Source: Kineococcus radiotolerans SRS30216 = ATCC BAA-149 (GTDB lineage Bacteria; Actinomycetota; Actinomycetes; Actinomycetales; Kineococcaceae). Taken from it: a stretch of 32,000 nucleotides of DNA. A program made the position numbers and the translations under genes. The notes under the pieces were generated by a model. It saw only the letters and a list, made by a program, of their open reading frames with translations, had not been told where the DNA came from and searched no databases. How positions within the stretch are numbered: position 1 is the first letter of the stretch; each line of letters begins with the position of its first letter. Shown here one piece after another: positions 1 through 32,000 of this stretch. The stretch is taken from contig NC_009664.2 of the NCBI RefSeq assembly GCF_000017305.1, positions 3,540,001 through 3,572,000 of the forward strand, read 5' to 3'.

Positions 1-1
1 C

Positions 2-340
2 CTCGAGCGCGACGGGCAGCGGCGCGCGCTGGCCGAGGTGCCCGCCGGGACGACGGTCGACGTGGTGAAGGTCGCCCACCACGGCTCCGCGAACCAGTTC
101 CCGGGCCTCTACACCCGGTTGCGCCCGCGGGTCGCGGTCGTGGAGGTCGGTGAGGTCAACGACTACGGCCACCCCGCGGCCTCGACGCTGGAGCTGCTCG
201 CCGCGACGGGGACGCGGGTCCTGCGCACCGACACCGGCGGGGACGTGGCCCTCGCCGGGTCGCCGGCGGCGCTGCGGACGCTGGTGCGGGGGTCGGACCC
301 CGCCCAGGCCGCGCGCCGGGCGCGCTACGGCGACGGGTGA
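2..340 (+). CDS. comEC: ComEC/Rec2-family DNA internalisation protein, C-terminal fragment (5' end lies outside the window)
   Basis: The frame is open from the window edge (LERDGQRRALAEVPAGTTVDVVKVAHHGSANQ...). The VKVAHHGS motif and following region resemble the C-terminal metallo-beta-lactamase domain of ComEC. Being in the same neighbourhood as holA is a common arrangement. Confidence 0.75.
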   Translation, partial: LERDGQRRALAEVPAGTTVDVVKVAHHGSANQFPGLYTRLRPRVAVVEVGEVNDYGHPAASTLELLAATGTRVLRTDTGGDVALAGSPAALRTLVRGSDPAQAARRARYGDG

Positions 341-372
341 ACCCGCCGCCCCGCGCCCGGCGCGGCCTCACG

Positions 373-2169
373 TCACCGCAGCCAGCGGTGCAGGCGCCCG
401 GCCTGCAGGGACTTCCAGGTCTCCTCGAAGTCGGCTTCGCTGGCGGCGGCGTGCGCCTCCTCCTGGGCGAAGAGCCGCCCGTAGGCGAAGGCCACCTCCG
501 GGCGCGCCGAGGCGGCCAGGTCGCGCAGCTGCTGACGGGTGACCACGGAGTCCTGGTGCTCGCCCAGCACCTCCTGGGCGTCGGTGACGGCGCGGGCGAA
601 CCGCGTCGCGTCCTTGCCGAAGACCACCGCCACCGCCTCCGCGGCGTAGCGCACCTGCTTGGCGGCCTTGCGGGCCTCGTGCAGCAGCTCGTCGCGCTCG
701 GCGCCGGCCTCGGCGCGGTAGGCGTGCTCGACCAGCCCGGACAGCGTCTCGAAGGTCTTCGCCACCCGGCGGGGCAGGACCTTGTCGGCCCGGCGCGCGC
801 CGCGGGAGGTGAACCGCGGGCGTTCCACGAGGTCCTGGAGGTCGTCGAGCAGGGACTGGTACCGCTCGGAGTCCAGCTCGGCCAGCACCCGGTCGTGCGC
901 GGTCCGGTAGGCCCGGCCCAGCTGGTCCGCGACGAGCGCGGGCACGGCCCCGGCGGCCGCGGGGTCGGCCGGCTGGAGCTCGGGGGCCACGTCGAGGGTG
1001 GCGACCGAGCGCACCAGGCGGTCCCGCAGCACCTCGGCGTCGCGGGCGGCGCCCAGTTCGGCGGCCAGCCAGCGCAGCTCGTCGCGCAGCGGCTTCGTGG
1101 AGCGGGCCAGCAGCGGCTGGAAGGTCCGCAGCGCGCTGCGCAGGCGGCGGGTCGCCACCCGCATCTTGTGGATGCTGTCGGGTTCGTCGCTGCGCACCCG
1201 CGGGTCCTGGTCCAGGACCTGCTGGACCTGCTCGGCCAGGTGCACCACGAGGACGTCACCGGCCCGGGACCGGGCGGTGAGCTGCTTGCGCCGGGGACCG
1301 GCGTGCTCGAGGACGCGGGGAGCGGACTCCGCGCGGGTCGGCGCGGTCTGCTCCTCCACCGCCGGCTCGGACGGCGCGGGGGCCTCGGCGGAGTCGGGCG
1401 CTCCGGCGGGCTCGGTCGTCTCGGTGGGCTCGGTGGGCTCGGTGGGCTCGGTGGGCTCGGTGGGCTCGGTCGTCTCAGCGGGCTCGGCGGCTCCAGTCGT
1501 CTCCGCGGGCTCGGGCGCCCCGGTGCCGCCGGAGAGGACCCGGCTCAGCTTGGAGCTGCTGCTCGAGACCCGCAGCCCCGCGGCCCGCAGCCCGGCGTCC
1601 ACGGCCTCGAAGACCGCGCGGTCGCCCTCGACGATCTCCAGCTCCACCTCGCGCCAGGTCTGCACGGCCCCGGCCGCCTCGCCCGCGCCGTCCAGCGGGA
1701 GCAGGCGGCGGGCCTCGACGACGTCGTCGGCGAGCTCCAGCAGGCGGGTGCCGGTGGCGTCGAGCACCGAGCGGACGCTGCGGTGGGTGTTCACCCGGGC
1801 CACCGGGACGAGCGGGCTCCCGCCGGTGAGCTCCTCGACCAGCCGCCGCAGCGCGGCGGGCACGGTCCGCACGGCGCGCCCCAGCGGGAGGCGCTGCTCG
1901 ACGCGGGCCCCGGCGTCGCCGGGGGTCTTCAGGTGCCAGCCGGCGTCGGTGCCGCCGGTGCGCCGGCGCAGGGTGGTGCGGGCCGCGCTGAGGCGCAGGT
2001 CAACGGTGTCGAAGTACGTCGCCTCGAGGTCGAACTCCCCGAGGTCGCCCTCCCGGTAACCCCGCTCGGCGGCCTCGGGCAGAGCCCGCAGCAGCGCGGG
2101 CAGGGCGGGCAGGTCGAGACCGGGTTCCAGCTCGTACTTGACTTCGATTTCCTCGTGCGTGCTGACCAT
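373..2169 (-). CDS. CYTH and CHAD domain-containing protein (triphosphate tunnel metalloenzyme fused to a CHAD domain)
   Basis: 598-aa ORF. The N-terminus carries the CYTH ExExK signature (EEIEVKYEL). The C-terminal half has CHAD-type basic helices (IHKMRVATRRLRSALRTF, LHEARKAAKQVRYAAE). A Pro/Thr/Glu-rich linker lies between the two domains. Confidence 0.85.
   Translation of the reverse strand: MVSTHEEIEVKYELEPGLDLPALPALLRALPEAAERGYREGDLGEFDLEATYFDTVDLRLSAARTTLRRRTGGTDAGWHLKTPGDAGARVEQRLPLGRAVRTVPAALRRLVEELTGGSPLVPVARVNTHRSVRSVLDATGTRLLELADDVVEARRLLPLDGAGEAAGAVQTWREVELEIVEGDRAVFEAVDAGLRAAGLRVSSSSSKLSRVLSGGTGAPEPAETTGAAEPAETTEPTEPTEPTEPTEPTETTEPAGAPDSAEAPAPSEPAVEEQTAPTRAESAPRVLEHAGPRRKQLTARSRAGDVLVVHLAEQVQQVLDQDPRVRSDEPDSIHKMRVATRRLRSALRTFQPLLARSTKPLRDELRWLAAELGAARDAEVLRDRLVRSVATLDVAPELQPADPAAAGAVPALVADQLGRAYRTAHDRVLAELDSERYQSLLDDLQDLVERPRFTSRGARRADKVLPRRVAKTFETLSGLVEHAYRAEAGAERDELLHEARKAAKQVRYAAEAVAVVFGKDATRFARAVTDAQEVLGEHQDSVVTRQQLRDLAASARPEVAFAYGRLFAQEEAHAAASEADFEETWKSLQAGRLHRWLR
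1411..1473. repeat. In-frame 9-bp tandem repeat: ctcggtggg x5 perfect (1420-1464), flanked by ctcggtcgt variants
   Basis: Read directly from the sequence. It encodes the (TEP)n linker ...AETTEPTEPTEPTEPTEPTETTEP... of the CYTH-CHAD protein on the minus strand. Confidence 0.9.
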
Positions 2170-2202
2170 GGTGCAGTTCTACCGTCAGCCACCCCGCCGC
2201 GC

Positions 2203-2227
2203 CCGTCGTCGGCCCGGGCCGCGACGG
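2203..2227 (-). terminator. GC-rich hairpin between the isomerase gene and the CYTH-CHAD gene (candidate intrinsic terminator or operator)
   Basis: ccgtcg-t-cggccc|gggccg-cgacgg gives a 12-bp stem with one bulge. It lies 63 nt downstream of the stop of the minus-strand gene 2290-3240. There is no U-tract, which is common in high-GC actinobacteria. Confidence 0.4.
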
Positions 2228-2289
2228 CCGGACGCCCCGCGCCGCCGCCCCGGCCGAGCCCACGGCCCCCCCTGGGCGGGAGGGACCCC

Positions 2290-3240
2290 TCAGCGCGCCG
2301 GGGCCGGTGCGGCCGCCCCGGGCTCGAACGCGGAGAGGTCGATCGCGCCGCGCCCGCGGGACAGCGACGGGAACCGCTGGAGCAGGAACTCCCGGCTGCG
2401 CAGCGCGGCCTCGCGGTGCACGGGGTCGTGGTCGTACAGCTCCACGCTGATCCACCCCCCGTAGCCCGCGTCGAGGACCGCGCCCACGGCGTCGAAGTCC
2501 ACGTCCCCGTCGCCGGGGACGAGGTGGGCGTGCACCCGGTCGGCGATGTCCTCGACCTGCAGGTGCCGGGTGAGGGGCAGGTGGTGTTCCAGCGAACCCA
2601 GCGCGTCGTCCTCGACGACGACGCAGTGCCCGAGGTCCTGGCTCAGCCACAGGTCCGGGCTGCCCGTCCGGGTCAGCAGGGCCGCGACCTGCGCGTTGGT
2701 GGCGCAGTGGAAGTCCGGTTCCGGTTCGACGCCCAGCACCGTGCTGCCGCGGGGGAGCCCGGCGGCGTCCAGGGTTTCGTGCAGCGTGTCCAGCAGGACG
2801 GCGACGGCCTCGTCCAGCCAGGCGTCGGCCCGGGCGGGGGGCACGTCGGCGCGCCGCCGGCCGGTGGAGAACACCACGAGGGGAACTCCGGCGAGGACCC
2901 CGAGGCGGACGCTGCGGCGCAGCAGGTCCAGCCGGCGGGCCCGTTCGGCGGGGTCGGGGTCGACGAGGGCCGGTTCGAAGGCGTTCCCGCTCAGCAGGTG
3001 CGGATCGCCGGTGGCGAGGCTGCAGGCGGTGAGCCCGGTCGCGTCGAGCACCGCGCGCAACCGGTCCGCGTCCGCCGCGGAGAACGCCCACGGGTCGACG
3101 TGCTGGGCGTTGAGGGAGAGTTCGATGCCGTCGTAGCCGCAGTCGGCGAGCGTGCGGACGGCCTCGTCCAGGCTGACCGACCGCAGGCCGTTCGCGTTGT
3201 ACGCCAGTCGCGTCGCCGGCGTCGGGGAGGTCTTGGGCAC
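2290..3240 (-). CDS. Sugar phosphate isomerase/epimerase (xylose isomerase-like TIM barrel family)
   Basis: Sequence features: ...LAYNANGLRSVSLDEAVRTLADCGYDGIELS..., VEPEPDFH..., HLQVEDI...HLVPGDGDVDFDAVGAVLDAGYGGWISVELY. These match the AP endonuclease 2 / IolE-IolI type TIM barrel pattern. I chose the GTG start at 3240 because of the GAGGAG RBS 5 nt upstream; the ORF-track start at 3384 would add an Arg/Pro-rich extension. Confidence 0.8.
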   Translation of the reverse strand: MPKTSPTPATRLAYNANGLRSVSLDEAVRTLADCGYDGIELSLNAQHVDPWAFSAADADRLRAVLDATGLTACSLATGDPHLLSGNAFEPALVDPDPAERARRLDLLRRSVRLGVLAGVPLVVFSTGRRRADVPPARADAWLDEAVAVLLDTLHETLDAAGLPRGSTVLGVEPEPDFHCATNAQVAALLTRTGSPDLWLSQDLGHCVVVEDDALGSLEHHLPLTRHLQVEDIADRVHAHLVPGDGDVDFDAVGAVLDAGYGGWISVELYDHDPVHREAALRSREFLLQRFPSLSRGRGAIDLSAFEPGAAAPAPAR

Positions 3241-3471
3241 GGGTGCTCCTCGTGTTCGCGGTGCGGCGCAGGCAGGGGGACCGACCGCGAGGCGGTTGTT
3301 CCACCGGGCGCCTCCAGCAGGGCACCACGTTTCCGCCTGCCGCGCACGGGGTACGAACCGATCACGGGGAGTGAGAAGCGTCACGGGGGTTCGATGTGCG
3401 GACCCGGGAACCCGGTGGCACGGTGACGGCGTGTTCCTCCTCCTCCCGGGCGCTGCCGCTCGAGGTCACCG

Positions 3472-4464
3472 GTGACCGGGCCCCGAAACTCCGACGTCCC
3501 CGCGAACCCCTCCCCGGGGGGGAACTCCGGCCCCGACGAACCGGTGGTCGCCCCCTCGACGCTGCAGCTCCTGCGCGAACTGGCCGATGTGAAGCGCTTG
3601 CGCGACGCCCGCGGAACCGGCTCGCTGGCCGACCGGGCCTTCACCCGGTCCTGGCGGACCCTCCTGCGGGACTGGTCCCCGGAACGGGTGCGCGACCTCG
3701 CGCTGCGCGAGGTCTCCCACGCCCTGGTGGCGGCTCGCCTCGCCGGGGTCGACGCCGCGGTCCTCGCCACCGCCGGGTTGACCCGCGACGAGCGGCTGGA
3801 CGTCCTGCGCCGCGCCTTCGACGCCGTCACGGCGACCGCCGAGGGGGGTTTCGGCGACCTCGCCGACCTGCGCGCGGCCCTGGACCCCGAACCCCTCGAC
3901 GAGGAGCTCCTCCCGCCCGCCCCGGCCTTCGTGGACGCCCTCGTCCGCCAGCCCCGGGCCGGGGCCACCCACCCGGTGCTGCCGCGGGTGGTCGTCGAAC
4001 CCCCCGAGAGCCACGGGGACCACTGCTTCGTCACCGCCGCGTACTCCGCCCTCGTCGCTCCCCGCTTCGGCGTGGACCGCGGCGAGGCGTTCCTCGTCGC
4101 CCTGGCCCACCACCTGCCCAACGGCGACCTGCCCGACGCCGGGTTCGGCGGGGAGGTGCTGCTGGGGGAGCACTACCTCCCCGTGCTGGCCGCCCTGGAG
4201 GAACGTTCCCTGCGCCAGCTCCCCCTCGGCCTGGCCGCGCACCTGCGGGACCTGCTGCCCCGGCGGGAGACCACGGACACCGCGGTCGGCCGGGTGTTCA
4301 ACACCGCCGACGTGCTGGACCGCGTGCTGCAGGTCCACCACCACGCCCGCGCCGCGGGTTTCACCGCGGCCCAGGCCCTCGACGACCTCGACATCGTCCA
4401 CCCCGGCACCGTCCAGCGGTTCCAGCTCGGCGTGCTCGCCGGTGCCGGCATCCCGGTGCGCTGA
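3472..4464 (+). CDS. Hypothetical protein with a YfbR-like HD-domain pattern (variant metal motif HH instead of HD)
   Basis: 330-aa ORF with GC3-rich codons and a GAGG 6 nt upstream of the GTG. The central region ESHGDHCFVTAAYSALVA...LVALAHHLPNGDLPD aligns by eye to the H...HD...GD pattern of 5'-deoxynucleotidase-type HD phosphohydrolases. Confidence 0.55.
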   Translation: MTGPRNSDVPANPSPGGNSGPDEPVVAPSTLQLLRELADVKRLRDARGTGSLADRAFTRSWRTLLRDWSPERVRDLALREVSHALVAARLAGVDAAVLATAGLTRDERLDVLRRAFDAVTATAEGGFGDLADLRAALDPEPLDEELLPPAPAFVDALVRQPRAGATHPVLPRVVVEPPESHGDHCFVTAAYSALVAPRFGVDRGEAFLVALAHHLPNGDLPDAGFGGEVLLGEHYLPVLAALEERSLRQLPLGLAAHLRDLLPRRETTDTAVGRVFNTADVLDRVLQVHHHARAAGFTAAQALDDLDIVHPGTVQRFQLGVLAGAGIPVR

Positions 4465-4484
4465 AACCCGACCGAGGAGAACCC

Positions 4485-5546
4485 GTGACCACTCCCGACG
4501 ACCAGACCGACCCCCGCACCGGCTGGGTCATCGCCGGCGCGGGCTGGGTCGCCCGCGACCACATGGCCCCCGCCCTGGCCGCCTCCGCCACCAGCCGCGT
4601 CGTCGCGGTCGTCGACCGGGACCTCGCCGCCGCCCGCGCGCTGGCGGCCCGGTTCCCCGGCGCCGTCGCGCACGACGACCCGGCCACCGCGTTCGCCACC
4701 CCCGGCGCGCAGGTGGCCTACGTCGCCACGCCCAACCACGCCCACCGCGAGGTCGCGGTCGCCGCGGCGGAGGCCGGCCTGGCGGTCCTGTGCGAGAAAC
4801 CCCTCGCCGCGGACCTGGACGACGCCGCGGCCCTGGTCGAGGGGTGCGAACGCGCCGGGGTCGTGGCCGCCACGGCCTTCGACCAGCGGTTCCACCCCGC
4901 CCACGAGGTGGTGGCGGAGATGGTGGCCCGCGGTGACCTGGGGACGGTCACCGCCGTCCGCATCGTCTACGCCTGCTGGCTGCCGCCCGGCTGGGCCCCG
5001 CCGGGCAGCACGACCGGCGACAACTGGCGCGTCGACCCCGTCCGGGCCGGCGGCGGCGCCTACGTCGACCTGGCCCCGCACGGGCTGGACCTCGTCGGGA
5101 CGCTGCTCGGCGAGGACGTCGTCACCGCCACCACCCACCTGCAGCACCGCGTGCACGACTACGCCGTCGACGACGGGTCCGTCCTCGTCGGCAGCACGTC
5201 CTCCGGTGTGCTGGTGACGATCTCGAACTCCTTCAACACCGTGGAGACCTTGCCGCGCCGGCGGCTGGAGATCGTCGGGACCGCGGGGCAGCTCGTCGCC
5301 ACCGATACCATGGGGCAGGACGCCGGGGGGCGCGTGGAGTTCCTCGACGCCACCACCGGGGAGTCCCGCGACGTCGAGTTCGACCGCGAGACCTCCCCGT
5401 TCACGGGGGAGCTGCGCGCCCTCGAGGCCGCGGTGACCGGCGGCGGGGACTGGCGGTTCCCGATGTCGCGCGACCTGCACCTGCTGCGCCTGCTGCACGG
5501 CGCGCTCACCGTCCAGGAGACCCGACCCGCGGAGGCACGACGATGA
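4485..5546 (+). CDS. Gfo/Idh/MocA family NAD(P)-dependent oxidoreductase
   Basis: GTG at 4485 preceded by GAGGAG. The N-terminal Rossmann segment is WVIAGAGWVARDHMAPAL. The family motif AVLCEKPLA and the C-terminal alpha/beta domain are present. Confidence 0.85.
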   Translation: MTTPDDQTDPRTGWVIAGAGWVARDHMAPALAASATSRVVAVVDRDLAAARALAARFPGAVAHDDPATAFATPGAQVAYVATPNHAHREVAVAAAEAGLAVLCEKPLAADLDDAAALVEGCERAGVVAATAFDQRFHPAHEVVAEMVARGDLGTVTAVRIVYACWLPPGWAPPGSTTGDNWRVDPVRAGGGAYVDLAPHGLDLVGTLLGEDVVTATTHLQHRVHDYAVDDGSVLVGSTSSGVLVTISNSFNTVETLPRRRLEIVGTAGQLVATDTMGQDAGGRVEFLDATTGESRDVEFDRETSPFTGELRALEAAVTGGGDWRFPMSRDLHLLRLLHGALTVQETRPAEARR

Positions 5547-6478
5547 CCGGTCCCGACGACTCCCACGCCCTGCGCGGGGTCCGCGCCGGGGAACTCGCCC
5601 CGCTGCCCACCCGGGCCCACCGCACGCACCGGGCGTACTCCTGCACGAACTGCGGGCACTGGCAGCGGTGGTTCGCCACCACCCCGCCGCCCTCGTGCCC
5701 GGTGTGCTCCGACGTGCGCAACGAACTGCCCGTCGAGGGGTTCGCGTTCCTGCGCGAGACGGAGGTCGACGCCCTCGTCACGACCTCGTGGCGCGAGGCG
5801 GTCCCGGGGGTGACGGAGTTCTGGTGCGACCCCGTCGTGGGCCTGGGCTCCCACGGCTGGGTGCTGGAGACCGCCGACGGGCTGCTCGGCTTCGAGGCCG
5901 CCCCGTGGTACTCCGCCGACGCGCTGGCCGAGCTGCGCCGGCGCGGCGGGTTGCGCGTGCTCGCCTCCAGCCACGTCCACGGCTTCGGCGGCCTGTGGCA
6001 GTTGCAGGACGAGCTCGACCCGCCCGTCGTGTCGGTCGGCGTCCACGACCTCACCTGGACCAAGGCGTTCCGCGTCACCTGGCCCGCCGACGACGAGACC
6101 GAGCTCGCCCCGGGCATCACCCTGCACCGCACCGGGGGCCACTTCCCCGGGCACAGCGTCCTGCACGACGCCGGCCGCGGCCTGCTCTTCTGCGGGGACT
6201 CCCTCAAGATCGACCTCGACGAGCACGGGAACCCCGCCGCGCTCAGCGCCCACAAGGCGTTCCACGCCCAGATCCCGCTCTCGCGCGCGGAACTGCGCAG
6301 CGTGCGCGAGATCCTCGGCGCGCTGGGGTTCGACACCGTCTTCAGCCCGTTCGAGTTCGCCCGCGGCGTCACCACCCGCCACGTCGTCGCCCTGGTCGAC
6401 CACATGCTCACCCACCCCCCGTCGGCGGCCCCGGTGCCCTTCGACCTCCTCGACGAGAACGTGAGGGTCTTCGCGTGA
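5543..6478 (+). CDS. Zinc-ribbon (CxxC...CxxC) protein with a degenerate metallo-beta-lactamase fold
   Basis: The ATG overlaps the upstream stop (ATGA), with a GGAGG RBS. The N-terminus has CTNCGH...CPVCSD. MBL-like elements are SSHVHGFGG (in place of HxHxDH), TGGHFPGHSV and FCGDSL. Confidence 0.7.
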   Translation: MTGPDDSHALRGVRAGELAPLPTRAHRTHRAYSCTNCGHWQRWFATTPPPSCPVCSDVRNELPVEGFAFLRETEVDALVTTSWREAVPGVTEFWCDPVVGLGSHGWVLETADGLLGFEAAPWYSADALAELRRRGGLRVLASSHVHGFGGLWQLQDELDPPVVSVGVHDLTWTKAFRVTWPADDETELAPGITLHRTGGHFPGHSVLHDAGRGLLFCGDSLKIDLDEHGNPAALSAHKAFHAQIPLSRAELRSVREILGALGFDTVFSPFEFARGVTTRHVVALVDHMLTHPPSAAPVPFDLLDENVRVFA

Positions 6479-8046
6479 ACCCACCCGCCCTGCGGTCCCT
6501 GACCGTCGACCACCCCGTGCGGGAGGACGGCGACCACCGCGCCACCGAGCGCTTCCGCGACGTCCTCGGCGAGCGCGACCGGTTCCAGTTCCCCACCTAC
6601 CGCCTCGACACCGTGGGCGTCCCGTCGTGGTGGACGATCGCGGCGACGGGCGCCGCGGGGGCGGCGGCCATCGGCCACGGCTACGGCGCCACCGACGCCG
6701 ACGCGCGCCGCTCCAGCTGGGGCGAGTCCGCGGAACTGGGGCTGCTGCGGCGCCGGGTCTCCACCCTGGAGCACCGGCGCGGGACCCGCGCCGAGCTGGT
6801 CGCGGAGTTCGGCGCCGACGCCGTCCTCGACCCGCCGTCGGTGTGCCTGGACGCGGGATCCCCCTACCACCCCGGTAGCCCGCTGAACTGGCTGCCGCTG
6901 CAGCGCTGGGGGACCGGGGAACGGGTCTGGGCCCCCGCCGACGTCGTCCTGCGCGACGCCGACGAACTGCCCGAGGGGTTCGTCGACGACCTCCCGCGCC
7001 TGGTGACCCGGCACGGCAACGGGCTCGGCGCCGGCGACAGCCTGGAACGGGCCGTGGCCCACGGCATCGGGGAACTCCTCCAGCGCGACGGCAACGGCAC
7101 CCGGTTCCGCGCCCTGGACACCGGGATCGTCCTCGACCTCGGGACCGACGACGAGCTCGTCGCCGATCCCGTCACCCGCGACGCGCTGGCCCGGTTGCGG
7201 GCGCAGGGCGTGCGCGTCGTCCCCAAGCTCGCCAACGACTGGTGGGGGATCGTCAACGTCACCGTGGTCGGGGCCGACGACGACCCGCTGCAGCCGGTCA
7301 TGGTCACCGCGGCCGGCGAGGCTGCCCACCCCGACCGCGAGGTCGCCCTGCGCAAGGCCGTCCTGGAGTTCGCCGCCGCGCGCTCGCGCAAGGCCTTCAC
7401 CCACGGCGACCTCGACGCCGTCCGCCGCATCAGCCCGCCCGGGTACGTGGAGCGCTACGCCGCCGACCCCTCGACCCAGGAGCAGCGCGCGCTGCGCGGG
7501 ATGCTGGGGTGGCTGGAGCGCGACGCGGCCCAGCTGCGGGAACTGCTGGAACCGGTGGTGCTCGCCGAGCGCAGCCGCCGCCGGTTCGACACCCTGCCCA
7601 CCTGGAACGCCCCCGAGGGCGCCGACGAGCAGCGGGCCCTGGCCGCGCACCTGGTCGGCCTGCTGCGCGAGCGCGGGTTCGACGTCCTGGTGCTGGACTG
7701 CTCCGCCGACGACGTCGCCGTCGCCCGCGTCGTCGTCCCCGGCCTGGAGGTCGAGATCGTCAGCTACGGGCGCATCGGTGAACGGGGCCTGGCCGACCTG
7801 CTGGAACGCGGCGACGGGCGCACCGGCCTGCACGGCATCGCCGGCCTCGGCGTCCCCGGGCGCGACGGCGTCCCCGCGGGGGCCGAGCCCGTCCACCTCA
7901 CCGACGCCGCGCGGGAACGGTTCGGCGCCCCCGCCTGGCTGGACCGGGCCGCGCTGGACCGGGTCCTGGGCGACCTGTACCCGCTGTACCGCGAACCGGC
8001 GCTGCACGCGGCCGCGGTGGCCCGCGCGGAGGGGTGGACGGCGTGA
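6475..8046 (+). CDS. YcaO-like family protein (ATP-dependent amide-activating enzyme family)
   Basis: The GTG overlaps the upstream stop (GTGA). Motifs seen: GHGYGATDADARRSSWGESAE, GNGLGAGDSLERAVAHGIGELLQRDG, AAGEAAHPDREVALRKAVLEFAAAR and VARVVVPGLEVE, all typical of the YcaO domain. Confidence 0.85.
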   Translation: MNPPALRSLTVDHPVREDGDHRATERFRDVLGERDRFQFPTYRLDTVGVPSWWTIAATGAAGAAAIGHGYGATDADARRSSWGESAELGLLRRRVSTLEHRRGTRAELVAEFGADAVLDPPSVCLDAGSPYHPGSPLNWLPLQRWGTGERVWAPADVVLRDADELPEGFVDDLPRLVTRHGNGLGAGDSLERAVAHGIGELLQRDGNGTRFRALDTGIVLDLGTDDELVADPVTRDALARLRAQGVRVVPKLANDWWGIVNVTVVGADDDPLQPVMVTAAGEAAHPDREVALRKAVLEFAAARSRKAFTHGDLDAVRRISPPGYVERYAADPSTQEQRALRGMLGWLERDAAQLRELLEPVVLAERSRRRFDTLPTWNAPEGADEQRALAAHLVGLLRERGFDVLVLDCSADDVAVARVVVPGLEVEIVSYGRIGERGLADLLERGDGRTGLHGIAGLGVPGRDGVPAGAEPVHLTDAARERFGAPAWLDRAALDRVLGDLYPLYREPALHAAAVARAEGWTA

Positions 8047-9350
8047 GGATCTGCTTCGTCAGCCGTCGCTACTGGCCCGCGGTGTCGGGCATGAGCGTCT
8101 ACGCGGAGAAGCTGCTCGAGGGGCTCGTGGCCCGCGGCCACGACGTCGTGCTGGTCTCGCAGTTCCGCGGCGACCCCACCGGCAGCGCCGTCTACGGCGG
8201 CGGGCCGCCGCCGGCGGACCGGGTCCCGGCGGGGGTGCGCGCGGTGGGCCTGGAGGCGCTGGGGGAGCAGCGCGTCGCCGACGGCTCACCCGCCGACTTC
8301 GACGCCGACATCGCCGCGATGCGCGCCACCGTCGAGCGCCTGCACGCCGAGGAACCCTTCGACCTCCTGCACGCCCAGTACGCCTGGCCCACCGGGATGG
8401 CGGTGCTGGAGGCCTCCGCCGCGCTGGGGCTGCCCTCGGTGGTCAGCGTCCAGGGCGGCGACGGGCACTGGGTCGGGCTGTGCTGCCCGGCGCACTCCCT
8501 GGGCATCCGGACCGTCCTGGACCGCGCGGGGGCGGTGCTCATCGGCTCGCGGACCTTCGCCGACGAGGTCGTCGAGCACCACGGCACCGACCCCGCCCGC
8601 TTCGACCTCGTGGGCGGGGCCACCGACACCGGCGCGTTCCGCCCCGCCGACGACGCCGCCGCGGGGTCGCTGCCGGGCGCGGGCCCGGTGACGCTGCTGT
8701 TCCACGGCCGGGTGGACCGCCGCAAGGGGGTCCTGGACCTCCTCCACGCTCTGGCCACCCTGCGCGCGGAGGAGCGCGACGTGCGGCTGCTGGTCTCCGG
8801 GATCGGGCCCGACGTCACCGCCGTCGCCGACCTCGTCGCGGAGCTGGGGCTGGGCGGGGCCGTCGAGCAGCGCGGCTACGTCCCCTACCCCGACGCCCCG
8901 GCCGTCTACCGCGACGGGCACGTGTTCGTCTCGCCCACCCAGTCCGAGGGCTTCTCCAACACCATCCTCGAGGCGATGGCCGCGGGCCTGCCCGTGGTGA
9001 CGACCCGCACCGTCGGGGTCGTCGACTGCGTGCGCGACGGCGAGAACGGCCTGCTGCACGAGGTGGGCGACGTCGCGGGCCTCGTCGCGGCGCTGCGCCG
9101 GCTGCTCGACGAGCCGGCGCTGGGCCCGGAGCTGGCCCGGCGGGCGCTCACCGAGGTGCGCGACGTCTGGTCCTGGCCGGCGCTCACGGCGCGCGTCGAG
9201 GCGGTCTACGAGCGGGTGGCCGGGAGCGCCCCGGACACCTCGTGGACCGGGCTCGAACCGGCGCGGCGCCCGACCAGCGCGGGGCGGGGGATCGAACCCG
9301 CCACCGCCGACGCCGACTGCCGGTTCCTCCGCACCCCCCACCTGCTGTGA
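8043..9350 (+). CDS. Glycosyltransferase family 4 (GT-B fold, retaining)
   Basis: The N-terminus VRICFVSRRYWPAVSGMSVYAEKL is typical of GT4. The E-x7-E motif SEGFSNTILEAMAAGLPVV is present. The GTG at 8043 forms a GTGA overlap with the YcaO stop and has GGAGGGG upstream; an alternative GTG lies at 8034. Confidence 0.85.
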   Translation: MRICFVSRRYWPAVSGMSVYAEKLLEGLVARGHDVVLVSQFRGDPTGSAVYGGGPPPADRVPAGVRAVGLEALGEQRVADGSPADFDADIAAMRATVERLHAEEPFDLLHAQYAWPTGMAVLEASAALGLPSVVSVQGGDGHWVGLCCPAHSLGIRTVLDRAGAVLIGSRTFADEVVEHHGTDPARFDLVGGATDTGAFRPADDAAAGSLPGAGPVTLLFHGRVDRRKGVLDLLHALATLRAEERDVRLLVSGIGPDVTAVADLVAELGLGGAVEQRGYVPYPDAPAVYRDGHVFVSPTQSEGFSNTILEAMAAGLPVVTTRTVGVVDCVRDGENGLLHEVGDVAGLVAALRRLLDEPALGPELARRALTEVRDVWSWPALTARVEAVYERVAGSAPDTSWTGLEPARRPTSAGRGIEPATADADCRFLRTPHLL

Positions 9351-10108
9351 GCCCCGCCGAGACCGCCGGGCGCGCGGTGCGGGTCGTGGCGGTGTCCCCG
9401 CACCTGGACGACGCCGCGTTCTCCGCCGGGGGGCTGCTGGCGGGGCTGGCCGCGGCGGGGGCGGAGGTCCACGTCGTGACGGTGTTCACCGCCACCGTGC
9501 CCGGCCCCACGGGCTTCGCCCTGGCCTGCCAGACCGACAAGGGGCTGCCCCCCGAGGTGGACTACATGGCGCTGCGCCGCGCCGAGGACGCCGCCGCCAC
9601 CGCGGCGCTGGGGGTGCGGGGCCGGCACCTGCCCCTGGCCGAGGCCCCGCACCGCGGGTACGGCAGCCCCGCGGCGCTCTTCGGCCCCGTCGCGCCCGGC
9701 GACGAGGACGGCCCCGACGTCGTGCGCGCCGCCCTGGCCGAGGTGCTGGACGGGTTCCCCGGCCCGGTGGACCTGCTCCTGGGGCCGCAGGCCCTCGGCG
9801 ACCACGTCGACCACCGCCACGTCCGCGCCGCGGTGGACGCCCTCACCCACGACCGCGGCCTGCCGCTGGCGCGCTGGGCCGACACCCCCTACGTGCTGCG
9901 TCCGGGCGCCGACGCCCCCGCCGGGTCCCCCCGGTACCCGACGGGGGAGGAGCTCGACGCCAAGGTCGAGGCCTGCGCCGCCTACGCGACGCAGCTGGGC
10001 TTCCAGTTCGACGGGCCGGCCGCGATGACCCGCGCCCTGCGGGCGCTGCCGGAGACCTTCGACCCGCCGCTGCCGGTGCGGGCGGCGGGCCCGCACGCCG
10101 GGGACTGA
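9347..10108 (+). CDS. PIG-L/LmbE family N-acetylglucosaminyl deacetylase
   Basis: GTGA overlap with the GT4 stop. Motifs VVAVSPHLDDAAFSAGG and GDHVDHRHV match the PIG-L zinc-binding signature. Confidence 0.85.
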   Translation: MSPAETAGRAVRVVAVSPHLDDAAFSAGGLLAGLAAAGAEVHVVTVFTATVPGPTGFALACQTDKGLPPEVDYMALRRAEDAAATAALGVRGRHLPLAEAPHRGYGSPAALFGPVAPGDEDGPDVVRAALAEVLDGFPGPVDLLLGPQALGDHVDHRHVRAAVDALTHDRGLPLARWADTPYVLRPGADAPAGSPRYPTGEELDAKVEACAAYATQLGFQFDGPAAMTRALRALPETFDPPLPVRAAGPHAGD

Positions 10109-10116
10109 CCCCGCTC

Positions 10117-10146
10117 GATCGTCCCGCGCCGCGGCGCGGGACGATC
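10117..10146. terminator. Perfect 30-nt palindrome (13-bp stem, CGCG loop) after the PIG-L gene; candidate terminator or operator
   Basis: gatcgtcccgcgc-cgcg-gcgcgggacgatc, read directly from the sequence. It starts 9 nt after the stop at 10108 and ends 53 nt before the next start codon. Confidence 0.5.
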
Positions 10147-10198
10147 CCCCCGCACGGTCGCCGGGCGGCGGCGCCGGCGATCGACAGGAGGCCGGCCC

Positions 10199-11674
10199 GT
10201 GGACGGACCCACCGAGGCGTTGCTGCTGCACCGGGTCCGGCGGGCGGGACGGGTCTGCGACGTCCTGCTCGCCGGGGGCCGCGTCGTCGCCGTCGGCGAC
10301 GACCTGCGCGCGGCCGCGACCGGGCTGGACCCGCTGGGGGCGGTGGAGGTCGTCGACGCCGGTGGGGCGGTCCTGCTGCCCGGGCTGGTCGACTCCCACG
10401 TCCACCTCACGCAGTGGGCCGCGGCCCGCCGCCGCGTCGACGTCCTGGCCGCGACGTCGGCCGCCGAGGCCGCGGACCTGCTGGCCCGGCACGCCGGGCC
10501 GGGCACCGACCTCGTGCTGGGGCACGGGTACCGGGACGCGCTGTGGAGCGGGCCCGCCCACCGGGACGTGCTGGACGTGCGGTTCCCCGACCGGCCCGTC
10601 GTCGTGGTGAGCGCGGACCTGCACGCCGTCTGGGTGAACTCCCCCGCCGCCGCCCGCTTCGGCGTCGCCGACCCCACCGGGGTGCTGCGGGAGGGACCCG
10701 CGATGGAACTCATCGCCGCCGCCGGCGACGTGGGGGAGGCCACGCTGGACCGCTGGGTCGCGGAGGCGACGACGGTCGCCGCCGCCCGCGGGGTCACCGG
10801 CGTGGTGGACCTGGAGTTCGCCCCGATCGGCACCTGGAGCCACCGGGCCCGCCCCGACGTGCGGATCGCCGCCGGCGTCTGGCCGCAGTGGCTGGAGGAG
10901 GCGGTCGCGGCGGGGCTGCGCACCGGCGACGCCGTCCCCGGCGCCCCGGACCGGGTGCGGGTGGGCCCGGTGAAGTTCGTCGTCGACGGGTCGCTGGGCA
11001 CCCGGACGGCGTTCTGCCACGACGAGTACCCCTCCGGCGGCCACGGCGTGCTGCGGATCCCCCTCGCGGAGCTGGAACCCGGACTGCGCCGCGCCACCTC
11101 CCACGGGCTGACCGCCGCCGTCCACGCCATCGGCGACGACGCCGTCCGCGTCGCCCTCGACGGCTTCGAGGCCACCGGCGCGCGCGGCAGCGTGGAGCAC
11201 GCCCAGCAGGTCCACCCCGAGGACCTGCCCCGCTTCGCCCGCCTCGGCGTCCTCGCCAGCGTCCAGCCGCGCCACGCCGTCGACGACCGCGACGCCGTGG
11301 CGCGGCACTGGCCCCGCGGGGCCGAGCGGGCCTACCCCTACGCCGCGCTGCGGGCGGCCGGCGCGGAGCTGCGGCTGGGCTCCGACGCCCCCGTCGCGCC
11401 GCTGGACCCGTGGGACGCCCTGGCCAGCGCGGTGCACCGCAGCCTCGACGAGCGCGAACCCTGGCGACCCGACCAGCACCTGCCCCTCGACGTCGCGCTC
11501 GCGGCGGGCTGCGGGGGCCGGCGCGGCGTGCACGTGGGCGACGTCGCCGACCTGACCCTCGTCGCGGTCGACCCCGCGCGCGCGTTCGCGGACGGGGGAG
11601 CGGACGCCCTGCGCCGCACCGAGGTCCTCGCCACCGTCCTCGGCGGGGAGTTCACCCACCGGGCCGGGGTCTGA
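10199..11674 (+). CDS. Amidohydrolase family protein (YtcJ-like, Amidohydro_3 type metal-dependent hydrolase)
   Basis: CAGGAGG RBS upstream of the GTG. Motifs LLPGLVDSHVHL, VHAIGDDAVRVALDGFE and GSVEHAQ are present. Confidence 0.85.
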   Translation: MDGPTEALLLHRVRRAGRVCDVLLAGGRVVAVGDDLRAAATGLDPLGAVEVVDAGGAVLLPGLVDSHVHLTQWAAARRRVDVLAATSAAEAADLLARHAGPGTDLVLGHGYRDALWSGPAHRDVLDVRFPDRPVVVVSADLHAVWVNSPAAARFGVADPTGVLREGPAMELIAAAGDVGEATLDRWVAEATTVAAARGVTGVVDLEFAPIGTWSHRARPDVRIAAGVWPQWLEEAVAAGLRTGDAVPGAPDRVRVGPVKFVVDGSLGTRTAFCHDEYPSGGHGVLRIPLAELEPGLRRATSHGLTAAVHAIGDDAVRVALDGFEATGARGSVEHAQQVHPEDLPRFARLGVLASVQPRHAVDDRDAVARHWPRGAERAYPYAALRAAGAELRLGSDAPVAPLDPWDALASAVHRSLDEREPWRPDQHLPLDVALAAGCGGRRGVHVGDVADLTLVAVDPARAFADGGADALRRTEVLATVLGGEFTHRAGV

Positions 11675-12564
11675 CCTCCGACAGCGGCCGCCCGCTGCGC
11701 TCCTCGAGCAGCGCGGCGGCCAGCAGCTCCCCGTCGACGGGCCCGAACCGGGCCAGCGCCTCCCGGTGCAGCCGCGTCACCTCCCGGGCCAGGCCGAAGG
11801 GGGTGCCGTGCTCGGCGGCCAGCCCGTCGAGGACCTCCAGCTCCTCCACGCAGCGGTCGAGGCCGAAGTCGCGCAGGTGGTCCCCGCGCAGCAGGGAGTC
11901 GACGTGGCGCTGCAGGAACGCGCTGTCGCCGGCGGACCCGGCCCAACGCGTCCCGGACGGCGCCCACGTCCAGCCCGGCGTCGCGGGCCAGCAGCAGGGA
12001 CTCGGTCACGGCCACCGACTGCCCGAACCACAGCAGGTTCGCCAGCAGCTTCACCAGCTGACCCGCCCCGGGGGAGCCACCGGCGCGCCGGATCGACCCG
12101 CCCCCGCGGCTGAGCTCCACCAGCAGCGGCAGGACCCGCTCCACGTCCGCGTCGGCGCCGCCCACGAAGAGGTCCAGCGATCCCGCCGCGGCCCCGGCCG
12201 GGCCCCCGCCCATCGCCGCGCCGACGGCACCGACCCCGGCGCGGTGCAGGCGCGCGGCGAGGTCGTCGGTCGTGCGGGGGTCCCCGCTGGTGAGGTCCAG
12301 CCACACCGACCCCGGGCGCAGGGCGGCCAGCACCTCCGCGGCGTCGCGGACCTCCGCGGCGCCGGGGAGGACGGTGACGAGGACGTCGGCGCCGAGCGCG
12401 ACCTCCCGCGCCCCACCGACGTCGGCCCCCGCGGCGCGCGCGGCCCCCGCCCGCTCCGGGTCCGGGTCGGAGGCGGTGACGCGGTGACCGGCGGCGAGGA
12501 ACCGCCGCAGCACCGGCAGGCCCATCCGGCCCACGCCCAGGACCCCGACCACCCCGTCGACCAC
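11652..12564 (-). pseudogene. NAD(P)-dependent oxidoreductase (3-hydroxyisobutyrate dehydrogenase-like), disrupted by a +1 frameshift near 11937-11943
   Basis: The N-terminal part (GTG 12564, GGAGGGG RBS) reads VVGVLGVGRMGLPVLRRFLAAGHRV...AVRDALG and then becomes Arg-rich nonsense. The homologous C-terminus (GSAGDSAFLQRHVDSLLRGDHLRDFGLDRCVEELEVLDGLAAEHGTPFGL...) continues in the adjacent frame to the stop at 11652. Confidence 0.7.
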
Positions 12565-12655
12565 CGTGACGTCCCCTCCGGCGGTGCCCGCCGCGGTCAC
12601 CCCGCGCCCAGGGTGGCAGGGCCGGCGCGTCGGCGCCGCGTGCCACAGTGGGGCC

Positions 12656-13687
12656 GTGCCCGCCAAGACCTCCGGCAAGAGCCCCGCCAAGAAGGCCGCC
12701 GCGGCGCTCACGACCTCCCCCCACGACCTCGCCCCCGCCCCGGTGGTGCTCCTCGCCGGCTCCGAGGAGCACCTCGCCGACCGCGCCCTCAGCGCCCTCA
12801 CCACCCGCATGCGCGAGCTCGACCCCACCTTCGAGCGCACCGACGTCTCCGCCGCCGGGTACCAGAAGGGGCAGCTGGCGACGTGGACGTCCCCCTCGCT
12901 GTTCGACGAGCGGTCCCTCGTCCTCGTCGACGGGGTCGACGTCGCCAGCGACGCCTTCGTCGAGGACGTCCTGGACTACCTCACCGCCCCCGCCGAGACG
13001 GTCGTGCTCGTCCTGCGCCACCGCGGCGGCAACAAGGCCAAGAAGGTCCTCGACGTCGCCCGGGGCGTCCCGGGGGTCGCGGAGGTCTCCTGCCAGCCGC
13101 TGAAGCGGGACCAGGAGAAGGTCGACCTCGTCCTCGCCGACGTCCGCCGCGCCCGCCGCCGCATCGACCTCGACGCCGCCCGGGCCCTCGTCGCGGCCCT
13201 GGGCAGCGACCTGGGGGAGCTGGTGGCCGCGGTGGACCAGCTGCTCACCGACACCGACGGCACCATCACCGAGGACGCCGTGCACCGCTACCACGGGGGC
13301 CGGCGGGAGGCCACGGGCTTCGAGGTGGCCGACGCGGCCGTGGAGGGCCGGACCGGGCAGGCCCTGGTGCTCGTGCGGCACGCGGCGGCGACGGGCGTGC
13401 CGCCGGTGCTGGTGGTCGCGGCGCTCGCGGCCCGGCTGCGCCAGCTCGCGCGGGTCGCCGCGGCGGGGCGAGGACGCTCCGCGGACGTGGCGCGCGACCT
13501 GGGCATGGCCCCCTGGCTGATCGACCGGGCCCGCCGGGACCTGCTGCACCTCTCCCCGGAGGGGCTGGGGGAGGCGATCCTCGCCGTCGCCGCCGCCGAC
13601 CACGCCGTCAAGGGCGGGGGAGCCGACCCCCAGCACGCGCTGGAGAGGGCGGTGCGCATCGTCGGGGAGGCCCGCAGCACCCCCTGA
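12656..13687 (+). CDS. holA: DNA polymerase III subunit delta
   Basis: The sequence has the length and layout of delta subunits: VVLLAGSEEHLADRAL...SLFDERSLVLVDG...LGSDLGELVAAVDQLL...GFEVADAAVEGRTGQAL. The start is set at the in-frame GTG 12656; the ORF-track start at 12566 would overlap the divergent gene. Confidence 0.8.
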   Translation: MPAKTSGKSPAKKAAAALTTSPHDLAPAPVVLLAGSEEHLADRALSALTTRMRELDPTFERTDVSAAGYQKGQLATWTSPSLFDERSLVLVDGVDVASDAFVEDVLDYLTAPAETVVLVLRHRGGNKAKKVLDVARGVPGVAEVSCQPLKRDQEKVDLVLADVRRARRRIDLDAARALVAALGSDLGELVAAVDQLLTDTDGTITEDAVHRYHGGRREATGFEVADAAVEGRTGQALVLVRHAAATGVPPVLVVAALAARLRQLARVAAAGRGRSADVARDLGMAPWLIDRARRDLLHLSPEGLGEAILAVAAADHAVKGGGADPQHALERAVRIVGEARSTP

Positions 13688-13709
13688 CGCGCCTCCCGGC
13701 CCCCGGACG

Positions 13710-13749
13710 CACGGAGGGCCGGCCCCCGAGCGGGGACCGGCCCTCCGTG
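13710..13749. terminator. Bidirectional terminator hairpin between convergent holA and rpsT
   Basis: cacggagggccgg ... ccggccctccgtg forms a perfect 13-bp stem, with an inner cccc(g)/(c)gggg extension. Confidence 0.6.
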
Positions 13750-13762
13750 AGGGATCCGGGGA

Positions 13763-14023
13763 TCAGACCTTGGCCGCGGCCTTGGCGATGGCCGACTTGC
13801 GGTTGGCGGCCTGGTTCTTGTGGATGACGCCCTTGCTCACGGCCTTGTCGAGCTTCTTGCTCGCCAGGGCCAGAGCGGCCTGCGCCTTCTCGGCGTCGCC
13901 GGCGGCGAGCGCCTCACGGAAACCGCGCACGACGGTGCGCAGCTCCGACTTGACGGCCTTGTTGCGCAGGCGCGCCTTCTCGTTGGTGAGGATGCGCTTC
14001 TTCTGCGACTTGATGTTCGCCAC
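13763..14023 (-). CDS. rpsT: 30S ribosomal protein S20
   Basis: [30 protein letters not shown]...[23 protein letters not shown] is an unmistakable S20 sequence of 86 aa. Confidence 0.95.
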
Positions 14024-14260
14024 GTGTTTCCGTCTTCCTGTCGATCGCTGATCGGTGTCAGAGGGCGGTCGCTCCACCGGGGACTTCCGGCGTGGGGACA
14101 CCGGGAGGGACGGCGGGAGACCGTGACCTCCGCACTGAGGCGAAGGCACCGTCAAGACTAGCAGCGACCGGGCCCCTCCCTCGACGCCGCGACGACGGGC
14201 CCGGCGTGCGACGCGGGCCGCGGCGTGGTCTCGTGCTCCCGGGAACCACGAGGAGGAACC

Positions 14261-15088
14261 ATGGGTCTGCTGAGCCGGTTGTTCGGACGCGGGGAGTCCC
14301 GCACGTCGCCACCGCCGTACGCCCGCAGCGCGCCGCCGCCCGCCGCCGCGCCGCGCAGCGCCGCGGGGGGCGGGGACGCCGACGCCGCGGCCATCGCCCG
14401 CTACCGCTACATGCTGCGGACCGCGCCGCCGGACCAGGTGGAGCAGGCCCACGCCGAGGCCTTCGAGCGGCTGACGCCGCAGCAGCGCCGGCAGGTCCTG
14501 GAGCAGCTGTCCGCGGTCGTGCCGGCCTCGGAGCAGCACGGCGACGACCCGCGCTCGCTGGCGCGCGCCGCCACCCGCGCCGAGGTCCGCCAGCCCGGCA
14601 CCCTGGTGCAGATCTTCAACGGTCCCGGCGGCGGGTACGGCGGCGGTGGCTACGGCGGCGGGTTCGGCGGGGGCGGCTACGGCCGGGGCGGCGGGTTCGG
14701 CGGCGGGTTCGGCGGCGGCGGGATGGGGATGGGTCTGGGCGGCAGCCTGCTGGCCGGTGTCGCCGGCGCCTTCGTCGGCACCGCCATCGCCGACGCGCTG
14801 ATCCCCGACGACTTCGGCAACGAGCACTGGGGCGACGACCAGGCCTACGAGGCCGGCGAGCAGCAGGGCTACGACGAGGGCTACCAGGACGGCGAGCAGC
14901 AGGACGGCGACCAGGGCGGGGACCAGGGGGTGGACACCACCGACGTCGGGTACGACGGGGGCGGCTACGACGAGGGCCTCGGCCAGGGCTTCGACCAGGG
15001 CGGCTACGAGCCCAGCTTCGACGACGGCGGCTTCGGCGGGGGCGGCTTCGACGACGGCGGCTTCGACGGCGGCGACGTGGACGTCTGA
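14261..15088 (+). CDS. Hypothetical protein with a glycine-rich (GGYGGG/GGFGGG) core and an acidic Asp/Glu/Gln/Gly-rich tail
   Basis: ATG at 14261 with an AGGAGG RBS. The N-terminal helical segment is MGLLSRLFG...[12 protein letters not shown], followed by Gly repeats, one hydrophobic stretch ([18 protein letters not shown]) and an acidic low-complexity tail. Possibly DUF2076-like, but I cannot verify this. Confidence 0.65.
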
Positions 15089-15137
15089 CCGGCCCCCGCG
15101 GAGGCCTCGGCGGGCGTCCTCGCGGTCCGCGCCCGCC

Positions 15138-16121
15138 TCACTCCGCGGGCGCGGGCGCGGGGGAGGCCGTCCCGCGGGTGCGCCGACGGCGCAGCAGCAG
15201 CAGCGGGACGGCCACCAGCGCCAGCGGGACGGCGAAGGGGATCAGCGCCCCCACCACCACGGAGACGACGCGCAGCGACTCCCCCAGGGCGCGCCAGCCG
15301 GCCACGAGCCCGCCGGTGAACCCCGGCTCGCCGGCCGCGACGACCGCCGTCGCCGCCTCCCGGGTCAGCGTCACCTCGACCGTGGCCAGCGCCACCTGGT
15401 CGGCCAGCACCCGCTGACGGGCCTGCAGCGCCTCCAGGTCGGCCTGCCGGCGGGCGATCTCGCCCTCCACGGCCAGGACGTCGGCGATGGTGCGGGCCTG
15501 CGGCAGCTGGTCGCGGAAGGTCGCCAGGACGGCCCGGGCGGAGGCGACCCGGCTGTCCACGTCGGCGACCTCGGCGGTGACGTCGGTGGCCGACGTGGAC
15601 CGCTCGGTCTGCCGGCCCAGGGCGGCGATGCCGTCCAGGACGCCGTCGAAGGCGGCGGAGGGCACCCGCAGGGTCAGCCGGGCGTGCTCGCCGTCCGGTT
15701 CCCCGGAACCGCCCGCGCGGCTGGCCGCGACCACCCCGCCGGCGGTGGTGACGAGGTCCTCCACCGCGGCCTGCGCCGCCGCCGGGTCCGCGACCTCCAC
15801 CCCCAGGGTGGCGGTGGAGACGACGGCGCGCGCCGCCCCGCCCACCAGCGCGGCCGGATCGGCGGCCGGAGCGGCGGCCGCCGTGCCGGCGCTGTCCAGC
15901 GCCGCCACCGCCGCGCCCGAGTCCGCGCCCGAGCTCTCGCCGGAGCCCCCGCCGGCGGCGGGGGCGCTGTCCGCGGCGGAGGACCCCCCGCCGGAGTCGG
16001 AGCCGTACCCGCTGCAGGCCGTGGCGCCGAGCAGCAGGGCCGCGAGGAGCGCCGGGACGGCCAGGGCGGTCCGGCGCCGGGCCGGGGCGCGGGTGGGGGA
16101 GAGGGGGGTCAGCGCGGGCAC
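15138..16121 (-). CDS. DUF4349 domain-containing putative lipoprotein/membrane-anchored protein
   Basis: GTG at 16121 with GGAGG 6 nt upstream. A signal peptide ends in LLGATAC. A coiled-coil middle section resembles DUF4349 ([19 protein letters not shown]...[15 protein letters not shown]). There is a C-terminal TM helix followed by RRRR. Confidence 0.75.
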
Positions 16122-16226
16122 CGGGCACCTCCAGCGGGTTCGGTCGCCGTGACCGTGGGGGTGGGACGCCGCCGCGCGCCGGGCGGTTCCGCGCGGGCGG
16201 ACGGCCCGGGGACCGGACGTGCGACG

Positions 16227-18140
16227 ATGGGTACCCGTTCGAACGCTCCCGACGAGAGGTGCTCCCCGCCCGTGTCCCCGATGGCCACCGACGCACCGGC
16301 ACCCGCCGCGACGGCGCCGGAGCTGCTGCGCAACTTCTGCATCATCGCCCACATCGACCACGGCAAGTCGACGCTGGCCGACCGGATGCTGCAGCTGACC
16401 GGCGTCGTCGACGCCCGGGCCATGCGCGCGCAGTACCTGGACCGGATGGACATCGAGCGCGAGCGCGGCATCACGATCAAGTCGCAGGCCGTCCGGATGC
16501 CCTGGGGCTACGACGGCACCGACTACGCGCTGAACATGATCGACACCCCCGGCCACGTCGACTTCACCTACGAGGTGTCGCGGTCGCTGGCCGCCTGCGA
16601 GGGCGCGGTGCTGCTGGTCGACGCGGCGCAGGGCATCGAGGCCCAGACCCTGGCGAACCTCTACCTCGCCATGGAGAACGACCTCACGATCATCCCGGTC
16701 CTCAACAAGATCGACCTGCCCGCGGCCCAGCCGGAGAAGTTCGCCGAGGAGCTGGCCAAGCTCATCGGCTGCGAACCCGACGACTGCCTGCGGGTCTCGG
16801 GCAAGACCGGGGTCGGCGTGGAGCCGCTGCTGGACCAGATCGTCCGGCAGATCCCCGCGCCCGTCGGCGACGCCGACGCCCCCGCCCGGGCGATGATCTT
16901 CGACTCCGTCTACGACACCTACCGCGGGGTCGTGACCTACGTCCGCGTCATCGACGGCAACCTCAGCCCGCGCGAGAAGATCGTTATGATGTCGACGCGC
17001 GCGACGCACGAGCTGCTGGAGATCGGCGTCAGCTCCCCGGAGCCGGTGCCCTCGAAGGGCCTCGGCGTCGGCGAGGTCGGCTACCTCATCACCGGGGTGA
17101 AGGACGTCCGCCAGTCCAAGGTCGGCGACACCGTCACCAACGCGGCGAAGCCCTCCACGAAGGCCCTCGGCGGGTACCGCGACCCCAAGCCCATGGTGTT
17201 CTCGGGGCTGTACCCCATCGACGGGTCGGACTACCCGCTGCTGCGCGACGCCCTCGACAAGCTCAAGCTGAACGACGCGGCGCTGTCCTACGAGCCCGAG
17301 ACCTCCGTCGCGCTGGGCTTCGGCTTCCGCATCGGCTTCCTCGGCCTGCTGCACCTGGAGATCGTGCGCGAGCGCCTGGAGCGGGAGTTCAACCTCGACC
17401 TCATCTCGACGGCCCCGAGCGTGCCCTACGAGGTGACGCTGGAGGACAAGCGGGTCGTGGAGGTGACGAACCCGTCGGAGTTCCCCGAGGGCAAGATCGC
17501 CGAGGTCCGCGAACCCGTCGTGCGCGCCACCGTGCTCGCGCCGTCGGAGTTCATCGGCGCCGTCATGGAGCTGTGCCAGCAGCGCCGCGGCGAGCTGCAG
17601 GGCATGGACTACCTCTCCGAGGACCGCGTCGAGATGCGCTACCGCCTGCCGCTGGCCGAGATCGTCTTCGACTTCTTCGACCAGCTGAAGTCGCGCACCC
17701 GCGGTTACGCCTCGCTGGACTACGACGTGGACGGCGACCAGGCCGCGGACCTGGTGAAGGTCGACGTGCTGCTGCAGGGCGAGCAGGTCGACGCGTTCAG
17801 CCAGATCGTGCACCGCGAGAAGGCCTACGGCTACGGCGTGATGATGGCCGGCAAGCTGAAGGACCTCATCCCGCGCCAGCAGTTCGAGGTGCCCATCCAG
17901 GCCGCCATCGGGGCCCGGGTCATCGCCCGCGAGAACGTCCGCGCCATCCGCAAGGACGTCCTGGCCAAGTGCTACGGCGGTGACATCACCCGCAAGCGGA
18001 AGCTGCTGGAGAAGCAGAAGGAGGGGAAGAAGCGCATGAAGATGGTCGGGCGGGTCGAGGTGCCCCAGGAGGCCTTCATCGCCGCGCTCTCCTCCGACGC
18101 CGCGGGCGACAAGGCGAAGGACAAGAACGCGAAGAAGTGA
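16227..18140 (+). CDS. lepA: Translation elongation factor 4 (LepA)
   Basis: [29 protein letters not shown] and LNKIDL GTPase motifs, plus the characteristic LepA C-terminal domain. The start is ambiguous: ATG 16227, GTG 16272 or ATG 16281. Confidence 0.93.
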
Positions 18141-18208
18141 GCCGGTGCCGGCGGTGGCCCCCCGGGCCGCCGCTGGCCGGTCCCCCCGCCCGACCGTAGG
18201 GTCGGGAA

Positions 18209-19441
18209 GTGCCGACACCCCTCGCGGTCCCGACCGGTCGACCACGGCTGGGGGTCCTGCCGGGGTTCCTGGCCGCGCTGTCCCCGCTGTCGCAGCTGGG
18301 TTTCACCCCGGTGGCCGTCGTCCTCGGGGACCGGCTCGGGCTGAGCGTGGGTCAGGTCGGGCTGACCGTCGGGATCTACGCCGCGGCCGCCGCGGTCGCG
18401 ACCCTCGTCCTCGGGCCGCTGTTCGACCTCGTCTCCCCGCGCCGGGTGCTCCCGGTGGCGGTCGCCGCGAACGTCGTGCTCTCCGCGTCGCTGCTGCTGG
18501 AGCCGGGTTTCGCCGGGATCCTCGTCTCGCGCGTCCTCTCGGGTCTCACCAACAGCGCGCTCATGCTCTGCGCTTCCGTCGTCGTCGCCGACGCCAACCG
18601 CGGTGACGGCACGGCGCGCGAACGGGGTTTCTCCCGGCTGCAGACGTTCACCAGCCTCGGGGCGGTGGCCGGTCTGGGGGTGGGGGCCACCGCGGCCGGT
18701 CTCGGGGCGCCGCAGGTGTGGTCGTGGACCGTGGTCGGGTACGGGCTGGTGGTCCTCGCCCTGACCCCGGCGATCTCCCGGCGGCTGCCCGCCGCGCTCC
18801 CCGGGGTCGCCGGGGCGGGGCCCGGCGCCCGGGTGAGCGCGGTGCTGCGCGAGGTCGGGGCCGCGCTGCGGGTCCCGCGGACCGCCCTGCTGCTGGTGGC
18901 CGCCGCCGGGGTGGGGTGGGCGATCCAGGCCGCCCACTACGCCGTCAGCCTGCTCAGCGAGCAGCTGCACCCGCCGCTGTGGCAACGGGTCCTGCTCGCG
19001 GTGATGATCCCGGCGGGGGTCTTCCTGGGCTCCAGCGCGAACCAGGTCCTGCTCGGGCGCCGCAGCGCGGCCCGCGTGTTCTCCCGCGCCTACCCCGCGC
19101 TGCCGGTCTCCTGCGCCGTGCTCGCCCTGGTCGTGGGGGCCGGCGGCGGGTGGGGCGTCGTGGCCCTGCTGACGACCCTGGTGGTGCTGGGCGCGGTGCT
19201 GGGCACCCTCATGCCGCTGAGCCCCGCGGTGCTCGTCGGGTGGCACCCCGGCCTGCGGGGCAGCGTCACCGCGGCGGACTCGGTGGCCAAGGGGCTGGGG
19301 TCCACCGTCAGCCCCGTCGTGCTGGGGGCCGTCGCGGCGGCGACCTCGCTCGGCGCCGGGTTCCTCGTGCTGGCGGCGGTGGCGGCGCTGGCCGCGGTCT
19401 GCGCCCGGGCGGCGACCCCGGGTCCCCCTCAGCGCGGGTAG
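18209..19441 (+). CDS. MFS transporter
   Basis: 410 aa with about 12 hydrophobic segments, and an MFS-like loop motif (GPLFDLVSPRRV) after TM2. Confidence 0.75.
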   Translation: MPTPLAVPTGRPRLGVLPGFLAALSPLSQLGFTPVAVVLGDRLGLSVGQVGLTVGIYAAAAAVATLVLGPLFDLVSPRRVLPVAVAANVVLSASLLLEPGFAGILVSRVLSGLTNSALMLCASVVVADANRGDGTARERGFSRLQTFTSLGAVAGLGVGATAAGLGAPQVWSWTVVGYGLVVLALTPAISRRLPAALPGVAGAGPGARVSAVLREVGAALRVPRTALLLVAAAGVGWAIQAAHYAVSLLSEQLHPPLWQRVLLAVMIPAGVFLGSSANQVLLGRRSAARVFSRAYPALPVSCAVLALVVGAGGGWGVVALLTTLVVLGAVLGTLMPLSPAVLVGWHPGLRGSVTAADSVAKGLGSTVSPVVLGAVAAATSLGAGFLVLAAVAALAAVCARAATPGPPQRG

Positions 19442-19454
19442 GTCCCTCGTCCGG

Positions 19455-19985
19455 TCACCGCCGCCGCGGGCCCGGCCCGGTGTCGCGCGGCAGGTGCAGG
19501 GCCGGCCCGCTGCGCGGGTCGCGGTAGGCGGCGAGGAGGTCGTCCAGGGAGTGCGTGAGCATCAGCGCGAGGAGCTCCGCCTGCCCCCGGCGGAGCCTGG
19601 TCGCGGTGAACTCGCGGCCGTCCTCGCTCCAGCGCAGGGCGAGCCGGTGCGCGGGCCCGTCGAGGACGAAGGGCGCCGACGGTTCGGGCACGGACGAGTG
19701 CAGCAGGGTCGGCAGGTCGTGCGCCGAGCGCCACAGCCCGCCGTAGAGGTCCAGGAGGAAGCGGTCGAGGGCGCCGGGGTGGTCGGTGCGCAGTTCCACG
19801 ACGGGCCGGCCGCGCGAGATCCGGGTGACGGTGAAGCCGTCCTCCGCGCTGGTGATCCACTCCTGGACCTCCCAGCCCGGGACGAGGATCCCGTCCTCGC
19901 GGAACTCGATCGGGTGCGATGGGGCGTCGGGGCCGCTGTCGCGGGCGAGGTCGAGGATCCTGGGGTCCACGGGGGGGACGGTCAC
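19455..19985 (-). CDS. Hypothetical protein
   Basis: 176-aa ORF with coding-like GC3 bias. It starts 4 nt after the stop of the upstream LLM gene, so it is probably the last gene of that operon. I recognise no motif. Confidence 0.55.
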   Translation of the reverse strand: MTVPPVDPRILDLARDSGPDAPSHPIEFREDGILVPGWEVQEWITSAEDGFTVTRISRGRPVVELRTDHPGALDRFLLDLYGGLWRSAHDLPTLLHSSVPEPSAPFVLDGPAHRLALRWSEDGREFTATRLRRGQAELLALMLTHSLDDLLAAYRDPRSGPALHLPRDTGPGPRRR

Positions 19986-19989
19986 CGGT

Positions 19990-21003
19990 TCACTCCGCCG
20001 GTTCCCACCCCAGCAGCGGCCCGAGCCGGGTGGCGGTGTCGGTGAGGATCTGCACGTAGTCCTCGTGCTCGAAGCCGAACGGCAGCGCGAACGCGACCTC
20101 CTCGACGAGGCGGAAACCCGCGTGCGCCCACAGCTGCGCGGCGATCTCCTCGCTGGAGCCGAGGAGGTCGGGGGCGAACAGCAGCCGCCCCGGTCCCTGG
20201 GGTTCGCGGGTGCGGGGGGTGCGGGCGTCGACGTAGGCGCGGTACTTCTCCCGCTGGGCCGGGGTCGCGGAGTCGGTGGGGATCACCACGAGGCCCTGCG
20301 AGGTGCGCCCGGTGGGGTTCGCGGCGCGGAACGCCTCGAGGTGCCCGGCCTGGATCGCGGCGAAGTCGGTGGACCCGTCCTCGGAGCGCACGACGCTGGA
20401 GGCCAGCAGGTTCAGCCCGTGCTCACCGGTCCACCGCGCCGAGCGCAGGCTCGCCCCGCCGTACCAGAGCCGGTCGGCCAGGCCCGGGGAGTGCGGTTCG
20501 ACGCGGTTCGAGAACACCTCGACGCCCTCGGTCCCGGCGAAGTCGCTGGCGGGTTCCCCGCGCAGGAACCGCTGCAGCCGCAGGACGCGCTCGTAGCCGA
20601 AGTCCTCCAGGTCGGCGGTGTCGGGGTAGAGGGCGGCCTTGACCCGCTCGTACTGCATCGGCGGGCTGACGCTGACGCCGGGTTCGAGGCGGCCGTGGGC
20701 CAGGACGTCGACGGTGGCGAGGTCCTCGGCCAGGCGCAGCGGGTTCTCCCAGCCCAGCGGGGTGACCGCGGTGCCGAGGTGGATGCGCCGGGTCCGCTGC
20801 GACAGCGCCGCGAGGACGGCGACGGGGGAGGAGATGCCCGGTTGCAGGTGGCGGTGGCGCAGCCAGGCGCTGTCGAAGCCGAGCCGCTCGCCCAGCTCGA
20901 CGACGGCGAGGGTCGACTCGTGCCCCGGCCCGGGGTCGGCGGGGTCGAACGACCCGATGGTCAGGAAACCCAGGCGCCGCAGCGCCGCACCCCGTTCAGG
21001 CAC
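19990..21003 (-). CDS. LLM class flavin-dependent oxidoreductase (luciferase-like monooxygenase)
   Basis: LGFLTIGSF...GFDSAWLRHRHL...IHLGTAVTPLGWENPLRLAEDLATVDVLAHGRLEPGVS matches the luciferase-like family pattern. Confidence 0.85.
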   Translation of the reverse strand: MPERGAALRRLGFLTIGSFDPADPGPGHESTLAVVELGERLGFDSAWLRHRHLQPGISSPVAVLAALSQRTRRIHLGTAVTPLGWENPLRLAEDLATVDVLAHGRLEPGVSVSPPMQYERVKAALYPDTADLEDFGYERVLRLQRFLRGEPASDFAGTEGVEVFSNRVEPHSPGLADRLWYGGASLRSARWTGEHGLNLLASSVVRSEDGSTDFAAIQAGHLEAFRAANPTGRTSQGLVVIPTDSATPAQREKYRAYVDARTPRTREPQGPGRLLFAPDLLGSSEEIAAQLWAHAGFRLVEEVAFALPFGFEHEDYVQILTDTATRLGPLLGWEPAE

Positions 21004-21670
21004 GTCCGTCCGTCCCTTCGAAACCCGCGCTGGCGGTGACCGTCCCCGGGGCCACCTCGGTGAACCCGCCGTCGCGCACGTCGACCCGTTCGCCCGCCGG
21101 CAGCACCGGGGCGCCGGTGACGACCCGCACGGGGAAGCCCGCGGCCCGCCACGGGGCGACGAGCCCGACGGGGAGCCGCTCGAACGCGAGCTGGGCGGCG
21201 TGCCCGACCTGCGCGGCGGCCTTCCCCGTCGTCATCCCCACCCCGGGGGTGAGGCGGACCGTCAGCCGCCCCTCCGGCCCGGGCACCGGGAGGTCCTCGG
21301 GGTCGGTGAGGTCGAGACCGCCGACCTGCAGGGGCGCGAGCAGGGCGGGGACCTCGTCGCGCGGGTGCGGGGCGAAGACCCGGACGACCGCGTCCCCGCT
21401 GGCCGCCTCCACGTGCGGGAGCGCCGCGGTGCGTTCCCACCGCGTCCCGCGCGCGCGGCGGCAGATCTTGCGGATCCGGCGGTCCCGCCACGCCCGCACC
21501 GCCTCGTGCAGCTCACCGTCGGGGTCGGTGGTGCGCGGGTCGTCGAGCAGCAGGACGACCGCGCGCGCCGCGGCGACCAGGACGTCGGTGTGGGCGGGGG
21601 CCGGGTCGCGCTCGACGCGGGCCACCAGCGACAGCGACCAGGGGTCGGGTTCGTCGGGGAACGCCGTCAC
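20996..21670 (-). CDS. PTH2-family (peptidyl-/aminoacyl-tRNA hydrolase 2-like) protein, apparently a tandem PTH2-like fold
   Basis: The C-terminal half (MTTGKAAAQVGHAA...W...FPVRVV...DGGFTEVAPGTVTA) matches the PTH2 pattern GK.aAQ..HA...W....K.v....DAG.T.i..gt.T. The N-terminal half shows a weaker version of the same pattern. The GTG at 21670 forms a GTGA overlap with the upstream stop. Confidence 0.65.
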   Translation of the reverse strand: MTAFPDEPDPWSLSLVARVERDPAPAHTDVLVAAARAVVLLLDDPRTTDPDGELHEAVRAWRDRRIRKICRRARGTRWERTAALPHVEAASGDAVVRVFAPHPRDEVPALLAPLQVGGLDLTDPEDLPVPGPEGRLTVRLTPGVGMTTGKAAAQVGHAAQLAFERLPVGLVAPWRAAGFPVRVVTGAPVLPAGERVDVRDGGFTEVAPGTVTASAGFEGTDGRA

Positions 21671-22665
21671 CGCAGCCCGAGCCCGTCGAGGAACCGCAGC
21701 TGCCGCTGCACCTGGAACCCGAGCCCGCCGCCGTGGTCGCCGAACTCCCACACGTCGATGTCCTTGCGGGGTGACCCGGCGCGCTCGCCGTAGCGGTTGT
21801 ACGCGGCGAACACCGTCGAGGGCGGGCAGACGGGGTCCATGAGCGCGACGCTGAACAGCGCCGGGGCCGCGGCGCGGCGCGCGAAGTTCGCCCCGTCGAC
21901 GTAGGACAGCGTGCGGAACGTCTGCTCCACGGCCTCGGGGGAGTGCCGGCGCAGGTAGGTGACGACCTCGGGGTAGGGCCCCTCGGAGGCGGTGTCCACC
22001 GCGCGGCGCAGGTGGCAGAGGAACGGGACGTCGACCAGGGCGGCCGCGACCCGGTCCCCGGACAGCCCCGCCGCGGCGAGGGTGAAGGCGCCGCCCTGGC
22101 TGCCGCCGCGGACCACCACCCGGGCCGGGTCGACGTCGACGCCGAGGGCGGGCAGGGCGTGGGCGACCTCGACGGCGCGGGCGCAGTCGACGTAGGCGCG
22201 CCGGTAGAAGTACGTCGAGGGGTCGCCGACGCCCTTGGTCATGAACCCGCCGACCCACTGCCCGCCCGGGGCGGTGGGGTCGGGGTCGGGGGTGTCCTGG
22301 CCCATGCCGCGAGTGTCGACGACGAGGTGGGCGAAACCCGCCGCGGCCCACGTCGTGCGGTCCACGGGGAGGCCGCGGCCCCCGGAGTAGCCGATGAACT
22401 CCACGACGACCGGCAGCGGGCCGGGCAGGTGCGCGGGGCGGATCAGCCAGGCCGCGATCGGGTCGCCGGCCCAGCCCGCGAACCGCACGTCCTCCACCCG
22501 CAGGGCCGGCAGTGCGGGACCGGTGTGCGGGGACAGCGTCACCGCCAGGTCGTGCTCGCGGGCCAGGGCCAGGCTGTCGGCCCAGAAGGCGTCGAAGTCG
22601 GCGGGCTCGGCCACGTCGCCGCGGTAGGCGCGCAGCTCCTCGAGGGGCAGGTCGGTCAGCGGCAC
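21667..22665 (-). CDS. Acetylxylan esterase / cephalosporin-C deacetylase family (CE7, AXE1)
   Basis: The N-terminus LEELRAYRGDVAEPADFDAFW and the nucleophile elbow GGSQGG are present, and the C-terminal histidine region is typical of CE7 esterases. Confidence 0.85.
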   Translation of the reverse strand: MPLTDLPLEELRAYRGDVAEPADFDAFWADSLALAREHDLAVTLSPHTGPALPALRVEDVRFAGWAGDPIAAWLIRPAHLPGPLPVVVEFIGYSGGRGLPVDRTTWAAAGFAHLVVDTRGMGQDTPDPDPTAPGGQWVGGFMTKGVGDPSTYFYRRAYVDCARAVEVAHALPALGVDVDPARVVVRGGSQGGAFTLAAAGLSGDRVAAALVDVPFLCHLRRAVDTASEGPYPEVVTYLRRHSPEAVEQTFRTLSYVDGANFARRAAAPALFSVALMDPVCPPSTVFAAYNRYGERAGSPRKDIDVWEFGDHGGGLGFQVQRQLRFLDGLGLR

Positions 22666-22741
22666 GGGGGAACGCTAGCGCCCGCCCGGTCCCGCGGTCC
22701 GCGCGGCGGTCCCCCGCCCGCGGTCCCGGGGGCGCGGGTCC

Positions 22742-23551
22742 TCAGGCGCGTGCGCGGCGGCGGGCGGTGAGGAGCTGGAACACGCCGTAGGCGGCCAGCC
22801 CCAGCGCCACGAGCAGGAGCAGGACGGTGCCGAAGGGCTGCGCGGCGATCTCGCGGAAGGCCGCGTCCAGCCCGCGGGACTTCCCGGTGTCGCCGGTGGC
22901 CGACACCACGACCAGCGCGCCGAGGACGGCGAACGCCACCCCGCGCGCCACCCACCCGGCCACCCCGAGCCCGGTCAGGGCGGGGGAGAGGGTCCCCTCG
23001 ACCTTGTCCTCGAAGCTGCGCTTGAACCCGCGCACGACGGTCCCGACGCCGATCCCGACGATCACCAGGCCGACCACGACGACGAGGACGGCCCCGCCGG
23101 GGGCCTCCAGGACCCGCTGGGTGAGCGTCTGCTGCTGCTGGCCGTTGGAGGAACCCCCACCGCTGACGAAGCGCAGGCAGGAGACGGCCAGCGCGGCGGC
23201 GACGACGGCCTTGGCCACCGCGCTCACCCGGTGGGAGGTCTTGTCCGCGGTGATCACCGCGACGACCTGCCAGGCCAGCATGGCGAGGAACCCGAGGGCG
23301 AGGACGACGAGCAGCACGACGCCGAAGGGCTTCGCCGCCACCTGCGCCAGGGCCCCGCTGGAGTCCGCGGACCCGCCGCCGGAGCCCAGCGCCACCTGCG
23401 CGGCCAGCCAGGCGATGAGGAGGTACACCACCCCCTCCGCGGCCACCCCGGCGCGCCCGACCCGCTTCACCCCCGCCTCGTGGGCGTGGGCGAAGGCCTC
23501 GCCCCGTCGCGCGCCCCGCTCGACCTGGTCCCGAGGGCTCCCGCTCGTCAT
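22742..23551 (-). CDS. DUF1206 domain-containing membrane protein
   Basis: The unit G.VARGVVY.LIG..A......................PFG..LL..VA.GL.AYG is repeated, which is typical of DUF1206. The ATG is at 23551. Confidence 0.75.
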   Translation of the reverse strand: MTSGSPRDQVERGARRGEAFAHAHEAGVKRVGRAGVAAEGVVYLLIAWLAAQVALGSGGGSADSSGALAQVAAKPFGVVLLVVLALGFLAMLAWQVVAVITADKTSHRVSAVAKAVVAAALAVSCLRFVSGGGSSNGQQQQTLTQRVLEAPGGAVLVVVVGLVIVGIGVGTVVRGFKRSFEDKVEGTLSPALTGLGVAGWVARGVAFAVLGALVVVSATGDTGKSRGLDAAFREIAAQPFGTVLLLLVALGLAAYGVFQLLTARRRARA

Positions 23552-23641
23552 CCCGACAGGGTTGGGCCCGGCGGCGGCCCCCGCAACCGGGGGGCCCGGC
23601 GGCGGGCACGGGCACGGCCGGGGCCGGGGGACACTGGAGGG

Positions 23642-24847
23642 GTGCCGTCCACCCTGCCCGACGGCGAACCCGTCCCCCTCGACGGCTCGCTGCCCCCCAC
23701 CGCCCTGGCCGGAGCCGCGCAGCGCAGCTTCGGGGTCTACCTGCACGTCCCGTTCTGCGCGGTGCGCTGCGGGTACTGCGACTTCAACACCTACACCGCG
23801 ACCGAGCTCGGCGGCGGCGGGTCGCAGGCCGCCTACGCGCAGACCGCGGCCCGGGAGGTGACGCTGGCGGCGGAGGTCCTCGGCGACGCCGCCCGCCCCG
23901 CGCAGACCGTCTTCTTCGGCGGCGGCACCCCGACGCTGCTGCCCGCCGCCGACCTCGCCTCGATGCTGCGCGCGGTGCGCGAGGACCTGGGGATCGCCCC
24001 CGGCGCGGAGGTCACCACGGAGGCCAACCCCGACTCCGTCACCCCCGAGGGCCTCGCGCAGCTCGCCGAGGCGGGCTTCACCCGGGTGTCCTTCGGGATG
24101 CAGTCCGCCGTCCCGCACGTCCTCGCCGTGCTCGAGCGCACCCACGACCCCGCCCGCGTCCCCTCGGCGGTCCGCTGGGCCCGGGAGGCGGGGCTGGAGG
24201 TCAGCCTCGACCTCATCTACGGCACGCCGGGGGAGTCCCACGACGACCTGCGCGCCAGCCTGGACGCGGCGCTGGCCTGCGAGCCGGACCACGTCTCGGC
24301 CTACGCCCTCATCGTCGAGCAGGGCACGAAGCTCGCCGGGCAGATGCGCCGGGGCGAGGTGCCCGAACCCTCCGACGACGACGAGGCCGACAAGTACGAG
24401 ATCGTCGACGACACCCTGACCGCCGCCGGGTTCTCCTGGTACGAGGTGAGCAACTGGGCCCGGGAACCCGGGAACGCCTGCGAGCACAACCTCGCTTACT
24501 GGCGCGGGGGGGACTGGTGGGGGATCGGGCCGGGCGCGCACAGCCACGTCGGCGGGGTGCGGTGGTGGAACGTCAAGCACCCCACCGCCTACGCCGGCCG
24601 CCTCGGGCGCGGCGAGTCGCCCGCGCACGCCCGGGAGGTGCTCGGCGCCGACGACCGCCGCGTGGAGGACGTGCTGCTGCGCTCGCGCCTGGCCGAGGGG
24701 TTCGACCCGGCCTGGTGGGGCGTGCGGCCGCAGACGGCGCAGCTGCTGCTGGACGGCCTCCTGGAACCCGCCCCGCAGGGCCGGGTGGCCCTCACCCGGC
24801 GGGGGCGCCTGCTGGCCGACGCGGTGGTCCGCCGGCTGCTGGACTGA
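23642..24847 (+). CDS. hemW: Radical SAM family heme chaperone HemW (coproporphyrinogen III oxidase-like)
   Basis: YLHVPFCAVRCGYCDF carries the CxxxCxxC radical SAM motif. FFGGGTP and the HemN C-terminal domain are present. The position between lepA and hrcA is conserved in many bacteria. Confidence 0.9.
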   Translation: MPSTLPDGEPVPLDGSLPPTALAGAAQRSFGVYLHVPFCAVRCGYCDFNTYTATELGGGGSQAAYAQTAAREVTLAAEVLGDAARPAQTVFFGGGTPTLLPAADLASMLRAVREDLGIAPGAEVTTEANPDSVTPEGLAQLAEAGFTRVSFGMQSAVPHVLAVLERTHDPARVPSAVRWAREAGLEVSLDLIYGTPGESHDDLRASLDAALACEPDHVSAYALIVEQGTKLAGQMRRGEVPEPSDDDEADKYEIVDDTLTAAGFSWYEVSNWAREPGNACEHNLAYWRGGDWWGIGPGAHSHVGGVRWWNVKHPTAYAGRLGRGESPAHAREVLGADDRRVEDVLLRSRLAEGFDPAWWGVRPQTAQLLLDGLLEPAPQGRVALTRRGRLLADAVVRRLLD

Positions 24848-25421
24848 GCAGGCCCGCCGCGGCCTCGGCCTCCAGCGCGGCCAGGTCCACCAGCAGGCTC
24901 GCCGCGCCGTGCAGGCGGTCGCTGAGGGCGTCCACCCCGGGGGAGAGCACCGTGAGGTCACCGCGCTCGGCGAGGTCGGCGAAGATCCCGTCGTTGCTGA
25001 CGACGAGGACCTCGACGGGATCGGGGACCGCCTGCGCCGCGGCCAGCAGCGCGTAGTCGGCCACGTCGGCGCCGTCGGCGACGACCATCGCCCGGTCGGC
25101 GAACTCCTCCAGCCACGGCCGGGCCCGCTCCACCGCCCCGACCTGCCCGGCCAGGGTCACGCGGTCGGCCTGGCGGGCCAGCTCCACGACGACGGCCAGG
25201 CGGGCGCGCAGCCGCCCGCGGGCGGCGCGCAGGTTGTCCAGGTCCACGAGCAGGACGCGGGTGGCGCCCTGCCCGGCCCACACGGGGTAGTCGCGCACCA
25301 GGACCCGCAGGGCGTCGGTGAGGGGGTCCGGTCCCACCCGCACGACCTCGGGACCCGGCACGTCCTCGAGCCGGAACCACTCGTAGTCGTCCCACTCGCC
25401 CGGTGCGCCGCCCAGTCCCAT
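24792..25421 (-). CDS. Hypothetical protein, NYN/LabA-like (PIN-fold) pattern
   Basis: RVLLVDLDNL ... VLVVSNDGIFADL resembles the D..N / S.D.DF motifs of NYN domains. The 3' end overlaps the hemW 3' end by 56 nt, and the tail sequence may be fortuitous. Confidence 0.5.
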   Translation of the reverse strand: MGLGGAPGEWDDYEWFRLEDVPGPEVVRVGPDPLTDALRVLVRDYPVWAGQGATRVLLVDLDNLRAARGRLRARLAVVVELARQADRVTLAGQVGAVERARPWLEEFADRAMVVADGADVADYALLAAAQAVPDPVEVLVVSNDGIFADLAERGDLTVLSPGVDALSDRLHGAASLLVDLAALEAEAAAGLLSPAAGGPPRRPAGAPAG

Positions 25422-25463
25422 GCGCCCAGGTTCCCACCGCCGGGCCCGCGTACCGTGCCCGGG

Positions 25464-26504
25464 ATGGAACTCGGACTCAGCGTCGGATACCTCACCGGCC
25501 CCGTCGCCCCGGCCGCGCAGCGCGCGATCGCCCTCACCCGGGCCGCGGAGGACGCCGGCTACGGCTCGGTGTGGGTCGCGGAGGCCTACGGCACCGACGC
25601 CGTGAGCGTGCTGGGCCTGCTGGCCGGGGCGACCTCGCGCATCGGCCTGGGCTCGGCGGTCCTGCAGGTCCCCGCCCGGGCCGCGGCCATGACCGCGATG
25701 ACGGCCGCGACGCTGGACGGGCTCTCCGGCGGGCGCTTCCGCCTCGGCCTGGGGGTGTCCGGGCCCCAGGTCGCCGAGGGCTGGTACGGCCAGCCGTTCG
25801 CGAAGCCGCTGGCCCGCACCCGCGAGTACGTCGACGTCGTGCGGGCGCTGCTGGCGCGCGAGCCGTCCCGCTACGAGGGCGAGCACCTGCGCCTGCCGCT
25901 GCCGGGCGGGCCGGGGGTCCCGCTGCGCCTCATGCAGCCCGCGGTCCGTCCCGGCCTGCCGATCCACCTCGCCGCGGTGGGCCCGCGCAACGTCGAGCTG
26001 GCCGGGGAGGTCGCCGACGGCTGGCTGCCGTCGCTGCTCGTCCCGGAGGACTCCGCGCAGTCCTTCGACCGGTTGCGGGTGGGGTTCTCCCGCCGCAGCG
26101 CGGCGCTCGCACCGGCCGCGGGCTTCGAGGTCACCGCGAGCGTCCCGCTCGTGCTCACCGGCGCCGCGGGGGAGGAGCGCGCCGCCGCGGAGGAGCCGGT
26201 GCGCCGCCACCTGGCCCTGTACCTGGGCGGGATGGGCTCGAAGGAGCAGAACTTCTACGCCGACCTGGGGCGGCGGCTGGGGTTCGCCGACGCCGTGGAC
26301 GAGGTGCAGGACCACTTCCTCGCCGGCCGCCGGCGCGAGGCCGCGGACGCGGTGCCCGCGGGCCTGCTGGAGGCGTGCTGCCTGGTGGGCCCGGCCGCGA
26401 CCGTGCGCCGGCGCCTGGACGACTACGCCCGGGCCGGGGTCAGCACCGTCGCGCTCGTCCCGATGGGCCCGGACCCGGTGGGCGACCTGCGCGCCCTGGC
26501 CTGA
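25464..26504 (+). CDS. LLM class F420-dependent oxidoreductase
   Basis: MELGLSVGY...GYGSVWVAEAYGTDAVSVLG...RFRLGLGVSGPQVAEGWYG...LAAVGPRNVELAGEVADGW is the typical pattern of the F420-dependent LLM subfamily. Confidence 0.85.
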   Translation: MELGLSVGYLTGPVAPAAQRAIALTRAAEDAGYGSVWVAEAYGTDAVSVLGLLAGATSRIGLGSAVLQVPARAAAMTAMTAATLDGLSGGRFRLGLGVSGPQVAEGWYGQPFAKPLARTREYVDVVRALLAREPSRYEGEHLRLPLPGGPGVPLRLMQPAVRPGLPIHLAAVGPRNVELAGEVADGWLPSLLVPEDSAQSFDRLRVGFSRRSAALAPAAGFEVTASVPLVLTGAAGEERAAAEEPVRRHLALYLGGMGSKEQNFYADLGRRLGFADAVDEVQDHFLAGRRREAADAVPAGLLEACCLVGPAATVRRRLDDYARAGVSTVALVPMGPDPVGDLRALA

Positions 26505-26511
26505 GCGCGGC

Positions 26512-26943
26512 TCAGCGCACCAGCCGGAAGATCAGCGGGTAGCGGTACACCTGGCCGCGGTTGGCCGCGACGGCGGCGAGGACCGCGAAGACGAGGGCGA
26601 CCAGCCCCGGCACGGCCAGCAGGACGAACACCCCCGCGCCGAACCCGAGGGTCACGACGCTGACGATCGTGCAGACCACGGCCAGGACGACCTCGTAGAC
26701 CACCAGGGATATCGTCATGTTCAGCGCCTCGGCGCTGTGCCCGCGCACGAAGGCGCTGCGGTCCTTGAAGACGAGGAAGACGACCAGCGGACCGAGGAAG
26801 GACAGGGTGACGACCGTGAACAGCGCGGCGGCGATCGCGGACAGGTGCCCGAACATCCCCCACATCCGCTCGTCGGACGGCGACATCGTCGCCGGGGGGT
26901 ACGGCTGGTGCGGCTGCGGCGGCGGGTACGGGGATTCGCTCAC
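26512..26943 (-). CDS. DUF4870 domain-containing membrane protein
   Basis: A Pro-rich N-terminus is followed by SDERMWGMFGHLS, then 3-4 TM helices and the RYPLIFR C-terminal motif. An alternative start lies at ATG 26886. Confidence 0.75.
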   Translation of the reverse strand: MSESPYPPPQPHQPYPPATMSPSDERMWGMFGHLSAIAAALFTVVTLSFLGPLVVFLVFKDRSAFVRGHSAEALNMTISLVVYEVVLAVVCTIVSVVTLGFGAGVFVLLAVPGLVALVFAVLAAVAANRGQVYRYPLIFRLVR

Positions 26944-26964
26944 CCCCCGATCCTGACGTCTGGC

Positions 26965-27843
26965 TCAGCGGTCCGCCAGGTCCGCGGTGACGAAGTCGAC
27001 GAGTTCCTCCACCCGCCCCAGCAGCGCGGGCTCCAGGTCGGCGTAGCTGCGCACCGTCCCCAGGATCCGCTTCCAGCCGTGCGCGACGTCGGCCTGGGTG
27101 GCGTGCGGCCAGCCGAGCTCGGCGAGGATCCCGTGCTTCCAGTCCTGCCCGCGCGGGACGGTGGGCCAGCGCTCCCAGCCCAGCCGCTGCGGGCGCACCG
27201 ACTGCCACACGTCGACGAAGGGGTGGCCCAGCACGAGCACGTGCGGGTTCGCGTCGACCCGCGCCACGATCCGCGACTCCTTCGACCCGGGCACGAGGTG
27301 GTCCACCAGCACCCCGATCCGCCGGCCGGGGCGGGGGCCGAAGGAGCGGATCGCGGCGTCGAGGTCGTCGACGCCGTCGAGCATCTCCACCACGACGCCC
27401 TCCACGCGCAGGTCGTCGCCCCAGACCCGCTCCACCAGCTCCGCGTCGTGGCGGCCCTCGACGAGGATCCGGGAGGCGCGCGCGGTCCGGGCCGCGACGC
27501 CGGTGACGGCGACGGACCCGCTGGCGGTGCGGGTGGGGCGCTGCGGCGCGGCGGCCTTCGGGGCCACCAGGCGCACGGGCTGCCCCTTGACCCAGAACCC
27601 CGGCCCCAGCGGGAAGGCCCGGGTGCGCTCCGCCTCGTCCTGCAGGACGACGACGTGCACGCCGCCGCTCTTCTCGACCCGCACGACGGCCCCGCGCCAG
27701 CCGGTCTCGACGTCCTGCACGACGAGCCCGCGCACCGCGGGCTGCTCGCGGTGCGTCGGCTTGGGGTGGGAGCGGGCGTGGGGGTCGGAGGACAGCACGT
27801 CGCTGCCGTACCGGTCGGTGTAGCGGGGGCCCTGGGACGTCAC
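26965..27843 (-). CDS. DUF3097 domain-containing protein
   Basis: 292-aa ORF divergent from hrcA, which is the conserved actinobacterial position for DUF3097. The sequence has the pattern GLVVQDVETGWRGAVVRVEKSGGVHVV. Confidence 0.7.
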   Translation of the reverse strand: MTSQGPRYTDRYGSDVLSSDPHARSHPKPTHREQPAVRGLVVQDVETGWRGAVVRVEKSGGVHVVVLQDEAERTRAFPLGPGFWVKGQPVRLVAPKAAAPQRPTRTASGSVAVTGVAARTARASRILVEGRHDAELVERVWGDDLRVEGVVVEMLDGVDDLDAAIRSFGPRPGRRIGVLVDHLVPGSKESRIVARVDANPHVLVLGHPFVDVWQSVRPQRLGWERWPTVPRGQDWKHGILAELGWPHATQADVAHGWKRILGTVRSYADLEPALLGRVEELVDFVTADLADR

Positions 27844-27908
27844 CCCGGCACGCTAACCAGGCGCGCGCGGGAGAGGGTGGAGGCGCGGCGGGGACGTTCG
27901 GCCTAGAC

Positions 27909-27935
27909 TTGGCACTCGGCCGTGTCGAGTGCCAG
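27909..27935 (+). promoter_or_regulatory. CIRCE operator (HrcA binding site), TTGGCACTC-N9-GAGTGCCAG
   Basis: Inverted repeat matching the consensus TTAGCACTC-N9-GAGTGCTAA at 15 of 18 arm positions. It lies 45 nt upstream of the hrcA start. A TAGACT -10-like hexamer (27904-27909) abuts it. Confidence 0.8.
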
Positions 27936-27979
27936 CGGCCGGGTGTCGGGGATGGGCGACGGAGGGGCGGGAGGACGGG

Positions 27980-29020
27980 ATGAGCGACGACCGCAGGCTG
28001 GCGGTGCTGCGCGCGATCGTGGAGGACTACGTCTCCAGCCACGAACCCGTCGGCTCCAAGGCCCTCGTCGAGCGCCACCAGCTCGGCGTCTCCCCGGCCA
28101 CGATCCGCAACGACATGGCCGTGCTGGAGGAGGAGGGGTACATCACCCAGCCCCACACCAGCGCCGGGCGCATCCCCACCGACAAGGGCTACCGGCTCTT
28201 CGTCGACCGCCTCGCCAACGTCAAGCCGATGTCGCCGGCCGAGAAGCGCGCCATCCAGACGTTCCTCGAGGGCGCCGACGACGTCGACGACATCGTCGAC
28301 CGGACCGTGCGGCTGCTGGCCCAGATCACCCGCCAGGCCGCCGTGGTCCAGTACCCCTCGCTCTCGCGCGCCGCGGTCCGCCACGTGGAGCTCGTCCCCG
28401 TCGGCGGCCGCAGCGCGCTGCTGGTCCTCATCACCGACTCCGGGCGCGTGGAGCAGCGCGTCCTCGACGTCCGCTCCGCCGCCGACCCGGAGTCCCTGGC
28501 CGCCGCGCTCGCGGCGCTGCGCACCCGCGTCAACGCCCGCGTCGTCGGCAAGCGGCTGCGCGACGCGCGCGAGGACCTCACCGACCTGGTGCAGCAGACC
28601 CCGCCGGGCGACCTCGCGGTCGCCGCGGAGGTCGCGGTGGCGCTGGGGGACTGCCTCACCGCCGGGCTGGAGGAACGGGTCGTCATCGCCGGCACCGCCA
28701 ACCTCGTGAAGTCCGGCGCGGACCTCTCCACCTCCCTCGGCAGCGTCCTGGAGGCCCTCGAGGAGCACGTCGTGCTGCTGCGGCTGGTCCAGGAGCTCAC
28801 CGAGGACTCCGACCGCGGCGGTCTCACCGTCCGCATCGGCGCCGAGAACCTGCACCTGGGTCTCGACGGGACCTCGGTGGTCACCAGCGGCTACGGGACC
28901 GGCCCGGACACCGTGCTCGCCCGGCTCGGCGTCCTCGGGCCGACCCGGATGGACTACCCGACGACGATGGCCGCGGTGCGCGCGGTGTCGCGCTACGTCT
29001 CCCGCATCCTCGCCCAGTGA
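27980..29020 (+). CDS. hrcA: Heat-inducible transcriptional repressor HrcA
   Basis: [72 protein letters not shown] is the canonical HrcA N-terminus. Confidence 0.95.
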
Positions 29021-29074
29021 CCCGCCCCGTGATCGCCCAGTGATGAAGAGCCCCGACAGGAGAACCCCGACCCC

Positions 29075-30202
29075 GTGAGCGACTACTACGACGTCCTCGG
29101 CGTCTCCCGCGACGCCTCGGCGGAGGACATCAAGCGCGCGTACCGCAAGCTCGCGCGCAAGCTCCACCCCGACGTCACCAGCGACCCCGACGCGGGGGAG
29201 AAGTTCAAGGAGGTCTCCCAGGCCTACGAGACGCTCTCCACCCCCGACAAGCGCGCCGCCTACGACCGCGGCGGGTCGATGCCCGGGGGCGCGGCCGGCG
29301 GCTTCGGCGCCGGTTTCGGGTTCTCCGACATCATGGACGCGTTCTTCGGCCAGGGCGGCGGCGGCCGGCCCGGTGCGCCCGCCAGCCGCACCCAGCGCGG
29401 CCAGGACGCCCTCATCCGCGTCGACGTCGACCTCGCCGAGGCCGCCTTCGGCGGGGAGCGCTCCATCCAGGTCGACACCGCCGTGCTGTGCACGACCTGC
29501 CAGGGTTCCTGCTGCCAGCCCGGCACCAGCCCCGCGACCTGCGACATCTGCCACGGCCAGGGCTCGGTGCAGCGCGTCGTCCGCTCGCTGCTCGGCCAGG
29601 TGATGACGACCGCGCCCTGCCCCACCTGCCACGGGTACGGCACGGTGCTGCCCTCGCCCTGCCTGGAGTGCAACGGGGAGGGCCGCACCCGCGCCCGCCG
29701 TCCCCTGACCATCCGCATCCCCGCCGGGGTGGACACCGGCACCCGCATCCAGCTCGCCTCCCAGGGCGAGGTGGGCACCGCCGGCGGCCCCCCCGGGGAC
29801 CTCTACGTCGAGATCCACGAGCGCCCGCACCCGGTCTTCTCCCGCAACGGCGACGACCTGCTCTGCACCCTGCACGTGCCGATGACGGCCGCCGCGCTCG
29901 GCGCGAGCATCCCGCTGGAGACCCTCGACGGGAGCGCCGAGGAGGTCGACGTCCGTCCCGGCACCCAGGGCGGGGAGGTCATCACCCTCAAGCAGAAGGG
30001 CGCCGAGCACCTGCGCGCCCAGGGCCGCGGCGACCTGCTCGTCACCCTGGAGGTCACCACCCCCCGCGACCTCGACGACGAGCAGGAGGAGCTCCTGCGC
30101 CGCCTCGCGGAGCTGCGCGGGGAGGTCCGCCCCGCGGGCAAGCTCGCCCCCGCCCACCAGGGCGTGTTCTCCAAGCTGCGCGGGAAGTTCTCCGGCCGCT
30201 GA
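29075..30202 (+). CDS. dnaJ: Molecular chaperone DnaJ
   Basis: J-domain ([31 protein letters not shown]), a Gly/Phe-rich region and four CxxCxGxG zinc-finger repeats. Confidence 0.95.
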
Positions 30203-30210
30203 CGGGTCGG

Positions 30211-30263
30211 CCGCCCCGGCGGGTCCGGCGCCCCCGGCGGGGTACCGGCCCCCGCCGGGGCGG
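30211..30263. terminator. GC-rich inverted repeat between convergent dnaJ and the MCP gene (candidate bidirectional terminator)
   Basis: ccgccccggcggg (30211-30223) is the exact reverse complement of cccgccggggcgg (30251-30263). The 27-nt intervening segment contains further short complementarity. Confidence 0.4.
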
Positions 30264-30268
30264 TGCCC

Positions 30269-31222
30269 TCAGCTGCGCATGCCCGCCAGGAAGGCGCTGA
30301 TCTGGGTGCGCAGCTCCTCGGCGAGCTGGGACAGCCCGGTGGTGTCACCGGTCGGGCCCCACCCCGCGGAGCCGTCCACCGCGGTGCGCACGCCGTCGAC
30401 GAGCCCGTTCATCTCCCCGATCGTGACGCCGACCCCGCTGATCGCGCTGACCGCGTCCTGGGCGTTCTGCCGGATGCTGTCGACCCGCTGGCTGACCTGC
30501 TCGGTGGCCCGCGCGGACTGGTCGGCCAGCTCCTTGACCTCGGCCGCCACGACGGCGAAGCCCTTGCCGGCCTCCCCGGCGCGCGCGGCCTCGATGGTGG
30601 CGTTGAGCGCCAGCAGCCGCGTCTGGTCGGCGATCGCGTTGATGACGGAGACGACCTGCTGGATCTCCCGGGAGGCCTCGGTCAGGGCCTGCATCGTGAG
30701 CGTGGCCCGGTCGGCCTCGGCGCTCGCGGCGCCGGCGGCGGTGGCCAGGCCCTGCGCGGAGGCGCTGAGCTCGGTGGAGGCGGTGGCTAGCTGCTCGGAG
30801 ACGCCGAGCACCCCGGCCTCGAAGTCGTCGGCCAGGGCGAGGCGGGCCGTGCGGGCCTCCTCCACGACGCTGGAGCCGGCTCGCATCGTGGTGCGCCCGG
30901 CGTTGATCGCCGCGGCGGAGTGGCGGAACGCCCCGCCGAGACCACCGGTCAGCAGCCGGCGGTGGAAGCGCCCCTCGGCCGCCGCGGTGAGGACCTCCCC
31001 GGCCTCGCGCACGAAGGCGTCGGAGACGTCGAGGGAACGGTTCACGGAGTTCTCGAGCTGCACCAGCTCCGGGACCGCGGCGGCCCCGGCGATCCCGCCG
31101 ACGCGGGCTTCGAGGTCGCCGGCGGCGGCCCGGTCGCAGACCTCGGCGACCTGGCGGACGACGTCGCGGTACAGGGCCGCCTCGTCGGTGACCGACCTCG
31201 CCCCCCGGGTGAACAGCTTCAC
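30269..31222 (-). CDS. Soluble methyl-accepting chemotaxis protein (HAMP-like segment plus MCP signalling domain, no TM helices)
   Basis: The highly conserved MCP hairpin tip is present: [37 protein letters not shown]. The GTG at 31222 has a GAGGAGG RBS and forms a GTGA overlap with the upstream PAS gene. Confidence 0.85.
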
Positions 31223-31788
31223 GGTCGGACCTCCTCGGGGACGATGGACCAGATGAACTCCTCGTAGGACGTGCCGCGCTCGGCCAGCAGCCGCTCGAGC
31301 AGCGCGCTGGAGGCCTCCACCGCCGCCCGGCCGCCGCTGTGGCGGCGCTCCTCGGCCAGCAGCACGTCGTACAGGGCGCTCGCCGCGCGCACACCCTCCT
31401 GGGCGGGCTTGCGGCGGTTGGAGTGGTACCCCGAGATCCGCCCGGCGGGGTCCTTCGTGGGGGTGATGTGCGCCAGGACCCAGTAGTTCGCCCCGTCGGC
31501 GGCGAGGTTGTTGACGTAGGCGAACAGCTCGCGCCCGCTGGAGACGGTGTCCCACAGCAGCTTGAAGACGGCCTTGGGCATGTCGGGGTGGCGGATGACG
31601 TTGTGCGGGCGGCCGATGACCTCGTCGCGCTCGAAGGCGCCCACCCGCAGGAACACGTCGTTGGCGTAGGTGATGATCCCGCGCGGGTCGGTCTTGGAGA
31701 CGATCAGCTCGTCGGGCGAGAAGGTGCGCTCCTGCCCGGTGGGGCGCACGGGGACCCGTGGCTCGCGCTCCGCGGTGGTCGTGGTCAT
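31219..31788 (-). CDS. Aer-type (FAD-binding) PAS domain-containing protein
   Basis: [54 protein letters not shown]...[10 protein letters not shown]...[13 protein letters not shown] is closely similar by eye to the E. coli Aer PAS domain (STTDLQSYITHANDTF...[17 protein letters not shown]). The ATG is at 31788. Confidence 0.85.
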
Positions 31789-31939
31789 CGGTCTCCCTGG
31801 CTCGGACGGCTGCGTCCAGGCCCGGGTGGGCCGGCGGTTCGACGCTCTCCCGACCTCGGCACCCGGGGACGATCCCTTGAGCCGTCCGGGTGACCCCCTT
31901 CCGGGGGCGGCGAGCACCGCAGGGGCGGGTGGGGGCCCG

Positions 31940-32000
31940 TCAGGTCCCCGGGCGCAGGCTCAGCTGCTGCCCCAGCGAGCGGTACCCCAGGGCCCGGGCG
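31940..32000 (-). CDS. Possible 3' end of an unidentified minus-strand gene that continues beyond the window
   Basis: The frame is open to the window edge and ends ...ARALGYRSLGQQLSLRPGT*. Every third codon position is G or C, as in genuine genes here. The fragment is too short to identify. Confidence 0.3.
   Translation of the reverse strand, partial: ARALGYRSLGQQLSLRPGT

Follow-up and report, generated by a model that had tools for sequence, protein, structure and literature searches.

Six plus-strand genes of Kineococcus radiotolerans and a divergent TIM-barrel gene are this organism's version of a conserved biosynthetic operon of seven to nine genes that includes a YcaO protein. Our preferred reading, a tentative one, is that the product of the operon is a small polar metabolite, namely a modified pseudodisaccharide of the cyclitol-aminosugar type, with the YcaO and an MBL protein performing ATP-dependent carbonyl activation. 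No publication describing this cluster was found in the literature. The window, i.e., the whole stretch of DNA analysed, comprises 32,000 nucleotides and contains the following features.

2290-3240, minus strand: TIM-barrel gene, divergent from the operon
3241-3471, no strand: divergent intergenic region, a 231-nt gap between the TIM-barrel gene and the six-gene operon
3472-4464, plus strand: HD gene
4485-5546, plus strand: GFO (Gfo/Idh/MocA) gene
5543-6478, plus strand: Zn-ribbon+MBL gene
6475-8046, plus strand: YcaO gene
8043-9350, plus strand: GT4 gene
9318-9347, plus strand: GT4 C-terminal tail, invariant C-R-F-L-R-T-P-H-L-L, residues C426-L435
9347-10108, plus strand: PIG-L gene
10117-10146, plus strand: G+C hairpin, from the RNA fold of 10100-10200

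Operon Architecture

All six reading frames are open at these coordinates, and their codon-position GC-content (GC3 0.95-0.99, GC2 0.50-0.57) is typical of real genes in 77% GC DNA. The YcaO is 100% identical to an NCBI protein from Kineococcus radiotolerans. The HD and GFO genes are separated by a 20-nt gap with GGAGAA inside, and the other junctions are 4-nt overlaps (ATGA at 5543; GTGA at 6475, 8043 and 9347). The arrangement of six plus-strand genes, one gap and four overlaps described in the original prediction is thus confirmed by the coordinates and a junction check. In related loci, 74% of the intra-cluster junctions are overlapping or abutting, and coupling is not strain-specific. High-GC operons often contain four-base overlaps, which prove little by themselves; it is the cross-phylum synteny, not the overlaps, that lifts the six-gene unit above chance.

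The intergenic region 3241-3471 is presumed to carry the promoters of the TIM-barrel gene and the operon. A consensus sigma-70 scan of this region found no promoter, an outcome expected in 77% GC DNA. Between the PIG-L stop and an amidohydrolase gene at 10199-11674, rejected as a member below, lies a hairpin with a 13-bp perfect stem (10117-10129/10134-10146, z −2.15). It was not called by the terminator scan because it has no T-run; it probably marks the operon end.

Conservation of the Gene Set

Adjacency to the YcaO was counted in related genome loci with full flanks only (n = 63). The HD, GFO, GT4 and PIG-L genes are each found beside it in 61/63 loci, the TIM-barrel gene in 60/63 and the MBL gene in 50/63. 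This co-inheritance spans Actinomycetota, Alpha- and Gammaproteobacteria, Myxococcota and Planctomycetota. The gene set was recovered reciprocally, the homologues co-localising when sought from the YcaO side and from the GT4 side, which bears out the earlier proposal that the genes form a single unit. Of the two neighbours suggested as extra members, the TIM-barrel gene belongs, whereas the amidohydrolase adjoins the YcaO in 0/63 loci and does not.

The TIM-barrel gene is part of the operon proper in most other lineages. Extra genes, for myo-inositol-1-phosphate synthase (MIPS) and a SAM methyltransferase, are likewise found in most other lineages. Canonically, the genes run MIPS - HD - methyltransferase - GFO - MBL - YcaO - TIM - GT4 - PIG-L. 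A MIPS-family gene comes first in 51/80 genome loci and in five further ones, namely Motilibacter (L081), L082, Acuticoccus (L084), Corallococcus (L086) and Competibacteraceae (L087); it is absent from the Kineococcus cluster. Two planctomycete-type loci have a DHQS-like cyclase in place of MIPS and retain the HD gene. In Corallococcus, a MATE exporter gene lies immediately upstream of the cluster. Since MIPS and the methyltransferase occur in most lineages, the pathway appears to have a cyclitol and an aminosugar as its building blocks. The MIPS/methyltransferase start, the MBL as a fusion partner and the GT4 tail are features invisible from the window alone.

The original prediction held that this YcaO context is unlike the characterised systems. 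The comparison supports it: the conserved gene set includes nothing TfuA-like, E1-like or RRE-like, and no small ORF in the related loci is conserved across genera; there is no conserved precursor peptide.

Sugar- and Cyclitol-Related Enzymes

Pfam searches confirmed a domain for each of the six proteins, as had been suggested earlier. The HD protein gives a borderline HD_3 match (22.8 bits vs. a cut-off of 22.5), shared by 17/20 family members. It is of the YfbR/HDDC2 (HD_3) type, except that H213-H214 replaces the usual H-D dyad; in weak PDB profile matches (2cqz, 1xx7 and HDDC2), H184, H213-H214 and D280 align to metal ligands. The protein is probably a phosphohydrolase. In GFO, the N- and C-terminal domains are well matched (Pfam E 1.7e-23 and 5.8e-23), and the motifs GxGxxA and E104-K105-P106 are invariant. 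The best NCBIfam match is IolG (102 bits, under the 355 cut-off), and GFO is predicted to be an NAD(P)-dependent sugar/cyclitol dehydrogenase. The TIM-barrel protein (xylose-isomerase-like; Pfam AP_endonuc_2, E 5e-31) has UlaE, L-ribulose 3-epimerase and IolE as its closest solved relatives (~1e-12) and invariant metal ligands of the E172/D202/H205/E267 type, and is a putative epimerase or dehydratase of the ketose/inosose type. GFO and the TIM-barrel protein resemble the IolG + IolE/epimerase pairs, which act on cyclitols and keto-sugars.

PIG-L is a member of the PIG-L/LmbE family of Zn-dependent de-N-acetylases (Pfam PIG-L, E 5e-14), with invariant zinc motifs PHLDD and HxDH and an intact zinc site. 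Among solved structures, it is closest to the GlcNAc-pseudoaglycone deacetylases Orf2*/Dbv21 and 6iiy (1e-31 to 1e-29), whereas the match to MshB is far weaker (only 5e-4).

GT4 (Pfam E 1e-35) is a retaining GT-B enzyme with an MshA/BshA/SPS-like fold and an invariant EX7E motif (E302...E310). The best structural matches of its AF2 model (pLDDT 89.5; top Foldseek match MshA 3c4q) are MshA, BshA and sucrose-phosphate synthase; all three take small soluble acceptors, and this counts in favour of a small-molecule pathway. In sequence, the N-terminal (acceptor) domain does not match MshA, and both GT4 and PIG-L fall short of the MshA/MshB equivalog cut-offs.

The GT4 C-terminus is C-R-F-[R/L]-x-x-P-H-L-L in 73/73 locus GT4s, preceded by a linker of hypervariable sequence and a length of ~8 to ~80 residues. 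The tail recurs in independently retrieved homologues, with the rare variants CPY[LR], CHFR and AAHLL. Its pLDDT of 75-82 in the monomer model suggests packing onto GT4 itself, and one possibility is that it forms a metal site with the invariant C147-C148-x-x-H151 loop. The tail is a candidate peptide ligand.

YcaO and Its MBL Partner

The YcaO domain (Pfam YcaO, E 3.6e-48) is followed by a C-terminal extension of ~90 aa with an invariant LYPLYREPxxH motif. The AF2 model (pLDDT 92) confidently predicts a YcaO fold, with the YcaOs of M. jannaschii and M. kandleri as the best Foldseek matches; by sequence and fold, the closest solved YcaOs are the thioamide-forming methanogen enzymes. The nucleotide/Mg motif residues E84, E87, E200, R204, D205 and E298 are kept, but at one Mg-ligand position the Glu of M. 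jannaschii YcaO is replaced by an invariant Gln (Q203). The protein belongs to a separate clade (~198 of 5108 YcaO-like representatives) and does not reach the cut-off of any curated YcaO subfamily. Subfamily affinity is inconsistent: for the L028 orthologue, the azoline model TIGR03604 outscores the thioamide model TIGR03266. Database annotations are generic, i.e., 'glycosyltransferase involved in cell wall biosynthesis' and 'S12 methylthiotransferase accessory factor'.

The MBL protein combines Pfam Lactamase_B with an N-terminal rubredoxin-like 4-Cys ribbon, whose cysteines C34/C37/C52/C55 are invariant. The MBL motif reads H144-x-H146-G-x-G instead of HxHxDH, and the protein bears a weak resemblance (E about 1e-3) to two thioesterases, PqsE and glyoxalase II. 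MBL-YcaO fusions are found in L046 and in at least five separate clusters at 50% identity, and this recurrence points to the MBL as the partner of the YcaO. A PIG-L-YcaO fusion was found once.

Proposed Pathway and Alternatives

The observations on which a pathway can be drawn are the gene identities, the intact catalytic motifs, the co-inheritance, the fusions and the missing YcaO partners and precursor peptide. From these we infer in what order the steps run, which sugar donor and acceptor are used, what the YcaO acts on and with which nucleophile, and what is finally made. Inositol phosphate would come from the cluster's own synthase or, in Kineococcus, from a housekeeping enzyme, and would be dephosphorylated by the HD phosphohydrolase. 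GFO would oxidise the cyclitol, and the TIM-barrel enzyme would epimerise or dehydrate beside the new ketone, with methylation of the product in most lineages. The MshA-like GT4 would attach an N-acetylhexosamine, and PIG-L would remove the acetyl group to give a free amine. In a complex with the ribbon-MBL protein, the YcaO would use ATP to phosphorylate a poorly electrophilic carbonyl oxygen (amide or vinylogous amide/acid) of this small molecule. The condensation driven in this way, in which the amine freed by PIG-L is the most likely attacker, would form a cyclic linkage of the amidine or enaminone type. In daptide imidazoline formation, the nucleophile documented for the YcaO is an amine put in place by an enzyme (PMC12338566).

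The GlcN-containing small molecule originally suggested is retained as the most economical reading, the YcaO chemistry being conjectural. Several points weigh against the cyclitol-aminosugar product. All characterised YcaOs act on peptides or proteins (PMC8442711), which makes a peptide substrate the prior expectation. If PIG-L strips the sole obvious amide (N-acetyl), no evident amide is left for the YcaO in the proposed route, which makes the YcaO electrophile hypothetical. The invariant Q203, the GT4 tail as a candidate peptide ligand, the missing acceptor-domain match to MshA and the GT4 and PIG-L scores under the MshA/MshB cut-offs also count against it, and the DHQS-for-MIPS loci that retain HD do not agree with HD acting simply as a phosphatase of inositol phosphate.

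It is possible but unlikely that the YcaO instead converts the acetamido group of a GlcNAc-cyclitol to acetamidino, thioacetamido or 2-methyl-oxazoline. The MBL would then deliver the nucleophile in a TfuA-like manner, e.g., by thioester or thiocarboxylate hydrolysis, and PIG-L would serve a branch, recycling or later step. The N-acetyl is the only amide obviously supplied by the cluster's chemistry; however, the strictly conserved deacetylase (61/63 loci) would destroy this substrate. The nearest solved YcaOs do form thioamides, yet L028 favours the azoline model, and the related loci share no conserved gene for a sulfur or ammonia donor. The thioester-hydrolase likeness of the MBL, fused to YcaO in several lineages, is in keeping with such delivery but weak. 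Its absence from 13/63 loci recalls TfuA, which is dispensable in some methanogens.

Modification of a peptide or protein is likewise rather improbable, although the invariant GT4 tail keeps this alternative from the original prediction alive. The best candidate is the tail itself (CRF[R/L]xxPHLL), or else a protein encoded elsewhere that would then be glycosylated by the sugar enzymes; Cys cyclodehydration or backbone thioamidation/amidination of the tail would give a protein-derived modification. The tail includes a Cys and is invariant in all phyla sampled, but RiPPs usually show the reverse of an invariant 'core' on a variable linker, and the suggested packing onto GT4 also counts against this reading. 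PIG-L is far nearer to deacetylases of glycopeptide-bound GlcNAc than to MshB, and the known YcaO substrates are all peptidic. However, the one apparent covariation, in Kocuria (tail R-to-P with YcaO D205N), was not replicated in two independent lineages, L057, L059 and L073 carry the YcaO without GT4 nearby, and the strict linkage to cyclitol genes is left unexplained.

More doubtful still is a mycothiol-/bacillithiol-like low-molecular-weight thiol or other N-acylated GlcN-cyclitol, with the YcaO as the ATP-dependent ligase (MshC/BshC role) acylating the PIG-L-freed amine. GT4, PIG-L and the methyltransferase parallel BshA/BshB/NmbA and MshA/MshB, MshA and BshA being the best structural matches of GT4, and no MshC/BshC-type ligase was found in the cluster. 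Nevertheless, we know of no YcaO that activates a carboxylate or forms an amide, the canonical mycothiol pathway is already present in actinomycetes, and thiol biosynthesis has no use for the GFO and TIM-barrel steps. Finally, fortuitous adjacency of a YcaO of unrelated function within an ordinary sugar or cell-wall operon, to which only the generic protein annotations lend themselves, is effectively refuted by co-localisation in 60-61/63 loci over five phyla or classes, overlapping junctions, gene fusions, reciprocal retrieval from the GT4 side and a score of 26 bits against the E. coli-type YcaO model (cut-off 700).

On the preferred cyclitol-aminosugar reading, this protein, set among inositol and glucosamine enzymes without a precursor peptide, may be the first YcaO with a sugar-type small-molecule substrate.

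Structure of the Operon

Because the G+C content of the window is 77%, long open reading frames occur in all six frames. Codon-position composition gave GC3 values of 0.95-0.99 and GC2 values of 0.50-0.57 for all six operon genes, and the same composition was found for the divergent TIM-barrel gene (TIM, xylose-isomerase-like; 2290-3240, minus strand) and for the downstream amidohydrolase gene (10199-11674). This composition and the domains detected in each protein with Pfam and NCBIfam models bear out the six genes of the original prediction, and the domain calls made at that time agree with both model collections. The operon comprises:

3472-4464, plus strand: HD gene (HD), HD_3 domain (Pfam)
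4485-5546, plus strand: Gfo/Idh/MocA oxidoreductase gene (GFO), Gfo/Idh/MocA domain (Pfam)
5543-6478, plus strand: MBL gene (MBL), four-cysteine ribbon followed by a metallo-beta-lactamase fold
6475-8046, plus strand: YcaO gene, YcaO domain (Pfam)
8043-9350, plus strand: glycosyltransferase gene (GT4), GT4 domain (Pfam)
9347-10108, plus strand: PIG-L gene, PIG-L domain (Pfam)

The predicted junctions are present as well, namely a 20-nt spacer with GGAGAA, an ATGA overlap at 5543 and GTGA overlaps at 6475, 8043 and 9347. The HD_3 match is borderline for the HD protein of the window, and 17 of 20 orthologues match the same model. The YcaO protein has 100% identity to a protein of Kineococcus radiotolerans. 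The remaining genes of the window are housekeeping genes (CYTH-CHAD, holA, lepA, a radical-SAM protein, hrcA and dnaJ). At 10117-10146, 9 nt past the PIG-L stop codon, 13 G+C base pairs form a perfect hairpin that lacks a T-run; it probably marks the end of the operon ahead of the unrelated amidohydrolase gene.

No riboswitch or leader match was found with Rfam upstream of the operon at three loci, and the upstream k-mers shared between loci are lineage-restricted. Conserved non-coding stretches were noticed about 100-250 nt upstream of the myo-inositol-1-phosphate synthase (MIPS) gene that heads the cluster in Acetobacteraceae (loci L019, L023, L028, L029 and others); these are also lineage-restricted, have no Rfam match and may represent a regulatory site. 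The gene for a CYTH-CHAD protein flanks the cluster in Kineococcus (window 373-2169, minus strand) and in Motilibacter (L081:1-2472), where it adjoins polyphosphate kinase. This is probably local synteny only.

Conservation and Distribution of the Cluster

A profile built from the window YcaO and 26 relatives pointed to at least 576 places in representative genomes, 80 of which were kept. Neighbouring genes were assessed both by tblastn with each window protein and by independent gene-family clustering, and the two approaches gave the same neighbours almost everywhere. Neighbours were counted at the 63 loci whose flanks extend to 5 kb or more before YcaO and 4.5 kb or more after it. HD, GFO, GT4 and PIG-L were each found beside YcaO at 61/63 loci, TIM at 60/63 and MBL at 50/63, and the amidohydrolase gene at none (0/63). 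Among the gene junctions inside the related clusters, 74% overlap or abut. Starting from GT4 homologues, the same cluster, including YcaO, was retrieved in Motilibacter and two further genomes, and later searches added Corallococcus, Myxococcus, Melittangium, Competibacteraceae, Gemmataceae and Acuticoccus as carriers. The retrievals from the YcaO side, from the GT4 side and from the later searches therefore extend the unit over Actinomycetota, Alpha- and Gammaproteobacteria, Myxococcota and Planctomycetota.

The operon observation is thus confirmed, and is stronger than a reading of the sequence alone could know. The interpretation attached to it is supported in part: it holds for the co-inherited unit and for the divergent TIM gene, which had been suggested as a possible member. 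The amidohydrolase gene, suggested likewise, is ruled out, since it is missing from all 63 loci with full flanks and the hairpin precedes it.

According to the titles of the records, many carriers derive from lichen metagenomes (Acetobacteraceae MAGs). Kineococcus, Kocuria, Skermanella and Tundrisphaera are bacteria of desert, biocrust or tundra habitats, or radiation-resistant.

Canonical Cluster and Its Variants

Outside Kineococcus and Kocuria, the usual gene order is MIPS - HD - methyltransferase - GFO - MBL - YcaO - TIM - GT4 - PIG-L, all on one strand. The first gene product contains both myo-inositol-1-phosphate synthase Pfam domains (E 1e-60 and 1e-32), and the gene following HD encodes a class I SAM methyltransferase. 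The K. radiotolerans cluster contains neither MIPS nor the methyltransferase, and its TIM gene is inverted; the methyltransferase is retained in some other Kineococcus species.

At two planctomycete-type loci, the MIPS position is occupied by a sugar-phosphate cyclase of the DHQS superfamily (L077:4775-6004 and L083:3107-4330), which overlaps the HD gene, and TIM is absent. The Tundrisphaera gene passes NCBIfam PRK06203. The cyclase matches DHQS, EEVS, DDGS and DOIS alike. It is kept as a real variant and not a chance neighbour, because the gene recurs at the second locus, coupled there in the same way.

MBL is absent from a subset of Acetobacteraceae, and one Pseudonocardiaceae contig carries only MIPS-MBL-YcaO-GalE. 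In Corallococcus coralloides DSM 2259 (L086:1880-5758), the cluster is immediately preceded by genes for a MATE-family exporter and two extra GT4 proteins, a hint that the product of myxobacteria may be secreted and carry additional sugars. At two loci (L059:9971-11485 and L073:2546-4063), YcaO is found without its usual neighbours and adjoins a carbohydrate-type ABC importer (SBP_bac_1 and two permeases), with a histidine phosphatase, a Zn-dependent alcohol dehydrogenase and a polysaccharide deacetylase nearby. The GT2/beta-helix gene located downstream in Acetobacteraceae is OpgH/MdoH and was taken as a neighbour only. What the clusters have in common is an enzyme that forms a carbocycle, together with sugar-nucleotide chemistry.

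Properties of the YcaO Clade

YcaO proteins are known for the ATP-driven activation of peptide backbone amides, yielding azolines, thioamides and amidines. The YcaO domain (PF02624) of the window protein was detected with E 3.6e-48 (165 bits against a cut-off of 25.7) over model positions 2-325 of 325. The AF2 model is of high confidence (pLDDT 92, pTM 0.93), and Foldseek assigned it a probability of 1.00 against 6peu, 4v1v, 6cib, 7u58, 4bs9, 4q85 and 6gri. The acidic nucleotide- and Mg-binding motifs, an ExxE helix and ExxERD, are largely retained: residues E84, E87, E200, R204, D205 and E298 are conserved in the alignment with the M. jannaschii enzyme.

The score was below the curated cut-off for the azoline (SagD) type (TIGR03604, 61 bits against 219), for the thioamide type (TIGR03266, 79 bits against 365) and for the E. 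coli S12 type (NF040716, 26 bits against 700 over a partial stretch only). An orthologue from locus L028 reverses the ranking of the first two, with 91 bits for TIGR03604 and 47 bits for TIGR03266, both again below the cut-offs, so the clade shows no consistent affinity to the azoline or the thioamide type. The closest solved YcaO proteins by sequence and fold are the methanogen thioamide enzymes, with 17-20% identity, followed by LynD, MusD, TruD, E. coli YcaO and McbD. The clade carries the motif E-x-x-Q-R-D, in which Q203, found in 270 of about 276 family members examined, takes the place of the second Glu of ExxERD, as present in M. jannaschii YcaO; QRN (Kocuria-type) and QRH are rare variants. 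A C-terminal extension of about 90 residues ends in an invariant LYPLYREPxxH. An exhaustive profile search among 1.84 billion representatives retrieved 5108 YcaO-like proteins, only 198 of which have E<=1e-30, and these delimit the clade. Judged by the model scores, the protein represents a separate clade, below every curated subfamily threshold. Several databases name these proteins 'S12 methylthiotransferase accessory factor' or 'McrA-glycine thioamidation protein', and the scores support neither name.

No TfuA, E1-like, ThiF-like or RRE-like family was found among the conserved neighbour families, and no TfuA was present in the Pfam matches of 27 of the 29 called window genes or of the conserved cluster families. 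When 648 short ORFs from the clusters and their surroundings were grouped, none proved to be conserved across genera. A conserved precursor peptide was rejected, since all short-ORF families obtained are lineage-restricted; these families probably reflect conserved non-coding DNA. A defence-system reading was likewise rejected, as no PADLOC model matches any of the seven proteins; the Pfam 'GT4-conflict' match is one of six overlapping GT4 models.

A low-coverage metagenome contig (L085) carries two paralogues of the clade in one cluster (2708-5074 and 7150-8676), one fused to MBL and the other located after PIG-L, and a Myxococcaceae MAG apparently has two adjacent copies (P0433 and P0441, consecutive tags EOO71_09430/09435).

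Partner Protein of YcaO

Pfam and BLAST analysis of long proteins from the representative search revealed MBL-YcaO fusions in at least five distinct clusters defined at 50% identity. Single MBL-YcaO polypeptides are known from several unrelated lineages, as the proteins P0264, P0268, P0274 and P0284 and as fused ORFs at the loci L046:2021-4264 and L085:2708-5074. The P0268 cluster contains seven independent full-length copies of 829-830 aa. The recurrence of these fusions identifies the ribbon-MBL protein as a physical partner of YcaO. By analogy, it would hold the place taken by TfuA or an E1-like protein in known YcaO systems. The ribbon cysteines are invariant and rubredoxin-like, the metal motif is H-x-H-G-x-G instead of HxHxDH, and the only similarity to solved proteins is a weak one, to the thioesterases PqsE and glyoxalase II.

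The other fusion partner found is PIG-L; no E1-like or ThiF fusion was detected. The PIG-L-YcaO fusion (778 aa, L084:10001-12337) is a singleton from a 4.0-Mb contig of Acuticoccus sp. with 25x coverage. The same order, unfused and with a 4-nt overlap, is present in a Competibacteraceae MAG (L087:9276-11563), and the fusion derives from this lineage order, in which YcaO follows PIG-L.

Other Enzymes of the Pathway

The GT4 protein keeps the EX7E motif. The best match of its model is MshA, followed by sucrose-phosphate synthase and BshA, all of which use small soluble acceptors; by sequence, only the C-terminal donor-binding domain aligns to MshA. PIG-L keeps the PHxDD and HxDH zinc motifs, and its nearest solved relatives are the GlcNAc-pseudoaglycone deacetylases Orf2*/Dbv21 (1e-31 to 1e-29), compared with only 5e-4 for MshB. 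GFO keeps the EKP motif and has IolG as its best named relative, while TIM resembles ketose 3-epimerases, UlaE and IolE. All scores for inositol catabolism models are below the cut-offs (IolG 102 bits against 355, IolE 36 against 290 and IolO 42 against 300). The location of the genes together with a synthase, a glycosyltransferase and a methyltransferase argues for biosynthesis rather than catabolism.

The HD protein aligns to phosphohydrolases of the YfbR/HDDC2 type, with H213-H214 in place of the H-D dyad. This His-His dyad is present in every orthologue, and H181, H184 and H310 are invariant too, giving a ligand set unusually rich in histidine for a YfbR-type phosphohydrolase. An MIOX/PhnZ-type oxygenase, considered on account of the His-rich ligands, was rejected, as the family matches are to HD_3/YfbR-type phosphohydrolases only. 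Overall, the cluster enzymes other than YcaO and MBL seem to be functional and to act on sugars.

Comparison with Known Systems

The closest solved counterparts, M. jannaschii MJ1094 and M. kandleri YcaO (E 2.5e-21, TM 0.78 on the target), thioamidate a McrA glycine with or without TfuA. Like the YcaO described here, they are stand-alone domains without an E1-like domain, and in both systems the accessory protein is absent from some lineages. However, the identity is 17-20%, the cluster has neither TfuA nor an McrA-like substrate, and the clade differs in the 90-aa C-terminal extension, in Q203 instead of Glu and in the MBL-fold partner instead of TfuA.

Three enzyme families and the logic of the route are shared with mycothiol (MshA/MshB/Ino1) and also with bacillithiol (BshA/BshB) biosynthesis. 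In the mycothiol route, inositol phosphate receives GlcNAc from a retaining GT4 enzyme and is then deacetylated by an LmbE/PIG-L enzyme. All equivalog scores are below the cut-offs (MshA TIGR03449, 92 of 462 bits; MshB TIGR03445, 20 of 224; Ino1 TIGR03450, 33 of 638), the last score showing how far the cluster MIPS is from mycothiol Ino1. The cluster lacks MshC and MshD, contains GFO, TIM, methyltransferase, MBL and YcaO in addition, and is also present in Proteobacteria, Myxococcota and Planctomycetota.

In aminoglycoside biosynthesis, a cyclitol synthase, the GT4 enzyme BtrM/NeoM and the PIG-L-type deacetylase BtrD/NeoL lead to the pseudodisaccharide paromamine. The likeness of this route to the cluster would cover the carbocycle enzyme, the GT4 GlcNAc transferase, PIG-L and the Gfo/Idh/MocA dehydrogenases. 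The cluster differs in having MIPS and not 2-deoxy-scyllo-inosose synthase, with the exception of the DHQS-like variant, and in the presence of YcaO. As the conserved set contains no aminotransferase, an aminocyclitol is not expected. The closest solved PIG-L relatives, teicoplanin Orf2* and A40926 Dbv21, align over nearly the full length and unmask a GlcN amine on a glycoside for later N-modification; they act on a glycopeptide aglycone with an acyltransferase as the next enzyme, whereas no NRPS, glycopeptide or acyltransferase gene is present here.

Mycosporine-like amino acid biosynthesis combines a sugar-phosphate cyclase, an O-methyltransferase and ATP-grasp amine condensation. The cluster resembles it in logic only, through a cyclitol enzyme, a methyltransferase and an ATP-dependent O-activating enzyme that could join an amine to a vinylogous acid; the two loci headed by the DHQS-like cyclase share this likeness. 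In contrast, the cluster has no ATP-grasp or NRPS-like enzymes, and its usual cyclase is MIPS.

Amidine-forming YcaO proteins (bottromycin, streptamidine and ItfB) activate an amide with ATP before attack by an amine (PMC8442711, PMC11002830), and the daptide YcaO DapY forms a C-terminal imidazoline after other enzymes have installed the attacking amine (PMC12338566). Their chemical logic is the one proposed for this cluster, but they act on ribosomal precursors encoded in the vicinity, and no conserved precursor accompanies the cluster. Bottromycin biosynthesis also involves an amidohydrolase partner, a role for which the window amidohydrolase, lying outside the unit, does not qualify.

By analogy, the cluster would work like the early steps of mycothiol or aminoglycoside biosynthesis joined to a YcaO-type activation. 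It belongs to neither pathway nor to any characterised YcaO system, as it fell short at the equivalog or partner level in each comparison that was run.

Proposed Function and Alternatives

The genes co-inherited with YcaO-MBL encode MIPS or another cyclase, a dehydrogenase/epimerase pair, a methyltransferase, an MshA-like GT4 and a GlcNAc-type deacetylase, and the catalytic motifs of these enzymes are intact. The reading we favour, tentatively and at slightly under even odds, is a pathway to a cyclitol-hexosamine pseudodisaccharide with carbonyl activation by YcaO/MBL. The product would be a modified pseudodisaccharide of this type. PIG-L would expose the sugar amine, and YcaO/MBL would use ATP to activate one of the carbonyl oxygens of this molecule; a condensation would follow, in the simplest case with the exposed amine. 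Nucleophiles of YcaO enzymes include amines installed by earlier pathway enzymes (PMC12338566). The electrophile is the weak point of this model, because removal of the acetyl group leaves no obvious amide. It would then have to come from the oxidised cyclitol, as a vinylogous amide or acid, or be an amide made in an unseen step.

Direct modification of the GlcNAc acetamide by YcaO, giving an amidine, a thioamide or an oxazoline, would draw on the one amide that the chemistry of the cluster evidently provides. The deacetylase, present at 61/63 loci, would destroy this substrate, and we regard the alternative as unlikely.

A peptide or protein substrate, chiefly the C-terminal tail of GT4, is equally unlikely in our assessment. 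All 73 GT4 proteins of the loci (73/73) end in C-R-F-[R/L]-x-x-P-H-L-L (window 9318-9347, residues 426-435), preceded by a linker of about 8 to about 80 residues that is hypervariable in sequence. Independently retrieved GT4 homologues carry the same tail with few variants (CPY[LR], CHFR and AAHLL); CPYL is Kocuria-type, in a GT4 about 74% identical to that of the window, and CPYR was found in P0161/L088. Residues C147, C148, H151 and C329 do not vary either. The monomer model gives the tail a pLDDT of 75-82 and the invariant C147-C148-x-x-H151 loop the lowest value, 66. The tail may be an intramolecular latch closed through a metal; alternatively, it may be a peptide that docks to YcaO, or even the substrate of YcaO. 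If a substrate, the tail may receive a backbone modification from YcaO and so provide a protein-derived functional group that the pathway needs. In Kocuria, the R-to-P replacement in the tail coincides with YcaO D205N; nowhere else in the seven proteins does a position that is invariant apart from this lose its negative charge. A tail-YcaO contact is unsupported by this covariation, since two independent lineages break the pairing: L088 combines a CPYR tail with QRD, and L089 a CRFR tail with QRH.

A mycothiol-like product with YcaO as ligase would fit the parallel of GT4, PIG-L and methyltransferase with the enzymes of mycothiol and bacillithiol biosynthesis. It is improbable, as GFO and TIM have no place in a thiol pathway and no YcaO is known to form amides. 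Chance adjacency of YcaO and the sugar genes is barely credible beside the near-constant neighbourhood, the overlapping junctions and the fusions.

Biological Significance

According to a 2021 survey of stand-alone actinobacterial YcaO proteins, nothing was known to point to a YcaO role outside RiPP pathways in Actinobacteria (PMC8442711). A full-text literature search returned no description of the cluster; subscription-only papers lay outside this search, and the term 'undescribed' is provisional to that extent. The new element is a YcaO with a new partner, in a new and probably non-peptide context, within what would be a new cyclitol-aminosugar pathway. We give an even chance to the full proposal that this is the first YcaO clade acting on a carbohydrate or cyclitol small molecule and not on a ribosomal peptide or protein, that it works with a new partner composed of a rubredoxin-like ribbon and an MBL fold, and that its product is an undescribed heterocyclic, amidine- or thioamide-type pseudodisaccharide that is common among bacteria of soil, biocrust and lichens in five or more phyla or classes.

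The clade ranges from Kineococcus and Streptomyces to Acetobacteraceae, myxobacteria and planctomycetes, and the cluster points to a widely distributed metabolite that is so far undescribed. A protective or signalling role is possible, given the dry, irradiated or lichen habitats of many carriers. The name 'S12 methylthiotransferase accessory factor', now attached to many clade proteins, has no support in the scores. The clade is locked into an inositol/aminosugar operon with no precursor peptide and with its own fusion partner, and the question of YcaO action on small molecules thereby becomes directly testable in a compact operon of 7-9 genes.

Follow-up and report, generated by a model that had tools for sequence, protein, structure and literature searches.

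The evidence presented below suggests that the YcaO protein encoded by Kineococcus radiotolerans at positions 6475..8046 (+ strand) of the window, a term used here for the whole 32-kb stretch of DNA that was analyzed, belongs to a distinct and widespread clade of predicted functional YcaO enzymes that serve a conserved operon building a glucosaminyl-cyclitol (hereafter, the cassette), and not to the peptide-modifying enzymes of RiPP systems; we assign this reading a probability of roughly 55%. That the window ORF is a genuine member of the YcaO superfamily is confirmed, since it passes the thresholds of both Pfam PF02624 (E = 3.6e-48, 165 bits versus a cut-off of 25.7, residues 69-425) and NCBIfam TIGR00702 (80.5 versus a cut-off of 75.65). 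Its 523-aa product is identical over the full length (100% identity) to the annotated K. radiotolerans YcaO-like protein, and its translation contains both family motifs quoted in an earlier reading made without database searches (the sequence-only reading). Third-codon-position GC places the gene on the + strand in the frame of the ORF 5668-8046, with a GTG start at 6475 that forms a GTGA overlap with the stop of the upstream gene. More specialized models scored under their cut-offs, namely the SagD-family model TIGR03604 (61.2 versus 219.25 bits), the McrA-type equivalog TIGR03266 (79.1 versus 365 bits) and the S12/uL16-type equivalog NF040716 (26.3 versus 700 bits).

Residue roles in the YcaO protein were based on alignments and on a published analysis of McbD (PMC6395948). 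Across 20 diverse homologues, E84, E87, E200, R204, D205, E282 and E298 are invariant. The sequence-only reading had named loss of the ATP-binding residues as a sign of an inactive enzyme, and the ATP/Mg glutamates E84, E87, E200, E282 and E298 are all in place, but one canonical Glu is not: throughout the clade (82/82 loci, 205/205 proteins), Gln203 stands in for the second Glu of ExxER(D), at a position that is Glu in each of the five solved YcaOs used for alignment (EcYcaO, MJ1094, LynD, TruD and MkYcaO). The invariant ExxQRDGN and a C-terminal LYPLYREP constitute the signatures of the clade. The protein has a pI of 5.27 (family range 4.9-5.8), ends in ...LYPLYREPALHAAAVARAEGWTA and, as judged from the translation and the homologue alignment, lacks the C-terminal Pro-rich PxPxP motif of azoline-forming cyclodehydratases.

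Pfam scans of the 29 GC3-supported ORFs in the 32-kb window returned no ThiF/E1, TfuA, nitroreductase-type azoline dehydrogenase or lanthipeptide enzyme (LanB/LanC/LanM), in agreement with the sequence-only reading. An E1-like/Ocin-ThiF/RRE partner, fused or adjacent, is likewise absent from the window and not conserved in 80 related loci; TfuA is absent from the window and not conserved beside the cassette in related loci, and neither an azoline dehydrogenase nor a precursor peptide emerged from Pfam, small-ORF or conservation scans. Two luciferase-like monooxygenases (19990-21003 and 24909-26504) lie 12-17 kb off, amid housekeeping genes, and show no conservation with the cassette. The small-ORF scan considered start-to-stop ORFs of 12-120 aa beginning in, or at most 30 nt from, the cassette gaps (3241-3471, 4465-4484 and 10109-10198), which had already been described as devoid of a precursor ORF; these gaps fit the gene model and yielded out-of-frame Arg/Pro/Gly-rich ORFs only. 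A hidden precursor peptide was rejected, as the gap ORFs are compositional junk that is not conserved in Kineococcus or beside the cassette elsewhere, with no conserved small ORF across 11 other Kineococcus loci. The gaps were likewise rejected as sites of a riboswitch or another RNA element, no Rfam family being detected anywhere in the window. A partner or precursor that had been overlooked or that lay beyond the window, an eventuality for which the sequence-only reading had allowed, did not emerge as anything conserved beside the cassette in related loci. In a scan of a Micromonospora reference locus against the other 79 loci, with a threshold of at least 10 loci, a single epimerase gene, shared by 10 loci, was the only conserved feature outside the block running from myo-inositol-phosphate synthase (MIPS) to PIG-L; the conserved surroundings thus include no peptide, E1, TfuA, dehydrogenase, transporter or regulator.

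In the window, the YcaO gene is part of a translationally coupled operon encoding an HD-domain protein, a Gfo/Idh/MocA oxidoreductase, a Zn-ribbon/metallo-beta-lactamase (MBL) protein, YcaO, a GT4 glycosyltransferase and a PIG-L protein, together with a divergent TIM-barrel gene; the genes from Gfo to PIG-L are joined by ATGA/GTGA overlaps, and the HD-Gfo gap is 20 nt. The divergent gene (2290..3240, - strand, starting at GTG 3240 behind a GAGGAG ribosome-binding site) encodes a xylose-isomerase-like TIM barrel of the inosose/keto-sugar isomerase or epimerase type (AP_endonuc_2, 5.4e-31), with weak, below-threshold NCBIfam matches (IolO, IolE, hydroxypyruvate isomerase); in other lineages it lies directly 3' of YcaO on the same strand. 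It is separated from the operon by the divergent intergenic (promoter) region 3241..3471, which holds no credible small ORF and no Rfam family. The HD-domain protein (3472..4464, +; Pfam HD_3, 9.5e-5) is a candidate sugar/cyclitol-phosphate phosphatase. Its AF2 model (pLDDT 86.8) combines an N-terminal helical domain of ~150 aa with a C-terminal half of the YfbR/HDDC2-type phosphohydrolase fold (Foldseek matches 2cqz, 1xx7 and HDDC2, target-normalised TM 0.65-0.72), and in a profile alignment its HD dyad reads HH, with H213-H214 at the HD position; on the fold match to YfbR/HDDC2 phosphohydrolases, an MIOX/PhnZ-type oxygenase was rejected. The Gfo/Idh/MocA protein (4485..5546, +; GFO_IDH_MocA, 1.7e-23, plus C-terminal domains) is an NAD(P)-dependent oxidoreductase of the inositol/sugar dehydrogenase type, whose top NCBIfam match is IolG at 102 bits, under its cut-off.

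Downstream of YcaO, a GT4 retaining glycosyltransferase of MshA/BshA-like type is encoded at 8034..9350 (+; Glyco_trans_1_4, 1.3e-35, and Glyco_trans_4_4), possibly starting instead at GTG 8043, which overlaps the YcaO stop. Its nearest solved relatives are MshA (7qsg, 2.5e-18; 3c4q) and BshA, and it scores 91.8 versus 462.5 bits against the MshA model TIGR03449. The last gene (9347..10108, +) encodes a PIG-L/LmbE-family de-N-acetylase with PHLDD and HVDH metal motifs (Pfam PIG-L PF02585, 5.2e-14, 53.3 bits versus a cut-off of 28.2), whose nearest relatives of solved structure all deacetylate GlcNAc (6iiy, Dbv21 and Orf2*), and which falls under the MshB equivalog cut-off (19.9 versus 224 bits). 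No cassette protein reaches an NCBIfam equivalog cut-off, those of MshA, MshB and Ino1 included. A perfect 13-bp G+C-rich hairpin (10117..10146, +; RNAfold dG -28.6 kcal/mol) probably marks the end of the operon, and the gene 3' of it carries a separate AGGAGG site and does not accompany the cassette in related loci. This Amidohydro_3 gene (10199-11674) was rejected as a bottromycin-style hydrolase partner because it is not conserved, with no homologue adjoining the cassette in 80 loci, Kineococcus included, and because it is set off from the operon by the strong hairpin and by a ribosome-binding site of its own. MIPS or another cyclitol synthase is absent from the window, the cysteine ligase MshC/BshC and MshD occur neither in the window cassette nor in the conserved block of related loci, and no PLP aminotransferase or resistance/export gene is present in the cassette or conserved adjacent to it.

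Among one-genome-per-species GTDB contigs, at least 569 cassette loci were confirmed. They span Actinomycetota, Alphaproteobacteria and Planctomycetota, with gene order kept across all three, and relatives of 30-35% identity retain the cassette. Gene counts were compiled for 80 fetched loci plus the window (81): YcaO is found in 81, Gfo and GT4 in 76 each, PIG-L in 73, and HD and TIM barrel in 72 each, followed by the methyltransferase (65), MBL (59) and MIPS (58). The methyltransferase and MIPS are the usual extra members, a MIPS-like gene opening the cassette. In one of the relatives of 30-35% identity (L085), a DHQ-synthase-like (DHQS-like) sugar-phosphate cyclase replaces MIPS, which points to the cyclitol as the constant ingredient; L085 is a single metagenomic contig and visibly frameshifted. 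Another (L047, one MAG contig) consists only of MIPS-MBL-YcaO-epimerase, without GT4 or PIG-L. Even in atypical loci, YcaO is still found amid carbohydrate genes. The hosts are soil, rock and lichen bacteria, and the producers of the predicted compound would be Actinomycetota that tolerate desiccation and radiation, Acetobacteraceae associated with lichens, and Planctomycetota. The sequence-only reading holds as regards the missing canonical partners, but the notion of a RiPP-type YcaO with an overlooked peptide, which it had kept in view, is at odds with a cyclitol/aminosugar operon kept in three phyla; since the operon is such a conserved cassette, a RODEO-style peptide hunt is unlikely to yield the substrate.

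The upstream Zn-ribbon/MBL protein (5543..6478, +; CxxC...CxxC followed by an MBL fold, Lactamase_B 1.1e-6), whose gene shares ATGA and GTGA overlaps with its two neighbours, had been put forward as the best candidate partner for YcaO, and it is a good one. Its gene lies directly upstream of YcaO in 59/81 loci, and natural MBL::YcaO fusions occur in several independent clusters, one 829-830-aa form being found on at least 7 contigs. The protein has a degenerate HxHxDH motif (SHVHGFG), and C34, C37, C52, C55, H144, H146, H200, H204, H208, D209, D219, H237 and H241 are invariant. A fold search for a specific MBL subfamily was uninformative on function, as the AF2 model (pLDDT 84) gave generic MBL matches only (query-normalised TM about 0.5). 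The MBL gene is, however, missing from 17/76 loci with an upstream Gfo gene, all 17 of them alphaproteobacterial, and is therefore dispensable or encoded elsewhere in those genomes, and a PIG-L::YcaO fusion in an Acuticoccus sp. (4-Mb contig, cassette otherwise complete) means that MBL is not the sole candidate. In the fusions the partner domain, MBL or PIG-L, is N-terminal to YcaO. One further fusion, Gfo::YcaO (P0358), was discounted because a frameshift could have produced it: it occurs on a single contig, and in loci without MBL the Gfo and YcaO genes adjoin each other.

Several known systems resemble parts of this arrangement. Archaeal YcaOs, which thioamidate McrA, are stand-alone domains without an E1-like fusion, as is the window YcaO (MJ1094, 6pe3/6peu; M. 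kandleri, 6ci7). MJ1094 is the top profile match among solved structures (7.8e-20), its ATP-site helices align with those of the window YcaO, and both types lack the C-terminal PxPxP. The window protein differs from the archaeal type in reading ExxQRD and not ExxERD, in an extra C-terminal region of ~95 aa ending in LYPLYREP, and in residing within a carbohydrate operon with no TfuA and no McrA. In LynD/TruD/PatD the domain logic is alike, an N-terminal E1-like/RRE domain there corresponding to MBL or PIG-L in divergent members of the clade, but the partner fold here is MBL plus Zn ribbon, with no E1/RRE, leader peptide or azoline dehydrogenase. The bottromycin enzymes PurCD/BotCD form an amidine with an amine nucleophile in the absence of E1/TfuA and together with the amidohydrolase PurAH/BotAH; cooperation with a metallo-hydrolase is a parallel, whereas bottromycin, as a RiPP, derives from a precursor peptide, and its hydrolase is a TIM-barrel amidohydrolase. 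The E. coli YcaO (4q84) thioamidates ribosomal protein uL16 (PMC13063428), which set the precedent of a non-RiPP substrate. It also has no neighbouring precursor or classical partner, but its similarity to the window YcaO is barely detectable (E = 1.3e-3), its pI is 4.4 (about 5.3 in the window clade), and it lies outside any conserved biosynthetic operon.

With mycothiol and bacillithiol biosynthesis the cassette shares MIPS (in most loci), an MshA/BshA-related GT4, a PIG-L deacetylase and a putative phosphatase; it differs in lacking MshC/BshC and MshD, in adding Gfo, the TIM barrel, the methyltransferase, MBL and YcaO, and in occurring also in Alphaproteobacteria and Planctomycetota, neither of which is known as a source of mycothiol. 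The aminoglycoside pseudodisaccharide is made from a cyclitol by GlcNAc transfer (GT4, BtrM/NeoD type) and then deacetylation (PIG-L, BtrD type), and the cassette has the corresponding cyclitol synthase (MIPS in most loci, or the DHQS-like enzyme in L085), GT4 and PIG-L, as well as tailoring enzymes in the Gfo-type dehydrogenase and the methyltransferase. Unlike aminoglycoside clusters, it has no aminotransferase, resistance/export genes or regulator, and its spread among stress-tolerant bacteria of soil, rock and lichen looks like that of a physiological trait and not of an antibiotic.

On top of the gene content, its conservation and the fusion proteins, which are shown, a pathway can be proposed from what is known of these families. 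Cyclitol phosphate would come from the in-cassette MIPS in most lineages (in K. radiotolerans, presumably from a housekeeping enzyme), GlcNAc would be attached to it by the MshA-like GT4, the HD phosphohydrolase would remove the phosphate and PIG-L the acetyl group, Gfo/Idh/MocA and the TIM barrel would oxidize and epimerize a ring hydroxyl, and the methyltransferase would decorate the product in most lineages. In the weakest step of the proposal, YcaO together with Zn-ribbon/MBL would use ATP to O-phosphorylate the tetrahedral adduct at a carbonyl on or near the sugar C2 nitrogen, and elimination of phosphate would leave a C=N bond. Either the GlcNAc acetamide itself would be activated, giving an amidine, thioamide or oxazoline, or the amine freed by PIG-L would act as the nucleophile, as in amidine-forming YcaOs; the second version is favoured because PIG-L::YcaO fusions exist, and the step would then fill the slot of MshC/BshC ligation in low-molecular-weight thiol pathways. 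Deacetylation by PIG-L enzymes followed by re-functionalization of the amine is established for MshB and MshC, and for Orf2* and an acyltransferase. The MBL domain may take the N-terminal, E1-like role of LynD-type enzymes in binding or presenting the substrate, or may supply or hydrolyze a reaction partner. We give about even odds to the claim that this would be the first YcaO, working with Zn-ribbon/MBL, to act on a non-peptidic small molecule through ATP-driven carbonyl activation, forming C=N on a glucosaminyl-cyclitol, and that the product is a previously unknown, widespread intracellular metabolite, for example a cofactor, a thiol-like redox buffer or a protective solute. All characterized YcaOs of which we know act on a peptide or protein backbone, so a small-molecule substrate has no precedent, and a full-text literature search on YcaO with inositol, GlcNAc, cyclitol or MBL proteins found no linking paper. 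Against the glucosaminyl-cyclitol reading it may be noted that the sole annotated amide of the cassette, the GlcNAc acetamide, is the expected PIG-L target, that an obvious acyl, amide or sulfur donor is missing from the annotated cassette, that the Mg-site Glu is Gln clade-wide, that MBL is missing from 17/76 loci and that L047 has neither GT4 nor PIG-L.

The composition of the cassette also bears on a rather unlikely alternative, in which YcaO would activate a non-amide cyclitol carbonyl, the inosose ketone produced by Gfo or by a DHQS-like cyclase, and would phosphorylate the hemiaminal or hydrate to drive C-N bond formation in place of a PLP aminotransferase. To our knowledge, such an aminotransferase is present in every known aminocyclitol pathway, and it is missing here; the most persistent set is cyclitol synthase, Gfo and YcaO; the L047 mini-cassette, without GT4 and PIG-L, would fit a cyclitol carbonyl and not a sugar nitrogen as the substrate; and the L085 cyclase belongs to a family whose members make ketocyclitols directly. 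These two loci are, however, single metagenomic contigs, one of them frameshifted, no YcaO is known to take a ketone as its substrate, an imine can form without ATP, and the sugar nitrogen is favoured both by the PIG-L::YcaO fusion and by the near-universal occurrence of GT4 with PIG-L.

It appears unlikely that the target of YcaO is a protein or peptide whose gene lies elsewhere in the genome, with the sugar genes unrelated or glycosylating the same target. Known YcaO substrates are all peptide or protein backbones, profile comparison places the McrA-type MJ1094 closest among solved structures (7.8e-20), the nearest solved relatives of the PIG-L protein deacetylate GlcNAc on glycopeptide aglycones, and EcYcaO works without an adjacent substrate gene (PMC13063428). 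Yet unrelated neighbours could hardly explain the operon linkage, the gene order kept in three phyla and the MBL and PIG-L fusions; the MIPS or DHQS-like cyclase of the cassette suggests a cyclitol and not a peptide; the McrA-type and S12/uL16-type models are missed by wide margins (79 versus 365 and 26 versus 700 bits); and the family pI of 4.9-5.8 differs from the value of 4.4 tied to the basic uL16 substrate (PMC13063428).

A catabolic cassette, degrading an inositol glycoside or mycothiol-like compound with PIG-L as an amidase, Gfo and the TIM barrel as a pair degrading 3-keto-glycosides or inositol and YcaO in an accessory or regulatory role, is very unlikely. The combination of Gfo/Idh/MocA and a xylose-isomerase-like TIM barrel is classically catabolic, as in IolG/IolI/IolE and in 3-keto-glycoside breakdown, and is echoed by the weak NCBIfam matches, and PIG-L relatives include the amidase Mca; against this, biosynthetic MIPS opens most cassettes, a nucleotide-sugar-type GT4 and a methyltransferase are present, and conservation with the block extends to no transporter, binding protein or regulator. 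It is highly improbable that YcaO is a catalytically dead scaffold: although the Mg-binding Glu of five solved YcaOs is replaced by Gln and an E-to-A change at the Mg-coordinating Glu of McbD nearly abolishes activity (PMC6395948), the invariance of Gln203 in 82/82 loci and 205/205 proteins implies selection and not decay, the remaining acidic and basic site residues are invariant, and in McbD itself a Gln that matters for function belongs to the coordination sphere of ATP (PMC6395948). The carbonyl oxygen of a Gln side chain remains able to bind Mg.

Activation of amide backbones with ATP is typified by the YcaO enzymes. A 2021 survey reported no evidence of non-RiPP YcaO function in Actinobacteria (PMC8442711). 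If the glucosaminyl-cyclitol reading is true, YcaO chemistry would extend to carbohydrates, MBL-fold proteins would form a new class of partners alongside E1-like and TfuA proteins, and genome mining that labels every YcaO as a RiPP cluster would be mislabelling these loci. It would also mean that stress-tolerant soil, rock-surface and lichen bacteria, the radiation-resistant K. radiotolerans included, have an unknown metabolite in common.

Gene calls in the window, which has a G+C content of ~77%, were based on third-codon-position GC. The YcaO gene lies on the + strand, with a GTG start at 6475 that overlaps the stop codon of the upstream gene (GTGA) and a stop at 8046. Its 523-aa product, which is 100% identical to the annotated Kineococcus radiotolerans YcaO-like protein, matches the Pfam YcaO family (PF02624; E=3.6e-48, 165 bits, cut-off 25.7) and scores above the cut-off of the generic NCBIfam YcaO-type kinase domain model (80.5 vs 75.65 bits); both family motifs claimed in the sequence-only reading were found in the translation. 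That reading had described a YcaO devoid of canonical partners and of a precursor peptide, and the observation is confirmed. Among 29 supported ORFs from the full 32 kb, Pfam analysis revealed no ThiF/E1-like protein, TfuA, nitroreductase-type dehydrogenase or lanthipeptide enzyme, and the three non-coding gaps in which no precursor had been seen agree with the gene model, the ORFs within them all being out-of-frame and Arg/Pro/Gly-rich. None of the gap ORFs of the window is kept in 11 other Kineococcus species, and no Rfam families were found in the window.

The YcaO gene is the fourth in a densely packed operon on the + strand that comprises genes for an HD-domain protein (3472-4464), a Gfo/Idh/MocA oxidoreductase (4485-5546), the Zn-ribbon and metallo-beta-lactamase-fold (MBL) protein (5543-6478), YcaO (6475-8046), a GT4 glycosyltransferase (8034-9350) and a PIG-L de-N-acetylase (9347-10108). 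The HD and Gfo genes are separated by 20 nt, and the genes from Gfo through PIG-L are translationally coupled via ATGA/GTGA overlaps. A xylose-isomerase-like TIM-barrel gene (2290-3240, - strand) is divergent and has its own GAGGAG site, and a perfect 13-bp hairpin (10117-10146, dG -28.6 kcal/mol) lies 3' of PIG-L. The Amidohydro_3 metallo-hydrolase gene directly after the cassette (10199-11674, + strand), considered as a bottromycin-style YcaO helper, is set off from the operon by the hairpin and its own AGGAGG ribosome-binding site, has a homologue in 0/80 related loci and adjoins the cassette in this window only. The luciferase-like (flavin/F420-type) monooxygenases at 19990-21003 (- strand) and 24909-26504 (+ strand) are not azoline dehydrogenases; their genes sit amid housekeeping genes 12-17 kb from YcaO and are unlinked to the cassette in other genomes.

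From ~12.5 kb on, the window consists of core chromosome (holA, rpsT, lepA, a hemW-like radical SAM gene, hrcA, dnaJ). The G+C content falls to 69-72% at 16000-18000, across lepA, vs ~77% elsewhere in the window, a dip that probably reflects what is normal for a highly conserved translation gene and not an insertion. Just before the core region, a 3-hydroxyisobutyrate/6-phosphogluconate dehydrogenase-like gene (11652-12549, - strand; NAD_binding_2 2.9e-24) presents an apparent frameshift near 11930-12005. Its N-terminal part is readable in one frame as far as ...AVRDALG, and its C-terminal part (GSAGDSAFLQRHVDSLL...) lies in a different frame, in ORF 11652-12005; the frameshift either marks a pseudogene or results from a sequencing error. 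At the other end, a CYTH-CHAD protein (373-2169, - strand), with triphosphate-tunnel and polyphosphate-granule-associated domains joined by a Pro/Glu/Thr-rich (TEP)n linker (repeat ~1426-1470), is not conserved with the cassette.

One genome per GTDB species was covered in a pattern scan, which confirmed at least 569 cassette loci. Gene content was examined in 80 fetched loci plus the window, by tblastn with the window proteins complemented with Pfam on one Micromonospora locus. The sample spans Actinomycetota (11 Kineococcus, 7 Micromonospora, 6 Streptomyces, 4 Actinomycetospora and several others), Alphaproteobacteria (more than 40 Acetobacteraceae, Rhodospirillales and others, many from lichen metagenomes, as well as Skermanella and Microvirga) and two Planctomycetota (Tundrisphaera, Isosphaeraceae). 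A single gene order was found: MIPS-like synthase, HD, SAM methyltransferase, Gfo/Idh/MocA, Zn-ribbon/MBL, YcaO, TIM barrel, GT4 and PIG-L. YcaO was present in 81/81 loci, Gfo and GT4 in 76 each, PIG-L in 73, HD and TIM barrel in 72 each, methyltransferase in 65, MBL in 59 and MIPS in 58, several of the absences corresponding to contig ends. Complete Acetobacteraceae chromosomes whose cassette lacks MBL include OZ244581.1 and OZ241208.1. The K. radiotolerans cassette has neither MIPS nor methyltransferase, and its TIM-barrel gene is inverted; the methyltransferase is kept in three other Kineococcus species. When all ORFs of the Micromonospora locus were used as queries, an epimerase gene (10 loci) was the only conserved gene beyond the MIPS-to-PIG-L block at a threshold of at least 10 loci, and no peptide, partner, transporter, regulator or resistance gene was conserved beside the cassette. 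Two Kineococcus-like cassette proteins, P0404 and P0125 (81% and 73% identical), are filed under 'Paenibacillus sp. TRM 82003' and 'Kocuria sp. CPCC 205316'; NCBI flags the second of these as UNVERIFIED_CONTAM, and both source assemblies are probably contaminated.

When 1.84 billion cluster representatives were searched exhaustively with phmmer, 704 matched at E<=1e-3 and 104 at E<=1e-30, and the cassette is retained in relatives at 30-35% identity. One of these loci, L084, holds the complete nine-gene cassette, followed on the same strand (11376-16402) by genes for a 770-aa GT4-like protein, a GH130 phosphorylase, a type III polyketide synthase and a methyltransferase, which may further elaborate the product, for instance through extra glycosylation or a phenolic lipid. 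In L085, a noisy long-read assembly with several fragmented cassette genes, a DHQ-synthase-like sugar-phosphate cyclase (4030-5103) occupies the first cassette position in place of MIPS, and this non-orthologous replacement points to the cyclitol as the constant ingredient. A marine TARA contig, L083, presents the order Gfo, GT4, PIG-L, MBL, unknown gene, YcaO and, immediately 3' of YcaO, a PlsC-type acyltransferase (6624-7337), which could re-acylate the deacetylated amine and provide an amide substrate in that lineage. In three atypical loci YcaO still lies beside carbohydrate genes: an RmlA-like nucleotidyltransferase and an ABC-2 exporter in one, a GT2 glycosyltransferase in another and, in L047 from a Pseudonocardiaceae MAG (4547-10200), an unknown 286-aa protein, MIPS, MBL, YcaO and an SDR epimerase. 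The L047 flanks are unrelated (TIR-STAND-WD40 NTPase, AsnB, RsgA, EPSP synthase). Either the missing genes lie at another site or MBL and YcaO together work on the cyclitol alone.

The proposal that the overlapping Zn-ribbon/MBL protein is a YcaO partner gained support from natural Zn-ribbon/MBL::YcaO fusions (P0251, P0268, P0278, P0283, P0322, P0327). The window MBL protein shares 40-42% identity with the corresponding part of P0268 and P0278, and the P0268-type fusion (829-830 aa) recurs on 7 contigs. PIG-L is fused to YcaO in P0249, on a 4-Mb Acuticoccus contig where the remaining cassette is intact and the separate MBL protein is 49% identical to that of the window. The one Gfo::YcaO fusion may be an assembly artefact. 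This is a genuine YcaO fixed within a cyclitol/aminosugar operon, without a peptide, to which the MBL and PIG-L proteins are sometimes fused.

No cassette protein reached NCBIfam equivalog cut-offs. The best solved relatives of GT4 are MshA (D-inositol-3-phosphate glycosyltransferase, 2.5e-18) and BshA, and those of PIG-L, which retains the PHLDD and HVDH metal motifs, are the GlcNAc deacetylases 6iiy, Dbv21 and Orf2*. The HD protein model is confident (pLDDT 86.8), and its C-terminal half superposes with YfbR/HDDC2-type phosphohydrolases; the metal ligands H184 and D280 are kept, and the dyad (residues 213-214, window 4108-4113) is His-His in 22/22 aligned family members in place of His-Asp, which is unusual for a phosphohydrolase. 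The MBL protein is conserved to a higher degree than YcaO, its counterparts in other genera being 59-83% identical to the window protein. It has two CxxC knuckles whose four Cys are invariant, as is a set of His/Asp residues; its model adopts the MBL fold and matched no specific subfamily, and the degenerate HxHxDH motif (SHVHGxG) suggests a single metal site.

From these protein families we infer a scaffold route in which MIPS, or the DHQS-like cyclase, would generate a cyclitol phosphate, the MshA-like GT4 enzyme would add GlcNAc, HD would remove the phosphate and PIG-L the acetyl group. In the manner of the IolG/IolI pair, Gfo and the TIM barrel would then act on a ring position by oxidation and epimerisation, and the methyltransferase would decorate the product. 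The first four steps of this route match the first half of mycothiol/bacillithiol synthesis and also that of aminoglycoside pseudodisaccharide synthesis, but the cassette has neither the ligase and aminotransferase of those pathways nor their orthologues. To our knowledge, the freed amine is always re-functionalised in the mycothiol, bacillithiol and aminoglycoside pseudodisaccharide pathways. Since no ligase or acyltransferase is conserved in the cassette, re-functionalisation of the amine is proposed for the YcaO-MBL pair. Using ATP, YcaO-MBL would O-phosphorylate a carbonyl adduct in which the C2 nitrogen takes part, and elimination would give a C=N product of the amidine, imidate or thioamide type. 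YcaO enzymes have as their mechanistic hallmark the passage of 18O from a labelled carbonyl into phosphate. The PIG-L product may be channelled to YcaO, and the MBL domain may serve as a partner that presents the substrate or handles a reagent.

A ketocyclitol as the substrate of YcaO is unlikely, a distant protein as its substrate appears less probable still, and a catabolic cassette is a highly doubtful reading. The clade profile matched the McrA-thioamidating M. jannaschii YcaO best among solved structures (7.8e-20), followed by LynD, TruD and M. kandleri YcaO, with E. coli YcaO (EcYcaO) marginal, and the window YcaO scored far under the cut-off of every functional equivalog model (McrA type, 79 bits against 365; SagD type, 61 against 219; S12/uL16 type, 26 against 700). 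The pI of the family here is 4.9-5.8; that of EcYcaO, 4.4, has been connected with its basic ribosomal substrate (PMC13063428). A proteome-wide AlphaFold3 screen was part of that work on EcYcaO.

Conservation of the ATP/Mg glutamates relative to solved YcaOs, singled out as a check in the sequence-only reading, held with one exception. The first ExxE helix (E84, E87) is intact, as are E200, R204, D205, E282 and E298, but Gln replaces the second Glu of the canonical ExxERD, the clade motif being ELLQRDGN in 82/82 loci and 205/205 proteins vs SEVFER in EcYcaO, LEIIERD in the M. jannaschii MJ1094, MELVERD in LynD and TruD, and LEVVERD in M. kandleri YcaO. The clade proteins also carry ~95 additional C-terminal residues; where cyclodehydratases have a Pro-rich tail, these finish with a nearly invariant LYPLYREP. 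Because conservation is strict across phyla, it favours an active enzyme whose metal or substrate environment is altered over a decayed one, which makes a dead YcaO the least credible explanation.

Stand-alone YcaOs of Actinobacteria were surveyed in 2021, and evidence for non-RiPP roles was stated to be absent in that phylum (PMC8442711). Our full-text literature searches, whose coverage is not exhaustive, found no report tying a YcaO to cyclitol, GlcNAc or MBL proteins. The protein described here belongs to the YcaO superfamily, the defining features tested for azoline-forming, TfuA/thioamide and EcYcaO-type systems are absent, and it probably acts on something other than a peptide.
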